Shown: positions 1 through 55,132 of the stretch, piece after piece
How the letters are laid out: every line of letters starts with the position of its first letter
Numbering within the stretch: position 1 is the stretch's first letter
Source: a virus
Lineage: Duplodnaviria > Caudoviricetes
Virus record (IMG/VR): IMGVR_UViG_3300031369_000003
Location: 1 to 55,132 of that record
Strand: one strand, 5' to 3'
Length of the DNA: 55,132 nucleotides
Notes under the pieces: generated by a model
The model's input: the letters and a program-made list of their open reading frames with translations, nothing else
Database searches by the model: none
Told to the model about the DNA's origin: nothing
Position numbers and translations under genes: made by a program

Positions 1-48
1 GTCGGTAAATTTTGACCCATTTTCTCATAATGGGGGGGATAAATAAAT
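1..48. other. Probable cos region, continuing from the right end of the window (about 54880-55132)
   Basis: Non-coding ends join between the HNH gene and terS/terL in late-operon order; G7 run at 32-38; usual position of cos in HK97-like phages. Confidence 0.5.
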
Positions 49-354
49 CTATCTATGAGGTAAAATATATGCTGCATTCTCAGGGAGTGCATTCAATCCG
101 AATGATAACCTTACATGATTAATAGTTAATTCATTGGGCGTTAAGGAAGCGACAATAAGATTTCGATAGTGGTTAACCTCTTGCATTAATTTTTTATTGT
201 CATCAACCAATCCCTTGGCATCCTCATATCTAACCCATTCGCCATCTTTTTCAAGCAAAGTTGTAAATCCTTTACCATCGTTTCTTCCGTATGTTTGGTG
301 TGTAATTATCCTTGGTAAAGAGCAATTCATGTCATATATATTATATCTATTCAT
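49..354 (-). CDS. Hypothetical phage protein
   Basis: ORF with RBS, in line with the late operon. Confidence 0.6.
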   Translation of the reverse strand: MNRYNIYDMNCSLPRIITHQTYGRNDGKGFTTLLEKDGEWVRYEDAKGLVDDNKKLMQEVNHYRNLIVASLTPNELTINHVRLSFGLNALPENAAYILPHR

Positions 355-369
355 CGTTCCCTATCACTC

Positions 370-1053
370 CTATTCAGTATACTTATCCCACCACTCATCT
401 ATATATCTAATATACTCATCCTTAATTTTCCGTCTATCTTCATCCATTTCCAGCCTAGCAATAGCCTCATCCCTGCTGCACTCACAGTATATTAACTCAG
501 CCCCTAAATCATCGGCCAACTTCTCCCGCTTAAATTTATCAGGCAATCCTCCTATGACCCAAGCCGTATTCCACCTACCGAATCTCGTCTTGACGTTATC
601 AATTAGATAATTATAGACGCCTATTATATTGCTTATTAGTTGATCAGGTTTATCATATGCAGGTAACAATGTTATGGCCTCGTATAGTCTATCCATATCA
701 ACTACTATGTCATTGCGTTCCTTGGATTGTATTACATAGCTTGTCTTGCCACTACAAGGACAACCATAGATAATATAGACTTGCTTAGTAACCTTTCCGA
801 ATCGCTTATGCTCTTTGTTATGGCAATCTCTACAGATAAGCTTAACGTTATCAGGATTGAGCGACACCATCACGTCATCAACATTATCAATCGTCAATGC
901 TATAGGTGTATGATGCAGCGTCACATCTTTAGGTGTTGCTATTACCCTACCGCATTGTTCGCAGACAAGGCCGCGTTCGGCAATGATTGACGCTCTAAAT
1001 CTTATCCACTTTTGGCTTGCATAGAATTGTTGTAATATTGCCGCTCTAGCCAT
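370..1053 (-). CDS. Packaging-associated HNH endonuclease fused to a P-loop (AAA/kinase-like) domain
   Basis: CEQC...HH...N...CRDCHNKEH HNH motif followed by Walker A GCPCSGKT. Confidence 0.85.
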   Translation of the reverse strand: MARAAILQQFYASQKWIRFRASIIAERGLVCEQCGRVIATPKDVTLHHTPIALTIDNVDDVMVSLNPDNVKLICRDCHNKEHKRFGKVTKQVYIIYGCPCSGKTSYVIQSKERNDIVVDMDRLYEAITLLPAYDKPDQLISNIIGVYNYLIDNVKTRFGRWNTAWVIGGLPDKFKREKLADDLGAELIYCECSRDEAIARLEMDEDRRKIKDEYIRYIDEWWDKYTE

Positions 1054-1056
1054 TGC

Positions 1057-1521
1057 TTACCAATCCTTTGCCGCTTCCATTTGTTTCCTTAGCTGTAATT
1101 CCTGTCGTTTAAAATCAAGCAGCGCCCGGTCGTTAGTATAATGTTCCGAATCTTTATTTTTGAGTAATATCGCAGCCGCCCCGACATCAGCAGGCATATG
1201 CTTTTTGGTTTTCTCAGTATATTTCGTTTCCTTTCCATCCTCGTCTTTGATGTAAGTTTTAATCTCTTCATATTCATATCCTAATGCTCTTTTGGCTAAT
1301 GCGTTTTCCAGCTCAGTAATAAAAACTTCCTTGCCTTTCTTTATGGCCTTAAGAAATTCGGGATATTTAATTTTATACTCGTTTGCCGTATTGATACTAA
1401 TTCCAAGATTTTTCCATATCTGTTCCTCGGTTAGCCCATCACGGCACCATTTTTCAACAAGTAACAATTTATCTTTAACTTGATTCCACTTGCTTTTTCT
1501 GCCCCTCATTTTATCACCCAC
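1057..1521 (-). CDS. HTH protein of the terminase-small-subunit-like type
   Basis: DGLTEEQIWKNLGIS HTH; ENALAKRALGYEYEE...PADVGAAAILLKNK pattern. Confidence 0.65.
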   Translation of the reverse strand: MGDKMRGRKSKWNQVKDKLLLVEKWCRDGLTEEQIWKNLGISINTANEYKIKYPEFLKAIKKGKEVFITELENALAKRALGYEYEEIKTYIKDEDGKETKYTEKTKKHMPADVGAAAILLKNKDSEHYTNDRALLDFKRQELQLRKQMEAAKDW

Positions 1522-1525
1522 TTAA

Positions 1526-1723
1526 CTAATTACCCAACGAATTGTAATAAGCTTGCCCATATTGTTTAATGAACTTTTCTTTTCGTGAATTGATCCTATT
1601 GACTACTTTTTGAATTCGTTTTGATTTCAAAACATTATCATTTCGCCATTCATCAGCTTCCCATGCCGCCAAATGCGCAACTAAATAATTTATTCGATTT
1701 GGTTGATAACCCATTTTAATCAC
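1526..1723 (-). CDS. Hypothetical protein
   Basis: ORF in late operon with RBS. Confidence 0.5.
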   Translation of the reverse strand: MIKMGYQPNRINYLVAHLAAWEADEWRNDNVLKSKRIQKVVNRINSRKEKFIKQYGQAYYNSLGN

Positions 1724-1869
1724 CCCTGTTTATCTTTGTTTTTGATAATCACCAGTTTTATTGCCTCGTTTGGCCTCCAATAAAACAGGTTCCAGGTTGC
1801 TGGTACCGATACTTTCATTTAAACCACCTCTAAAACAAGTTCGATATCTACCATCCTCCAAAATCCCAA

Positions 1870-1902
1870 TAAAAAAACAGCTATCTCTCGATAACTGTCT
1901 AA
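1870..1902 (-). terminator. Intrinsic terminator-like hairpin at the end of the structured late leader
   Basis: Minus strand agacagttatc-gaga-gatagctgttttttt. Confidence 0.65.
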
Positions 1903-1904
1903 TA

Positions 1905-2220
1905 ATTTTTATAGCGTCGGATCATAGCAATTAGCTCCCCGGCGCGGTGTTTTTTTGAGCAGTGCTGTCTCAAACAGCCATGTTTTTTAATCGCTTTCTC
2001 AGCCGCTACCTTTTTATAGGCAACACGGAAAACCTTCTGCCCAAATTAAAAGCCCACCAGTTTAAGCCTATACCCTATAATCAATTTGTGGGCGTGTTAA
2101 CCATCGCAAGCCCCTAAGTCGCCTTATGGACTTACCGCTCAATAGTCAATGACGTTTTGAGCACTCACTAGGCGGAGTCAACCGGCCCATTTGTTTCGCC
2201 CCGGCTCGGGACGGATACAA
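1905..2220 (-). ncRNA. Candidate structured non-coding RNA in the late leader, family not recognised
   Basis: GC-richer stretch with no ORF in the track and several hairpins, between putative late promoter and terminator. Confidence 0.45.
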
Positions 2221-2244
2221 TATCTTTTAGAACTGCACAATCAC

Positions 2245-2300
2245 ACTATATACCTTAAAACCAGCAAAAACAAGGTTAAACAGTCTCATTTAGTCTCATT
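2245..2300 (-). promoter_or_regulatory. Putative late promoter with activator-binding direct repeat (atgagact x2)
   Basis: Plus strand agtctcattt-agtctcattt from 2282; -10-like TATAGT near 2245-2250 on minus; no good -35, consistent with ArpU/RinA activation. Confidence 0.6.
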
Positions 2301-2319
2301 TTTGCAAAAAACAACCGGG

Positions 2320-2745
2320 TTAATCCCGGCCTCTTAACTCAACGATATACTCCTTGATTTTACTGTCCTCGTCATCACTGAGATAATATTGGCGACGTTT
2401 ACGTCCTGTTGCCGGTCGCCCAGAACCTTCTCGCGAACCGCCCCAAGAGCGTAATATATCATCCTGATAGGCTAACAATAACATTTGCATGGATAATCGT
2501 TTGCGTTGTCTTGCGTATTCGTTTTGTTGGTGACATTCGTCTACAAATTTAGTTTTACTCATATACGTTTCAATTTCTTTGACCTTCTCAATGTACGCTT
2601 GTAAATATTCTTCCTTTTTTTCTTTTGAAAGTCCAATTGACCTGCTAGTTTTCAAATTATTTATCTCAAAATATCCATGTGGGATATCTAGAGACAAAGA
2701 CCAGTTTTTAATCAAGTGCTTCATTAAGCTAATAAATTTTTCCAT
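2320..2745 (-). CDS. Protein with C-terminal AT-hook-like plus RHH-like DNA-binding tail
   Basis: C-terminus WGGSREGSGRPATGRKRRQYYLSDDEDSKIKEYIVELR. Confidence 0.65.
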   Translation of the reverse strand: MEKFISLMKHLIKNWSLSLDIPHGYFEINNLKTSRSIGLSKEKKEEYLQAYIEKVKEIETYMSKTKFVDECHQQNEYARQRKRLSMQMLLLAYQDDILRSWGGSREGSGRPATGRKRRQYYLSDDEDSKIKEYIVELRGRD

Positions 2746-2746
2746 T

Positions 2747-3034
2747 TCATTTTTCCTCCTTTTTAAGATTAAATAATTTGTACTGAAACAGGATTTCTTT
2801 AAATAATTTGTCTATGTAATAAGTTTCATATTCTCGATGTTCAATCCACCATTTTGAATCTGTAGTGCTTTCTAATATAGCTTGTACTGCCAGCATTTTA
2901 TCGTATGATGTGCTTTCCTTTTTCATATCTAGAAAGTCCTCATACTGCACAAGAATGTTAATTCTAATAGTTTTAGCCCAAGCAATTTGTTTTTCGCTCC
3001 CGGTCAATTCTGGTAATACTTTCATTTTTAACAA
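2747..3034 (-). CDS. Conserved mobile-element hypothetical protein (GSEKQIAWA motif)
   Basis: LPELTGSEKQIAWAKTIR and SKWWIEHR motifs; RBS aaggag. Confidence 0.7.
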   Translation of the reverse strand: MLKMKVLPELTGSEKQIAWAKTIRINILVQYEDFLDMKKESTSYDKMLAVQAILESTTDSKWWIEHREYETYYIDKLFKEILFQYKLFNLKKEEK

Positions 3035-3057
3035 CTCCTTTTCCTTATCTTGATATC

Positions 3058-3087
3058 ATTGTATCATATTTATTGTTGATTGTCAAC
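3058..3087 (-). promoter_or_regulatory. Sigma-A promoter TTGACA-N17-TACAAT with inverted repeat over -35
   Basis: -35 at 3081-3086, -10 at 3058-3063; GTTGA-ttg-TCAAC at 3075-3087. Confidence 0.75.
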
Positions 3088-3146
3088 TACATATTTCAAG
3101 TTTATATAGGTTTTTAGCATTATCTTTTATAAAAAAAATAACCGGG

Positions 3147-3335
3147 TTAATCCCGGTCGTATCTCTTTAACGCTTCTTCGGTTATTACCCAATCTCTTCC
3201 GATTTTATAAACCTCGTCCGAATTGAACTTTTTACGATGAACATCCTGCCTTATACGACCTTTTGTCATCCCTAGTTGCCGTTCAGCTTCGGCTATGGTT
3301 ATAATATTATTATCTTTCATCATTCGCCTTCCCAA
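3147..3335 (-). CDS. Small HTH DNA-binding protein, last gene of the IbrAB cassette
   Basis: ITIAEAERQLGMTKGRIRQ...KIGRDWVITEEAL, excisionase/MerR-like HTH. Confidence 0.8.
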   Translation of the reverse strand: MGRRMMKDNNIITIAEAERQLGMTKGRIRQDVHRKKFNSDEVYKIGRDWVITEEALKRYDRD

Positions 3336-3949
3336 GCCATTGAAAATTCTTTATCACCAAACATTTCTGCCAATCCGGTGATCTGTTTAAGCCTCAACAC
3401 CTCATCGGCATCCATACCTAGTTCTCTGGCGATTTTTTCATCATTCCAGTTTCGCCGTGATAACTCAACCACAATATCGCTCATTGCAGTTACAACGTGT
3501 TTCCCCCTAGCTCTGTTGTGTCGAATGGTTGACGCTATTCTATCAGCCTTTTCTTTCCTCTCGTCGTTAATAGTGGTTACTGGCAAATATCCTTTAATTC
3601 GTTTTTTTACTTCTTCGCATTCTTTACCCACTCGATTTCGATGGAACCCGTCAACCACTTCGATATGGTTGTCGTCTTCCCAAAAACCAACTATGGGTTG
3701 AGTATATCCGTCTTCACTTATCGAATGTTGCAAAAGCTTCATTTCAGGAGGCGCCACGGTGTTAGGGTTATAATCGTTTGCTTCCACTTGATCGGCCTCA
3801 ACCCAAATGACGCAATCAACCGGTTCGTTAACAAACGGGCTTATTTCATGTAATTTTATTCTGACTGCATTTAAAGCCGCAATTTTATTTTTCTCTGGTA
3901 ATTTATTCAGCTCATTTACTAACGCAGACAACGCATCACTGACTCCCAT
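3320..3949 (-). CDS. ibrB: IbrB-like ParB/Srx-domain protein
   Basis: ANDYNPNTVAPPEMKLLQHSISEDGYTQPIV...VVDGFHR...STIRHNRARGKH. Confidence 0.88.
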   Translation of the reverse strand: MGVSDALSALVNELNKLPEKNKIAALNAVRIKLHEISPFVNEPVDCVIWVEADQVEANDYNPNTVAPPEMKLLQHSISEDGYTQPIVGFWEDDNHIEVVDGFHRNRVGKECEEVKKRIKGYLPVTTINDERKEKADRIASTIRHNRARGKHVVTAMSDIVVELSRRNWNDEKIARELGMDADEVLRLKQITGLAEMFGDKEFSMAWEGE

Positions 3950-5133
3950 TTCTGTTTCCTCCGTTTCATGATTTTTAAATATTTATCGTATGCCTCGCTT
4001 TTTGTCATGGTAAAAGATAATCCTTTACACCAATAATCATTTTTTAACAATGATTTACAGATCCTGCGCCATGATGGAACTTTCTTCCCAGCTTCGTCTT
4101 TTGCGTCAGCTTCATCAGGTATCCCATTCGGATAGCCCCGATCATACCACCACTTTAAAAATACCGCTATCTTATTTTCAAAATGATTCCTTGATTTATC
4201 TGGCATACTACATAATAATAATTTGGCAAACGATTCCCAAGTATGCCCATCAGGTTTATTGATTTTGATATTACCCAAAACATTTCCGGATTCTCGGACG
4301 TATAACGCCCCAGAATTGGCACCATTAACTCTAGCGACCACTTTACCCCATGTCTCTGGCTCAATAAGATGAAACAGCCAGAGCCCCTTCCGTTGATCGT
4401 CGCCGTAAGGTTGACATATCCTCATTTGGTGGATTGACAACCCAGCTAACTGCATATAATCGTAAAGTTTGTTGTAAGGCTTATTAAATTTACCGTTGTA
4501 CGTCCAAATGTCTTGCGTTTTCCAGTCATAGATCGGATAAATGTTGTAAAGTCCGTCGCCGCACCAAGTGGTATAGCCTTTGTCGTCGAATTTACTTTTA
4601 TCTCGAACTATTGTCCTGTAACGATTCAAAGATTCATCTGCACGAATTCCAACAAAGCAAGCCGTTAAATCGCCGCCTCCGTACCATTTTCCGAATTGTG
4701 GTACAAATTCCTCAAACTCCATTTTGTAGTGATAAAACGGAAAATAGCTTTGGTCTGTAATTGCCATTTCGGGCGGCTGTCTAATCCAGTCTTTTCCCGG
4801 TTCCCAACATGTCCATTTTGGTTCATACTGGCTAACGGCGTTTCGCAATGCAATAGGTAACGCAACCCAATAAGGTTCGATATGATCTTCATATAGCTTA
4901 TACATATACTGTATATGCTCAATGGTTATTTTGTATTGACCCTCTAAGTCCAAAAGCAAAACTCCAACTTTTTGATTTCGCTTTATTGCTTCGTCCATTA
5001 CCAAATGGAGCATAACGGATGAGTCTTTCCCGCCGCTAAAACTAACATAAATTTTCCTAAACGTGTCAAACGTCCATTCTATTCGCTGCTTTGCAGCTTC
5101 ATAGACATTTATTCCAATCGGGATTTTAGCCAT
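3919..5133 (-). CDS. ibrA: IbrA-like PAPS-reductase-family (PP-loop) protein
   Basis: SFSGGKDS PP-loop, GIRADESLNR, YPIYDWK, MRICQPYG, PSWRRICKSLLKND. Confidence 0.88.
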   Translation of the reverse strand: MAKIPIGINVYEAAKQRIEWTFDTFRKIYVSFSGGKDSSVMLHLVMDEAIKRNQKVGVLLLDLEGQYKITIEHIQYMYKLYEDHIEPYWVALPIALRNAVSQYEPKWTCWEPGKDWIRQPPEMAITDQSYFPFYHYKMEFEEFVPQFGKWYGGGDLTACFVGIRADESLNRYRTIVRDKSKFDDKGYTTWCGDGLYNIYPIYDWKTQDIWTYNGKFNKPYNKLYDYMQLAGLSIHQMRICQPYGDDQRKGLWLFHLIEPETWGKVVARVNGANSGALYVRESGNVLGNIKINKPDGHTWESFAKLLLCSMPDKSRNHFENKIAVFLKWWYDRGYPNGIPDEADAKDEAGKKVPSWRRICKSLLKNDYWCKGLSFTMTKSEAYDKYLKIMKRRKQKWESVMRCLR

Positions 5134-5501
5134 TCTTTTACCTCCTCCTCGTCAATTTTGAAAACCTTCCAATCCACAACTTTACAAAAATATCGTTGTT
5201 TGTTATCTTTAACATCATAAATTTTATTATCGCCGAGAACATACTCGGCATATATCCCGCGCGACCCTTTGGAATTGGCTTGGGAATAATCTTTTTTGAA
5301 ACGCAAAAACTCACGTTTGTATTTATATTTAGGGTCGAATCCGGTAATCTCGGCAACCCATCCAGAAGATGGCATCCCACCGAATACAGCCGTTCCGGTT
5401 CCGGGTATTAAATCGTTGCCCAATCTAGTCCATATCCTCATTTCCTGCACAACGTTGTCCCCTATTAATTCAATTTGTAAAACCGCTTTCAAGAAAATCA
5501 C
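5109..5501 (-). CDS. Hypothetical protein translationally coupled to ibrA
   Basis: Overlaps ibrA start; WVAEITGFDPKYKYKREFL motif. Confidence 0.7.
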   Translation of the reverse strand: MIFLKAVLQIELIGDNVVQEMRIWTRLGNDLIPGTGTAVFGGMPSSGWVAEITGFDPKYKYKREFLRFKKDYSQANSKGSRGIYAEYVLGDNKIYDVKDNKQRYFCKVVDWKVFKIDEEEVKEWLKSRLE

Positions 5502-5799
5502 TCCGTTTTAGCTTCGTTTCTCCGATTATATTCGCATACCAATTATAAGTTGAAACACAATTTTCAAACTGATTCCACAAATCAGAATGATCATTGTTAC
5601 TAGTTGAATGAACAAACTTTCCAGTAGTGATGCATTGGAGTAAATTTTCTGTGGAGATTCTTTCTCGAAGCATTTTATACATTGTTATGGCTTTGCTAAG
5701 ATTAAATTTCATTTTAATCAAAATTAGTTTCATTTGTTTGTCTGCAATATTATTCGAATCAACCATTCCGAATATAGTTTGATATAGCAATGTGTTCAC
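5470..5799 (-). CDS. Hypothetical AT-rich cargo protein
   Basis: ORF in cassette operon with RBS aagaagg. Confidence 0.55.
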   Translation of the reverse strand: MNTLLYQTIFGMVDSNNIADKQMKLILIKMKFNLSKAITMYKMLRERISTENLLQCITTGKFVHSTSNNDHSDLWNQFENCVSTYNWYANIIGETKLKRSDFLESGFTN

Positions 5800-5850
5800 C
5801 TTCTTTTTTAATAAATATGTGATTTAAGGATTACCACAAACCATCTAAAC

Positions 5851-6249
5851 TTATTTAAGTTTAATTTCGCCAGCTTTGATTTTACAATCGATGCAAGTAA
5901 TCATTAGCGGGTCGAATTCTTGATTCGGAGTTATCGACCAATAGGGGTTATAAAACAAATCGGCACAAGTTTCTTTTCCACATGCCGGGCAGGTAACTTT
6001 TTGATTGTGAGTCAATCCAGCAATTTTAACCTCCACCACGCTCCCATCCGTCCGACATTCAATTTCCAAATCCGGATTCCCCGGATACTCTTTTGCGATT
6101 TTATCCATATCAACTTTTTCACACTCATCGGAGCAATAACCATCATAAATTTTGCTGGTGTCGGGTTCCTCTTTAAAAAACTCCTTGAACTCATAAGGTT
6201 TTCCTACAACTTTCCCACAAATTTTACATTTTACTTTTAACATTGTCAT
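5851..6249 (-). CDS. Cys-rich (Zn-finger) protein, first gene of IbrAB cassette
   Basis: CKIC, CSDEC, CPAC, CIDC motifs. Confidence 0.7.
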   Translation of the reverse strand: MTMLKVKCKICGKVVGKPYEFKEFFKEEPDTSKIYDGYCSDECEKVDMDKIAKEYPGNPDLEIECRTDGSVVEVKIAGLTHNQKVTCPACGKETCADLFYNPYWSITPNQEFDPLMITCIDCKIKAGEIKLK

Positions 6250-6284
6250 TTTAATTTCCCCTTTCGTTTTCTCTTTATATTTAC

Positions 6285-6315
6285 ATTATAGCATTGTCAC
6301 GTTAGCGTGACAATG
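6285..6315 (-). promoter_or_regulatory. Sigma-A promoter TTGTCA-N17-TATAAT with perfect 10-bp-arm palindromic operator
   Basis: CATTGTCACG-ttag-CGTGACAATG at 6292-6315 covers -35 and spacer. Confidence 0.8.
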
Positions 6316-6349
6316 GGTCTTTAGACCTATTTATAAAAATAAGCCGGAA

Positions 6350-6637
6350 TCACCGGCTATAATGTCTGTTTTCAGCATCCAATGCGGCTTTAACGGCTGG
6401 ATAATGCGGATTATCTGGTGTTACCCTAATTTTGTCGCGTTCGTGATAGTCCGTTGTGGTATCGCTACTATTAATAACGTTTAACCCTTCAATTTTTGGA
6501 AATCGGCCATAATCTTTTGCATAAATTGTAATCGTCCCGGCGGGTTGATTGATCAGCTCCCCTGGTGAGTATCGCGCCCGGTATAGTTTGCCGTCAAGCT
6601 TTATGCCGTTCCACAAAAATTTTAACATTTTAATCAT
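6350..6637 (-). CDS. Hypothetical protein
   Basis: ORF whose stop lies in a CCGG hairpin terminator. Confidence 0.7.
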   Translation of the reverse strand: MIKMLKFLWNGIKLDGKLYRARYSPGELINQPAGTITIYAKDYGRFPKIEGLNVINSSDTTTDYHERDKIRVTPDNPHYPAVKAALDAENRHYSR

Positions 6638-6690
6638 CCTTTCTATTTTCAGTCCCCTTCTTAGGATTTCGGATTTTTACTCTAATTTAG

Positions 6691-6942
6691 TTATTTTTCA
6701 ACTAGTCCCCAAAAATTCATCACGCACCGTTGAGGATTGATATTTTTTTGACTGATTAACCACGCCGGAATCCAAATGATACGATTACCAACTTCGTTTT
6801 GTTCGCCGAGTATACATTGAGATTTCGGGAACCACTCGTGAGTTACGGTATTAATACCGTTGAGGCTAAAGTCAAAACAATACGCTTTATCTGTTTCTCC
6901 ACTGGGAGCGAAACCGTATTCGTAATATTTTTTCATTTCCAA
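6691..6942 (-). CDS. Hypothetical protein directly downstream of the twister ribozyme
   Basis: ETDKAYCF...WFPKSQC...IWIPAWL; RBS aaggtg. Confidence 0.7.
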   Translation of the reverse strand: MEMKKYYEYGFAPSGETDKAYCFDFSLNGINTVTHEWFPKSQCILGEQNEVGNRIIWIPAWLISQKNINPQRCVMNFWGLVEK

Positions 6943-6954
6943 ATCACCTTTTCC

Positions 6955-7013
6955 GCCGGGCTTGTGACCGGCTTTGCCGCATTAGCACCGGTTACCCGGT
7001 GTCACTCTGCGAT
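6955..7013 (-). ncRNA. Twister ribozyme, circularly permuted (type P5-like)
   Basis: Minus strand CGCA GAGUG A CACCGG guaa CCGGUG C UAA UGCG GC aaa GCCGG UCACAAGC CCGGC: P1, P2, P4, UAA cleavage triplet and both pseudoknots present. Confidence 0.9.
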
Positions 7014-7017
7014 TAAT

Positions 7018-7287
7018 TTACGCTGACTGGTCTTTTTCCCACGAACGTTCGAACTCATCAGTTAATTTTTTACCTTCTTTAATCGTTGTATCTAATGCAT
7101 TTAATACGGCATTCATAACAGCTTCATACTTTTCAAGGTAAATATATTTTTGTTGAACTTCTTTCGGAGCATCTTCAATCCAAATAGGTTTTTCCATATC
7201 TTTCGTTAATTCATTCCATTCATGATGGGCCATTTGGTAGTTTGTTACCGCCTCAATTATACAATCTTGTTTTTTTGTTGTTTTCAT
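7018..7287 (-). CDS. Hypothetical small protein
   Basis: First gene after the 7324-7352 promoter; RBS aagggga. Confidence 0.7.
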   Translation of the reverse strand: MKTTKKQDCIIEAVTNYQMAHHEWNELTKDMEKPIWIEDAPKEVQQKYIYLEKYEAVMNAVLNALDTTIKEGKKLTDEFERSWEKDQSA

Positions 7288-7323
7288 TTCAAATATCCCC
7301 TTTCGTTTCTTGACTACATTTAT

Positions 7324-7352
7324 ATTATAACGTATATACTTCTATACGTCAA
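7324..7352 (-). promoter_or_regulatory. Sigma-A promoter TTGACG-N17-TATAAT with ACGTATA boxes
   Basis: -35 at 7347-7352, -10 at 7324-7329; inverted ACGTATA pair. Confidence 0.8.
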
Positions 7353-7480
7353 TAGTTATTTCAAAGTATTTTCATTTATTTTTTTTATGCCATTTACCTG
7401 CCGTTTTAGTTTACTTCTATATATATACATTTTTGCCTTGCCAAAATCGGCCATCCGGCAACCCGCGACATATTGTCATT

Positions 7481-7544
<64 letters not shown>

Positions 7545-7549
7545 AAAAT

Positions 7550-7578
7550 TTGACGCATAAACGTATATATGATATAAT
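7550..7578 (+). promoter_or_regulatory. Sigma-A promoter TTGACG-N17-TATAAT of the RHH gene
   Basis: Near-consensus with TGn extended -10; ACGCATA-a-ACGTATA boxes. Confidence 0.8.
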
Positions 7579-7603
7579 TAGAAAAAACATTTGGAGGTCT
7601 ATT

Positions 7604-7759
7604 ATGCCAAAATTTACAACTTATTTGCCCGACGAAATGATTAAATACCTACGCGACAAGTCGCACGAAGAAACGCAGGATGGGAAATATACCAGCGCGG
7701 CCAACATCATTCAGCGTTTGATCGCATCTGACATGGAAAAACAAAAAAGCAAAAAATAG
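7604..7759 (+). CDS. Ribbon-helix-helix (CopG/Arc-like) repressor
   Basis: MPKFTTYLPDEMIKYLRDKS...SAANIIQRLIASDM; GGAGG RBS before ATG at 7604. Confidence 0.8.
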   Translation: MPKFTTYLPDEMIKYLRDKSHEETQDGKYTSAANIIQRLIASDMEKQKSKK

Positions 7760-7807
7760 TTTCTACATGCATTTTTAAAATTTATCAAAAAGCTTTAAAA
7801 TAAATAC

Positions 7808-7836
7808 TTGACGTATAAACGTATACATGGTATTAT
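7808..7836 (+). promoter_or_regulatory. Sigma-A promoter TTGACG-N17-TATTAT with ACGTATA-a-ACGTATA boxes
   Basis: Near copy of the 7550 promoter. Confidence 0.8.
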
Positions 7837-7863
7837 AGTAGTAGGAAATGAAATTGAAGGAGA

Positions 7864-8106
7864 GTGTTGAAAATGATGAATTGGTATCAAATAGACAGGC
7901 GCAAGGGCAATGGTACTTCAATTAATTATCAGATGGTTCGTTCTACCAGCCTCAGGGCTGCGATAACGGAATATTTGAATGAAGATGGTGATTATGCAAA
8001 AGATTGGACAATTACGCGTAACAAGTTTGGACATACATTATATTTAACCGCACGTTGCCCGGAATTTACCGAGGAATATGTTGAAGTTTGTAAGGTGGTT
8101 GGATAA
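7864..8106 (+). CDS. Hypothetical small protein
   Basis: RBS aaggag; follows promoter. Confidence 0.65.
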   Translation: MLKMMNWYQIDRRKGNGTSINYQMVRSTSLRAAITEYLNEDGDYAKDWTITRNKFGHTLYLTARCPEFTEEYVEVCKVVG

Positions 8107-8188
8107 TTAGCAGAGAGCGTCCTGCGAATAGTAGGACGTCGCCAGTCGGAACCAACGTAGTAGTAAAAAAATGAAGGAGTAATTGAAG

Positions 8189-8353
8189 ATGACATATGAA
8201 CGGTTCTCCCAACTCATGCAGGAAATATTCGATGAAAATCTTCCTGAAGATGAAAAATGGTTAGCAGAAAATAAAACAGCGGATCATGCTTCAGCCGTTA
8301 GGATTTACAATGGATTTATACGTGCTTTTCGTGCCGGTCGGAAACCGGCGTAG
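8189..8353 (+). CDS. 54-aa hypothetical protein missing from the ORF track (MTYERFSQLMQEIF...RAGRKPA)
   Basis: aaggag RBS; open frame ending TAG TAG TAG TAA TAG. Confidence 0.7.
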   Translation: MTYERFSQLMQEIFDENLPEDEKWLAENKTADHASAVRIYNGFIRAFRAGRKPA

Positions 8354-8392
8354 TAGTAGTAATAGCCGGTCAACCCGGCGGAGGAGGGAAAC

Positions 8393-8860
8393 ATGGAAAA
8401 ATTAAGAGAGATAATCAAAAAACAATGTGAAGAAATGGGATGCAAAGCTCGTTTGTCAAAGTTAAAATACAACGATGGGGTGCAATTAAAGTTAGAGCAG
8501 TTTAGAAAGATTAATAATATTGATATCAAATACTCTTTTGATATGCTTAATGCTTGGTATGCAGGTTGGCACAATACGCATTGCGCATTGATCCTCGCAC
8601 AAGGTAAAGGGGCCCCTCATTTATATGAGCATCGCTTCGATGCGGAAGGCGAGGCCAAAAAACGGTTAGAAAATTATCCCGATGCAAATTTTAACATTAT
8701 GTTTTGCAAAATAGGCCAAAAAATTTTTTATTATTTGCGCGAAGATTGTAACTTGGAATGTGATATGTTTGACACGGATAGCTTTGTAACTGCAATACAT
8801 CGATCATATCCCGGAATTTCTGAGGAGGAACGTTGGCTGAATTCGCGGGGCTGCTTGTAA
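8393..8860 (+). CDS. Hypothetical protein
   Basis: ggaggagg RBS; 155 aa. Confidence 0.7.
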   Translation: MEKLREIIKKQCEEMGCKARLSKLKYNDGVQLKLEQFRKINNIDIKYSFDMLNAWYAGWHNTHCALILAQGKGAPHLYEHRFDAEGEAKKRLENYPDANFNIMFCKIGQKIFYYLREDCNLECDMFDTDSFVTAIHRSYPGISEEERWLNSRGCL

Positions 8861-8921
8861 AACCTAAAATCCCGTCAATACAGCCCCACCAGCGCCTAGT
8901 TGGTATAGTAGTAGTAGTAGT

Positions 8922-8945
8922 AAAAACCGCCTTTCGGCGGTCTTT
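8922..8945. terminator. Bidirectional terminator between island and late activator gene
   Basis: aaaaaccgcc-tttc-ggcggtctttt between convergent genes. Confidence 0.75.
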
Positions 8946-9490
8946 TATTGTATTAGTAGTTGCATTTTTTGTAGGGCGGAATCTCGTTTTCTAAAACATT
9001 CTGCGCGACTGTAATGCACCATCCCTGCTATCTTGCTCCAGTTATATCCTTTTATATAGTAGTACTCCACAATGGTTTTTTCCTCCGCCGTTAACTGATC
9101 GAGCATAATGTCAATCACTAAAATATCATTTTGTACCCTGCTCAAATCGCACTTTAGCTTTTTAATCGTCGCATCTTGGTCTAACAGTTTTTGCACTTTT
9201 TTGAGTACCGGATCGCTTGTCCCTGTCCCATGCGGCATACCGTCATTGTTTGCCGCAGCTAAAGCTGATCGTCGATTCAGTTCCTCCTCTAGTCTTTTGC
9301 TAATAATATTTTTGGCAGTCAACATATCATTGTAAGCCCTTAGAGTTGCCTTGATATCCATGCCGCTGTCAAGCTCAACCATGATACAATTATCCATTTT
9401 AACATTGAGGTTACCGTCAATGTCTGCCATAAATCGCCGCTCTATTAGATTATATAATTTGGTTTTTATCATCTTTGCCCTCCTTGACAT
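8945..9490 (-). CDS. ArpU/RinA-family late transcriptional activator (true start may be internal)
   Basis: DGMPHGTGTSDPV and C-terminal sigma-region-4-like LDQLTAEEKTIVEYYYIKGYNWSKIAGMVHYS. Confidence 0.85.
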   Translation of the reverse strand: MSRRAKMIKTKLYNLIERRFMADIDGNLNVKMDNCIMVELDSGMDIKATLRAYNDMLTAKNIISKRLEEELNRRSALAAANNDGMPHGTGTSDPVLKKVQKLLDQDATIKKLKCDLSRVQNDILVIDIMLDQLTAEEKTIVEYYYIKGYNWSKIAGMVHYSRAECFRKRDSALQKMQLLIQ

Positions 9491-10839
9491 TTGTAATTAT
9501 ATTTTTAAAAATAGTCAACATTTCTATCAGCGTTTCGTGAAATTCGCGAGTGATTATAAATGACGTGGCGATAAAACACCCAAACAATCCAAACCAAAAC
9601 AATATAAATCCGTATAATCCTCCCCAGAAAACGACTCCAAACGATACGGCCATAGTTGATAATAATAGTAAAAAGTAATACATTAGCGCCCTCCTTTGCT
9701 TCTTTTTACCTTATATCCCTGACTTTTTAATTCCATTATGCAAAGTTCCAAATATTTACAAGCCGGTTGACCATATCCGCCATAGCAAATCAATGGGCCG
9801 TGAGTTACTACAATGTTTGTTTTATATTTTCCAGCATTACATTCGTTCATTTTTAATACCTCCTTAATATCTCAGCCATGGTTCCGGTGGTTGAATTCAC
9901 TCTCCTTTTGGTTCAAAGCCCCAGCAACAACCATTTTTATTATGTTCGATGCAAAAATCCAAATGAATTTCTCCGGACTGGTCTTTGATAAAATCTCTTT
10001 TGTATTGCCAAAAATATTTATCACATTGATTTGTTATATCATCCATGCTAAAACCGCTATTTGAAATGGGGGTTGCAAATTGATTATTTTGATAATGCTT
10101 ACATTCCTTACATATTGACCATCTACGTTTTGCTAACCAATATAGTAGTCTAATCATCCTTTATCACCTCCTAAAAATTCCATCATCTTTTTCGATAACT
10201 CTGTTTCTTTTCCATAACAATTTTCGATTTCTTTCACCGCTTGTTCTATCATCTTTTCCGCCTCCAAATTATTACTACACCTATTGTAACAACAACACAG
10301 CCTATTACTCCCGCCAAATTCGGCCCAATTTCAATCATTTCAGCCCTGCCTCCTTCAAATGTCTATCAATACAAGCTTTTAATGATTTATCCCGAAACGG
10401 TATCCAGCACAACATTAATCGTTTTGCTTGTTCGTCCCAGTCTCTATGCGCCGCTTCAATAGCTGCCTTTTCTGCGTCTGTATATTGCTTTTTCATTTCC
10501 CGGCTCCTTTCAAACAAAACCCTGATTTTGTTTAGTTGTGTACCAATTGCCGTTCACGGTATTAAGTTCAAACGTTTCTCCGTGTAGCGCCCCATATAAT
10601 TCGATTTCCGCGTCCGTACAATTTTTCAATCTTCCTGCAAAAACCTCATTAATTTCGCCCAATGTTAGATTTTTTTCATTGAGATCGATTATCTCGCCGT
10701 CGATTGTCAAAGTCGCCCATCCATAGCAATCGCAAAGTCTGTCAGCGTTAATAATCGTTGTCTGTTCTGGACTGCAATTCAAACAACCGTAAAATTGTGG
10801 ATTTTCAATCGGTTTGTTTTTCATCACATATAACCCCAT
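9450..10839 (-). other. Cluster of small early hypothetical genes (9450-9683 membrane, 9897-10157, 10335-10517, 10510-10839)
   Basis: Tightly packed co-oriented ORFs with RBSs. Confidence 0.55.
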
Positions 10840-11180
10840 ACCCTTAATTGTTTTATCGCGTCATCAATCCCCTTACAAACCGCCGTTTCCCATCCGTAAG
10901 CCGCTAATATATTCAGCCAAAAACGTTGATTATCCGATACCTTACTGCCCTTAACCCGTTTCAATTCAATCGCCGCGCCAACTGATTCTGGGCAATTCGG
11001 GGGTTTATCGAATATAATCACGTCCGGAAATCCCGGCTTCACTCCTAACCGCTTTCTTTTGGCTAAATACTGTGGTTTTGCTTTGGTTTCGTTCGGGACG
11101 TGTGTCCACAACAACCTTAGGCTATCTAGTAACTGCGCTAATGCTTCCTGATCCTGTTCCTCTTTTGCTATTATCTGCAT
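10824..11180 (-). CDS. VRR-NUC domain nuclease (resolvase-like)
   Basis: HVPNE...GVKPGFPDVII...IELKR...SDNQRFW. Confidence 0.85.
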   Translation of the reverse strand: MQIIAKEEQDQEALAQLLDSLRLLWTHVPNETKAKPQYLAKRKRLGVKPGFPDVIIFDKPPNCPESVGAAIELKRVKGSKVSDNQRFWLNILAAYGWETAVCKGIDDAIKQLRVWGYM

Positions 11181-11267
11181 CCTTGCCCCTCCTCTCCTTC
11201 TCTAAATCAATATCTATAATCATTGCTACAAGCAAGTTTTGTTTTAGTATTCGTTTACTTGGTGATT

Positions 11268-11543
11268 TTATTTGCATGGTTCGCAATTTGTAGCCTCCTC
11301 GTCACCCATAATTTCATCAAGCCATTTATCGCAACATGTAATACAGGTATAACATTGTTTAGGCCCATCCAAAAAGCAAGTTTCATATAAGGCATTTTCA
11401 CCAATTTTAATTGTTTCGCCGCAATTACAACATTCATGGTCTTTTCGGACTTTTACAACTTTTTGAGTTTCATATTGGGTATCTTCATCAGACCCGTAAA
11501 ATTCAGTTGATTCATAGATTTTCTTTGAGTATTTCATTCCCAT
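11268..11543 (-). CDS. Zn-finger hypothetical protein
   Basis: RKDHECCNCGETI...CITC. Confidence 0.65.
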   Translation of the reverse strand: MGMKYSKKIYESTEFYGSDEDTQYETQKVVKVRKDHECCNCGETIKIGENALYETCFLDGPKQCYTCITCCDKWLDEIMGDEEATNCEPCK

Positions 11544-11554
11544 CCCCCCAATTC

Positions 11555-11929
11555 CTAATTTTCGTAAATGTTGCCGATGATTTCAAATAGTTTTCTGCAG
11601 CTTGGTTCCATTGCTCCAGGAATACTAATAAGCCAAGTACATAATCCACCTTTTCCGGGTAATGGCTCTATTTTAAAGCCCGTAGTATTCCATTTAATTA
11701 TTCCGATACAATCCTGATTCCAAAAACCTTCGCCTGGTTTATAAACATAATGAATAATATCCCCCTCACAAATCTCCTTGCCGTTTTTGTCATGTAGGCC
11801 GGTAAATTGCATTAATTCAAGCCGATCACATTCAAACAAACGTAAATTATATATTGATTTTAATTTATCCCAATCTATCATTTTTTTGTGTTTTTTATCC
11901 CACGCCCTAAATTTAATCTCTCTGCTCAT
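11555..11929 (-). CDS. YopX-family protein
   Basis: REIKFRAWDK...MQFTGLHDKNGKEICEGDII...EIIGNIYEN. Confidence 0.9.
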   Translation of the reverse strand: MSREIKFRAWDKKHKKMIDWDKLKSIYNLRLFECDRLELMQFTGLHDKNGKEICEGDIIHYVYKPGEGFWNQDCIGIIKWNTTGFKIEPLPGKGGLCTWLISIPGAMEPSCRKLFEIIGNIYEN

Positions 11930-12305
11930 TTCGCCCTCCTAACAGCTCGGGGTTATCCCATTTGTTTCCAACTAATGTCATTATTTTATTCCAAAAACTA
12001 AGCCCAATATAGCTCGAACTGCCAATTTGTTTACCCATAATTGCTATATCGTTCCAAACAACTTGATATTTGATATTTGAATCGCCAAGATTAAATATGT
12101 CACCTTCAAACCACCATATACCATTAATCTCAACGCCCATACCAACGGTTTCTGATCTCACCCGATACGCCCACGGCATACCAGCACTGTTTGAGATATA
12201 AAATCCTTTTTCTGGTTGGCCTTTATACCCTTTTGATTCAGATAAAAGTCCGAAACACCATTCGCCATTAATTGTCTCCCCGCGAAATCTAACCATTTCA
12301 TTCAC
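11913..12305 (-). CDS. YopX-family protein
   Basis: RFRG...ETVG...FEGDI...VGNKWDNPELL. Confidence 0.8.
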   Translation of the reverse strand: MNEMVRFRGETINGEWCFGLLSESKGYKGQPEKGFYISNSAGMPWAYRVRSETVGMGVEINGIWWFEGDIFNLGDSNIKYQVVWNDIAIMGKQIGSSSYIGLSFWNKIMTLVGNKWDNPELLGGRNEQRD

Positions 12306-12781
12306 TCCTTTTGTTGCAATCTCCTTAACGCGCTATACATAATTTCCCGCTCGGCTTTTGAGTTTTTTTCAAACCCATTTCTAACATCACAATTTCCCTT
12401 GTAATTTTTGTGGATACATCTTGCCGCCAGATTTTCATCCACCCATAGCAGACCCCATCCATCTGGCAAATCCTTTTTTTGTAGCAGTCCATTCGGGCAA
12501 CAATAAAATCTTTGTGTTCCCATACCAATCGCCGGACAAATTCGGAATGGTTTTTGCCTATCTGCCACAAAATCAGATTTTGACATTTTGCACTCGACCA
12601 ATATCGACAAATCAGCCCCGCCGAATCCGATTACATCCGGTATCTCATTGTTGCAAACCGCTGCGCGTAGTTCTTTTAGCGCCACCCCGCAGCTTCCATT
12701 TTTTAGTACCCATTTGTAAGCTGCGTTAACTAAATCTGTATGCGTCATATGTCTCCTTTTGTTACATTTCTGTAAATCCAC
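12302..12781 (-). CDS. PD-(D/E)XK nuclease-like protein (MmcB-like)
   Basis: EIPDVIGF...LVECKMSKSDFVADRQK...LPDGWGLL. Confidence 0.7.
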   Translation of the reverse strand: MDLQKCNKRRHMTHTDLVNAAYKWVLKNGSCGVALKELRAAVCNNEIPDVIGFGGADLSILVECKMSKSDFVADRQKPFRICPAIGMGTQRFYCCPNGLLQKKDLPDGWGLLWVDENLAARCIHKNYKGNCDVRNGFEKNSKAEREIMYSALRRLQQKE

Positions 12782-12919
12782 TAAAGTTTTAATTTGAAAT
12801 GCCGAATTTATATGTTATGTATGCATTTTTGAGAGGGATTAAAGTCTAACGATTAAATACCTTAACCCCTCCGGTAATCTTTTTTTATCGTCACGCTATC
12901 AATGGCAAATCGATCAAAT

Positions 12920-13679
12920 TTATTGTTGTGGAGTCGTAGCCTCCTTTGCTTTTCGCAATGCCTCCGGATTGCCTTTTCGATTGCTAAATGGATTCTTACC
13001 CATCCGAAATAGATATAACGGGCAACGCTCGACGGTACAATTCCTTACCTCGTCCTGCTGCTGGCAAGTACAATCCATACATTTGTTTCTAATTGCTTTT
13101 CCTAATACACTCATATCAATATCACCTCATATTTATTATTTTTACACGTAAATGCAATGGTTTTTGCAGGTTAATGCATCTCGGCTTGTATTCGTACCCT
13201 TTAAATTAAATCAGGATTAAATCGGTAAATTAAGCTCTATTCCAGAAATTGCTTTTAGTATTCCGATACTTCCGCTCTATCTTCAATCTCTTGGGCTACA
13301 TTTGTAAAATCAATCGATGCTAGAATTGCCTTAATTTCCTGCTGTTTCTCCAAATAATTCGTTCCATAACTGGCAGGCCCGATATAGTCTGAAATTGTTT
13401 TTGTTACCGCTTGACGTATCATTTCGGCATCAATTTCAACGTCAACATCAACATTGATTATCATTTAAATCATCCCTTTCATTTATTAAACGTCTGCCCG
13501 CTCGACCTTTCTGCTTTTGCCACAAAGTATTTCATCAATTTCAAATGATTTTCTACCGTTTCCCCTGCTGCCAATGCGTCTAGATAAATACCGACTATTT
13601 TTCGTAAATTTCGCAGTGGTTCGATTTCTGCTGTCAGCTCTGCGATGCGTTGTGTTTTATGGCTATTGATTGTTTGCAA
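12920..13679 (-). other. Small hypothetical genes (12920-13114 Cys-rich, 13255-13464, 13479-13679)
   Basis: Co-oriented ORFs. Confidence 0.55.
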
Positions 13680-14542
13680 GTTGCTGATTTTATCGCTGAT
13701 TTCTTTGGTCGTAATTGCTCCTCATTAAATAAATTTGGTTGTTCCATTTCCTCATGTTGCGGAATAAATAACATTTCTTGTGCTGCTTCTTTTTCGAATC
13801 TTCTACATCCGTCATCAAAATATTCTGGATCAATTTCGCATCCCCAAAAGTCAAAACCCATTATTCTGGCAGCAATTCTGGATGATTGTGATCCTAAATG
13901 GGTATCTAGGATTTTATCACCCGGTTTGGCATAGTTTTTCAGTTGCCAAATATATAGAGCAACGGGTTTTTGGGTTGGATGAATGCGAGTTTCTTTATGT
14001 TTCATATCTTGTTGAAGCATGCCATTCCATTTGTAGCGAAAAATTTTAACACTTTCAATTAAATCAATGCTCGCCAATTCGCAATCACTAAAAGGCGTAT
14101 TGTCATTGACTTTATCCCAAACAATCCTGCCAACCGGTTGCAAAAAATTATAATAATTGCATCCCCAAATTATTTGATGGTCAGAAGCTCTTTTTAATTC
14201 ATCATAATATTTTCGAGTGGGAATTCCAGAATCCCAAAACTTAACATTACCTTTGTTTTCTTTACGAGCATTATTAACCCGACTGTTAAAATAGTCATCC
14301 TTGGCAATTCCCTTAAAATACGGCGGGTCGACTATCGCCAAATCAAAATATTTATCTGGAAACTTTGCCATAAAGTCCATGCAGTCACAACATTCAACGA
14401 TTGATGTTGGGGTCATTTTTTTAATCCTCTCTAAATAATCGCACTTTTCGCAGTAAACCCATATATTATCAAGCTGAAATAATGGTCTGCCACATTGACA
14501 TTTTTGAGTTAGTTTTATGATTGTGTGGCCGTTGCGGTTCAT
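13634..14542 (-). CDS. Orphan N6-adenine/N4-cytosine DNA methyltransferase, beta class (internal start at 14416 possible)
   Basis: DPPY, HPTQKP, ILDTHLGSQSS motifs. Confidence 0.9.
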   Translation of the reverse strand: MNRNGHTIIKLTQKCQCGRPLFQLDNIWVYCEKCDYLERIKKMTPTSIVECCDCMDFMAKFPDKYFDLAIVDPPYFKGIAKDDYFNSRVNNARKENKGNVKFWDSGIPTRKYYDELKRASDHQIIWGCNYYNFLQPVGRIVWDKVNDNTPFSDCELASIDLIESVKIFRYKWNGMLQQDMKHKETRIHPTQKPVALYIWQLKNYAKPGDKILDTHLGSQSSRIAARIMGFDFWGCEIDPEYFDDGCRRFEKEAAQEMLFIPQHEEMEQPNLFNEEQLRPKKSAIKSATCKQSIAIKHNASQS

Positions 14543-14553
14543 GTTTGGCCTCC

Positions 14554-15501
14554 TTATCTCTTCCGGTAATCCTCAAAATTCATTTCTTGACCGCGACACA
14601 TTTCCCACAATCTTGATGAAATTGCTTTCGCGTTTTCCTCGTTGTTCTTGGTTGTGAATCTTTGAGTTAAATCATCGATATCATAATTCGTAGTAATAAC
14701 AAGCGGTAAATTGTTTTCGTAACGCTCGTTAATAATGTGATACAGCTTTTCTAAAACCCATTCATTTACCCGCTCTTTACCTAAATCATCAAGTATTAGC
14801 AAGTCAACCGTCCCATATAGGTCGAGAATTTCAGCTTCGGATTCATCCCGGTCGTAACTTTCTTTAAGCTTCCCTAAAAGGCTTATTACAGTCCCAAATA
14901 TTACTGGCGTCCCTTTCGTGATTAAATAATTTGCTATCGCCGCCGCTAAATGGGTTTTCCCGCTTCCGAAACTACCATTAAAATTAAGCCCAATTCCCTC
15001 GGTTTTGTACTTTTCAAATTCTATTGCATACTTTTGAGCGGTTTCAAAAATTATTTTATTGTCATCAAAAACCTGAAAGTTCTCGAATGTCCGGTTTTTA
15101 AATCGCTCGCCTAATTTACTTTGCTTGAATAACTTTTCGATTTTTGCCTGATGTTCAGCTCGCGTCAGGGCTGTTTCCTCATCAATCAACCGTTCCTCTT
15201 CTTTTTTAGCAGCTTCATACCGTTCTTTTACGGCTCCTTCACATTGACACTCTTCAAATTTGTTCCAAGCGATTATTTCCCGCCTCATCATTGCCCGCCG
15301 TCCGATTGGGTTTAATTCACTACCGCAATAAATACAATTTATGGATTCAGGCGGTTCGAACGCAAATGCGAAATTTAAATATTCAGCTTCATCCGGTGTA
15401 AAAAAAACTGTCATTTCCGTTATCTCTTTAATTGAGAGGGCGGGAATTAAACCGTTTTGATTCGGCTGATTGTTGTTTAGGATTTTGTTTAGGGGTTTCA
15501 T
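14554..15501 (-). CDS. DnaC/IstB-like helicase loader ATPase
   Basis: GSFGSGKT Walker A, LLILDDLG Walker B, ITTN. Confidence 0.9.
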   Translation of the reverse strand: MKPLNKILNNNQPNQNGLIPALSIKEITEMTVFFTPDEAEYLNFAFAFEPPESINCIYCGSELNPIGRRAMMRREIIAWNKFEECQCEGAVKERYEAAKKEEERLIDEETALTRAEHQAKIEKLFKQSKLGERFKNRTFENFQVFDDNKIIFETAQKYAIEFEKYKTEGIGLNFNGSFGSGKTHLAAAIANYLITKGTPVIFGTVISLLGKLKESYDRDESEAEILDLYGTVDLLILDDLGKERVNEWVLEKLYHIINERYENNLPLVITTNYDIDDLTQRFTTKNNEENAKAISSRLWEMCRGQEMNFEDYRKR

Positions 15502-16144
15502 TGGTGGCCTCCTTGTTTGCTTTTCTTTCCCAATTAAGGATAGTCATATAATCATTCTTATACTTGACTCCCTTGCTGCCTTTATAGAGGTTTAGGTTTT
15601 CAACCCGTTCATTGGTTCCTGTCTCACCGAATTGCTCTATAAGTTTTTTATGTTCCTCTTCGGTCATAGTCACAAATTCGGCATATATGTTTTTTACATT
15701 CTTATCATTCTTATCATTCTTATCATTCTTGTTAGTTGTCGGTGCTTTGTCGGTGCTTTGTCGGTGCTTTGTCGGTGCTTTGTCGGTCTCTTTGTCGGTC
15801 TGTTCATCCCAGCCTTGATAAACACCCCAATTAACAATGTTTATAAGCCTTCCTGTCTTTGTCGTTTTGTTTGTCAAAAATTCGAGCTTTTCGAAATTTA
15901 CTAATGCGGTTCTCACGGATCTAATACTGACGCCGCTTTTCGTCACTATCGATTGGAGGCTTGTTACAAACTGACCAGGTTCCGCCTTAAACTTATCACC
16001 ATTCCAAATCCACTCTCTTTCTTGATGATTAGCCATCATCAATAGAGTGATCAATACAACCTTTTGCTCCGGTTTGGATTGCGTCCATATTGCTTTTTCC
16101 ATCAAGCACCGATAAAGTTTCACATATCCTTCAGGTGCCGCCAT
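15428..16144 (-). CDS. Phage replication initiator (replisome organizer)
   Basis: GYVKLYR N-terminus, internal iterons, directly upstream of loader. Confidence 0.85.
   Translation of the reverse strand: MAAPEGYVKLYRCLMEKAIWTQSKPEQKVVLITLLMMANHQEREWIWNGDKFKAEPGQFVTSLQSIVTKSGVSIRSVRTALVNFEKLEFLTNKTTKTGRLINIVNWGVYQGWDEQTDKETDKAPTKHRQSTDKAPTTNKNDKNDKNDKNVKNIYAEFVTMTEEEHKKLIEQFGETGTNERVENLNLYKGSKGVKYKNDYMTILNWERKANKEATNETPKQNPKQQSAESKRFNSRPLN
15697..15803. repeat. Replication-origin iterons: GTCGGTGCTTT x4 (15738-15781) plus two variants, and CATTCTTAT x3
   Basis: Tandem repeats inside the initiator gene, as in lambdoid origins. Confidence 0.85.
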
Positions 16145-16145
16145 A

Positions 16146-17182
16146 TCATTTAATCTCCTCCTCCGCTTTCCGCAACCAATACTCCCTTAATTCCTCAGCC
16201 ACGCGTTCCCGCTGCCCTGGTTCTGTCAGGTTGACTAAAACCGATTCGCTTATCAATTCGAAAGCTCGTTCCAGCACTTTGTTTTTCTGAAATAGTTCGT
16301 CTTTTTCGGTCAAAAGTTGATATTCGTCAAGGTTGGTCATTCACTCACCCACTTCCAATAAACAGTAATTTCAAAACAAAAAATTATGAATTTAATTTCG
16401 CATATAGAATTTATCCGGCACCAGCCGAACCCAAAGGCAATCGCTCCGGATTGTTTCCCTAAAGTTTGTCGACAATATATCTCTGCTTGTTTCATTCATT
16501 TGCCCGCTTTCTCAAAATCTTTTCCCACAAATATCACAAATTTGGCATTCTGGCTGCATCACACATTCGCCGGGAATGTAGCTATACTCAGTATGATTTA
16601 TTTTGTGTCCGCAAGTTGGTTTAAACCGTTCAAATCGCTCCTTGTGCCTTTTCTGCTTATAACCGCATTTGATATGCATATGCCTATCAAAACCGCATAT
16701 TGTCACTTCAAAATCGCAATCATCAAATTCTTTACAAAAATGTCTTTCGTAAAAATACCGCTGCCCTTTTTCAATTTTTCTGCCGCAAATGTCACAAACA
16801 TGATCTTTACGGGCTTTTCTAATCTTCACTCAATCACCTTCATTCGGATAAATATTGACAGCATAGCCGCCTTTATGGTCATTTGTAATTACCATTTTGT
16901 GGCCTGACTCGTCGATCGCTTTAACAACTCGGTAACCCGTTAAAACAATGCCAATAATCATCCCGGTGATTAAGCCAACAAGTAGCAGAAACATTAGTGT
17001 TCACCTGCTTTCTCATTAACCGCTTCAACAATCAAATCCGCCAATTCTCCATATCGGTTTTCTTTCCAATCAACTCCATTGCAACCGATTAAAATCAATT
17101 CATTACCAAATTTGATATAGTGAGCTTCTGAATAAGGATAATTGTTTAAATAATCAGTATAAATTACATGCTCTAGTTTCAT
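16146..17182 (-). other. Small hypothetical genes (16146-16340, 16512-16829 Zn-finger, 16994-17182)
   Basis: Co-oriented ORFs. Confidence 0.55.
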
Positions 17183-17793
17183 TTTGCCCTCACCTCTGCC
17201 ACAAATACCATCGGATTATTAGCCCAATTATAGCCCGGTTTGGCGCGGGAGTCCCAAGTTTTAGTAAACACGGGCTTGCCCGTAAAATAGCCCCGATTAT
17301 CGCCCCAATATGTCCATTCAATCCCTTCGGCATCAATATCTTTTTCAGAAATATCCTGTACCCGCTCCACCCAAATCCGCTCAGGCACAATGGTCAACCG
17401 GGAGGCTTCGCGAGGCATGGTGACGGGTGATTTCCAGCAAAATGGTTCGACTATTGCCGATTCGGGAATATCTGGGTTGTCATCTGTAGCCTGATAAATA
17501 TAAGTTGGATCGTAGGGAAGACCTCCGGGAGTTGAATCGCCACGCTGCCAAATTCCCCACGTCTCCTTACACCAAATTTCCTCCCCGGCCGCACCGAACG
17601 GGCAGGTGAAATGCTCTGAGCAGCAAAAATCATCATCATACCAAAACATCTTATCCTCATATTTACCGCTCGTTTCACGGCCTAATTTATAATTGTCGTT
17701 CGGCGGTTGAACCTTGCAAACTCGCCTTATCTGCCCATGTCCATTCTTTTGCAGGTTTTGAAGTTCGAAGTCATACAGAATAATTGATTTCAT
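17179..17793 (-). CDS. ASCH/PUA-like phage protein
   Basis: CPFG...IWCKETW...WKSPVTMPREASRL...VERVQDISEKD...EG...WANNPMV; start trimmed relative to the track ORF. Confidence 0.75.
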   Translation of the reverse strand: MKSIILYDFELQNLQKNGHGQIRRVCKVQPPNDNYKLGRETSGKYEDKMFWYDDDFCCSEHFTCPFGAAGEEIWCKETWGIWQRGDSTPGGLPYDPTYIYQATDDNPDIPESAIVEPFCWKSPVTMPREASRLTIVPERIWVERVQDISEKDIDAEGIEWTYWGDNRGYFTGKPVFTKTWDSRAKPGYNWANNPMVFVAEVRAK

Positions 17794-18074
17794 TGTGATC
17801 ATCCTCCCATCTTTGACATTATAAATAGACAAATCCCTATCATTCCGGCAACCGCTCCCAATATAAATCCGATGATAATGCCACCATAAAATGGGTTCAT
17901 TGGGTACCCTCCTTGAATTCCTCGTTGTATGGCACAAAAGTACAAGTGGTATTATAGAAATCCCAGCGCCCATGTTCGTCTTGACGCTGTTCTGCGTTTT
18001 GGTATAGCCACCCGCCCGGAACGCGGGTTATTCCCATCATATCGTTAATCACGCAACATTCATGCAGTTTCAAA

Positions 18075-18416
18075 TCATAAATGTTCATTTCGATATCTCC
18101 TTAAATTACCTGCTTCAACCACTTCACCAAGATTAATACGCCAATACTCACCAGCAAGATCTAATCGAAACCCATTAGAAAATGTTGTATATATTTGGAA
18201 TATAGTATCAAATCCTTCAAACTCAGCGATAAAATAGGGTTTATCTTTTCCGTATCCATTCGTAAATTTCACAAAGTCGTATTTTCGTTCCTGACCATTA
18301 CGGTCATATAGGCGCATTGTCATCCATCTGCTTTTTTCGCGTATTTCAAAGTTTTTTTCCCCGGTAACCATCACGTCAAACGGAGCTTTTTTAATGGTTA
18401 AGGTTAATGTGGTCAT
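18075..18416 (-). CDS. ASCH-domain protein
   Basis: LTIKKAPFDVMVTGEKNFEIRE...FTNGY. Confidence 0.75.
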   Translation of the reverse strand: MTTLTLTIKKAPFDVMVTGEKNFEIREKSRWMTMRLYDRNGQERKYDFVKFTNGYGKDKPYFIAEFEGFDTIFQIYTTFSNGFRLDLAGEYWRINLGEVVEAGNLRRYRNEHL

Positions 18417-18860
18417 TGCGCGGCCTCCTTGAAATGCTTTTTAAGCGTTTCTAAGCAATTTAATCCATAATTACCACCAGGACAATTATTTTTTAACGGG
18501 CATCCTTCACAATTTCCTCTTACAGTATGCATAATCCATTCACACGCCCGTTCCAAGGATTGGGTTAATTCGACATTTTCCCGCTCCAATTCCACCACTT
18601 TAGATTCGATTTCTACCCATGATTTTGCAGTCATGATTTCACCGCCTTTAACTCGACTTCTAAAGGTTCGGATTCCCATTTTAGATCAGGAAACAAATCT
18701 TTAAACATCCTCGTAGAATCGTCAAAACTAATCCAATAATCTTCGCTCGCCATGCGTATAGGTTTAGTCGCGTGAAGGCTTATAGTACCGTCACCATTTC
18801 TTGCTACCCACATTTTATCCCCTTCCCGGCGCTAGGGTTACTAGCGCCAAATGAATATTT

Positions 18861-19580
18861 CTACCGTCTGAAACTCATTGAATCTTCTGAATATACCCTC
18901 ACTCCGGGAATGTTAGTAGCGCCCTTTAACGCCGTAACCACGCCGCGAATTGACTGCTCGTTAACCATTAAATATTCACGTGGGATTAACTTATCGTTTA
19001 CAATTTCGAATTTCCAAATCTTTTTGGTTGACTCGCCTTTTTGTTTTTGAATCGGTTTAGCATAATAGGGAACCACAACCGGCGCAACGTCTTCCATTTT
19101 GGAAATAGTTTCTTCAGCCTTTTCAAACCGGTTTTGTTCCATTTGCTTTTCGGCTAACTTTGCCAATCGTTCCCGTTCTTTTCGGGCTTCTTCTTCGGCT
19201 TTTAATCGAGCAATCCGGGCTAATTCGTCGGCTTTACGTTGTTCTACTTGGTCAAAGGCTATAATGGCATCTTTGAGCTTTTTAACCATTGTTTCACAGG
19301 CGGTTGCAGGAGGCTTGTAAAGTTCCCTAATGCTGTCGGCGGCGGCTTCGATTGGTCTGGTTTGGTTCAACCGTTCCTCATCCAATGACTTTTTAATTTT
19401 GTTTAATTCAATTCCTAAGCTGGCCGCATTCGCCCTTTGCTCATTACCATCAATAGTTAGCACGCCGACTTCTAATTCGTGGGCGCCGGCTTGTTTAACA
19501 AGCTCTTGTGCTGCCGGTGATAAAGCTATTAAAAATTGTCTAATTTCAATTTTTGTTTCTTGGTTTGTGGTTTCATTCAT
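18861..19580 (-). CDS. Coiled-coil protein of the recombination module
   Basis: Long coiled coil with IPREYL...IPGVRVY C-terminus. Confidence 0.65.
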   Translation of the reverse strand: MNETTNQETKIEIRQFLIALSPAAQELVKQAGAHELEVGVLTIDGNEQRANAASLGIELNKIKKSLDEERLNQTRPIEAAADSIRELYKPPATACETMVKKLKDAIIAFDQVEQRKADELARIARLKAEEEARKERERLAKLAEKQMEQNRFEKAEETISKMEDVAPVVVPYYAKPIQKQKGESTKKIWKFEIVNDKLIPREYLMVNEQSIRGVVTALKGATNIPGVRVYSEDSMSFRR

Positions 19581-19581
19581 T

Positions 19582-20169
19582 TCATTTTCCTCCTAATTTC
19601 CATTTGTAAACGTTGAGTGCTGATAAAAAGATGTTAAAATCGTTGTCATTGTTAAGTCTATGTAATTTATAATTGCCATCGTCTTTCAGTTGCAAGGCAT
19701 AGCGTTTACATTTTAAATCTGTATATGCCCTGGCATATGCAGCGGTTTGCGGTCCAACCGACATGGGATCAAACACTCCGGTCTTGATGTCTAACAGTGC
19801 CTTTTTGCCATTTAAGATTCCAAACCGATCTAGCTTTCCGGCGTATTTGAGGGCGGGATCAAAAACCATCCTTTCCATATCGATGATCTCAAACCCCGAT
19901 TCAAATTTAAAACGTTGGTACGCTTCAAGATATGGAATAATCCGATCATCCAAGGAACCATAGTCAAGCTCGTTTTGATCATCCAATTCTGTTGCTAAAT
20001 GTACCATAGTTCCTAATTCGGCTTTCCATTGAAGGATAGTCGATGAAATAGCTGACAAGTCCGGCAAACCTACCGCCGAAAGGATCTGTGTCACGGAAGG
20101 CAGCGTTAACCCTTCAAAAGTATATTTATGATTTATTTCGTCGAAGCTAATTTCTGGCAATCCCGGCAC
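19582..20169 (-). CDS. PD-(D/E)XK exonuclease (recombination)
   Basis: PSVTQIL...GTMVH...YAGKLDR...LLDIKTG...QTAAY. Confidence 0.85.
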   Translation of the reverse strand: MPGLPEISFDEINHKYTFEGLTLPSVTQILSAVGLPDLSAISSTILQWKAELGTMVHLATELDDQNELDYGSLDDRIIPYLEAYQRFKFESGFEIIDMERMVFDPALKYAGKLDRFGILNGKKALLDIKTGVFDPMSVGPQTAAYARAYTDLKCKRYALQLKDDGNYKLHRLNNDNDFNIFLSALNVYKWKLGGK

Positions 20170-21002
20170 ATTACATCACCACCAAACTTTTTATTACACC
20201 ACTCAATTATTGCCGCTACTTCTGCTTCGCTTTTTGCCAAAGGTTTGCCACATTTAGGGCAAGGCATAATGGTTTCGTCATTCGGTTGTTCGGTTTGTGT
20301 TGTTTGCGTCTTGCGCTGCGGTTGCTTGACCGGTTCTTTTGTTGATGGTGTTACATTTTCAATATCTTCCTCATCGATAATGTCTTGTGTGAATATATCA
20401 CTCGCGGCGGTCGCCGAAAGAATCCCGTCGACATAAGCCCGTTTCTTCGCCATTTTTAGCACCGTGTTATAGGTATCTGCAATATCTTGATTTTCCATTT
20501 TCTCCCCAAATTCACAAATTTGCCAAACACCTTCAATTTTTGCGGCACCATATCCGGGCCCGCCCAGCAATTGTTGCGCCTCGGTTACTTGCCCTTCTTT
20601 TTTTAAATTCCAATATTCTTTCGGGACGGGTTCGCCAGTTGGTTTCTTTTCACCGCCGCGATAACGATATTTAGATTCCATCGTTGAGCACGATCCGATC
20701 CCAGTTGCAATTTCTAAACCGGATGAACTTAAAATGTGACAATATACCGTTATTTCCACATGACCGTCATGACCCGCCATCTTTTCAACTCTAATATCAC
20801 GATCATTGTCAATCACAGGGCGCAAATGGAAGGTCAAGGACAGCTTTTCCGCTCCTGGCTTAAGTAACACTTTCTTGTCGCCACATCCAGGTATTTTTCC
20901 ATAATGTGTTCCGTCTTTCATTACTTTTTTCATGACTTCCTGAATGAGATTAACCTGCATTTGAATCTCATTTGCACTAGAAAACGTCTGTAATTCGTTC
21001 AT
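20133..21002 (-). CDS. Putative single-strand annealing protein
   Basis: LLKPGAEKL...GIGSCST...NTVLKMAKKRA motifs, next to exonuclease, C-terminal Zn ribbon. Confidence 0.65.
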   Translation of the reverse strand: MNELQTFSSANEIQMQVNLIQEVMKKVMKDGTHYGKIPGCGDKKVLLKPGAEKLSLTFHLRPVIDNDRDIRVEKMAGHDGHVEITVYCHILSSSGLEIATGIGSCSTMESKYRYRGGEKKPTGEPVPKEYWNLKKEGQVTEAQQLLGGPGYGAAKIEGVWQICEFGEKMENQDIADTYNTVLKMAKKRAYVDGILSATAASDIFTQDIIDEEDIENVTPSTKEPVKQPQRKTQTTQTEQPNDETIMPCPKCGKPLAKSEAEVAAIIEWCNKKFGGDVMCRDCQKLASTK

Positions 21003-21512
21003 TTATCTTCTCTCCTATCAATTTTTCTCGCCATTTCTTCCGGGTAATTATCTATCCGTTGTTTCTGTTTCGAATCGTTCTTTCACAAGCCCAAAATATT
21101 TCATGACCTCTTCTTCTCCAACATCATCCAAAAGGCGTTCTAGCTCAACGTCGTTCAGCCGATATTCGGTTTTTCCGTTGTTCCAATAGGTAGATTCACA
21201 ACTCCCGGCTATTACTTGTAAATTCAACCTTTGACCCCTCCTGACATATAAAATCGATATTCTTTCATAAAATAGTTCACGTTAATTTTTGATGCATTTG
21301 AGGCATAAAGCGAAATCTTTGATAGAAAATCCCGCATTATCTCGCATTGACTCGGTGTTAATGCCTCGGTCATCGGGCATCCCGTAGGTTTCATCGTTAT
21401 TCCTCCTCGTTTTGTAATTGGTCAAGATATTTCGCAAAAGTTCAGTCGTTCCAGCTTCACGAATCATTGCTAAAACCTCACTTATCGTTTATAATTTGAT
21501 TGATGATTTTTC

Positions 21513-22037
21513 TTAATCTTCCCAACTCGCTACAGTTGGGAATTTTTCATCTGGAAGCATAACGGGCATTACAACAGCTATCATTTTGCCTTGAGCTTTA
21601 ACTACCACCGGTTTGTTCCATCCCGAACCATAAAATTTGTAATAAGCGCTGCCGATAAGGTTTATATAAACTTCGCTGATAGATACCGGTTTTTTATCTT
21701 CGGTCAAAAACATTAAGTTGTTTTTTCCGTCATAAAATGTGCTGTTCCAACGCGAATAAATTAATTCGGTATTTGCCCCTTTGGTAAATTCATCCACCTT
21801 GGCAATCATATTAGGCGCGTTTTCCTGTTCCGTTCCATCGAGGTAATGATAATTTTTTCTACGCGCCGGTAGTTTAGGCCACATTACACGGCTTTCAAAA
21901 ACAGGGCTACTAGGTTCCAAGATTAGTAAGCAACTACTATCAGAAATTGCTATTTTGCCATCTTGCAATCCGCCGATAAAAACATGGCCGTATTTTAAAG
22001 CCTTGGCAAAATACTTTTTAATTGCCGGTTCGTTCAT
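21513..22037 (-). CDS. Hypothetical protein, possibly sliding-clamp-like fold
   Basis: C-terminal KPVVV...AVVMPV resembles the end of the beta clamp. Confidence 0.4.
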   Translation of the reverse strand: MNEPAIKKYFAKALKYGHVFIGGLQDGKIAISDSSCLLILEPSSPVFESRVMWPKLPARRKNYHYLDGTEQENAPNMIAKVDEFTKGANTELIYSRWNSTFYDGKNNLMFLTEDKKPVSISEVYINLIGSAYYKFYGSGWNKPVVVKAQGKMIAVVMPVMLPDEKFPTVASWED

Positions 22038-22065
22038 AATTTTCCCCTTTCTGCTCTGAAAAGCA

Positions 22066-24059
22066 TTATTCTTCGATTTCGATCACATCGGTATACGACC
22101 TGACAATAAGACCTTTCAAAGCCCATTTATTGGCAATTTCAGGATCTGATGTAATACCGACTGGGAAAGTTAATTTGGGCTGGAAACAGCTCCAAAACTC
22201 AATCTTTTTCTTAACCATCCGTTTCGGAGGTTCGGGAATTTCGAATTCTGGCATTGACCAATATAGATCTGGATACTCTCCAAAGGCATAATTATTTTTA
22301 ACCCTAAACCCATATCTGTTATAAGGAACCATATTGCCATCTTTGAATCTACAAATCAAGTAAGTTGTTTTATCTTCGTTCCCATCTACCGCCAAACCAC
22401 ATTCAGCTATCGCCCCGCTACCAAATCGAAAACTAAAAACTCGATCCCCTTTTCTTGATTTCGACAGGTCATTCTTTGAAAAATTCATTATTCTGCCTCC
22501 TTGTTTAAATCATCAATCATTTCTAAAACTTCATTCAATACTAAAAGGCAGATAAACCCATAAGATTGATACAAGTCGGGGCCTTCTAATCGTTCTATTT
22601 TAGCCTTTATTTGTTCTTTGAGCTGTTGCAATTCATTCATCATTCTGCCTACTCCACCTCAAATTTGACTTCGTTCGGAAAACATTCTAATTTAATCCAT
22701 TCCGGGTCAGTGCCGGACTTGGGATGTTGGGAAAACGCTGGGCACCAAGGGCCACAGGGAGTGCCAACGCCGTTTTTAATGTTTTTAGGGCATAACAGGC
22801 GGTGGCTGTTTCTTGTTAAATATGTGATCCCGTTGTCGTTTTCGTCGATTTTTACTTTCATCCCCCCACCCCCATCCGAATTAATAACCCGGTCAGATGT
22901 ATTACCCCATGCATCATTAACACCCCGGCAACTAGCATCAACAATGCCTCGATTCCTTCCCGATCAGTAATCATAGCCACCGCCTCCGACCTGGAATGTA
23001 ACCTATAACCAATCCAAAAATGCGACATGACATTTGATAAACCGGGCCGGAAAATGTACGTCTTGCTTGAGCTATAAAGGTGATCATTTACACAGCCTCC
23101 TTAGTAAGCCATTGGGCGAAATCTCGAATGAATTCAAATTCATAAACTTCACCATACAATTTAGCCGACATTAGCGCTTCTTCGAGCGTATAGTGTTCTC
23201 CATTTCGGTTATAATGCGAGTCACTCAAAGAGCACCAAATAAACGGATCACTCAATTCATTGCCCTGATGAAGTTTAAAAAGATTACCGTTATATTCTTT
23301 GAGCACATAAATACGGGATAGACTACACTCCCCAACTCTTACCTCATCTGTTCTGTCATCAAACATAACTCGTTTCATTATATAGCCTCCCTATTCTCCC
23401 GGTACCATTGCCGGATTTTATTGTTCTCCGCCCGTTTCTCCCTGCGTTCCTGGAGCTGTAAGCTTGTCCATGGATCGCGCTTGCGGAGACGGCGTTTGCG
23501 GGATTTTGAGCGCATGGATAACACTCCTTACAAATTTAATAGTTAAGCAAAATATCTTTATTTAAATCCTGCTGGATAAACTTAATAAGCATTTGTGATG
23601 TCATTTGGTTCAAGCAAATCAGCGTATCACTATCGCCATCCTTAAGCCTAATAACTATGCAATTATCGCTGTTGTAGCTAATTTGAGGGCGACCGTCGAA
23701 TTGACGTTTGGTTTGAGTAGCAGGGGTTCTTTGAATAACTTGAATCATTGGGGCGCCTCCTCATCTGGGGTATAAGTGCAATATATTTTAATTTCATTCG
23801 GGAACGGTCTTAGTGTAGTTTCAAGCCAGTCAGTGGTTTCTCCGTCATCACCCTTGAAAAATTGGTGAACGATGCGGCTGTCAACTGTTTCCATGAGTTG
23901 TTTGGCTTGTGTTTCTGTACAAAAGTGCTGATGGATATCGATTGAAAAATCTTTAAATCCGATTTTTTCAAGGGTTTGGGTAAGTTCTTGAAACTTTGTG
24001 TTTAGCTCTGAGTTCATAATTTTCCCCTCGCTTTCCAAATTTCCGCAAACAATTAACAA
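22066..24059 (-). other. Early hypothetical genes (22066-22488, 22649-22861, 23088-23378, 23536-23748, 23745-24059)
   Basis: Co-oriented ORFs with RBSs. Confidence 0.55.
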
Positions 24060-24158
24060 ACTTGCGTTAATTTTGCAATGGCCTCACAATTTAACCGGAT
24101 CTGCTCGACATTTTTAATTTCGCGTTTTGATTCTTGCTTATTCCAACCTGCTAAAAGT

Positions 24159-24425
24159 TCAATTTGCTCGATTACTATTTTCTGGATGTACATTTGCTCT
24201 TTGGTTACCATTGTTTTCACCTCCCCTTATTCCGAATAATTCACAGAGACGGGATTTAATGATTTTATAAGGTATCCCCTCCCTGTAATAATGATATCCC
24301 TCTCTAATTTCGCCCATCGGAGTTTGCCCGGTATGAATCCATCTAGTAAAAGTAATCCTCCCTATTTTGACTAATTTTGCTGCTTGGGTAATTGAAATGA
24401 TTTCGGGAAAGTCATCGTAATTCAT
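24159..24425 (-). CDS. Excisionase-like HTH protein
   Basis: FPEIISITQAAKLVKIGRITFTRWI. Confidence 0.7.
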   Translation of the reverse strand: MNYDDFPEIISITQAAKLVKIGRITFTRWIHTGQTPMGEIREGYHYYREGIPYKIIKSRLCELFGIRGGENNGNQRANVHPENSNRAN

Positions 24426-24436
24426 GAGAAACCTCC

Positions 24437-25180
24437 TTAAGCCACATACTTAACTAACATTTCTTTGATGATTGAGGTGTAAATTTCTTTAAGCTTTGGA
24501 TCTGCCTCGATTACATCTAGCTTACAAAGATTATCAATTTTGCCCTTTGTTGCCCCGGCCAACTCGTAGCGCCGTCGAAGGTTAGAAAGTCTAACCGATA
24601 GATCACAATGTGCCCGAGCTTCCAAAATTTCATAGCTTGTCCGACCTGCAATTTGATAAATGTTTTCCTTAACCGTGGTTTTCATGGTTTGAGCTACTTT
24701 CCGCAGGTTTTCGCTTGCCCACTTACGCCAATTATCATCCCGGCCAATGATGGTTTCTTTGATGGTTGTTAAGGTTGATTCGGTTTGTTCGACCCTCGAT
24801 TCGATTTGTTGTTGCCTTAACTCGATACTAATTAAGGCTTGTAATTGAGGGCTTAGAGTTTGAATGACTGGTTGTTTGATTTCCTGTTCCATCTTATTAA
24901 AGGCTTTTATGTAGTCCTCTTTGAATTGTGCCGCCTTTGACCCAGTAAAACCCATTGCTAAAAAAGTAAAGCCGTCGCGGGTTAGTTCAAACATAGGAAG
25001 AGTTCTACCGGTTGAGTCGGTATATTCACTGGGCCGAAAATTCGTCTGAGTGAATTCCTCACTGCATTCAAGATTTCTAACTGCTTCAATAATATGTTTG
25101 TGAAGTTTTTCAAACACTTCTGCCACTTTTAGTGAAGTGGTGATCACTTTTCCGCTTTGAACCGTTACTAAATCGTCCAT
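24437..25180 (-). CDS. Rha-family phage regulatory protein / antirepressor
   Basis: TTSLKVAEVFEKLHKHI...LTRDGFTFLAMGFTGSKAAQFKEDYIKAFNKME. Confidence 0.9.
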   Translation of the reverse strand: MDDLVTVQSGKVITTSLKVAEVFEKLHKHIIEAVRNLECSEEFTQTNFRPSEYTDSTGRTLPMFELTRDGFTFLAMGFTGSKAAQFKEDYIKAFNKMEQEIKQPVIQTLSPQLQALISIELRQQQIESRVEQTESTLTTIKETIIGRDDNWRKWASENLRKVAQTMKTTVKENIYQIAGRTSYEILEARAHCDLSVRLSNLRRRYELAGATKGKIDNLCKLDVIEADPKLKEIYTSIIKEMLVKYVA

Positions 25181-25218
25181 TTTATCGACCTCCTGTCAAC
25201 TTGATTTTAAATCAACAT

Positions 25219-25407
25219 TCAAGGTAAAAAAATAGTGTTGGGAGTTTTCTTTAATGCTTTACAAATTTCAAGCGCCGTTTCGAGTCTTAACCCGCGATCA
25301 CCTTTTTCGACTTTCCTAATATAATCAGGAGATAAGCCCACCACCTGCGCCAAGTCATTTATGCTCATTCGTGATTGTTCTCGGTAGTACTTAATTCTGT
25401 TTGTCAT
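25219..25407 (-). CDS. Cro-like XRE HTH regulator
   Basis: XRE HTH, divergent from cI. Confidence 0.85.
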   Translation of the reverse strand: MTNRIKYYREQSRMSINDLAQVVGLSPDYIRKVEKGDRGLRLETALEICKALKKTPNTIFLP

Positions 25408-25594
25408 TTAATACCACCTCCTGCCTGTATTTTATTTTTGACTACATGAATAATATATCACATACCGGACGTCTAATCAAGCGATTTACAATAATATATG
25501 ACGTTTCGTCACATATTATTTTAAAATACTTGATAGATTATCATTTACAAATACTCCAAGTCTTGATATAATCATACCGGAAGAAGGTGATGTA

Positions 25595-25960
25595 TTGAAA
25601 AGCGAATTTTGTAAAAGATTGAAAAAACTAAGAAAGGAAAAAGAGTTAACACAAAATGATATTTCGAATTTTCTTGGGCTCGCTTCTTATACAACGATTT
25701 CGAAATGGGAAAAGGGAGTCAATGATCCGCCGATTGAATTATGTGTGAAGCTGGCTGAATTTTTTAAAGTTTCTTTAAATTATTTAGTTGGTGAATCCAA
25801 TCAGCGGCAAGAAGATTCCGAGCTAGAAAAAGTTCCGGTTACGGTTTTTACCCAATCCGACGTAACCCTGATCCAGCGATTTCATACCATGTCATCAATC
25901 GGTCAAAAAATGATTCTTGACATGATGGACAGTATAGAAAAAATGGAGAAGCGGAACTGA
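25595..25960 (+). CDS. CI-like XRE repressor (no S24 peptidase domain)
   Basis: RLKKLRKEKELTQNDIS...ISKWEKG...LAEFFKVSLNYLVG. Confidence 0.88.
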   Translation: MKSEFCKRLKKLRKEKELTQNDISNFLGLASYTTISKWEKGVNDPPIELCVKLAEFFKVSLNYLVGESNQRQEDSELEKVPVTVFTQSDVTLIQRFHTMSSIGQKMILDMMDSIEKMEKRN

Positions 25961-26052
25961 CAACAACAAGATGGTGAAAGCCATCTTTTTACATATAATA
26001 AATTTAAGAAAGGGAGCGAAGATAGTATGAATCTAAAACCGGATTTGTTCGC

Positions 26053-26181
26053 ATGAATTTTTGGATAATTTTAATAGCGGGATTTATTATTGGTGTCTTT
26101 ACTGTGTTTTTCGTTTTGGGAATATGTTCTATTGTGATAGAACATCGCAGCAGAAAAAGAAGCAAATTAAATAGAAGGTGA
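26053..26181 (+). CDS. 42-aa single-TM membrane peptide in the lysogeny operon
   Basis: MNFWIILIAGFIIGVFTVFFVLGICSIVIEHRSRKRSK; weak RBS. Confidence 0.4.
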   Translation: MNFWIILIAGFIIGVFTVFFVLGICSIVIEHRSRKRSKLNRR

Positions 26182-26185
26182 TTTT

Positions 26186-27343
26186 GTGAAAGGTTATAAA
26201 CAAAAACGAGGAAAAAATTCGTATAGGCTCGCCGTCTACGTTGGGCTTAAGCCGGATGGAACAAGCGATTACATCAAAGAAACGATTCACGGTAGCAATA
26301 AAGAGGCAGACAAACGGCTTGCAGCAATGGCAACCGAAAACGACAGGGGCGAATATACTGCGCCCACGAAACAGACATTTGGTGAATATCTGCTCACGTG
26401 GCTAGAATATATCAAAGGGCAAGTATCTGAAGGGACATACGAAAACTACTATGGATATTATAAAAACCATATCAAGAATGACTTAATTAGCCGAGTAAAT
26501 ATTGCCAAATTAACCGCTTTTGATTTACAAAAATTTGTTAGTAAGCTTGCCAAAAGCAAGACATTAGTCAAATATAGACCAAACAATATAATATCGCCAA
26601 AAACTGTCAAAGAAATTTTATGCATGATTAAAACGGCGCTCAAGCAAGCTTGTATATGGCAAATAATCAAAGATAACCCGTCACAATATGTCACGCCTCC
26701 AAAATCAGTCAAATACCATGCTAAAGTTTTTGACGATGAAGAAATCGTTAAATTTTTAGAAGCGGCTGAAAATGATAGGTTTTATTTTTTATTTTTGATA
26801 GCCATTTATTTAGGGCTTAGGAAAGGGGAAATTCGGGGCTTACGTTGGCAGGATATAGACACAAGCAAATGTAAATTAACGGTCGCGCAATCGGTAAGAC
26901 GGGGCGGCTATGAATCTCGATACAAAGACCCTAAGACTGAAAACAGTAATAGCACTCTGCCATTTGAAGAATGGATGGTACCATTATTTTTAAAACAAAA
27001 AGCGGCAGTTAATATAATGAAATTAAAATACGGGAGTCATTGGAACGATAACGATTTAGTTTTTCCATCTATAACGGGAAACCCAACCAACGTAAATGTA
27101 TTGACAAAACATTTTTGCGATATAATGGATAAGGCGGGGCTAGAACATATCAGATTCCATGATTTAAGGCATTCGTGCGCCACATTATTATTAACCGCTA
27201 ACGTCCACCCTAAAGTAGTACAGGAACGCCTCAGACACGCCACGATGGGAACAACGATGGATCTATACAGCCATGTTATTCCAAAAGTCCAAGAAGAAGC
27301 AAACCGGACTATGAGTAAAATATTAAATATAAAAAGTAAATAG
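26186..27343 (+). CDS. int: Tyrosine integrase
   Basis: GLRKGE (R), FHDLRHS (HxxR), RLRH...TMDLYSH (H, Y). Confidence 0.95.
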   Translation: MKGYKQKRGKNSYRLAVYVGLKPDGTSDYIKETIHGSNKEADKRLAAMATENDRGEYTAPTKQTFGEYLLTWLEYIKGQVSEGTYENYYGYYKNHIKNDLISRVNIAKLTAFDLQKFVSKLAKSKTLVKYRPNNIISPKTVKEILCMIKTALKQACIWQIIKDNPSQYVTPPKSVKYHAKVFDDEEIVKFLEAAENDRFYFLFLIAIYLGLRKGEIRGLRWQDIDTSKCKLTVAQSVRRGGYESRYKDPKTENSNSTLPFEEWMVPLFLKQKAAVNIMKLKYGSHWNDNDLVFPSITGNPTNVNVLTKHFCDIMDKAGLEHIRFHDLRHSCATLLLTANVHPKVVQERLRHATMGTTMDLYSHVIPKVQEEANRTMSKILNIKSK

Positions 27344-27382
27344 CAAAACAGAAAACCGCTTATAACAGCGGTTTTTTAGTTG

Positions 27383-27610
27383 CATGACCAATTTCATGAC
27401 CAATTTTGTTTTTTTTAAATATTTTTTGCTTGTCTAGCTGGTGTTATAAATGGTGCGGGTAACAGGAATCGAATATGAGACCGATATTATTTATATTGTT
27501 CTAGTCTGTTCTAAAATGTTTGTTATGCAGGGATTTATTAAAACAACTCTTTTATTTTGTTCCAAACAGTTCTAATTAATTCCGCTTTTTCATAACCAAC
27601 CCATGACCGG
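27383..27610. other. attP: core equals a tRNA 3' end (27451-27473), flanked by arm-type repeats
   Basis: Reverse complement TTCGATTCCTGTTACCCGCACCA; CATGACCAATTT x2 at 27383-27406; CATAACCA and CATGACCG near 27591-27609. Confidence 0.85.
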
Positions 27611-27837
27611 TTATTTTTTTGCTCTTCCTTATAAATTAAGTTTTCCTTCCGCACAGTCAAACCTTTTATTAGCAAGTGCATCAAATAGAGCGTTTTGTTT
27701 ATTAAGTTTATTTCGTATTTAAACATTACTTTCCTCCTTGTTTTTTAATAAACTGCCCGCAAAGATCCGCTCCAAAAACCGATCTGCAATTGTTAAATTC
27801 ACCTCCATCCTTTTTTGTTAATAATCACAAAATAAAC

Positions 27838-27928
27838 TTGACATAAATATATATATAAAGTAAAATAATGGAGCTCGTGTAATTTTTATATAAAGCCTTT
27901 CTAGCACTTTGGGGAAGGCTTCTTTTTT
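27838..27928 (+). ncRNA. Candidate sRNA A, about 55 nt, with own promoter and terminator
   Basis: TTGACA-N17-TAAAAT then aagcctttct...ggggaaggcttctttttt. Confidence 0.5.
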
Positions 27929-28309
27929 GATTTGTTAACAATCTCATTATACTACCATAACATTTTGTTAACAAGCGGGAATATTATTGTCAACTAGAGA
28001 AGGGTTTTAGGTTGGCATTAAAGAATTAAAGTGGAAAATAAAAAGAGCCGTCAGGCTCCTTACCGACCGTTTATTGATCTCCCCATTCGCAAGGGAAAAA
28101 ATATCGCTTGCAAATAGGGCAACGCTTTTGCTTGTTCCCGGCTTTAATTTGGGATTCCACAAAATCACTCCAACCATTGTAAGAAGGTTTTACAGGTCTG
28201 TGCCAAGAGCAGCAACCATCAATTTCGCCGTTGTATTCTACCCATTCACCATTTTTTAATTTTGCTTTGGTTCCGGTCGTCAGACTCATAAAGACGGGGC
28301 TTTCGTTAT

Positions 28310-28699
28310 TCATTTTTTTACCTCCAAACAAGCTAACAAAAAAGCTTTTGTTCGCTGCTCAGGAGTAGCATGGATACAATTCCAAAAGTCTAATTTTAAC
28401 CCTTCCATTTGGCAACAAATTGCATCAAGCTCGTCGCAATATTTTCCTTGAATTCCCATTTCCTTGACCTTTTCTTCGAGTAGGAGAGCATCCCGAATAT
28501 CTTCGGCAGGGTTCCACTTTTCAGCAATACCCTTATTGACTATTATTACATTGCCTTTATCATTTACAAAATAAGTTAAGCCAGACGCATTAACCGCCTC
28601 ATCAAGTTTCAAGCTTTCTAAATATTCAATTCCGACAAATGGCGCAGTCTGCCAATTCAACCACTCCGGCGATCCATTTGAAATTTCTCCTCTAGTCAT
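28310..28699 (-). CDS. Phage ABA-sandwich-like protein
   Basis: WNPAEDIRDALLLEEK...ATPEQRTKAFL pattern. Confidence 0.55.
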   Translation of the reverse strand: MTRGEISNGSPEWLNWQTAPFVGIEYLESLKLDEAVNASGLTYFVNDKGNVIIVNKGIAEKWNPAEDIRDALLLEEKVKEMGIQGKYCDELDAICCQMEGLKLDFWNCIHATPEQRTKAFLLACLEVKK

Positions 28700-31078
28700 G
28701 AATCCTCCTAACTTGCCCTATTACATCCTCTAAAGCGTCATTATATCCTTTGCAATATGCCGCTTCTTTATCGTCGTCCGGAATATTCTCGTCCAATGGC
28801 GAAGGTTCTAAATTATTGATTTTTGATAAAATTTCCTCACGGGTCATGTCTCTTCCTCCGTTTCTTCATGCATTAATTCCATTAGTTCGGCATGCTCTTC
28901 CATTCCTATTTTATCATCAACTATATCAATGATCTCTAAGCAATTCATCCTACAGTATATCAGTGCATTCCCTTTAGTATCAAATGATGCAAGCCACATT
29001 TCTTCATCTTCGGTATCAACTATAGCCCATAACCATTCTCCGGTTTCGTTGGTGTGGTGTAATATTATCTTTTTCCATTCAATCATGTCAATCCTCCTTC
29101 TCACACCAACATTCGTTGTCGGCGCATAGCGTCCCATATTCCTTATATTCGGTTTCATTGCCACAAGTAGAACATTTTACCATCTTATCAATAATAGCGT
29201 TATTCTTTTCCCATTGTTCGACCGTTTTCCCAGTCATGCATTCAATGATTTTTTCCTTAGCCACGTCAATCCTCTCCCTCGTATTTGGCTAAAAACTCGC
29301 GGCCTCGCCATCCAAGCGTATCGCTAAAATTTGAGTGCTTAAGTGCTTTGATTGCTAATTCCAAAGTCTCTTTGACCTTCAAAAAATCTTCATAAGCAAC
29401 GAGTTCACCCTCGTCATCAATTTCGAAGTGTTCAATAGCTTCGACTTCCTTTTTAGTTAACACGGCTCCTCCTTAAATAATAATATTATTATACGTTTCT
29501 ACCGCTTGATATATGCTTGACGTCGATTGTATTATGCACCCGTCCTGTTTAACATCGTATTTAAGGCACTCGGCAGATACAACCATTTCGATTCTTTTCC
29601 CGCGACCCGACTTATAGTATGCGATAATTGTTTGCTTATATTCTTTAACCAACATTTTTTTATAATCATCTTCGGATATGATTTGTTTTGGCATGTCAAT
29701 CCTCCTTGCCCATTAATTTCGCTGCCCAATATCCCGCTCTAGTTTCCCCAGTCTGTTCAATAGAGACGGCTCCAAGCAAAGCGGAATTAAAATCAGGAAA
29801 GTATTCATGCGGATTTTCGCCTTTGACAATCGGCATGAAATGTTTTTCTTTAAACGATTTGTTTTCATATTCGACGATAAACATGAAGTCTTTAATTTTA
29901 GTAATTTCTTCTATGCGATAATATTTATCGTCAAACAAATCGCGAATTTCATTAAGTTCTTTTTCACGTTCAAATTCCCGCTGCGCCGTCCAATACATCT
30001 GAGCCTTTGGAATTGCCAGCATTTTGTCAATAGTTTCTAAAGCTTCTTCAACGGTTTTATTCATTGGTTTCCTCCTTTTTTCGTAAATACCGAATTAATT
30101 CAAACAAAACATTCCCAACATTTTCGGCCAAATATATTGAGTCTGGATATTCTAACGATGATTCTAATTCGTGTTGCATCATTTCAAGTTTTGTAAATTC
30201 TTTAAGCATTATTTTCCTCCTTCGTTTTCATCACAAACACAGCACCGCACTTGCGGCAATAGATTTTACCTGTGTAGCGTCCTAATGCGTGGGGATGTTT
30301 TTGCCTCAATAGCATCTTTCCCCCACATTTAGGACATGGTGTTTGATTGAGTTTCATTTTGTCACCTTCTCATCCAAGGCAATTATTAAGCTTTGTTCCA
30401 TGATCCCCAATAATCTTCGTAATTCGGCGGAGTCGTAATTATCCAAAGATCTTAACATGCTATTATGCAACCATAAAAGTGATTGTAAAAGCTTTTTATT
30501 ATCTTCGCCCATTACTTTTCCTCCAATATTCCGGCAATATCGGTCTGTGTACTGAACTAACCGGAATTTCGATTTTAACTATCTCATTTATAGTAGTCGA
30601 TTCTACCACACCTAATAATTGATCATTTAAATATGCTTTCCCGTTACCTAAATCACGGTTTATTACAATTGAAACATATGCAATATTCATTTTCCTCAGC
30701 CCCTTTTCTAATCGGGTATTTTTTTTATTAAATCATTACATTTTTGGCAAATATCTGTTCCTGATAATCGCCGATTTTTTCCGCATATATTGCATTTGTT
30801 TCTTTTCTTTCTCCACCACCATATCGACCTATGATAAGAAATTAATTCTAGTCTCCTATACACTCTTAACCAAATACTAATTCCCGGCATTGATTTAAAC
30901 AAACTAGTTATTAAATTGACTTTCATTTTCCTCCAATCTTCCGGTTCCGGATGGTTCAATCTCCCGTCATTGCATGATAGACCATAGCAGATACCGTATT
31001 ATCTACCTTTACAATGAATAGCGCCATGAGGCCAACAATTACATTTGTTTTGACATGTTTCAAAAAGATTATTTGGAA

Positions 31079-31453
31079 TCATATTTTCCCCTCCCCAATC
31101 AACTCCGGGTTCTCCTTGACGTTGCCGATGATTTCAAGTTTATCTATATCTGACGCATTACTAGAATATATCAAATATCCATAACAAACAGCGACATAGG
31201 CCCTTAAAAGTCTATCATCAAAATGGAATACACCGACTTTCTCTTCAACGCTATTTAAGCAATCAAGTTTAAATTTAACAATATGAAAATCATAACAAAT
31301 CTCATTCCCGTGGATGTCAATCTTTCCGGTGGATTCATAACACTCGGTATCGTCATTATTGGTAAAAGCATATGGTTCCCAAACGGAATCAAGCTGATTT
31401 GTTTTATTATTCCATACAATAAATTTATTCATTATCGGCCTCGCTTTCTTCAT
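31079..31453 (-). CDS. YopX-family protein
   Basis: ESTGKIDIHGNEI...LEIIGNVKENPELI. Confidence 0.8.
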   Translation of the reverse strand: MKKARPIMNKFIVWNNKTNQLDSVWEPYAFTNNDDTECYESTGKIDIHGNEICYDFHIVKFKLDCLNSVEEKVGVFHFDDRLLRAYVAVCYGYLIYSSNASDIDKLEIIGNVKENPELIGEGKI

Positions 31454-31950
31454 GATTTGCTATTTGTTTCAACAAATCGCTTATCGCAGCATGATCTTCG
31501 TTGGTTAAAAGCCCAAGAGCTCTTAATTTTAATAAAGCTAGTTTTAAAAGTGTCCATTGTCTTGGTGTTGGGTATAATGCGTTCATTTCTTGTCCCTCCT
31601 TTCAAAGTATTTGCCGAGGGCTTCCCTGACAATATCCGATTCTGACCATTTAGGAATTCGTTCCGGCCTGCGCTTCAATTCTTCTTTAATTTTTTTCATT
31701 TGCTCTTCGGTAATTTGAAAATGTTTGCGGACTAGTTTCATTTAATTTCTCCCATAAATTTGTTTTTAATATCTTTTAGTAAAGACCCGAAATAAATTAA
31801 AATATAAACAAATAAAAATTCAGCCTCCAAGCTCGGAGTATTATCTAAATTAAAACTTTTTTCACGTCGCTTATAATTTCTAAAATAAAAACCGCAACGT
31901 TTAAATTCGATTAAAACAGTCAATCCTGCCCCTCCGATATCATTTCTATA

Positions 31951-31984
31951 TCCCCATTATATCACAATAGTGGGGACAATGCAA
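31951..31984 (-). promoter_or_regulatory. Promoter TTGCAT-N17-TATAAT with inverted-repeat operator
   Basis: tccccattat...atagtgggga at 31951-31976. Confidence 0.65.
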
Positions 31985-32033
31985 TCATAAAAAAATAGCC
32001 CCCATTTCTGAGGGTAAAAATAAGATATATATG

Positions 32034-32158
32034 TTTACATAAACTTTTATCTGTGTTATCATAAAATAGCAAAGCCGAATAGCGGATAACGCTATTTGCC
32101 GCCAGCCCGCAAATCATTGTTTCCCGCCAAAGAAGCCGATGATTTGTGGGTTTATTAT
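32034..32158 (+). ncRNA. Candidate sRNA B, about 90 nt, two hairpins
   Basis: TTTACA-N17-TATCAT (TGn extended); aatagcg-gataa-cgctatt; long terminal stem plus U-rich tail. Confidence 0.5.
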
Positions 32159-32346
32159 TTAACCGCCACGTAATTCCTCCAATATTTTTCTACCCGTCTC
32201 GACCGTCCCGACACCATTTTTCATGTAATCGAAAAATTCGTCCATCTTTTCTAATCGTTCGAAAATAGGCAGATTGTAGAATTCACTTTCTTTGGCTTTT
32301 TCTACTATGGATTTCATTAAATCACCTCCGGCAACTAAAAATTTTC

Positions 32347-32799
32347 CTATAACGCCAAAACCCCTAAAATAGTGGCTATAACGGTTATTATATTCCGCTG
32401 AATAACAAGCTTCCTAATCTTTGCTTTGACCTCTTTTTCGTACTGTTTGAAGGATTCTTCGAGCGTCTTTAAATCCGTCTCCGCTTGACTCAATTTCTCG
32501 GATAGTTGTATTGATAGATTCTCGGATTTCTCGATTTGACTTTTCAATGTCGTTAGTTGATTTTGCAGCGTCTGAAGCTGCTTTTCCTGCCGCTCCAATT
32601 GTTGTTTTGAGGTCTGCAAGCTGTTTTTGACTTGATTGTAATTGCTCTCTAAGTTGTCGATTATTTTTAGCAATTGATTCAGCTCTGATTTGTATACTTT
32701 GTAACTGCCCTCGGCTTGACAGGAGACAGAGACAATAACCAAGAGCAAAAGCGACAATAGCAATGATAATGTAAGTTTTATATTGCAAATTTCAGCCAC
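32347..32799 (-). CDS. Spanin-like coiled-coil protein with N-terminal signal/lipoprotein-like sequence and C-terminal hydrophobic anchor
   Basis: LLLSLLLLVIVSVSC, heptad coiled coil, NIITVIATILGVLAL; follows endolysin. Confidence 0.6.
   Translation of the reverse strand: MAEICNIKLTLSLLLSLLLLVIVSVSCQAEGSYKVYKSELNQLLKIIDNLESNYNQVKNSLQTSKQQLERQEKQLQTLQNQLTTLKSQIEKSENLSIQLSEKLSQAETDLKTLEESFKQYEKEVKAKIRKLVIQRNIITVIATILGVLAL
32414..32788 (-). CDS. i-spanin-like protein nested in the previous gene in another frame
   Basis: N-terminal TM IIIAIVAFALGYCLCLL then coiled coil; 124 codons open. Confidence 0.6.
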   Translation of the reverse strand: MQYKTYIIIAIVAFALGYCLCLLSSRGQLQSIQIRAESIAKNNRQLREQLQSSQKQLADLKTTIGAAGKAASDAAKSTNDIEKSNREIRESINTTIREIESSGDGFKDARRILQTVRKRGQSKD

Positions 32800-33229
32800 C
32801 CCCTAACTTTCGTGCTACCATCTGCCGAAGTTTTACCATCGGGAATTTACTACCCGGACAAGTTTTGTAACTGGCGTATTTGTGATGAGTTTCGATGTCA
32901 TCCGGCCTTAATCCATATCTTTTGCAAATATCAGTACACAGTCCGACCAGCACTTTTAACGCCCATTCCGTAGGTTCTGTGAGGTCATAATTGCCCACGA
33001 CGCAAACGCCAATAGATTTATCGTTCATTCCTTTGCAATGTGCCCCAACAACGTTTTCTGACCGGCCTTTCTGCACTACAATTTTGTCGCCGACATTTTC
33101 AACCCCCCAATGATATCCGATGTCCGTCCAACCTTTTTCCTGAATGTGGTATCGGCGAATAGCTTTCCAATCATTAACGGTCTGATCTTTTGTCAAACTA
33201 TGATGGATAATAATTTTAGTTGCCTTCAT
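32792..33229 (-). CDS. Endolysin, N-acetylmuramoyl-L-alanine amidase (Amidase_2/T7-lysozyme type), no binding domain
   Basis: IIIHHS...GWTDIGYHW...GAHC...SIGVCVVGNY...THH...KTCPG. Confidence 0.92.
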   Translation of the reverse strand: MKATKIIIHHSLTKDQTVNDWKAIRRYHIQEKGWTDIGYHWGVENVGDKIVVQKGRSENVVGAHCKGMNDKSIGVCVVGNYDLTEPTEWALKVLVGLCTDICKRYGLRPDDIETHHKYASYKTCPGSKFPMVKLRQMVARKLGGG

Positions 33230-33779
33230 GCTTGCCCCCTATATCTTCCAATTTGTCCTTCGTAACCCCCAAAATCTTCTTTATAATCGGGATATTAATC
33301 TTTTTCAGCTTGCATATTTTGTCGACATTTTCAAGGATCGAATACCCTTCTGTAAGCATGATCGCCCCTTCGATAATTCCCTGAAGAAAAGCAGTAAGCG
33401 CTACTTGCCCACATTGATGACCTAAAAATAATAGCAGATAGTAAATCATCAATTTAACCAAACCATGATACATTCGACGTGATTCTGGAACCACAGCAGG
33501 ATTCGTTCTAGCGTGGTAAAATCCCGTTGCCGTGTCGGTCAACCACAAACACATTACTGTTCCGTATGCTGGACGGAATGAACCATACATGACCCTTAAA
33601 ACCCCAATTAAAAACCCGGCAATAAATTTCCATACCGGGTACTCTGCTAGCCTCTGAAAAAAATGTCCGAACACATCCCATTCTTTCAATCTATCGTCAC
33701 CCCTCGCCTTTTGTTGAAGCGATGACAGACACCCATTTAAAATTTGATTGTTATTATTGGCTTCAGACACTATCATCAC
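33216..33779 (-). CDS. Holin (Phage_holin_4-like)
   Basis: DTATG...SRRMYHGLVKL...TEGYSILEN; TM segments; precedes amidase. Confidence 0.85.
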   Translation of the reverse strand: MMIVSEANNNNQILNGCLSSLQQKARGDDRLKEWDVFGHFFQRLAEYPVWKFIAGFLIGVLRVMYGSFRPAYGTVMCLWLTDTATGFYHARTNPAVVPESRRMYHGLVKLMIYYLLLFLGHQCGQVALTAFLQGIIEGAIMLTEGYSILENVDKICKLKKINIPIIKKILGVTKDKLEDIGGKHEGN

Positions 33780-33806
33780 TCCTTATTATTTTCCATAATT
33801 TACATA

Positions 33807-33904
33807 TTGATATTTCAGCGCGAGGACGATAAAATTTATATGTCCCCATGCTTACCCATGTGGATGATTGGAAGGTGTTTCCCGTTAGCGCGGGGACACC
33901 TTTT
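33807..33904 (+). ncRNA. Candidate sRNA C, about 65 nt
   Basis: TTGATA-N17-TAAAAT then aaggtgtttcccg-ttagcg-cggggacacctttt. Confidence 0.45.
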
Positions 33905-33910
33905 AATTAC

Positions 33911-33943
33911 AAAATAAAACCCGGTTAATCAACCGGGATAAAA
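33911..33943 (-). terminator. Terminator after tail genes
   Basis: Minus strand cccggttg-at-taaccggg-ttttatttt. Confidence 0.65.
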
Positions 33944-34083
33944 CGCTAAAGCCTATTCTGCCACCTCCGGACACTCTCCGGCGTGGTGGACGCTCCCGTC
34001 ACTCTCCGTCACATACGCCACCCCCTGCGCAGTGTCAATCTCCATTTCCTGATTGCATAGACTACAAATTACTATCATTGTTA

Positions 34084-35325
34084 TCACCTCACATTTTGAT
34101 TATAAATTGGTGTCGGGTCGAAAAGTTGTACTGTGTTGGCGTCGTTGGGCATTAAGTTATCAAAATCGGGATCGGCTGTCCGGGCAATGTCGGATAGACG
34201 ATGTTTGCCAAAACGGGTGTTGGCAAAATTATATCCAGTTAGACTTCCCATGTAACCATAGATATTAAATCCCGATGGTAAATTAGGCGTTGATATTGTA
34301 CCCGTCGCAACTTTTGTACATGTTGACAAGTTCCAAAGCTCAATTTTCGCCTCAATCACTGCCCATGGAATTTTATAATAATAAAAATCATTCGGAGTTA
34401 ATGAATCAGCAATAGAAACTTGTGTCGCAACACCAGCGTCATTATACGTTCTTAAATACCAAAGGCTACTGGCGGAGTCATGATTCAAACGCATGGCGAG
34501 ATCCGATGTACTATCGGTTTTAAAAATACTAAATATATTGGCAAAACTACCAACACCTATTCTTTTAACAACATCCGTAATCTCCACAACCCCTTCAATC
34601 GTCCCCTCTGACACCGATAGTCCTGCCGTCGGCATTGTCAGGGGTTCGGCGGCGCGGGGAGAATCCGGCATACAAAATGAGGTTGGGTAAGCTTTTTGCG
34701 AGAGTTTTAGATCATCAGCGTATATTGATACGTTTTGGATGTTTTGTGCTATATTAATTCTCATAAAACATTGCGTAGCGCCACTAGGAATTGTAATGGT
34801 TACGACCAACTTTTGCCATGTATCAAAAGCGGTTGGAGATAAACTTTTTGATTCAGTATACGATGATACATAATAAACAGCATTTAAATATATATTAGAC
34901 AATGTAATACCACTGGTGCTCGGAACATATACCCATGCTGAAAATGTATATACTAATCCGGCAGTCAAAGTATTTAGAGATGTTGTCTCTCCCATTTGAT
35001 AATATCTATTTGAAAAACTGGTGGTACCGGTTGTCAATTTTAAAGACTTCGAACCAAAATTATAATAATCTGTACTTGATACTGAAATTAAATATGCGTC
35101 GTATCCATAGCCATTAAGTTTTGGTTTGTTAAATTCACAATCCGGATTTATGATTAAATTACTTGTCGCCTCCTCCACCCATGTGACCCATCCAACTCCA
35201 TCCACATATTCTAGCCTCGGCAATCCCGGCAACGCAATCCTGCCCAGTGAATCAATAGCCTCTGAGTTGCGGCTAAACGTCGCGCCCGTTATAGTTGTGC
35301 GTCTCGGTGGTGATAATATCCTCAT
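34084..35325 (-). CDS. Receptor-binding/tail protein with carbohydrate-binding and LamG-like domains
   Basis: FSRNSEA...PRL...VEEATSNL, YTFSAWVY CBM-like insert, PTSF...RAAE, EGTI. Confidence 0.75.
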   Translation of the reverse strand: MRILSPPRRTTITGATFSRNSEAIDSLGRIALPGLPRLEYVDGVGWVTWVEEATSNLIINPDCEFNKPKLNGYGYDAYLISVSSTDYYNFGSKSLKLTTGTTSFSNRYYQMGETTSLNTLTAGLVYTFSAWVYVPSTSGITLSNIYLNAVYYVSSYTESKSLSPTAFDTWQKLVVTITIPSGATQCFMRINIAQNIQNVSIYADDLKLSQKAYPTSFCMPDSPRAAEPLTMPTAGLSVSEGTIEGVVEITDVVKRIGVGSFANIFSIFKTDSTSDLAMRLNHDSASSLWYLRTYNDAGVATQVSIADSLTPNDFYYYKIPWAVIEAKIELWNLSTCTKVATGTISTPNLPSGFNIYGYMGSLTGYNFANTRFGKHRLSDIARTADPDFDNLMPNDANTVQLFDPTPIYNQNVR

Positions 35326-35334
35326 GGTCTCCTC

Positions 35335-36420
35335 CTATTCTGCCGCCGAATAAACGACTAATTCAAAAGCACCCTGAGCAGTAGCACCATTAGCATAAAT
35401 CAACCGCTGGTATCTGCTGTAAAAAGGCTCGTCGAATGACTGCGGCGTACTTGCGACAACGGAAATACTACGCGTCCTGCGCCAGTTAGCGCCATCTTTG
35501 CTGTGTTCGAAGTGCAACTCCCCGGCCTGGTCGGCGTAGACCGTTCCGGTTACGCGTTTGAGAGTTAGCCCGTCGATTGCCGATGAGGTATAAGTTCCGC
35601 TGCCGGTTATTGGCGTAGTATAGTCAATCTCGGCATGACGATAGATTGCTTGCTTGTCCGTGGGGATAACGATTCCTACGCTACCAATTTTAAAAACGCC
35701 CGGATCGGTTTCGGTCAGGATCTCAGTACCCGAGGAATTTTTGACTACCACGCCGTTTGTCGTTCCCGGTGTGGTTTGGTCAATCCCCACCTTGCCAATG
35801 ATATTAGTTCCCGCCGCGATAACTACAGCATTCAGTGTGTCCACAATATCGGTGATCGTCTTATAACTAGTACCCAAGATAGCATCACGCAAGACAGTCA
35901 GAGCTATATCAAGATTGGCTAACGACGTATTGCCAGTTGTTTGCAGTGTCGCCGTTGCAGGGTCACTGCTGAGTTTAGTAAGCACTGCTGTTAGTGTGGT
36001 CTGCGTAGCGAAATCTTTCCCGGCAATAGTCGCAAGCGATGTGTTCCCAATTGTTTGTAAATCAGCGGTAGCAGGAGCAGCGATCATTTTTGCTAATATC
36101 GCCGCTAATGTGGTCTGTGTCGCCGGATCGCTCGACAACTTAGCCAAAATCGATGTCAACCTCGTAACCGTTTCGGTCAAAGTCTCCTGAGAAGCTGGAT
36201 TGACTGGGATTTTGCTTGAGTCATATATACCCACCGGGTACGGAGCCGGGTTGGTGGCATCTGGCACCCGTTTATATTGGTGCGTGGTCTCGTCATATAC
36301 AAGCGGCCCGACCTCTGTCGCCCGAGCGGGAGTTTCGGTCTGCTGAATTGCTACCGTGGGTTGTTTATCTGCAGTATACACTGCATTGACGGTCATTTGG
36401 TCTGATGCTATAATCGACAT
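35335..36420 (-). CDS. Tail fibre-like protein with ATQTTL repeats
   Basis: Repeated LSSDPAT(Q/A)T and GNTSLA units; GTNIIGKVGI. Confidence 0.65.
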   Translation of the reverse strand: MSIIASDQMTVNAVYTADKQPTVAIQQTETPARATEVGPLVYDETTHQYKRVPDATNPAPYPVGIYDSSKIPVNPASQETLTETVTRLTSILAKLSSDPATQTTLAAILAKMIAAPATADLQTIGNTSLATIAGKDFATQTTLTAVLTKLSSDPATATLQTTGNTSLANLDIALTVLRDAILGTSYKTITDIVDTLNAVVIAAGTNIIGKVGIDQTTPGTTNGVVVKNSSGTEILTETDPGVFKIGSVGIVIPTDKQAIYRHAEIDYTTPITGSGTYTSSAIDGLTLKRVTGTVYADQAGELHFEHSKDGANWRRTRSISVVASTPQSFDEPFYSRYQRLIYANGATAQGAFELVVYSAAE

Positions 36421-36431
36421 TTAAATTCACC

Positions 36432-36842
36432 TCACAAAATAATTACATGAACCATTGGATCTAAATAAGCCCATACGTCTTCGGTACCAGAAGCGGCGGT
36501 CTGTATATATATAGTTGCCGTTTCTGAGCCAGTAATATCTATTATGTACTCGCCAAATCTGTTTACAACTGCATAAGTTGTCCCAAATCTTAACCTTGCT
36601 TGGCCATTTTCAACTATTATTTTCGCAAATACCCGCGCTGTTACAATGTCGGATGGTAATTGTACAGCAAATGATGCAACGTCTATATAACTTGTTTCTT
36701 CGCCTCCCCATCCCGTTATCCCAGGTATATATTGTATTAACAACCTGTTTATTTCAGTGTTTTTTTCAATCCGGTTAAAATCATTCGGCCCCGGATTGTC
36801 TGCTGCAATCCAATCTGTTTTAGGCGTTTCCCAAGCCATCAA
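36432..36842 (-). CDS. Tail/baseplate protein
   Basis: MAWETPKTDW...DFNRIEKN N-terminus typical of siphovirus tail-tip proteins. Confidence 0.7.
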   Translation of the reverse strand: MMAWETPKTDWIAADNPGPNDFNRIEKNTEINRLLIQYIPGITGWGGEETSYIDVASFAVQLPSDIVTARVFAKIIVENGQARLRFGTTYAVVNRFGEYIIDITGSETATIYIQTAASGTEDVWAYLDPMVHVIIL

Positions 36843-38806
36843 ATTACCTTCTTTCCTTTTGTATCTCCATCAAGCTCCCCGCCATCCCAATTTAATTGAT
36901 TCGATATAACCCAAAAGTCAGCCGTAGTTGTTTTAGAGTCTGGAACATTGATTCGGTCACCCAACATCAAAGCAGGATTTCCGCGCCAGGTTAATTCCAG
37001 ATCTCGACGTGGGTTTTTGGATAACGTCAGGCATTTATCCGCGATTTTTTGGGCCATTTCCTTAGTTTGGATAAGCGGATTATCATCGATTTCATACGAT
37101 TTTTGTCTGTTTTCCTGGATACTGTCTATATCTGATGTGACGATATCAATCTTATTTTTGACCGATAAAACTGTTCCGGTAACGGCGATTAAAAATGTCC
37201 CTGCTACCGTCGCGCCGGATACGGTTATATCAGCGCCATACGGCTTATAGACCGTCGCTGATATCGTAAGCCCTGCCGGTAATGTCCCGCCACTAATAGC
37301 CTCTAGAGACGCATTGCAATTAATTGCAATGCTATCCCAACTAACTGTAACTGTTTTGGTTTCTCCATCCATTATGCTCTCGGGGCTATCACTGTTGGTT
37401 GTGTAAATATTGCTTGTCTCGTCTGCCGCGACCAGCGGCTGGGTTGTAATCGTAACATAGTTGGCCATATCGGTATAATTCGCGGGGTTATCTTTGTTAA
37501 AATAATCATCCCATGTAATCGTCGCATTGACGGCAGTTTTCTCATTCTCTAAATAAGACGGCCCTTCAATTCTTAAAATGTTGCCGCGATCCATATAGCA
37601 TTGACCAAGGCAAGCCTCGACGATCATCCGCAAGCATTCGCGGTGCGATTGATCATTCGGTTTAGCAATAGCGCAGCCCCAAGCAACTGAATAATCCTTT
37701 AATTCTTCGTCAACCCAATATTCTACTATTCTCAACCCTGCGTCGGTTAAAACATCAACCGCCAAGTCATATAGCGTGGTATCCTGCAAAAACTCATCAG
37801 CGGAATAATAAGTATCATCGAGCAATTGCAGCCGATCGTGTGCAGTCGTATCAGCAGTAACATCATCCTCGGGTACCGTCCAATCCTGAGTGTAAAAAAC
37901 TCCCAACGGAATCCATTCTGCAACGCTCCCTGATACTCTTTTGCTTGCCATACCAAGCATAGCAAGCCTGACTTCCCCGGTCACAAGCCCGAGCCAAGCC
38001 CTTACCCGCCGATTAGGCTTAACCATTTGATACAGCTTAGAGTCAATGTTCCCCGCGTCAAACTTACGGTCGCGGTTAAACAGCGATATATCTAGCTCAT
38101 TGCTGCTAATATTGCCGATCGGGAGACTACCATTTGAAATATCGCGCTCCTCAAGCAAGCTAATATTAAATAGATCGTCTCCTTCATAAGTTTCAGACAT
38201 ATTTGTAAAAAACTCCAAGATTTTAGCTTGTCGCCCATCATGACTCCATTTGATAATTTCCAATACCATTTTTTTAACATTGCTAACCTTTGTAATTGTA
38301 GTATTCCAAATAACGCTGATATTCCCAGTTGTTATCTCAGTATGCAACAAAACATCAGAAGCGTCATAAAGATAAATGTTAAAGTCGACCGGGTATTCCT
38401 CGCGCATGGAATCGCCTACCACTTTTAATGCCGACACAACCCGCGCAGAAAATTCAACAGTCAGCGCCGGATACGGCTCGGCAAAAACCCCATCAACTCC
38501 AGCACCTCCGGCCAAACTTTTTCCCCACCAACCCATTTCATTGTTGACCGCCGCGTCCGCCGTGTCAGGACACAAATAATATGTACCGTCCAATTTCCAA
38601 GAACCATCTAAATTTGCCCATTTGTGTGTTGCCTCTTCGACATCGTTAACCACTTGCGCGTTTTGCGTTATATATGCATTTTCGTTTGCGCTGACCACTA
38701 TTGACCCATCAAGACCGGCAACACTATAGTCAATAGTAACCTTGCCCAATACCTGTCGCTTCGGAGCTAAAACTTTTTCTTGATATCGAGTCGATGTTTC
38801 ATACAT
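36839..38806 (-). CDS. Baseplate hub/Tal-like tail-tip protein
   Basis: WIPLGVFY...AHDRL...DNPLI...WRGNPALMLGD; position after Dit. Confidence 0.75.
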   Translation of the reverse strand: MYETSTRYQEKVLAPKRQVLGKVTIDYSVAGLDGSIVVSANENAYITQNAQVVNDVEEATHKWANLDGSWKLDGTYYLCPDTADAAVNNEMGWWGKSLAGGAGVDGVFAEPYPALTVEFSARVVSALKVVGDSMREEYPVDFNIYLYDASDVLLHTEITTGNISVIWNTTITKVSNVKKMVLEIIKWSHDGRQAKILEFFTNMSETYEGDDLFNISLLEERDISNGSLPIGNISSNELDISLFNRDRKFDAGNIDSKLYQMVKPNRRVRAWLGLVTGEVRLAMLGMASKRVSGSVAEWIPLGVFYTQDWTVPEDDVTADTTAHDRLQLLDDTYYSADEFLQDTTLYDLAVDVLTDAGLRIVEYWVDEELKDYSVAWGCAIAKPNDQSHRECLRMIVEACLGQCYMDRGNILRIEGPSYLENEKTAVNATITWDDYFNKDNPANYTDMANYVTITTQPLVAADETSNIYTTNSDSPESIMDGETKTVTVSWDSIAINCNASLEAISGGTLPAGLTISATVYKPYGADITVSGATVAGTFLIAVTGTVLSVKNKIDIVTSDIDSIQENRQKSYEIDDNPLIQTKEMAQKIADKCLTLSKNPRRDLELTWRGNPALMLGDRINVPDSKTTTADFWVISNQLNWDGGELDGDTKGKKVI

Positions 38807-39163
38807 TTAGACCGCCTCCAGATTGATTGACACGCCAGACCATAACCATCCTTCGGCAATAGACTCACGTGTTCCGGGCGTCAAAGTCATTTTTACGGTT
38901 GTTGTAATCTCAGCGCCTAGTCTATCCATGACTGTCATGCTGAGGTTTTCAGCAAGGTTATAAAGTCCCTCAATTATCTCGTGATCGTCTCCGGTCATGT
39001 ACTCATAATCGATTTGATAGTTGACATATCGACGGATGATTTCTTCAACCAGCTTGCCAGACGCAACGCGCTTGGTAACGCCATCCTCGACAAGTGTCGG
39101 CGTGACTGTTCGAGAACCGGAAGGGAGAGGGGTGGTGTTTAGATAGATATCTCCTGGCACCAT
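38807..39163 (-). CDS. Distal tail protein (Dit-like)
   Basis: RVASGKLV...WSGVSINLEAV; position. Confidence 0.65.
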   Translation of the reverse strand: MVPGDIYLNTTPLPSGSRTVTPTLVEDGVTKRVASGKLVEEIIRRYVNYQIDYEYMTGDDHEIIEGLYNLAENLSMTVMDRLGAEITTTVKMTLTPGTRESIAEGWLWSGVSINLEAV

Positions 39164-39288
39164 GGAATCACCTCATTTCAGGTAATAAAAATCACTTGAT
39201 TGAAAATAGTAATAAATGGCTAAAGAAATTAACAATATATTCCGAATATAAAAAGGCATACCTGAATTTGAAGAAAGAAGGTTGAAAA

Positions 39289-39498
39289 ACGGAAAACAAA
39301 GTTATTAAACAAAAAATTATCGACCATTGCCCGATATCAAACAAAGATCAGACTATTGATATTAGATATGCCGAAAACAAATCGAACAACGGCGGGAAAT
39401 TCACAAAACTTTTTTGGAGCGAATGCGATAATGAGGATGCTTGCCCATCTAATCACAATTGCCCTTTAAAGCAGAATATTCCGAAAACACTAGACTAA
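39289..39498 (+). pseudogene. Antisense moron ORF (69 aa, 4 Cys) with ACG in place of a start codon
   Basis: gaagg RBS then ACG GAA AAC..., open to TAA at 39496-39498. Confidence 0.4.
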
Positions 39499-39968
39499 TC
39501 ACGTTTCCATTCTCCCGTTAAATTGGGAAGCGTAATTGATGTTGGCATTTTGTCAATAGGCGTGTTTTGCAAATACTCAATTAACTTGTCAACGCGCTTT
39601 TGAGCTATTGCCGAATTTGAATCATTAATGGGATTATTAAGATCAAATCTCAGGTATGCATTTTTATCCTCCTCGTTGTATATCTCAGGTAGATTCTCAT
39701 TAAGATATTTTGCCGCTTTTTCAAGTCCTTTTTTGACATATTCAGGTTCACTGTTAAAAGGGTTCACCCGTCCGATTTCTAATTGATCACCATTACCCTT
39801 GTTGACTGCCGTTATGACAAATCCAAAAACACTTAGCATCGTATTGACCAAACATAGCATTCCGGCCTCGCGAAATTTTTCCACACTTACATCATCAAAT
39901 CTTGTAATCATAATTTTCCACTGCCTTTCATTGTTTTTTGGGGCAATAAAAAGAGCCTTGCGGCTCAA
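39495..39968 (-). CDS. Hypothetical moron protein
   Basis: KFREAGMLCLVNTMLSVFGF motif; lies between TMP and Dit. Confidence 0.6.
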   Translation of the reverse strand: MSRKALFIAPKNNERQWKIMITRFDDVSVEKFREAGMLCLVNTMLSVFGFVITAVNKGNGDQLEIGRVNPFNSEPEYVKKGLEKAAKYLNENLPEIYNEEDKNAYLRFDLNNPINDSNSAIAQKRVDKLIEYLQNTPIDKMPTSITLPNLTGEWKRD

Positions 39969-39981
39969 AAGTTTTCAAATA

Positions 39982-40494
39982 TCAATCATCCCACCCAAAA
40001 ACACAATTACCTTCGCCCTCCGGCGTATCGGCATATATATAAAGCTTTTTGGGTTTTTGAGTAAATGGGTTATATCTTGTCCCGTCACTTTTTGCAAACT
40101 GCGCCGAACCAACCGAATAGGTTTCTCCTGATTTTATTTTGTGATAAGTCAATTTATAGCCGCCAATAACATTGTCTATATATAGGCTAACATTATCCCA
40201 ATCATAAGCATCAGTGTTGGTGATTACAAACTGTGTCCCGGTAAACTTGGTTATGCCGTTTAATTTTAATTCTTTAGGTTCAACTTGATCTTTTGAGCTC
40301 ATAAGACTTCCAATTGCCCCAAGCATGATCATAAACATAATAAATCCAAAACACCCAAGCCCGGCCGCCAAATTCGTTTGTTTTTGTTTATTCTTTTTAA
40401 TTTGTTCCTGTTCTCTTTGAATTGTTTGCTGTGCTTCCAGCCTCGCCTTTTCTTCGGCAAATATCTTCTGCCGCTCTTCAGGGGTTAACTCCAT
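39982..40494 (-). CDS. Membrane-anchored moron protein, superinfection-exclusion candidate
   Basis: LTPEERQKIFAEE, single TM, extracytoplasmic beta domain. Confidence 0.65.
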   Translation of the reverse strand: MELTPEERQKIFAEEKARLEAQQTIQREQEQIKKNKQKQTNLAAGLGCFGFIMFMIMLGAIGSLMSSKDQVEPKELKLNGITKFTGTQFVITNTDAYDWDNVSLYIDNVIGGYKLTYHKIKSGETYSVGSAQFAKSDGTRYNPFTQKPKKLYIYADTPEGEGNCVFGWDD

Positions 40495-40551
40495 AACAAA
40501 ATTCCTCCTTGTTACTTTTCTGGATATTTCGGCAACAAGGAGGGAATTCCT

Positions 40552-43140
40552 TTATTTTTTACCCGTTCGATTTTCCTCACTAATTATAATCGGTTGAATA
40601 TCACGGACGAATTTTTTAAGCCCGGATTTATCGACATAGCGGCCTAATTGGTAGGTGCGGTTATCATTGATAATGGTTGGGTTATTATTAGTGGAAGTAT
40701 TGTTGTTATTGGTAATCTGATTCCTTACAATTCCCTCGCCGATTTTTGCAAACACTTCATCGGATAAAGGTAAAACAGCTTCATTGTGTTTTCCTTCACC
40801 GATTAGATTAATAGACGGTCCGGTAGCAAGACCTCCTTCGGCCAAGCCCCCGATTATCGCTTTTCCGGCTTCCCATCCTGCAACCGACGCGGCGGTAGTC
40901 GCAACAATTGGAGCGATCAAAGGGAGCGCTATATATGGAATCCCTCCAGATTCTGACCATGCTCGAGCGATACCGGCCAGCCCCCCTGCGATTGTTTCTT
41001 CTTCCTTTATGCTCATTCGGTTAACAGCTATTTCTTTCATAATCTCTTTGGCTGACTTTTCGCCCGTGGTTAATTGATCAAGATATCCAACAATGGTGTA
41101 GGCTTGGTTTCTGTAACTATCTGCTGTTGCATCGTTTATGTCTTGTATTTGTTCCTGCGCATCTTCGGCAAGTTTGACCATTCTGGCTTGATGTGTTTTA
41201 TCAATCTTTTCGGTATCAAGATTGTTTTTCTTGGCCTTGTTTCGTTTCCTTATCCAGGCTTTTTGCTCTTCTCGCCATTCCAGATTAAGGTTTTTTCTGA
41301 TCGCAGCAATGCGTTTATCGTCTGATATACTCTCGTCATTGGCAATTCGGCGGTTGGTGTCTTTCGTCTCATCGATATATTCATTATTTGCTGATTCGAT
41401 AATTGACTTTCGCCGTTCCTCGGCATTTCTTTGCCTTTCTGCCGCCTCCCTAGCGTTTTCTTTTATGACTTCGATTATTTTTTTTGCTTCGTCCTCGGCA
41501 ATTTTCGTCCGTCTAGCCGCATAATAAGCCTTGATATCAGTTCTGGCCTTTTCCGTTAGGTTTTCTTGGGCTAAAGCTTTTTGTTCCTCACGGTTGAGCC
41601 GTTCTAGTTCGTTATGGGTTTCATTAAATAGCTTTTCGCGCCATTCTTTTTCGTTATTAAGGCGTTCCTTTGCTGCTTTTTTTTCTTTATCAAGCTGTTC
41701 TTTTGTATTTTGATTTTTGTCATTATTGGCGTCATCTTCCTGCTTTTGGATATCTGTATTTTTCTTTTTATTATTAGCAACCATCCAGTCGTAGTGTTCT
41801 TTATATCTACTTTGCGTAACCCCTTGCCAACCAGTTTGAATATCATTTACAGCCGAATGCATCTGACCTTCAATTGCCGTAATGGCCCCTTTAAGCTTGT
41901 CACCCCAGCCAGGTATCCATCCAGTAAATGTCTGCAATCCCTTAAGGATTAAATCGATTTGCCCCAAAATATATACACGAATTCCACCCCATGCGATTTG
42001 CACCGCTCCTGCTGCTTTATCAAATGCGGTCATGAAAAACGCCGCGACATTATTCCAATTTTTAAGAACTGCTACTGCCCCAATTGCCAAATTTGAAGCT
42101 CCAAGAGTTAATGCACCAAGGACAAGCAAGGCCGCCTTTCCCCAACCACTATCAACAAATTTAACAAATTTATCCCAATTATTATATAGAGAAGTTGTTG
42201 CCGCAACTAATGCCCCTGCCGCTACAATAAACGGCGCTATTGGAGCTATCGCTGTCCAAAGAGCACTGCCAAAAGTTATTGCCGCGCCAGTGGCAAGCAA
42301 TAATACTCCTGTAAAAGCCGTTCCGACCGTGATCGCCTGACGCACCGGCCCGGGGATCTTATTAAACCATTCCAACGCAGACTTTAAACCATCAGCCAGT
42401 TTGGTCAAATACGGAACAAGAGCCGAAGCAATCTGAGTTGCAAATCCTCCAACCCCGGCTTTTACCGCCGTTATACTATCATCAAAGGCTTTCATATTTT
42501 TGACGGAATCCTCGGACATTACAATTCCAAGCCGTTCTGCCTCTTTTTTAAGTTCCTCGATCCCGTCCCGACCCATCCGGAGAAACGGAACCAGTTCAGC
42601 GCCGCTCTTCCCGAAAAGTTTCATAGCTGCGCCAGATATTTCAGTCTCGTTGGTCATGCCCTTAAATCTATCGGCAATATCAAGGAGTACATCGGAGGAG
42701 CTGCGCAAAGTACCATCTGATTTCTTGACGCTTATCTCTAATTCCTCAAAGGTGTCTTTAGCTTCGCCGGTACCCATGTTTGTATCATACATATTTTTGG
42801 ATAGTTTAATGAGTCCTGCCGATAATTGCTCCATAGACGCATGTTCTTGCAATGCGGCATATCCTAATTTTTGGATTTCTTCGCGGCTAATACCGGTAGT
42901 CTTTGACATTTTATCAATCTCGACACCGGTTTTGCTGACGGCAACAACTGTTGCGGCCAACGCTCCGACAATCGTCCCGCCAACCGCAAGCATGGTTTTA
43001 CCAACCGCCTGCATGGATATACCGTGTTTATTGACTTCTTTTCCGAACTTCTGCGCGTCTTTGGTAACCGTGCTATAAACACCTTGCAACTGAGAGGAAT
43101 CTCCCAAAAACTGAACAACCAATCGTTTACTGATCGCCAT
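40552..43140 (-). CDS. Tail tape measure protein
   Basis: 862 aa Ala/Gly-rich, AMKLFGKSGAELVP, TM block, GEGKHNEAVLPL. Confidence 0.92.
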   Translation of the reverse strand: MAISKRLVVQFLGDSSQLQGVYSTVTKDAQKFGKEVNKHGISMQAVGKTMLAVGGTIVGALAATVVAVSKTGVEIDKMSKTTGISREEIQKLGYAALQEHASMEQLSAGLIKLSKNMYDTNMGTGEAKDTFEELEISVKKSDGTLRSSSDVLLDIADRFKGMTNETEISGAAMKLFGKSGAELVPFLRMGRDGIEELKKEAERLGIVMSEDSVKNMKAFDDSITAVKAGVGGFATQIASALVPYLTKLADGLKSALEWFNKIPGPVRQAITVGTAFTGVLLLATGAAITFGSALWTAIAPIAPFIVAAGALVAATTSLYNNWDKFVKFVDSGWGKAALLVLGALTLGASNLAIGAVAVLKNWNNVAAFFMTAFDKAAGAVQIAWGGIRVYILGQIDLILKGLQTFTGWIPGWGDKLKGAITAIEGQMHSAVNDIQTGWQGVTQSRYKEHYDWMVANNKKKNTDIQKQEDDANNDKNQNTKEQLDKEKKAAKERLNNEKEWREKLFNETHNELERLNREEQKALAQENLTEKARTDIKAYYAARRTKIAEDEAKKIIEVIKENAREAAERQRNAEERRKSIIESANNEYIDETKDTNRRIANDESISDDKRIAAIRKNLNLEWREEQKAWIRKRNKAKKNNLDTEKIDKTHQARMVKLAEDAQEQIQDINDATADSYRNQAYTIVGYLDQLTTGEKSAKEIMKEIAVNRMSIKEEETIAGGLAGIARAWSESGGIPYIALPLIAPIVATTAASVAGWEAGKAIIGGLAEGGLATGPSINLIGEGKHNEAVLPLSDEVFAKIGEGIVRNQITNNNNTSTNNNPTIINDNRTYQLGRYVDKSGLKKFVRDIQPIIISEENRTGKK

Positions 43141-43765
43141 TATCGGTGTACCTCCCTATTGTTGCCATAATGTTTTTTAAAAGCTTCTAAATCTGGACAA
43201 TTGAAGTCTTGACCCGGAATACGCTCGCCCTGTGTTAATACTTCATCCATACATTCAGCCAACATGATAAATTGATTTTCAGAAATTTCATCGGTAAAAT
43301 ATCGGACTGCTTGCCCATAATATGCGCATAATTTTGCAATAACCCTGCAAAAATTAAGGTCTACTTTTCCGCCGCCTTTTGCAGGGCGAGAACGTTTTTT
43401 AGGTGTTCCTCTTCTTTTTCCTTCGTTGGTTCCAATATAAAGTTTAATATTTGTGCAAATGTCTCATTGGTTAGGCAACGTTTTATCCATAATTTAGTAA
43501 ATATAGGTCGGAATGATTTAAAAACATCGGCGACAATGTTGAGAGAAATCTGAGATAATAATTTTTGATCTTTATTAACCCACGCGCCAACAAATGCATA
43601 ATACTTTTGGCGCATTTGCTGGGCTTTCCGAATAGAAGGGTTAGGAATAGTAATGACGATCTCTTTGACAGGTAAAAAGGGCAGGAATCGTCTCCTGCCC
43701 TCCGCCGGTATGATTATTTGACGTGGTTCGTCCATTACGGTGTCGATTGTTAAAATATTTGCCAT
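43140..43765 (-). CDS. Tail assembly chaperone G (43361-43765) and -1 frameshift product GT
   Basis: Slippery A AAA AAC at 43400-43394; -1 frame open to a TAA overlapping the TMP ATG. Confidence 0.8.
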
Positions 43766-43776
43766 GATTGATCTCC

Positions 43777-44586
43777 TTATGCCACCGATTGTTCGTCATA
43801 AATTTCGAAAAGTTGATCGCCAACGGTTCGAACGGCATCCTTGTAACCGGTAAATTTAATAGTATTTTCCCACGCTTTACCTTCGTCATCAGACGGGAAA
43901 TCAATACTAATTCCTTCCGAATTTTGGGCCTTATAAACAGTAATTCGGAAAATTTTATCGTTTTCATCGGTGTTTGTAAGACGAACTATTTTCGAATTAA
44001 CGGTTACATTACCACCCGAAGTCATTACAACTGCCGCATTTGGAGTATAATTGTAAATAATTGTTATGATTTGCGATTCCGTTGTAACTGTTGCGGAATC
44101 AATAATATAAATTCCATATTCTCCTGCCGTATTTTGACCAATATAATAATCAGTATCGGCAACTAACAATCCATTGGTGCTTCCCGTGACAGAGGTCGGA
44201 GTGATTATTGTGCCAGCTCCATTTTGATTTGAAAATTTAATAAATTTATTATAAGACCATGCGCCCGATGCTATGCTTTGGCTATGTCCAGTAACCAAAG
44301 TGCCGGCTATAGTTGAATACTCATCAATGCCACCACGCGCCTGTTGCAAGATGTTAAGATCAATTTCCAGCATTGTAAAATCGACCTCACAGGTCTGCTC
44401 TTTGACAAGAGTTTTAATCAGCCCACCATTGTCACTAATCAAGTCTTGCTTAGTCATTTTTTCAGAAAACTTTGCAGCGTTACCGGTTCCCAACGATACT
44501 AAACTACCAATAGTATCGCCAACTTCAACTTTAACACTACCGACCCTAATTGTTTTAACACTTATTACCGGTTGTTGATAAGGCAT
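43777..44586 (-). CDS. Major tail protein
   Basis: Position; RLTNTDEN...FRITVYKA...GDQLFEIYDEQ. Confidence 0.85.
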   Translation of the reverse strand: MPYQQPVISVKTIRVGSVKVEVGDTIGSLVSLGTGNAAKFSEKMTKQDLISDNGGLIKTLVKEQTCEVDFTMLEIDLNILQQARGGIDEYSTIAGTLVTGHSQSIASGAWSYNKFIKFSNQNGAGTIITPTSVTGSTNGLLVADTDYYIGQNTAGEYGIYIIDSATVTTESQIITIIYNYTPNAAVVMTSGGNVTVNSKIVRLTNTDENDKIFRITVYKAQNSEGISIDFPSDDEGKAWENTIKFTGYKDAVRTVGDQLFEIYDEQSVA

Positions 44587-44637
44587 TTTTTATTCCTCCT
44601 AATTTTTTTTGCAATAAAAAAGTATCCCTGAAGGGCA

Positions 44638-45021
44638 CTACGTGCGATATAAAACCATTACATCCGTTTGAGCTTTCCAAAGTTTGGTGTCTGATTCATA
44701 AATTATTTGTGTATCTTGATATGCTCCCATTTCAATTGTCACGCCATCCAAAACCCCGGAAAACCCATCCAGGGCTTCATAGGTCAATTCTCCCATTAAC
44801 CTAGTCTCACCATATTTCAGTGAAAAACTATCGATCTGTAATCGCGGTCTTGGACGTCCGAGACGCTTCATGTCAGGTGGATCGGAAATCAAAAATAAGC
44901 TTTGATATGGAGCAATCCACTTTTGATTTGCTAACCCTTGTTGACAATGGCCACCATGAATTGCTTTTAGTGCTGCATAATCGGCTAGATAAGCCGCTAT
45001 GATTGATTCAATTGGTTTCAT
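44638..45021 (-). CDS. Tail terminator/completion protein
   Basis: PRLQIDSFS...ALDGFSG; position. Confidence 0.75.
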   Translation of the reverse strand: MKPIESIIAAYLADYAALKAIHGGHCQQGLANQKWIAPYQSLFLISDPPDMKRLGRPRPRLQIDSFSLKYGETRLMGELTYEALDGFSGVLDGVTIEMGAYQDTQIIYESDTKLWKAQTDVMVLYRT

Positions 45022-45482
45022 CAGTCACCCCCTAAGATATCGCCCAAATCCTCGATGTCTTTGATGATATTTTCGCCCCAACCCTCGGCATAAACTTCAG
45101 CCGCTTTTTGTGTGGCCTCATTTTGCTTCTCGTCAAAAGCAGGGCGAAGAAATGCCTTAGGTTCAGATCTGCTTGTGCCATTCTCAACAAAAAAACCATA
45201 CCATCCATTGTGTTTGGCTTTCGGGCCGACTTCAGGGCCGATTACAACCGATTGTTGACCTTTTTCTTTGGGATTAAGAGCTTTCATTTTTAATGATTTT
45301 TTAAGGTTGCCGGTCGGCTCTTTAAATTTGTCGCAGTTTGATTTTGCCGTTTTTAAAATAACACGTCCACCCAACAGAGTTGCTTTTCTTAAAAGTTTTG
45401 CGTCGTTTTTTTCACAAACATTTATAAAATCGGTTATTGTCTCAAGCCCCACCACCGACATGTCAAACATTCCAGCCATCAA
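45021..45482 (-). CDS. HK97 gp10-like protein
   Basis: TGNLKKSL...YGFFVENGTS...AFLRPAFD. Confidence 0.85.
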   Translation of the reverse strand: MMAGMFDMSVVGLETITDFINVCEKNDAKLLRKATLLGGRVILKTAKSNCDKFKEPTGNLKKSLKMKALNPKEKGQQSVVIGPEVGPKAKHNGWYGFFVENGTSRSEPKAFLRPAFDEKQNEATQKAAEVYAEGWGENIIKDIEDLGDILGGD

Positions 45483-45808
45483 ATCACTTCCTCACACTCA
45501 AGCCACGTTTCCCGGTTAGCCTCTTGGGGATTAATCACCGTTAAAATATCAAACTCGCGGGTACCATAAAAAACTTTCATGGTAGTATCAATCCCTGCAT
45601 AATACCATAATTTAAATATCCCATTCCATTTGGCATTGACCTTTTGCGCCGACCAAAATTCTCCACCAGAACTAATTTCAATTTTTGCCCACGGGCTAAA
45701 AAGCGGATCATAAGTTGGGACATTGTCACCATTGCCATCTTGGGCATATCCGGTAATATACTTAATAACAATTTTTTGTGTCATTTCTCCCGGTTTTGTC
45801 CAATTCAT
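45479..45808 (-). CDS. Head closure/head-tail adaptor
   Basis: PWAKIE...GGEFWSAQ...IDTTMKVFY...FDIL. Confidence 0.85.
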   Translation of the reverse strand: MNWTKPGEMTQKIVIKYITGYAQDGNGDNVPTYDPLFSPWAKIEISSGGEFWSAQKVNAKWNGIFKLWYYAGIDTTMKVFYGTREFDILTVINPQEANRETWLECEEVI

Positions 45809-46119
45809 ACCGCTGCCTGACTTTCTTGGAGCACCATTGCTTCAAGCTGTCCCAACATGCTAACAATTCCCAATCCGTTAGCCGTCCCGATTGTGGCTGG
45901 ATCAACAAACCATTGCGAAAGCAGCGCCGCCGCCACTGTTTTAGCAACCGGGTCAATCACGGTATAGTCGGCGGTCAAAGTTCCCCAATCTCTGCCGGTT
46001 GCTTTTTCGATATATGAGTCAATACCAGGTACTAAAATACCAGTCACTTTTTCAGGCATTTGCGCAATATCGGAATAATTTAGGGCTTGCGCTGCTTCTG
46101 TGGCGGTCAAAATTGCCAT
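45805..46119 (-). CDS. Head-tail connector (gp6-like)
   Basis: YIEKATGRDW...AKTVAAALLSQWF. Confidence 0.8.
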   Translation of the reverse strand: MAILTATEAAQALNYSDIAQMPEKVTGILVPGIDSYIEKATGRDWGTLTADYTVIDPVAKTVAAALLSQWFVDPATIGTANGLGIVSMLGQLEAMVLQESQAAV

Positions 46120-46132
46120 TTAAATCACATCC

Positions 46133-47104
46133 TTAAACCAGCAGGTAAATATCGACTATTGAACCATTTAAAGCGCTATATAAGTCAATTGTATTAGATT
46201 CTAGCGCCGTCGCGCTAACTGCAACGGTTGGTGCAGTAGACTCTTTGACATTGGCAAGATAGGCGTTTAAAACGGTATTATGTGTCAATTTGTAAGGTAA
46301 ACCAAGTACTTCGCCAAATCCAATCGCGGTAGTCGCCCCAGTTCCATCATGGGCCGGGATAGTAATGCTTGTAATGGTAGCAAATGCCTTACTCCCAGAG
46401 ACAGAACCCGCGGTATCAACAGTAAATACCGGTAAGGTTTCGGTGATAATTTCTCCGTTGTAATTCGTACCAGCTACAATTACTTGGACGGCTTTAATGT
46501 CTCCGGCAGTACCCCCAACAGTCGCGGTAATATTTCTTGGAGTTCCAGGGTTGGTAATGGCCGTGGTCAATACATCATTAGCCGCAGTCTGCCCACCGCT
46601 AAACACTACCGCTGCAGTCTCGCCCGTAGCAATCGCTGCAGTATCCCAATCGCCACCCGCCGCACAAGTCGCGCCAACAACAGATACATCGCCAACGGTT
46701 GATAAGGCACGGATTGCCGCTTGGATAAGCGTAGCAGTATTATTCGCTGCTGTCGTTTTGGCAAGGGCAATAGTGATGACTTTTGTGGTATCATTTTTAC
46801 TAACCGCCAGTACATCATCAGCAGCGGTCGTTAACAAAATGCTTAATGCATTCGCTGCAGCTCCAATGGTCGCCGGTATTGTGGTTGTTAAAATATCCGT
46901 AATGGCCGTTGCAGCTTTAACTATACATGTCGCAGCTATGGCCGGAGTGGTACATGCAAATGCCGCATGAATCCCGTCAGTATCAGCTACAATGGCGTTT
47001 GCGGCGGAAATTTGTAAATGAGCAACAAAAGCACGGTCAACCGCCTTATCTAAAACATCAGTATTTAATCTTTGATCTGTACGGTCATATGGATATAAAT
47101 TCAT
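46133..47104 (-). CDS. Putative head decoration/fibre protein
   Basis: Ala/Thr-rich beta protein just after capsid; PRNIT...GTNYNGEIITET...GSKAFATITSITIP. Confidence 0.6.
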   Translation of the reverse strand: MNLYPYDRTDQRLNTDVLDKAVDRAFVAHLQISAANAIVADTDGIHAAFACTTPAIAATCIVKAATAITDILTTTIPATIGAAANALSILLTTAADDVLAVSKNDTTKVITIALAKTTAANNTATLIQAAIRALSTVGDVSVVGATCAAGGDWDTAAIATGETAAVVFSGGQTAANDVLTTAITNPGTPRNITATVGGTAGDIKAVQVIVAGTNYNGEIITETLPVFTVDTAGSVSGSKAFATITSITIPAHDGTGATTAIGFGEVLGLPYKLTHNTVLNAYLANVKESTAPTVAVSATALESNTIDLYSALNGSIVDIYLLV

Positions 47105-47117
47105 ATTTTTATTCCTC

Positions 47118-47324
47118 CTATTTAATTTCTACCCCGTCAACAATACATGGGGCCAGAATAATTTTTAAACCGCTTTCTGCGTTTTCAAATTTAATTCTCT
47201 TTGACAATGCTTCAAATTCACTTTGAGTTAATAGCTTATTAACTCTAAAAATAATTATTGATTCAGTTTCGGCTAAAACATCGATTTCGGCAACAGTTTT
47301 AACCACCGTCTTTTTAGCTACCAT
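47118..47324 (-). CDS. Hypothetical protein
   Basis: ggagg RBS, after capsid terminator. Confidence 0.5.
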   Translation of the reverse strand: MVAKKTVVKTVAEIDVLAETESIIIFRVNKLLTQSEFEALSKRIKFENAESGLKIILAPCIVDGVEIK

Positions 47325-47376
47325 GATATCCCTCCATTGAATTAGGGGTCTATCAAAAAATAGACCCCATCATAAA

Positions 47377-48678
47377 TTAAACCGCAGTTACTTTTTTGAT
47401 TCGTTGGAATCCTTTGTAACTCGCAGTGTTACCACCGCAAAGTACAGAACCGCGGAAGGCCACTTGACCATTCTTGAATAAATAATCACGACTTTCCGAT
47501 ACCTCTAATTGACTAAATAGTGGCATCATATAGGTCATGGGCGAACCATATGCCATGCAATAAGTATCAGCCGACGTTCCGACAGCCGACAACGCCGGGC
47601 AAATACTATTGATGATAAATCTTACCGAATAGCTGCCCTTGCTCGAAATGGTACCAATATTACCGTTCAGTGTAATGTCATATAATCGTTCGCCAACACT
47701 CGATCTAATAGCTGCAAACGCCGCTAAATCGGTTTTATTAAGGATCAAATACTGCCCACCCTCAACTTCTTCATCACCACCATATCCAAAAACAATATTA
47801 TCAAGAGTATCTGCATCAATTGCGGAAACCTCAAGATCGCTTGCCAAAGGAATGACATTGACCGGAGCATTAAAAATACCAGTAATTGTATTGGTAGTAC
47901 CTAATCCAACTACAATCTGAGCGGAAATTGTTTTCCTAATCGCTTTGGTGATATTGAGCGCCACCAAAGATTGATAATTAATATTGGGTAACTTAATGCT
48001 TTCTTCGGACATTTCTGCATATGAAGTGACTTTGGCTTTGGCAATGCTGACATAACTGGTCACTGGTTCAGCGGTCGTATATGCGGCTTCCTCAGCGGTA
48101 TAACCGCCACTCCCCGAAGGAGTAACTAGAAAAGCTTGCTCAAAACTTTCTCCACCATCCAAAGGTACGGCGTTAACAACATCGATCAAAGATGATACAT
48201 TGTTAAAAGTATCGTTGATGGTAGTACCATATTTCTTCGGAACCACTAAAGTCCCGCCTCCGATAGTCACAGAACGAAATTGCGGAAGTTCGGAAAAATC
48301 AAAAATCACGGGCTTCTTCGCTTTCAAATCGGCTCCGCGTTTCTCATATTTTTCAGTTAATTCCGCTCTTTCCTCGGCTTCTTTATTAGTTGAAAATCCG
48401 TAGCTCGTCATTGGGTTAAACGAACTACCCGCCGCCCTTAATTCGCCTTGGGGTTTCAATTCCTCTCCGCGTCCCTCGGGTTTGTCCTCTGTTTTCGGAA
48501 CTTCTGCCGGGATCGCATCAATCATATTGCGTAATTCGACAATTTCGGCGTCGATGGTTTGCAATTGTGCATTAATTCCGCGAACTTCGGCGACATCCTC
48601 ACTGACATTGGATTTAGTTACCAACGCGGCGCGGGCCTCATCTTTATTCTTTAATAATTTTAATAATTTTTCTTTCAC
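47377..48678 (-). CDS. Major capsid protein (HK97 fold with N-terminal delta domain)
   Basis: Coiled-coil N-terminus, GGGTLVVP, position after protease. Confidence 0.92.
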   Translation of the reverse strand: MKEKLLKLLKNKDEARAALVTKSNVSEDVAEVRGINAQLQTIDAEIVELRNMIDAIPAEVPKTEDKPEGRGEELKPQGELRAAGSSFNPMTSYGFSTNKEAEERAELTEKYEKRGADLKAKKPVIFDFSELPQFRSVTIGGGTLVVPKKYGTTINDTFNNVSSLIDVVNAVPLDGGESFEQAFLVTPSGSGGYTAEEAAYTTAEPVTSYVSIAKAKVTSYAEMSEESIKLPNINYQSLVALNITKAIRKTISAQIVVGLGTTNTITGIFNAPVNVIPLASDLEVSAIDADTLDNIVFGYGGDEEVEGGQYLILNKTDLAAFAAIRSSVGERLYDITLNGNIGTISSKGSYSVRFIINSICPALSAVGTSADTYCMAYGSPMTYMMPLFSQLEVSESRDYLFKNGQVAFRGSVLCGGNTASYKGFQRIKKVTAV

Positions 48679-48679
48679 T

Positions 48680-49333
48680 TTATTTTCCTCCTAAAATTTT
48701 GTTTTTTAATTTGTAAAGTTCTAGTTCTTTAACTCTCCGCTCATTCAAGCTCTCCAGCTCTTTGGCTCGGGCGCTCTCCAGCTCCCGCTTGGCGCTATCC
48801 AGCGTTTCTTTGCCACGCGCATTTATATCAGTCCCGTCATAGGCGGGGAAGGATACCGCTGATACTTCATAGACCTTGGAAATGTCTTTAATTGTTCTGG
48901 TTGGCATGTCGGAATCTAAGTCAGTCCATTCCTCGTCGCGAACATTAAAAATAAAAGACATTCCTGTGATGTCTCCCCTGCTAACCGCGCTATAAAGTGA
49001 CTTTGAATCGGCATTGTTTTCGGTGTCGAGGTTTGCCCTCATGCCAAGCCCCTGATCGTCAACCTGTAATTGTAAAGTTGAATTAGCGTTATTGTTGCGG
49101 CTCCTAGCTAATGGTATTTTTTCTAAATCATGATTAACGCTGAAAAGGACATCTTTAAAATCCGTCTTGTCGAATGCGCCACGTTGGATAATCTCTTTGT
49201 ACCAGCCCCCGATATTGGTTTCCTGACCAAATACCGCTGCGTGACCTTCGATTGTGTTGCCGCCTTCGTCTGCTTTCAAATCGGGCATAGAAAAAGCGCG
49301 AAACTCCGCGCCATTTTTAAGTTTGATTGTCAT
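48680..49333 (-). CDS. HK97-family prohead protease
   Basis: IEGHAAVF...NHD...GMSFIF...EVSAVSFPAY; start trimmed to ATG at 49333. Confidence 0.92.
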   Translation of the reverse strand: MTIKLKNGAEFRAFSMPDLKADEGGNTIEGHAAVFGQETNIGGWYKEIIQRGAFDKTDFKDVLFSVNHDLEKIPLARSRNNNANSTLQLQVDDQGLGMRANLDTENNADSKSLYSAVSRGDITGMSFIFNVRDEEWTDLDSDMPTRTIKDISKVYEVSAVSFPAYDGTDINARGKETLDSAKRELESARAKELESLNERRVKELELYKLKNKILGGK

Positions 49334-50591
49334 TTTGTTTTGGTTCCTCCTTTTTAATTGATTCGGGTGTTTTGGAATCAATTCCAGCCCGATTTAATTG
49401 ATATTGATCAGCAATTGCCACGTTAATAAAGTTAAGACTCGTATAATATTCATCACCACCGTCAATTGGTGGCAACCCAAATAATTGCCGCGCTTCATTA
49501 TTGCTAAATGCGCCACGGTTTCCAAGCGTATCCATAATTGCAAGCTTGTTTTTTACATCCGTTAATTCCAGGGCGTTTTGATAAAAAACAATCTCATTAC
49601 CATGATTTAGTTGGGTTGAGCTAAATAATGTCATTGTAAAGCCCTGATTCATTGCGGTTATAGTCGGTTCAAGTGTCTTATTATAAAATGAGCTATATTC
49701 GGCATCCGTGTAAACGCCATCCAGGACCGGGATGGATACGCCAAACCAGCGGAGGATCTTGTTTTCTACAAATTTTAGCGTCTCGGCGTCAATTGTTTTA
49801 GCGTCAATAGTTACAGGTACAAAATCACCTTTAAAATCCATTGGGATAATACCATCGCCTTTAGCTATGGCATCCATAAAGCTCTTGCGCTCGGCTTCCC
49901 GCTTATCATTATCTAAGACTGTATTGACCTTTAAAATTCCCTTGATACCTTGGCTAATAACGATGCTTGCTGCCGTCCCGGTTAGTATCGCATCATTAAT
50001 TCTAAGCGTAGATAATAGCGCCGTATTATCAACATTACCCGATATACTACCGCCCAAAATATCATTAATGGAATACTTTTTCCTAAGATGGATAATATCG
50101 GCATATGGTAAGGTTGTGTTTTTGCCGTTGCCAAATGTCAATTTGATAAATAATTCCCCTGTCGCATCCTCTAAAAAATCAACTTGAATCGGATTCAACG
50201 GCCAAAATCCGTTATAGATTCGGTTTTTTAATCCTCGCGCATCCGTTACAATGTCATAGGACGGATAGATAAAAGCGTTGGAGTTAAGATATAATGTCCA
50301 AATTACCTTCTCAATAAAATCCTTAATATTCATAAGCTTGTTTGGTTTTTTTAGCAACCTGTCAATGGTATCCGTTGCCGGTTTTAATAGCTTGCCGGTC
50401 GCCGGATCTCGCCGAATATGTCGCGGCTGCAATTTACTTAATTCCGACGCAATACAGTCTACGCATTCATTTACAATGTCATAGCTGTAAATATTATTCC
50501 CATATTGGCTAAAAATCGGAGTATTGCCCGATAGCATTTGAGCATATCGCAAACCACCCGGATCTTTTTTAAACAAAGCATCTAATAGCAA
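49317..50591 (-). CDS. Portal protein (HK97 family)
   Basis: CVDCIASELSKL...PNKLM...IIHLR...NEARQLFGLPPIDGGDE. Confidence 0.92.
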   Translation of the reverse strand: MLLDALFKKDPGGLRYAQMLSGNTPIFSQYGNNIYSYDIVNECVDCIASELSKLQPRHIRRDPATGKLLKPATDTIDRLLKKPNKLMNIKDFIEKVIWTLYLNSNAFIYPSYDIVTDARGLKNRIYNGFWPLNPIQVDFLEDATGELFIKLTFGNGKNTTLPYADIIHLRKKYSINDILGGSISGNVDNTALLSTLRINDAILTGTAASIVISQGIKGILKVNTVLDNDKREAERKSFMDAIAKGDGIIPMDFKGDFVPVTIDAKTIDAETLKFVENKILRWFGVSIPVLDGVYTDAEYSSFYNKTLEPTITAMNQGFTMTLFSSTQLNHGNEIVFYQNALELTDVKNKLAIMDTLGNRGAFSNNEARQLFGLPPIDGGDEYYTSLNFINVAIADQYQLNRAGIDSKTPESIKKEEPKQNDNQT

Positions 50592-50595
50592 TCAA

Positions 50596-50766
50596 TCACC
50601 CCCTTGTCGCTTGCTTCTTGGCAATTAATAAGGCCATTGCCGCGAAACAAAGGCCCAATGTAATAAAACCAGCCGGAATATAAATTAAAAATACCCCAAG
50701 AATTAAAAACGCCATGCCTAGAATTAGGAGCATGACATCAATCCAATTTTTTATAAACTTTTTCAT
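50596..50766 (-). CDS. 56-aa two-TM membrane protein between terL and portal
   Basis: MKKFIKNWIDVMLLILGMAFLILGVFLIYIPAGFITLG; gaggtgg RBS. Confidence 0.7.
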   Translation of the reverse strand: MKKFIKNWIDVMLLILGMAFLILGVFLIYIPAGFITLGLCFAAMALLIAKKQATRG

Positions 50767-50775
50767 TTAACCACC

Positions 50776-52512
50776 TCAGCTATTGACATATGCCATAAAC
50801 TCACTACGATTTTGTAAATAAATATATTCGCAGTTGATAAGTGTTGCGGCTCCATCGATCTTTTTCTCCTTGTTACCACCGGCCCTGACCGGTAAAATTA
50901 ATCCGCGCTTATCGATATCTATCCCAACATTTGACAGACACCACTCGTCAATTGGATTATTATTTGTGACGATTAATTTATTTCTTAGATCAGATTCCAG
51001 CAGACTAAATGGAGCGGATAAAGCTTCTCGCTTTTGTGGGACTCTCGTCATACATTCCTGATCGACATCATCGAATATTTCTGACATACTTTTAATCCAA
51101 TATTTTGCTAATGCTTCATCATAACCAATTTTATACATCCTAATCTTATATAAATTTACAATTTCGATAAACCATTTTGTAATAAGATCAAAGTCATTTG
51201 TCGCACCAGACGAAACGGTAATTAATCCTTGCTGTTTCCATTTGCGGTAATCCTTACCATCATCTTTAGCATCTAATTTATCCTCCGGAATAAAATATCT
51301 TTGTAAGAAATACTTTCGGTTGTCTCCCGGACGCATTAGCATGATCCGCGCCGATGCAAGGTCAATTGACATAGCCAGATCAACGCTGCCGATACCAAAA
51401 CAGCCCTTTAGATCATTCGGGTCGAATGTTTCTAGACAAGTATATAACTCAGGGCTAAAAGCTGCGTTAGAGGCGTTCTGCTTAATGTTAAAATCTTTTG
51501 CAAGCACAAAAACCCTAGTCGCCATATTGGTTTTTGCTTCCTCAACCATGCCCCGCAAAAAAGACCATTTTTTAATAATCCCTAAACCTGGATTTGACTT
51601 AACCCATGTTTTTTCATCCTGCCATATTTCGGTTTCAGAATCCTGCGTATAAAGCCAGATTAACCAACGCGGTCTTTCGAGCTCGCCAGCCAAAACCTGC
51701 CGGGCCTCCTTGAGACGGCGATCTAAATATCCATCATTTGTAAATCCCTCGGTTGTTGTTTCTCCAAATATTGGTTCGTCTTGAGTTGATAAAGCCTGTC
51801 TAATCGGTGTTACCGAAGAATCATCTTTTAATTCATGCCCTTCATCAACATAACCGGCTTTAATATTTTTACCTTCTTTGGCTCCGGTCTTGGCAGATAT
51901 TTTACGAATATTTCCCTTGTTGGCATAGCTGAATTTACCCTTTTTGCGCACCCTTTTAGGGTTCCCCATAAAAATCCCTTTAATAGTTTTGCGGCTAATC
52001 CTTTCTAGTGAAGGGCTTTCTTCCCGCATGGAATTACAGGCTGAAAATGATAAATCCGCTTGTTCATAGTCGTTGCTACTATATAAAACCTTCGTTCCAA
52101 ATTCCCCACAAAAAAACTCCGCCAAACCAAGGGCAGATGCTAAAGGCGTTTTTCCGTTTTTGCGTCCGATCAAAAGCGTAAATTCTTGATATTTTCTAAC
52201 CCATTTTTCAATTTCGTCATCATAAATTTTAAAAGAATAAAACGCCTCGACAAATGCTTTTTGAAATAGAGCTAAAATAAAAGGCTTTCCAGCAAATGGA
52301 GCTTCGGAATGTTTGCATTTTGTTTCAATAAATTTAATATATTTGCGCCCACTGCCAAACTCAATTTTTATATTCGGATCGTCAAAATGTTTAAGCAACA
52401 TATCCAACTGCTGCATAAGTTCATGGCCAATTAGGATCTCGCCGGATTTACATTTTTCGATATACTCTAAAAGGTGGGAGTCGGGATATTGTTTTCTTAA
52501 TTCTTGTATCAA
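50776..52512 (-). CDS. terL: Terminase large subunit
   Basis: IGRKNGKT Walker A, YVDEGHE Walker B, SVDLAMSID, KIDG. Confidence 0.95.
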   Translation of the reverse strand: MIQELRKQYPDSHLLEYIEKCKSGEILIGHELMQQLDMLLKHFDDPNIKIEFGSGRKYIKFIETKCKHSEAPFAGKPFILALFQKAFVEAFYSFKIYDDEIEKWVRKYQEFTLLIGRKNGKTPLASALGLAEFFCGEFGTKVLYSSNDYEQADLSFSACNSMREESPSLERISRKTIKGIFMGNPKRVRKKGKFSYANKGNIRKISAKTGAKEGKNIKAGYVDEGHELKDDSSVTPIRQALSTQDEPIFGETTTEGFTNDGYLDRRLKEARQVLAGELERPRWLIWLYTQDSETEIWQDEKTWVKSNPGLGIIKKWSFLRGMVEEAKTNMATRVFVLAKDFNIKQNASNAAFSPELYTCLETFDPNDLKGCFGIGSVDLAMSIDLASARIMLMRPGDNRKYFLQRYFIPEDKLDAKDDGKDYRKWKQQGLITVSSGATNDFDLITKWFIEIVNLYKIRMYKIGYDEALAKYWIKSMSEIFDDVDQECMTRVPQKREALSAPFSLLESDLRNKLIVTNNNPIDEWCLSNVGIDIDKRGLILPVRAGGNKEKKIDGAATLINCEYIYLQNRSEFMAYVNS

Positions 52513-52520
52513 ATGATCAC

Positions 52521-52850
52521 CTACTCAAATTCCTTCATATCCTCATCATCATCCTCTGCCATTCCCTTATTAAGCATCCCATTCAATTTATGGACTATAG
52601 CGGCGTAGCTTTCGGTTAGTCTTGCATACTCCTTAACTGCCGGAACCTGCTTTTGAATCTCGGGGTGTTCCGGGTGAATCTTAATCGCCCCAGATATGCC
52701 TATAGCTTGTTCCAACTCCCAACAAATTGAATGAAGAAAAGCCGCCTTTTGGATTAATCCGCCAGCGGCTTTTTGCGTTTCGGGAGTAGTTGCAGCAAAT
52801 AGTTCCTGCCATTTATCAAATTCGATTTGAAATTCGATTTGTTTTGACAT
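52521..52850 (-). CDS. terS: Terminase small subunit
   Basis: LIQKAAFL...IQKQVPAVKEY; directly upstream of terL. Confidence 0.8.
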   Translation of the reverse strand: MSKQIEFQIEFDKWQELFAATTPETQKAAGGLIQKAAFLHSICWELEQAIGISGAIKIHPEHPEIQKQVPAVKEYARLTESYAAIVHKLNGMLNKGMAEDDDEDMKEFE

Positions 52851-52891
52851 TTTAAACCTCTCAAATATTACTCATTATTCAAAATTAAATC

Positions 52892-53962
52892 TTATTGTGG
52901 GTTAAGCAATCTAAAATATTCGCCGTCATAAATAAAATCCGCAATAGCACCTACCAACATATCTCCTGCTGCAAGTTCCCCGCCTGCTGAATTTTTAACA
53001 ACAACCGCACCAAGCCCATTGAGATTCATTGTTGGATTTACATCTGTATTAGATACAAATAGCATTGCCGAAAATCTTAGCCCAGCATAATATGACGCTG
53101 CAAAAATCGGCACCGTGGCCGTTTGCGCCTGGGCTGTACCATCTGCAATTCCAAAGGCAGGAATATTTGGCGTCGGTAAAATTGAAGAACCAGTAATAAT
53201 TGGAATAATGCAGTTAGGAGCAATAATAGTATAGGCAGTGCCGCATGTTACTCCCACTTCGGTTACTACCCCTGATAACATATGAGCCGTTGCCAAAGTA
53301 TTAGTATTATTCAAAACGATATTGGGAACCGCCCCAGAATTAGCAAACAAACCACCATTTACACGCAATTGGCCGGATATAACTGTGATATTTGCTTGTT
53401 CCAAATCCATGTCCATATTGCAATCGGCCACCGACAAAACAACGTCCGCTCCGTTTAAAGTAATTCTGCCATCGCCTGTAAGACCCCGAAAATATGGATT
53501 CCCTCCGGTTATTTGCATCATGCCAGTATAATTCAGATTTTCGAAGTGTGGGAAACCGCCTTGAATTGTGACGGTTCCGACAATTGCACCGCCATTCCGC
53601 ACCGATCTAGCAGAGCCAGTATAAGCATAAATGATCGTTCCGTTAGTCGTTAGGTCGCGAATTTCATGTACTGAATTTATAGTCGCGGTTCCACTGAATT
53701 CCAGAGTTGAACCGTTCCCATAAATGCAAACTGGAATATCAAACGTAATATCACCAGTATGTGAATAAGTACCAGTCCCCATTTGCAAAACTGCGCTAGT
53801 AAGCCCAGCGCTAGAAATTTTATCTAATGCCTCAGCCATTGTCGGAAAAGGATGGAATATTGTTCCATCTGCCATTCCTGCGTTTAATGGATTGAGATAA
53901 ATAGTATTGAATGGGTCGAATTTATAATCGGCTATAGTTTTTTTAATGTTTGAGCCCCACAT
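52892..53962 (-). CDS. Beta-helix-like virion protein with C-terminal tail-fibre-type module
   Basis: DGTIFHPFPTMAEAL...GTGTY start; C-terminal YYAGLRF...TMNLNGLGA...AGD...YDG..FRLLNP. Confidence 0.55.
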   Translation of the reverse strand: MWGSNIKKTIADYKFDPFNTIYLNPLNAGMADGTIFHPFPTMAEALDKISSAGLTSAVLQMGTGTYSHTGDITFDIPVCIYGNGSTLEFSGTATINSVHEIRDLTTNGTIIYAYTGSARSVRNGGAIVGTVTIQGGFPHFENLNYTGMMQITGGNPYFRGLTGDGRITLNGADVVLSVADCNMDMDLEQANITVISGQLRVNGGLFANSGAVPNIVLNNTNTLATAHMLSGVVTEVGVTCGTAYTIIAPNCIIPIITGSSILPTPNIPAFGIADGTAQAQTATVPIFAASYYAGLRFSAMLFVSNTDVNPTMNLNGLGAVVVKNSAGGELAAGDMLVGAIADFIYDGEYFRLLNPQ

Positions 53963-53968
53963 TTTTAT

Positions 53969-54280
53969 TCACCCCTTGACAATTGCTTTAAAAGTATCGG
54001 TTGCGGTTACAACAACACTGGAAAATGATTCAAAAACATTTTCAAAGCTTTCACCAGATGAAACCGTTATTGTAATGTCATTAATTGTAAAAGTCAAATC
54101 GCTTGCCCCGGTATTAACAATCCCGAACCCATTACATTCGGATGAACAAGTATAGGTAGTTGTCGCAGAACCTGAAAATGTCCCAATAACTGCTGTAACT
54201 AACCTATCGGCTATATTCACAACCGTGTTATCCTCCTTTAATATTCTTCCGCTCGCTGGCGACATTGCATTGATATCCAT
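53969..54280 (-). CDS. Small beta-sandwich protein, possibly virion-associated
   Basis: SGRILKEDNTVVNIAD...IVNTGASDLTFTIN. Confidence 0.55.
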   Translation of the reverse strand: MDINAMSPASGRILKEDNTVVNIADRLVTAVIGTFSGSATTTYTCSSECNGFGIVNTGASDLTFTINDITITVSSGESFENVFESFSSVVVTATDTFKAIVKG

Positions 54281-54292
54281 TTGATCAGCTCC

Positions 54293-54874
54293 CTATGATT
54301 TTTTTTGATCGGCTTGATTGATTGTGGTTTTGAAATTGCTATGAAGTAAAGAAACATTTTTATATCTACTGACTTGATTTAAAAACTCATTTATAACCCA
54401 TTTGGGGAGTATTGGTACCAATTCTTTTTGAAATCTGATAAACATATCAATTGATAATCGTTGACCATTTGCCATAAAATAAGCAGGATTGATAAAATAT
54501 CTGGTTTCATCCTTTGAATCTTCTCGGCACATAATTCCAAGACCAATCATTTTCGAAATGAATCCCTGAGAACGCCTTTTCTTCAGCCCGATAAGATCAC
54601 CGATTTCCTTAGCGGTATATGGAAGGATTTTGTTTTTACAACGGTATCCAAGCATATTGTTTTTAGAAATCATCATTTTTGCCAATCTTGTCATTTTGCC
54701 AATGTCGCTATCGGTCATATTTTCTGGAAACTGAACTTCCGCAAATATCCGCGCCCCCAACTTATGAGAAGGAATTCTATAACCTTCATCATTCATCGAA
54801 TCGGCGAACGCTTCTTTTTTTATATTGATTATTTCGCCGGTTTTTTCGCTAAATGAAGTTGTCTGTTTTATCAT
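54293..54874 (-). CDS. RepL-like winged-HTH DNA-binding protein
   Basis: NNML...YTAKEIGDLIGLK...YFINPAYFMANG. Confidence 0.6.
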   Translation of the reverse strand: MIKQTTSFSEKTGEIINIKKEAFADSMNDEGYRIPSHKLGARIFAEVQFPENMTDSDIGKMTRLAKMMISKNNMLGYRCKNKILPYTAKEIGDLIGLKKRRSQGFISKMIGLGIMCREDSKDETRYFINPAYFMANGQRLSIDMFIRFQKELVPILPKWVINEFLNQVSRYKNVSLLHSNFKTTINQADQKKS

Positions 54875-55132
54875 TTTTATACCTCTTTTAGATTAAAAAT
54901 TTAATGCAATTTTATTGCGCTAAACGTTTGTTTTTGACACCAAAAATAACACCTTAAAAATATATTTAGCAGGTGTTATAATAAACTGATTAAGAATAGT
55001 CACTTATCAGCTCCCAAAACTTAAACCTTTTTAAACCCCTTTCATCCTGTATTTTTGATTATCATAAGGTTTCAAAATGTTTCTGAAATCATAGACCGAA
55101 TTTCAAAATTTGGCCCGTGCGTCACAGACTTG

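Follow-up and report, generated by a model that had tools for sequence, protein, structure and literature searches.

Why should a temperate tailed phage place 6.6 kb of DNA between the gene for its late regulator and the site on which this regulator probably acts? The question is raised by the window studied here, which is a whole 55-kb virus contig: between the regulator gene and a candidate late promoter lies an island of 15 open reading frames (ORFs) organized in four transcription units, A to D. Our analysis indicates that this accessory hotspot is real and akin to morons and to acr-aca-type operons, the functions of its cargo being inferred. It is very likely an autonomous and variable cassette island lying between late-regulator gene and late promoter, and its units are probably autoregulated. 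As a whole, the explanation that we favor, with some reservation, is that of a hypervariable accessory island of self-contained, self-repressed units with exchangeable cargo for conflict. All the landmarks reported in the initial annotation (regulator gene, late-site boxes, promoters, hairpins and ribozyme) could be located:

8945-9490, minus strand: late-regulator-like gene, matching phage transcription-regulator families (phrog_36, E 1.1e-19; phrog_248, E 2.7e-10)
8926-8941, no strand assigned: GC hairpin separating unit A from the convergent regulator gene
7550-8860, plus strand: unit A, with promoters P7550 (7550-7578) and P7808 (7808-7836) and four genes
7502-7543, plus strand: (GTA)14 microsatellite between divergent promoters
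7324-7352, minus strand: P7352, promoter of unit B (11/12 match), with ACGTATA-N6-TATACGT at 7330-7349
6342-7287, minus strand: body of unit B, with orf89 (7018-7287), the twister, orf83 (6691-6942), orf95 (6350-6637) and a hairpin
6956-7011, minus strand: twister-P5 ribozyme (Rfam RF02684; full length, 62.5 bits against a gathering score of 37.6, E 1.1e-10)
6285-6315, minus strand: P6313 (6285-6313), promoter of unit C (11/12 with TG), its palindrome covering the -35 element and the spacer
3140-6249, minus strand: body of unit C, six genes and a hairpin
3035-3086, minus strand: portable promoter-leader of unit D, made of P3086 (3058-3086; 11/12 with TG) and a conserved short leader
2313-3034, minus strand: body of unit D, with orf95b (2747-3034, likely start at 3025), orf141 (2320-2745) and a hairpin
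6342-6358, 3140-3158 and 2313-2331, minus strand: hairpins of units B, C and D, each with the stop codon of the respective gene in its loop (TGA, TAA and TAA)
2245-2299, minus strand: candidate activator-dependent late promoter, with two ATGAGACT boxes and a -10-like TATATAGT

The regulator gene is the last of the early block and encodes an Ltr superfamily-like protein with a sigma-70 region 4-like C-terminus, 80-85% identical in the two close relatives, L002 and L003. Calling it ArpU-like, as had been done, is too precise: it scores below the cut-offs of Pfam Sigma70_r4 (19.2 bits versus 24.1) and NCBIfam RinA (17.6 versus 31.9), and no ArpU-named family is among its NCBIfam matches. Its probable target was correctly placed 6.6 kb away. 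The two boxes, at 2292-2299 and 2282-2289 on the minus strand, follow a 10-bp period; the first starts 13 nt past the last hairpin, the -10-like element comes another 29 nt on, and a -35 element is absent. They are the sole two copies in the window, a count that by itself is not rare (at least two copies in 24 of 100 shuffles); their tandem placement is kept in L002 and degenerate in L003. In the account of the Ltr late activators RinA, ArpU and LtrA-C (PMC3753634), the activator likewise ends the early/replication block, and terS promoters similarly combine short direct repeats with a poor or missing -35 element ahead of the packaging genes. That source places three 7-nt repeats immediately distal to the activator gene, whereas the window has two 8-nt boxes 6.6 kb off and a regulator below the curated RinA and Sigma70_r4 scores. 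That the usual site is right behind the activator, as the initial annotation assumed, also agrees with our distant relatives: in 37 of 39, an ORF of at least 380 aa (terminase-size) starts 574-3361 bp after the regulator, and 8 of the 10 such ORFs that we sampled are large terminases by Pfam. In the window, the small-terminase gene begins 7.4 kb after the regulator.

All five sigma-A-type promoters announced for the island are present and near-consensus, and all are upstream of correctly oriented ORFs. Four sites in the island match at least 11 of 12 positions, against 0.26 +/- 0.51 in 200 dinucleotide shuffles, none of which reached four; if sites with 10/12 and TG are also admitted the count is five, against 0.43 +/- 0.65. 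Outside the island, the remaining 46 kb contain four sites of at least 11/12, so that the density in the island is about seven times higher. A loose count of promoter-like sites shows no enrichment (33 versus 28.3 +/- 4.3). An operator-like repeat had been proposed on every promoter, and this is true of P6313, which carries a perfect 10+4+10 palindrome at 6292-6315 (reached in 0 of 2000 shuffles), and of P7352, with a 7+6+7 inverted repeat (80 of 2000), but the best inverted repeats of P3086, P7550 and P7808 are singly at chance level (942, 1378 and 986 of 2000). Still, five of the ten ACGTATA copies in the window are inside P7352, P7550 and P7808, and L002 and L003 keep these three promoters almost unchanged. 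At the other end, the minus-strand units do finish in hairpins that overlap the last stop codon, as described, and three of the four CCGG-type minus-strand hairpin terminators of the window fall in the island.

In unit A, P7550 drives an RHH-like gene (7604-7759, plus strand), and P7808, 83% alike (repeat D10), drives orf80 (7864-8106), orf56 (8183-8353) and orf155 (8393-8860). Unit B is split by its ribozyme, located in the spacer between orf89 and orf83 with its 3' end 5 nt ahead of the ribosome-binding site of orf83; it would cut the transcript between the first and the second gene, uncoupling the fates of the two halves. Unit C starts with orf132 (5851-6249), encoding 10 cysteines, orf109 (5470-5799) and orf130 (5109-5501), followed by an IbrA-like gene (3919-5133; DUF3440 122.7 bits, PAPS_reduct 64.3 bits), an IbrB-like gene (3320-3949) and an HTH_59 gene (3147-3335). 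Unit D ends with orf141, whose conserved C-terminal tail (WGGxREGxGRPATG...DDE..K.K..ELRxRD) has only four homologues among 5.8 billion proteins; two hairpin regions, listed with this unit as repeat D11, are 85% alike over 34 nt.

This anatomy suggests how the island could work. Every unit appears to open with a near-consensus promoter of the host sigma-A type, so that a phage factor would not be needed, and to close with an intrinsic terminator, so that there would be no read-through into the neighboring unit or the late operon; the GC hairpin at 8926-8941, followed by a T-run on both strands, probably terminates both ways. Each unit would also encode one small putative DNA-binding protein, most likely repressing its own promoter through the overlapping repeats: the RHH-like protein would bind the ACGTATA repeats common to P7352, P7550 and P7808, the HTH_59 protein the palindrome at P6313, and the tail protein orf141 would act at the P3086 leader. 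The claim of one DNA-binding gene per regulatory unit holds for the HTH_59 gene (Pfam 31 bits, cut-off 27), but the RHH-like gene is only weakly Arc-like (phrog_2639, E 1.1e-4) and without a Pfam match, and the tail of orf141 matches no family; with some 20 residues left after a predicted strand, it lacks the length of a full RHH fold. On DNA entry the units would fire at once and then settle to a repressed level, independently of the early-to-late cascade. A look through RNA runs turned up none that contains the sequence.

Comparison with the relatives bears out the proposal of a variable hotspot. The islands of L002 and L003 measure about 2.3 and 5.8 kb; with ORF sets hand-picked from mechanical ORF lists, L002 has homologues of only 2 of the 15 ORFs in the window's island and L003 of 5 (one by its tail only), while, reciprocally, 2 of 8 ORFs of the L002 island and 6 of 12 of the L003 island (two by tail only) are shared with the window. 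Besides the regulator, L002 and L003 have in common only the RHH-like gene and orf95 (orf95 of the window is 86% identical in L002 and 82% in L003), and homologues of orf155 and orf80 are found in L003 and not in L002. Only two close relatives exist, so this variability rests on three genomes. Nucleotide homology between the window and L003 breaks at the unit ends (6628-6329, 3170-3132, 3108-3021 and 2445-2306), and these ends travel: one promoter-leader, and likewise one C-terminal tail with its hairpin, is met again next to different cargo, other phages included. The P3086 promoter-leader has two copies in L003, one in L002, and others in L026, L027, L028, L031, L029 and L032, a pattern search retrieving 8 IMG/VR stretches and 4 Streptococcus genome contigs. 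In Streptococcus-type prophages it is followed by Phage_Gp111 (67.4 bits), orf169 and an RHH_1 fusion (22.5 bits, cut-off 20.5); in L029 it precedes different cargo, behind which comes an 81-aa protein with an orf141-type tail. Phages would thereby swap cargo through recombination at conserved ends of the units, the promoter-leader being one such end and the tail and hairpin the opposite one.

Ribozyme punctuation, another feature of the initial annotation, recurs as well, with three twisters in two of the three islands. Hammerheads are known to flank genes in prophages, among them the anti-restriction gene ardA, and in that work (PMC3088659) they too occupy an intergenic spacer of a multi-gene transcript with variable neighbors. 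The predicted cleavage in the window differs in that the ribozyme is a twister-P5 in one copy per unit, which means splitting of the transcript and not excision of a gene.

For the cargo, the likeliest role is in conflict between phage and host or between phages, and we propose such a role, counter-defence included, tentatively. The interpretation of the initial annotation stands for the variable hotspot, the short usual gap, the acr-aca-like build of the units and the recurring ribozymes, but its anti-defence part is no more than a proposal: in Pfam, PHROGs and PADLOC the cargo has no match to a characterized anti-defence or defence protein except for weak similarities of the IbrA-like gene to BrxP (E 2.8e-7, residues 24-50) and DndC in PADLOC. 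As the cargo yields no match to a characterized inhibitor, counter-defence is a proposed and not a demonstrated role. Hints toward it come from the IbrA/IbrB-like pair, from orf95, and from the three promoters with one repeat, reminiscent of Aca14. The pair (PAPS-reductase/ParB; phrog_2302, E 6e-87; phrog_2159, E 1.3e-72), a candidate for nucleic-acid modification, is present in 224 phage records and annotated elsewhere as 'co-activator of prophage gene expression'. It resembles IbrA/IbrB of E. coli prophages and many phages in its adjacent, overlapping PAPS-reductase/DUF3440 and ParB-like genes, the IbrA-like protein being 43% identical to that of Clostridium phage phiCs5676-1 and 51% to that of Escherichia phage PhiR5_2. 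Elsewhere it follows the lysis genes or is near antirepressor genes, whereas here it precedes the packaging operon, and its unit has a palindromic promoter and closes with an HTH_59 gene; behind the pair in the two phages compared, no homologue of this last gene is seen. As for orf95, its family (430 cluster representatives) also occurs fused within long proteins, as a polyvalent-protein domain of which it may be the solo form; 3 of 10 such proteins scanned carry MuF_C plus pentapeptide repeats, pentapeptide repeats alone, or LPD25. The confident model of orf95 (pLDDT 86.6) resembles no solved structure (Foldseek E 0.34 and VIA Z 4.3 at best), and a neighbor of orf95 in L002 matches phrog_1926, 'released from the phage upon host infection'.

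The acr-aca logic attributed to the island is indeed that of its units, which likewise combine promoter, repeat, cargo and DNA-binding gene. Aca genes are usually last in their operon; the RHH-like gene is first in unit A, and our family searches gave no match to a known Acr or Aca family for the island, which further differs in stacking four units, with ribozymes, at one fixed site. In PMC13551039, acr-aca operons unite a repeat-overlapped strong promoter, small uncharacterized cargo and a small DNA-binding gene. The RHH regulator Aca14 is described there as repressing its own and a neighboring operon through one motif on neighboring promoters, as ACGTATA on three promoters would be here, and PAPS reductases, of the DUF3440/IbrA type or another, are named inside Aca-regulated operons, a possible parallel to the IbrA-like gene of unit C.

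Morons are independent promoter-gene-terminator insertions of temperate (lambdoid) phages. The units could be classical morons that serve the lysogen, expressed in the resting prophage to give immunity against other phages or another fitness gain, which we consider unlikely. Their own promoters and terminators, present or absent at one place between close relatives, are moron anatomy, and the phage is temperate, with a 385-aa ORF (26186-27343, plus strand) at the position of the lysogeny module that is a candidate integrase by size and position. In the Streptococcus-type prophages, moreover, the promoter-leader adjoins the integrase, a typical site of lysogenic conversion, and a 200-aa protein with a membrane-anchored-looking N-terminus, and the IbrA-like gene is distantly similar to the defence components BrxP and DndC. 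Beyond these weak hits, however, PADLOC defence families are absent; the 15 island proteins are without exception hydrophilic and free of membrane-like or secretion-like stretches; and fusion ties orf95 to virion-delivered polyvalent proteins. Unlike morons, the units have portable ends in common, come with putative repressors of their own and do not deviate in GC (0.34-0.40, as in the rest of the window), so that composition gives no sign of foreign origin.

It is more improbable that the interval is ordinary delayed-early or middle DNA, devoted to nucleic-acid metabolism or modification for the phage's own replication or packaging and read from normal early promoters. The actual late promoter would in that case be close to the packaging genes and nothing would be 'inserted' between activator and site. 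Indeed, an 87-nt stretch just ahead of these genes (1734-1820) is conserved in all three phages, against two for the ATGAGACT site, and could house the real late promoter; the supposed late leader contains a terminator (1875-1900); the regulator misses the curated cut-offs; and in L003 the island is immediately followed by a second RinA-like gene, directly before the small-terminase gene, so that the first regulator may not always fire the late promoter. Against this, gene content is not conserved between close relatives, unlike that of core functions, each unit ends in a terminator of its own and one opposes the main direction of transcription of the phage. Such an interval is also lacking in 37 of the 39 distant relatives, and the IbrAB pair takes a different, accessory position elsewhere. 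It is highly improbable that AT-rich intergenic DNA shows these promoter-like sites, repeats and hairpins by chance and without regulatory meaning: the loose promoter count, the three promoters without a significant repeat of their own and the ease with which shuffles reach two ATGAGACT copies would fit, but not the high-scoring sites, the P6313 palindrome, a ribozyme above its gathering score, or promoters and hairpins that relatives keep with other cargo in between.

The island, which we still read as a set of exchangeable, self-contained units, also bears the GTA microsatellite, found in L003 and missing from L002. Shorter (GTA)3-5 runs are at 7836-7844, 8157-8165, 8350-8361 and 8906-8920, and together these are the only runs of at least three GTA units in the window, all on the plus strand.

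The initial annotation had read the 6.6 kb between the late regulator gene and a candidate late site as an island of self-regulated gene cassettes, a candidate anti-defence array, and its observation as a whole is confirmed. Comparison with related phages supports the conclusion, resting on three genomes, that the interval is a variable hotspot. The window is the full IMG/VR virus record (55,132 bp, class linear, completeness estimate 78%). Its genes lie mostly on the minus strand and, read along that strand, run from structural and lysis genes through a lysogeny-type ORF, early genes, the regulator and the island to the packaging side (a long leader, a small ORF, the small terminase subunit and the HNH-ATPase gene). 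The main features, with promoters named by start position, are as follows.

370-1053, minus strand: HNH endonuclease whose fused C-terminal part is ATPase-like (phrog_4581, E 1.4e-47; Pfam HNH, 24.6 bits), directly 3' of the small terminase gene
1057-1521: small terminase subunit (phrog_309, E 2.1e-37)
Unit D: promoter P3086, orf95b, orf141, hairpin; the late site comes next
Unit C: promoter P6313, orf132, orf109, orf130, IbrA-like gene, IbrB-like gene, HTH_59 gene, hairpin
Unit B: promoter P7352, orf89, predicted twister, orf83, orf95, hairpin
Unit A, plus strand: promoter P7550, RHH-like gene, promoter P7808, three ORFs, hairpin at 8926-8941
8945-9490, minus strand: regulator gene, with strong matches to two uncurated PHROGs only (phrog_36, E 1.1e-19; phrog_248, E 2.7e-10)
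26186-27343, plus strand: 385-aa ORF in lysogeny-module position, taken for a putative integrase from its size and position
50776-52512: large terminase candidate, at the opposite contig end

With the large terminase candidate so far from the small subunit, the record must be cut within the packaging region; the window has no exact terminal repeat of at least 12 nt. The interval was found in a single public run, a DNA run labelled salt marsh metagenome from which the sequence may originate, and no RNA run among the public runs contains the sequence. A megablast of window positions 1-12000 against GenBank phages gave 0 matches.

The searches brought up no more than two close relatives, L002 and L003, both in IMG/VR and recovered again as the same two contigs in a metagenome collection. 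Their regulators are 80% and 85% identical to that of the window, their islands measure about 2.3 kb and 5.8 kb, and nucleotide homology with them stops at unit ends. All three phages have orf95 and the RHH-like gene with its divergent promoters; L003 additionally has orf155, orf80 and the C-terminal tail of orf141 in common with the window, and the IbrA/IbrB-like pair is found in the window alone among the three. The cassette content of the related phages is variable, as had been proposed. An alignment of the regulator matched no genome contig; against metagenome contigs it recovered the two close relatives and 78 distant ones at about 30% identity. As a baseline we used the 39 of these 78 loci in which 5 kb or more follow the regulator, many of them near-duplicates from different samples, and left out the rest. 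An ORF of at least 380 aa begins 574-3361 bp after the regulator in 37 of the 39 and is absent from the other two; eight of ten such ORFs sampled are large terminases according to Pfam, and two have no family. The slot just past the late site is variable as well (13230-14111 in L002; 16634-17020 and 18779-18842 in L003): in L002 it holds a tRNA gene together with a gene for an Ant-like antirepressor (phrog_5817, E 5.2e-35), and in L003 a second RinA-like gene, with an int-alpA RNA (53.8 bits) further on. The orf155 homologue of L003 (10678-11147, minus strand) is split into two overlapping ORFs of 57 and 132 aa, which may reflect a frameshift or an assembly error.

All five near-consensus sigma-A promoters noticed earlier in the interval are present. 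Four sites score at least 11/12, against 0.26 +/- 0.51 expected from 200 dinucleotide shuffles, none of which reached four; under a looser rule (at least 11/12, or 10/12 with TG) there are five, against 0.43 +/- 0.65. The other 46 kb of the window hold four sites at 11/12 or better, and a permissive count shows no enrichment in the island (33 vs 28.3 +/- 4.3). The companion claim, that an operator-like repeat lies over each promoter, stands for P6313, with a perfect 10+4+10 palindrome matched by 0 of 2000 shuffles, and for P7352, with a 7+6+7 inverted repeat matched by 80 of 2000; it is not borne out singly for P3086, P7550 and P7808, whose inverted repeats do not exceed chance in the same test. 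P7352, P7550 and P7808 are almost invariant in both relatives and have in common the motif ACGTATA, of whose ten copies in the window these promoters carry five. A strong promoter overlapped by an inverted repeat, as in acr-aca operons, is therefore found at P6313 and P7352, and self-regulation of the units is plausible, most strongly for units B and C.

The minus-strand units do end in hairpins at the last stop codon: in each of three terminators (2313-2331, 3140-3158 and 6342-6358) the stop codon of the last gene lies in the loop, and two of the three are 85% alike over 34 nt. Hairpin 8926-8941 is followed by a T-run on both strands, and so probably also closes the regulator transcript. Runs of (GTA)n with n of at least 3 occur in the whole window only at 7502-7543, 7836-7844, 8157-8165, 8350-8361 and 8906-8920, all on the plus strand, that of unit A, where they are placed at the start of the promoter and at junctions between genes; the 8350 run supplies four in-frame stops after orf56.

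A ribozyme had also been suspected within the interval, and a twister-P5 (Rfam RF02684) at 6956-7011 on the minus strand passes the gathering score (62.5 bits vs 37.6, model 1-58 of 58, E 1.1e-10). This predicted self-cleaving ribozyme lies between orf89 and orf83, its 3' end 5 nt ahead of the next ribosome-binding site. The island of L003 has two twister-P5 copies (43.0 and 39.3 bits), one per strand and each preceding a cargo gene, and L002 has none at the gathering score. The arrangement recalls the prophage transcripts described in PMC3088659, in which hammerheads flank varying genes, ardA included.

The proposal of one small DNA-binding gene in each of three units held in part. The HTH_59 gene (3147-3335), last in unit C, is a Pfam member (31 vs a cut-off of 27); the assignment of the RHH-like gene (7604-7759), first in unit A, is weak; and the tail protein orf141 (2320-2745), last in unit D, matches no family. 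The RHH-like protein is modelled as an unstructured N-terminus with two helices, for which Foldseek gave 0 matches and VIA a best Z of 4.2, an RHH antitoxin standing at rank 13 (Z 3.5). Sequence searches of the PDB with the RHH-like, tail and IbrA-like proteins returned nothing meaningful. Genes of the aca type are usually last in their operon, a position that the RHH-like gene does not have. A toxin-antitoxin pair formed by the RHH-like gene and orf80 was considered and dropped, since a promoter lies between the genes and no toxin family matches.

All 15 predicted island proteins are hydrophilic and without a membrane-like stretch. Among them is the IbrA/IbrB-like pair (phrog_2302, phrog_2159), encoded by genes overlapping by 31 nt. 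The IbrA-like protein is above cut-off for both DUF3440 (122.7 bits) and PAPS_reduct (64.3 bits), and its neighbour is ParB-like, with ParB_N under the Pfam cut-off (20.1 vs 26.3). A PAPS-reductase/DUF3440 gene with an adjacent ParB-like gene occurs in the same order in annotated phages, and the pair is widespread, with 224 matching phage records, of which 48 span 80% or more of the query. Three annotated phages have it at a site other than that in the window, either behind the lysis genes or close to antirepressor genes. The HTH_59 gene was rejected as a fixed third member, because the small genes that follow IbrB in two annotated phages are unrelated. A literature search on IbrA/IbrB, DUF3440 and ParB with PAPS reductase found no paper establishing the biochemistry of the pair. 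According to PMC13551039 (2026), PAPS reductases in Aca-regulated operons are proposed to be DNA modifiers, and the RHH regulator Aca14 acts as a repressor both of its own operon and of one next to it; the paper also cites an earlier study on evasion of Dnd by a phage PAPS reductase. The pair also resembles the DndC-type enzymes acting beside their ParB-superfamily partner DndB, as a BREX survey describes them (PMC12839542).

The second association comes from orf95, whose family counts 430 cluster representatives and is also fused in long proteins. Among the ten longest fused homologues scanned of 150 listed, three carry MuF_C with pentapeptide repeats, pentapeptide repeats alone, or LPD25, and the other seven have no Pfam domain. 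Fusion in large multidomain proteins with such hallmark domains is the setting of polyvalent proteins, which PMC5512222 puts forward as effectors of conflict in the early phase; orf95 itself matches no named LPD family. Its model is confident (pLDDT 86.6), and searches by Foldseek against the PDB, against BFVD and by VIA wide gave one uncharacterised phage protein (E 5.5e-4) and no solved fold above background; the ESM Atlas had no usable match for orf155 or orf95. None of the other cargo proteins could be named, and no named Aca family (for the regulators) or Acr or anti-defence family (for the cargo) was found in Pfam, PHROGs, NCBIfam or PADLOC.

The architecture and the two cargo associations suggest a possible counter-defence role for the cargo. 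The nearest competing explanation has the units serving the lysogen, and on this the comparison with morons bears in both directions: the units are like morons in autonomy, with their own promoter and terminator, and in presence or absence at the same site in related phages, but unlike them in base composition, the GC content being 0.34-0.40 in the island, 0.33-0.47 elsewhere and about 0.37-0.40 in the flanks.

The unit ends, as distinct from the cargo, appear to be portable. The P3086 promoter with its short leader occurs twice in L003 and once in L002, ahead of different cargo. A 26-letter pattern built from these copies and that of the window, four in all, was found in eight IMG/VR stretches (six of them new) and in four Streptococcus genome contigs; we designed the pattern ourselves, and therefore only likeness beyond it counts as independent support. 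Such likeness exists: four Streptococcus-type loci are 76-77% identical to the window across about 100 nt, and a further locus, L029, has in common with the window the tail protein instead of an extended leader match. In the Streptococcus-type prophages the promoter-leader lies beside the integrase and is followed by Phage_Gp111 (67.4 bits), an ORF without assignment and an RHH_1 fusion (22.5 bits vs 20.5). The Streptococcus genome contigs (L114-L117) include Streptococcus suis, and the promoter-leader is also present in L026-L031; in the Streptococcus genomes it adjoins the prophage integrase and a protein of 200 aa with what looks like a membrane-anchored N-terminus. At the other end, the tail (WGGxREGxGRPATG, a short strand, one helix and a terminal RD) is found at the end of unit D in the window, of two L003 units and of one L029 unit, and is rare, with four matches among 5.8 billion proteins, one from Geosporobacter subterraneus. 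The last island gene of L002 ends in the same hairpin, and its C-terminus, judged by eye only, resembles a different RHH. Homology between the unit D cargo and the Streptococcus cassette was rejected for want of a pairwise BLASTP match, their sole link being a weak bridge through an orf95b homologue that carries Phage_Gp111.

These ends invite a bolder reading, which we hold to be rather improbable: that the island works as a cassette platform ready for recombination, the phage equivalent of an integron-like array that needs no integrase. Two portable adapters would frame unrelated cargo, the 5' one being the conserved promoter and short leader and the 3' one the conserved C-terminal, putatively DNA-binding tail with its stop codon in the loop of a conserved terminator hairpin. 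Phages bearing the adapters would trade counter-defence genes through homologous exchange, even with distant phages from other Firmicutes, Streptococcus prophages among them, while a single RHH regulator would act as a hub that adjusts several units together and the twisters and strand-specific (GTA)n runs would serve as RNA-level punctuation setting the dose of each gene. If the main reading of the island is right, the site would yield about a dozen small, uncharacterised, cytoplasmic phage proteins already sorted into units, good candidates for defence-system screens because the unit layout resembles regulated anti-defence operons. Further cargo could be found by sequence, by searching for the promoter-leader or for the tail with its hairpin and inspecting the stretch between; the twister would gain a defined context for study, between two genes of a short, well-bounded transcript; and the link between activator gene and binding site, tight in staphylococcal and enterococcal phages, would prove separable by 6.6 kb with insulation kept. 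Ribozyme-flanked prophage genes and activator repeats right behind the activator gene are already in print.

As for the regulator, a gene does end at 8945 as annotated and has its phage families, but the ArpU label is too precise. The protein scores below the curated cut-offs for Sigma70_r4 (19.2 bits vs 24.1) and RinA (TIGR01636, 17.6 vs 31.9), and thus outside curated membership in the Ltr late activators (RinA, ArpU, LtrA), and no family named ArpU is among its NCBIfam matches; with RinA and Sigma70_r4 under their curated scores, Ltr-superfamily-like is the safer name. The tandem repeat reported with it was recovered: ATGAGACT has exactly two copies in the window, set in tandem on the minus strand (2282-2299) with a period of 10 bp. 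The boxes begin 13 nt past a terminator hairpin, and 29 nt on lies a -10-like TATATAGT, without a -35 element. A 16-nt double-box pattern was found in 20 IMG/VR stretches, of which the L002 contig alone is related, the others sharing nothing else with the window. The premise that activator sites sit right behind their gene is borne out by PMC3753634 for the Ltr activators, whose repeats are immediately distal to the activator gene and ahead of the terS promoter; those of the window also precede packaging genes but lie 6.6 kb from the regulator gene, and 8861-8944, right beyond that gene, has no comparable direct repeats. On this layout, 2245-2299 is a candidate activator-dependent late promoter. 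L002 has kept the layout, which in L003 is degenerate. A weaker alternative puts the true late promoter nearer the packaging genes.

From the candidate late promoter to the first ORF on the packaging side runs a leader of 527 nt (1724-2250, minus strand) with a fold z of -3.98, none of 100 shuffles being as stable, and with an intrinsic terminator at 1875-1900. An Rfam search of 1500-2400 at E up to 1 gave no family; the leader may be an antitermination leader, or a small RNA may be released at the terminator. Just before the packaging-side genes, 87 nt (1734-1820, minus strand) are about 80% conserved in all three related phages while their flanks differ. This segment, which has two AACCTG repeats and a hairpin whose stem measures 10-11 bp, might act as a promoter, as a packaging site or as an RNA element.

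Follow-up and report, generated by a model that had tools for sequence, protein, structure and literature searches.

A type-P5 twister ribozyme between two small genes of a tailed phage: sequence, fold and predicted message processing

The minus strand of a tailed-phage contig (IMG/VR record IMGVR_UViG_3300031369_000003) carries, between two small genes, what we regard as a genuine and probably active self-cleaving ribozyme of the type-P5 twister family, predicted to split a short phage message into two unlike molecules. From the sequence, we put the probability of this reading at roughly 0.8. The stretch of DNA analysed, 55,132 nt in all, is referred to below as the window.

The window record is about 78% complete according to CheckV and has a G+C content of 39.7%. 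By its gene content the contig is a temperate tailed phage, with PHROG matches that include the following:

26186–27343, plus strand: integrase
8945–9490: sigma-like regulator
370–1521: TerS-like and HNH-like genes

Further PHROG matches correspond to repressor-like, anti-repressor, DnaC-like loader, methyltransferase and VRR-NUC genes and, among structural and lytic functions, to TerL, portal, major head protein, tape measure and endolysin. The best identity found for TerL is 38.9%, to an uncultured phage record; it is 32–35% identical to its counterparts in phages of Caldibacillus, Butyrivibrio, Bacillus and Clostridium, and a Bacillota host is possible.

Family assignment and anatomy of the ribozyme

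The sequence-only reading had taken this segment for an intact, circularly permuted twister and had pointed to the Rfam twister-P5 covariance model as a check, and the model agrees. When both strands of the 55-kb window were compared with all 4227 Rfam families using cmscan, Twister-P5 (RF02684) matched positions 7011–6956 of the minus strand with a score of 62.5 bits (E 1.1e-10; gathering score 37.6); the match spans positions 1–58 of the 58 positions of the model and is not truncated. It is the sole Rfam match of the window at the gathering score. The only other RNA family reported at E ≤ 1 was REN-SRE (E 0.89), a match that we take as due to chance, and no second ribozyme of the hammerhead, pistol, hatchet, twister-sister or HDV-like kind was found by Rfam in the 55-kb window at E ≤ 1. 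A separate search of the record with RF02684 gave the identical place and score, with none of 14 control genomes matched. All the upper-case positions of the Rfam consensus are identical in the window copy (GCAGAG.G, UAAUGC.GCA and CGGUC.CAAGCCCG), and the unconstrained minimum free energy (MFE) fold of 7040–6925 recovers P1, P2 and P4, with no competing structure. The elements of the ribozyme, all on the minus strand, are:

6955–7011: type-P5 twister ribozyme (Rfam match 6956–7011; C6955 adds a fifth P4 pair)
7011–7008 with 6981–6978: P2, CGCA with UGCG, 4 bp (cmscan structure line and MFE fold)
7007–7002: internal-loop strand GAGUGA (sequence)
7001–6996 with 6991–6986: P1 hairpin, CACCGG with CCGGUG, 6 bp, GUAA loop (cmscan and fold)
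6985–6982: junction, C6985 followed by U6984, A6983 and A6982 (sequence and cmscan alignment)
6983–6984: predicted scissile dinucleotide, between U6984 and A6983 (UAA at 6984–6982 aligned to model positions 30–32)
6977–6976: G6977 and C6976 after P2, followed by AAA (cmscan alignment)
6972–6968 with 6959–6955: P4 hairpin, GCCGG with CCGGC, five contiguous pairs, loop UCACAAGC (cmscan and fold)
7005–7003 with 6964–6966: pseudoknot T1, pairs G7005–C6964, U7004–A6965 and G7003–C6966 (sequence)
6977–6976 with 6960–6961: pseudoknot T2, pairs G6977–C6960 and C6976–G6961 (sequence and alignment)

The three helices drawn in the sequence-only reading are thus present, pair for pair, in both the cmscan alignment and the fold, and the cut that it had placed between U6984 and A6983 falls on the same step in the alignment. 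The P4 loop carries the partners of both T1 and T2, and the P1 segment has a folding energy of −11.3 kcal/mol. P1 is closed by GUAA, without a P3 insert, and the elements come in the order P2'-P1-P2-P4; since P1 is closed, the copy is of the permuted type. Altogether, the element is a type-P5 twister ribozyme by every defining feature that can be tested from sequence.

The twister class goes back to Roth et al. 2014, as cited in PMC6765202 and PMC5408937. As described in the Micura review (PMC5408937), P1, P2 and P4 are essential whereas P0, P3 and P5 are optional, two pseudoknots are formed and the conserved nucleotides lie in L1 and L4; the scissile step is U-A, with a conserved A adjoining P1. 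Compared with RF02684, the window copy shares the full-length match, the helices, T1 and T2, the loop nucleotides, the U-A step and the closed P1, and its two chain ends lie at the P5 position, as in the family. It differs by a mismatch at the base of P1 and by the lack of an evident P5 helix, nothing of substance. More specifically, cmscan places A7002 opposite C6985 at the base of P1, beside the cut site; this non-canonical pair is the sole blemish of the copy and counts against activity. The flanks show no evident P5 helix (flank duplex of −7.9 kcal/mol, z −1.7). Both traits are within the natural variation of the viral copies described below.

Flanking genes and presumed transcription unit

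The strand of the ribozyme is the coding strand of both flanking open reading frames (ORFs). The surroundings, again on the minus strand, comprise:

7324–7352: sigma-70-like promoter consensus, TTGACG-17-TATAAT, 11 of 12 matches, upstream of the 89-aa ORF
7018–7287: upstream ORF, 89 aa, no family (no PHROG or Pfam match)
6691–6936: downstream ORF, 81 aa from ATG 6936, no family (no PHROG or Pfam match)
6350–6637: third small ORF, 95 aa (phrog_18160, a PHROG of unknown function, E 3.4e-11)
6342–6358: terminator-like hairpin followed by a T-run, overlapping the stop of ORF 6350–6637

The stop codon of the 89-aa ORF (7020–7018) lies 6 nt ahead of the ribozyme, whose first base, 7011, is therefore where the sequence-only reading had put it, 7 nt after the stop. 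On the other side, the Shine–Dalgarno sequence (SD) AAGGUGA (6950–6944) begins 4 nt past P4. ATG 6936 is a more likely start of the downstream gene than TTG 6942, given the position of the SD and the fact that the homologues begin with MKKYY. A P5 helix hiding the SD was considered, since the MFE fold pairs CCAGUCA (7030–7024) with the SD region, but it was rejected: the flank duplex of the window is not significant (z −1.7), and the 121 listed viral copies pair their flanks no better than shuffled sequences do (mean z −0.21).

Both flanking ORFs are rare. In a protein database of 5.8 billion clusters, each has relatives in two other clusters, with 74% and 52% identity for the 89-aa ORF and 42–47% identity for the 81-aa ORF, the latter relatives starting with MKKYY. 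In the Atlas, the clusters nearest to the 81-aa ORF are viral hypothetical proteins, and the 89-aa ORF retrieves viral hypothetical clusters together with helical look-alikes that lie below the naming bar. The region 6300–7400 was found in one sequencing run, a DNA run that may stem from the source sample, and in no RNA run.

The scans for promoter and terminator signals are consensus matches only, and they are close to shuffle expectation (29 promoter-like sites against 21.5 expected and 7 terminator-like sites against 5.7 expected), so that they are not evidence of function. Within these limits, no terminator-like site was found between the promoter-like site at 7324–7352 and the ribozyme, the first being the hairpin at 6358–6342, after which comes another promoter-like site (6313–6285). 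Three small genes (7287–6350, about 1 kb) seem to make up the transcription unit, with the terminator-like hairpin at its end, and the PAPS-reductase-like (3919–5133) and ParB-like (3320–3949) genes further downstream probably lie outside it. The accessory operon proposed in the sequence-only reading is therefore plausible, but narrower than implied, the consensus scans delimiting a three-gene unit.

The region ahead of this unit has features of its own. A perfect-looking (AGT)16 microsatellite (7496–7544, 95% matches) occupies the divergent intergenic region, and 5 nt separate its end from the −35 hexamer of a promoter-like site on the plus strand (7550–7578); a change in its length could shift upstream elements relative to that site. 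Three promoter-like sites within 500 nt, at 7324–7352 (minus), 7550–7578 (plus) and 7808–7836 (plus), all start with TTGACG(Y)ATA and contain ACGTATA-like repeats between their hexamers. A shared operator was considered, but the palindrome count (6, against 2.19 expected) is reached by 6 of 100 shuffles and is not significant. An Arc-like repressor gene (phrog_2639) is found in 7433–7759, just downstream. The only DNA match of the window to cultured phages, Clostridium phage CS266P3, is in the promoter region (82.5% over 62 nt, 7321–7382).

Comparison with other viral copies

A strict P5-type core pattern matched at least 122 stretches in viral contigs; after removal of duplicates, the matches listed comprise 122 copies, including that of the window, and 106 distinct cores. 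In these cores, the middle pair of T1 is U–A in 88, A–U in 6, G–C in 7, C–G in 1, a wobble in 2 and a mismatch in 2, so that the T1 pseudoknot clearly covaries; the bases of T2 were fixed by the search pattern and hence lie outside this test. The sequence-only reading had noticed a compensatory change in T1. The U–A pair is indeed present, but it is nothing special to the window copy, being the pair of 88 of the 106 listed viral cores. P1 has at least five pairs in 105 of the 106 listed cores and P4 at least four contiguous pairs in 84 of 107 listed viral copies, with many covarying pair types. Covariation thus maintains the pairing of T1, P1 and P4 across these copies, and the window copy conforms to it. 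The base before UAA is G in 71 listed cores, U in 23 and C in 12, the window belonging to the last group, and the A...C arrangement at the base of P1 recurs elsewhere among the viral copies, for example in the fourth one of contig L011. Flank pairing, i.e. P5, has a mean z of −0.21 over 121 listed viral copies and falls below −2 in 5 of them.

The position of these ribozymes relative to genes is regular. Of the 82 listed copies flanked by 400 nt or more in each direction, 65 have an upstream same-strand ORF (50 aa or longer) whose stop falls between −12 and +10 nt of the first base of the ribozyme; the corresponding figures are 127 of 1640 for positions chosen at random and 17 of 82 when the strand is mirrored. 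These counts are rough, since many of the loci have a high G+C content and abound in spurious frames: 21 of the 82 listed copies are enclosed by a frame on their own strand and 46 by one on the opposite strand. Similarly rough, the count of an SD and start codon within 120 nt downstream, the start having to open at least 40 codons, gives 69 of 84 listed copies, at a median distance of 32 nt from ...CAAGC (23 in the window). When frames of at least 60 codons were considered, their stop lay between −40 and +13 nt in 79 of 87 listed copies, and it directly abutted or lay inside the ribozyme in 54 of 87. The offsets of these 54 stops include −4 (n = 12), −3 (n = 19), −1 (n = 8) and +7 (n = 15), the last corresponding to copies whose stop is the UGA within the conserved GAGUGA; the offset in the window is −9. 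Judged from these sequences, the tight packing of stop, ribozyme and SD in the window is the usual layout in viral copies.

Several contigs among the matches listed contain four or five twister copies about 400–600 nt apart. The contigs with copies (L003–L124) include such arrays, for instance at 2501–4632 of L011 and 1525–3464 of L034. The twister most like that of the window among those listed is in contig L058 (87% over 71 nt, into the SD region); this contig (1224–1287, 1523–1590 and 2557–2621) has two extra twister-like stretches that the strict pattern missed and is probably an array with variant copies.

The twister is, as far as these sequences tell, not conserved with its neighbouring genes. 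Nucleotide similarity between the window and the other listed twister loci is confined to the ribozyme itself, and a tblastn search with six window ORFs against 122 other twister loci listed gave no match. Relatives of the 81-aa ORF were found at one weak locus in viral contigs (L002), whereas none were found there for the 89-aa ORF, and a genome scan for relatives of the flanking ORFs found none. A metagenome scan returned one locus with a relative of the 89-aa ORF (L205, 52% identity), but the roughly 370 nt past this relative gave no Rfam match at E ≤ 0.1. A tie between the ribozyme and the PAPS-reductase/ParB module was also considered and rejected. Relatives of the PAPS-reductase-like gene were found in 110 places, of which 80 loci were kept; the pattern found a twister near none of the 80, and an Rfam scan of the 16 closest loci (143,021 bases) found no ribozyme and two DUF805b RNA matches only, the remaining 64 loci being covered by the pattern alone. 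The nucleotide homology of these loci to the window extends over 3316–5373 only, well short of the ribozyme. Since the ribozyme is absent both from L205 and from the PAPS-reductase loci, synteny offers no argument for a gene-specific role, and the ribozyme behaves as a module in unrelated gene contexts.

The PAPS-reductase/DUF3440-like and ParB-like pair (3320–5133, minus strand) is itself a module present in at least 80 viral contigs at 36–87% identity, a mosaic block that is separate from the ribozyme unit. In two related phage contigs, L126 and L136 (5733–5767 in each), the ParB-like gene is closely followed by a DUF805b RNA motif (RF02914, 45.7 bits against 35.6); cmscan found no DUF805b match in the window.

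These data bear on an alternative that we consider improbable, in which the twister is active but is a modular, freely exchanged phage RNA element that does not tune these genes. Its benefit would then be generic, the 5'-OH and cyclic-phosphate ends being handled differently by host decay or sensing, or it would persist with little benefit. This is what one would expect from the failure of the six neighbouring ORFs to match any of the other listed twister loci, from the end of homology to related phages at 5373, short of the ribozyme, and from the L205 relative of the upstream ORF, which has no ribozyme beside it. Twister and hammerhead ribozymes are also described as sharing gene associations, near phage genes, for a reason given as undetermined (PMC6765202). 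However, the regular placement on the coding strand between a stop and an SD argues for a selected role within the message.

A decayed or very slow relic, no longer cleaving at a useful rate, is less probable still, and we hold it to be very unlikely. The A/C mismatch beside the scissile step, the undetectable P5 and the presence of a single copy in the phage, rather than an array, go in this direction, but all the strongly conserved positions and the helices are intact, the score is 25 bits over the cut-off, the A...C arrangement recurs in other viral copies such as that of L011 and P5 is optional in the family (PMC5408937). Finally, we give practically no credit to a chance resemblance or to two GC-rich hairpins acting only as terminator or stabiliser: the segment is 64% G+C in a contig of about 40% and its hairpins alone could stabilise a message, but an E value of 1.1e-10 against all families on both strands effectively refutes this idea. 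The conserved nucleotides outside the helices are in place, as are T1 and T2, and neither hairpin is followed by a U-run or listed by the terminator scan.

Predicted processing of the message

Returning to an active twister that acts on its own message, we propose the following sequence of events. Transcription would start near 7320, and the message would run through the 89-aa ORF, the ribozyme, the 81-aa ORF and the 95-aa ORF. P1, P2, P4 and both pseudoknots would fold, after which the 2'-OH of U6984 would attack the phosphate that precedes A6983. This would turn the message into two separate molecules with different ends: (i) an upstream product containing the 89-aa ORF with its stop codon and ending in the P1 hairpin followed by CU, with a 2',3'-cyclic phosphate; (ii) a downstream product starting with a 5'-OH at AAUGCGGCAAA, a stretch of 11 unpaired bases that is followed by the P4 hairpin and then by the SD and the 81-aa ORF. 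Because their ends differ, the halves should have different fates, and the most likely effect of cleavage, as predicted from the sequence, would be to uncouple the stability and translation of the two parts of the message. Transcription from the promoter-like site, cleavage and the effect on expression are what we infer here from the match to the family in sequence and fold, the strand and the packing between stop and SD.

The anatomy of the locus fits the processing of a polycistronic mRNA: the ribozyme shares its strand with the genes and lies downstream of a promoter-like site from which no terminator-like site separates it. Such processing is a standing published hypothesis for the hammerheads and twisters of bacteria and phages (PMC6765202, PMC3088659). 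PMC6765202 states that twister and hammerhead ribozymes may process polycistronic transcripts, and Perreault et al. 2011 (PMC3088659) report that clustered prophage hammerheads cleave in vitro within native transcripts of about 2 kb, and these authors proposed that long phage transcripts are cut into mRNAs of gene or operon length. The window twister resembles these intercistronic ribozymes of phages and prophages in its coding-strand position and in its neighbours, small phage genes whose identity varies from case to case. Unlike the arrays, which flank genes on both sides and reach four or five copies in other viral contigs (L011/L012, L034/L053), it is a single ribozyme, in a unit that appears to have its own promoter-like and terminator-like signals.

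The glmS ribozyme of Gram-positive bacteria offers a point of comparison. In Bacillus, the 5'-OH product of glmS is degraded, with a role for RNase J1. The two ribozymes are unrelated in sequence or fold, and glmS depends on a metabolite cofactor and is located in a 5' UTR, whereas the window twister sits between two cistrons and we know of no ligand for twister. They are alike in that the window twister is also predicted to leave a 5'-OH on a downstream coding fragment; for glmS, self-cleavage within the mRNA leaves this end on the downstream coding fragment and changes its fate (PMC6765202). In a Bacillota host, the glmS precedent would predict loss of the downstream half of the message.

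A more elaborate version of the processing scheme, to which we assign a low probability, is that of a translation-gated switch. Here the P5 permutation and the abutting stop would make the predicted cleavage depend on translation of the upstream gene and would cap both products with a hairpin. A cut in the middle of the ribozyme may favour the P5 permutation in phages: the stop codon and a 3' cap formed by the P1 hairpin would stay with the upstream message, and the downstream one would open with the P4 hairpin just ahead of the SD. Because the upstream stop abuts the ribozyme or lies inside it (54 of 87 listed copies; the gap in the window is 6 nt), a terminating ribosome would melt P2 and T1, and the element would be a processing switch rather than a constitutive cutter.

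Note that the literature already covers the twister family and its circularly permuted form, the association with phage genes and the idea of message processing. A literature search for twister self-cleaving ribozymes with phage terminase found nothing, and one for type-P5 twister variants found nothing on phage biology, judging from the listings. The window copy is clean but ordinary, the same layout being found in more than 100 viral contigs. Its practical value lies in the presence of a single ribozyme in a compact, apparent three-gene unit with promoter-like and terminator-like signals, a simpler setting than the multi-ribozyme arrays for asking whether cleavage alters the expression of the flanking genes.
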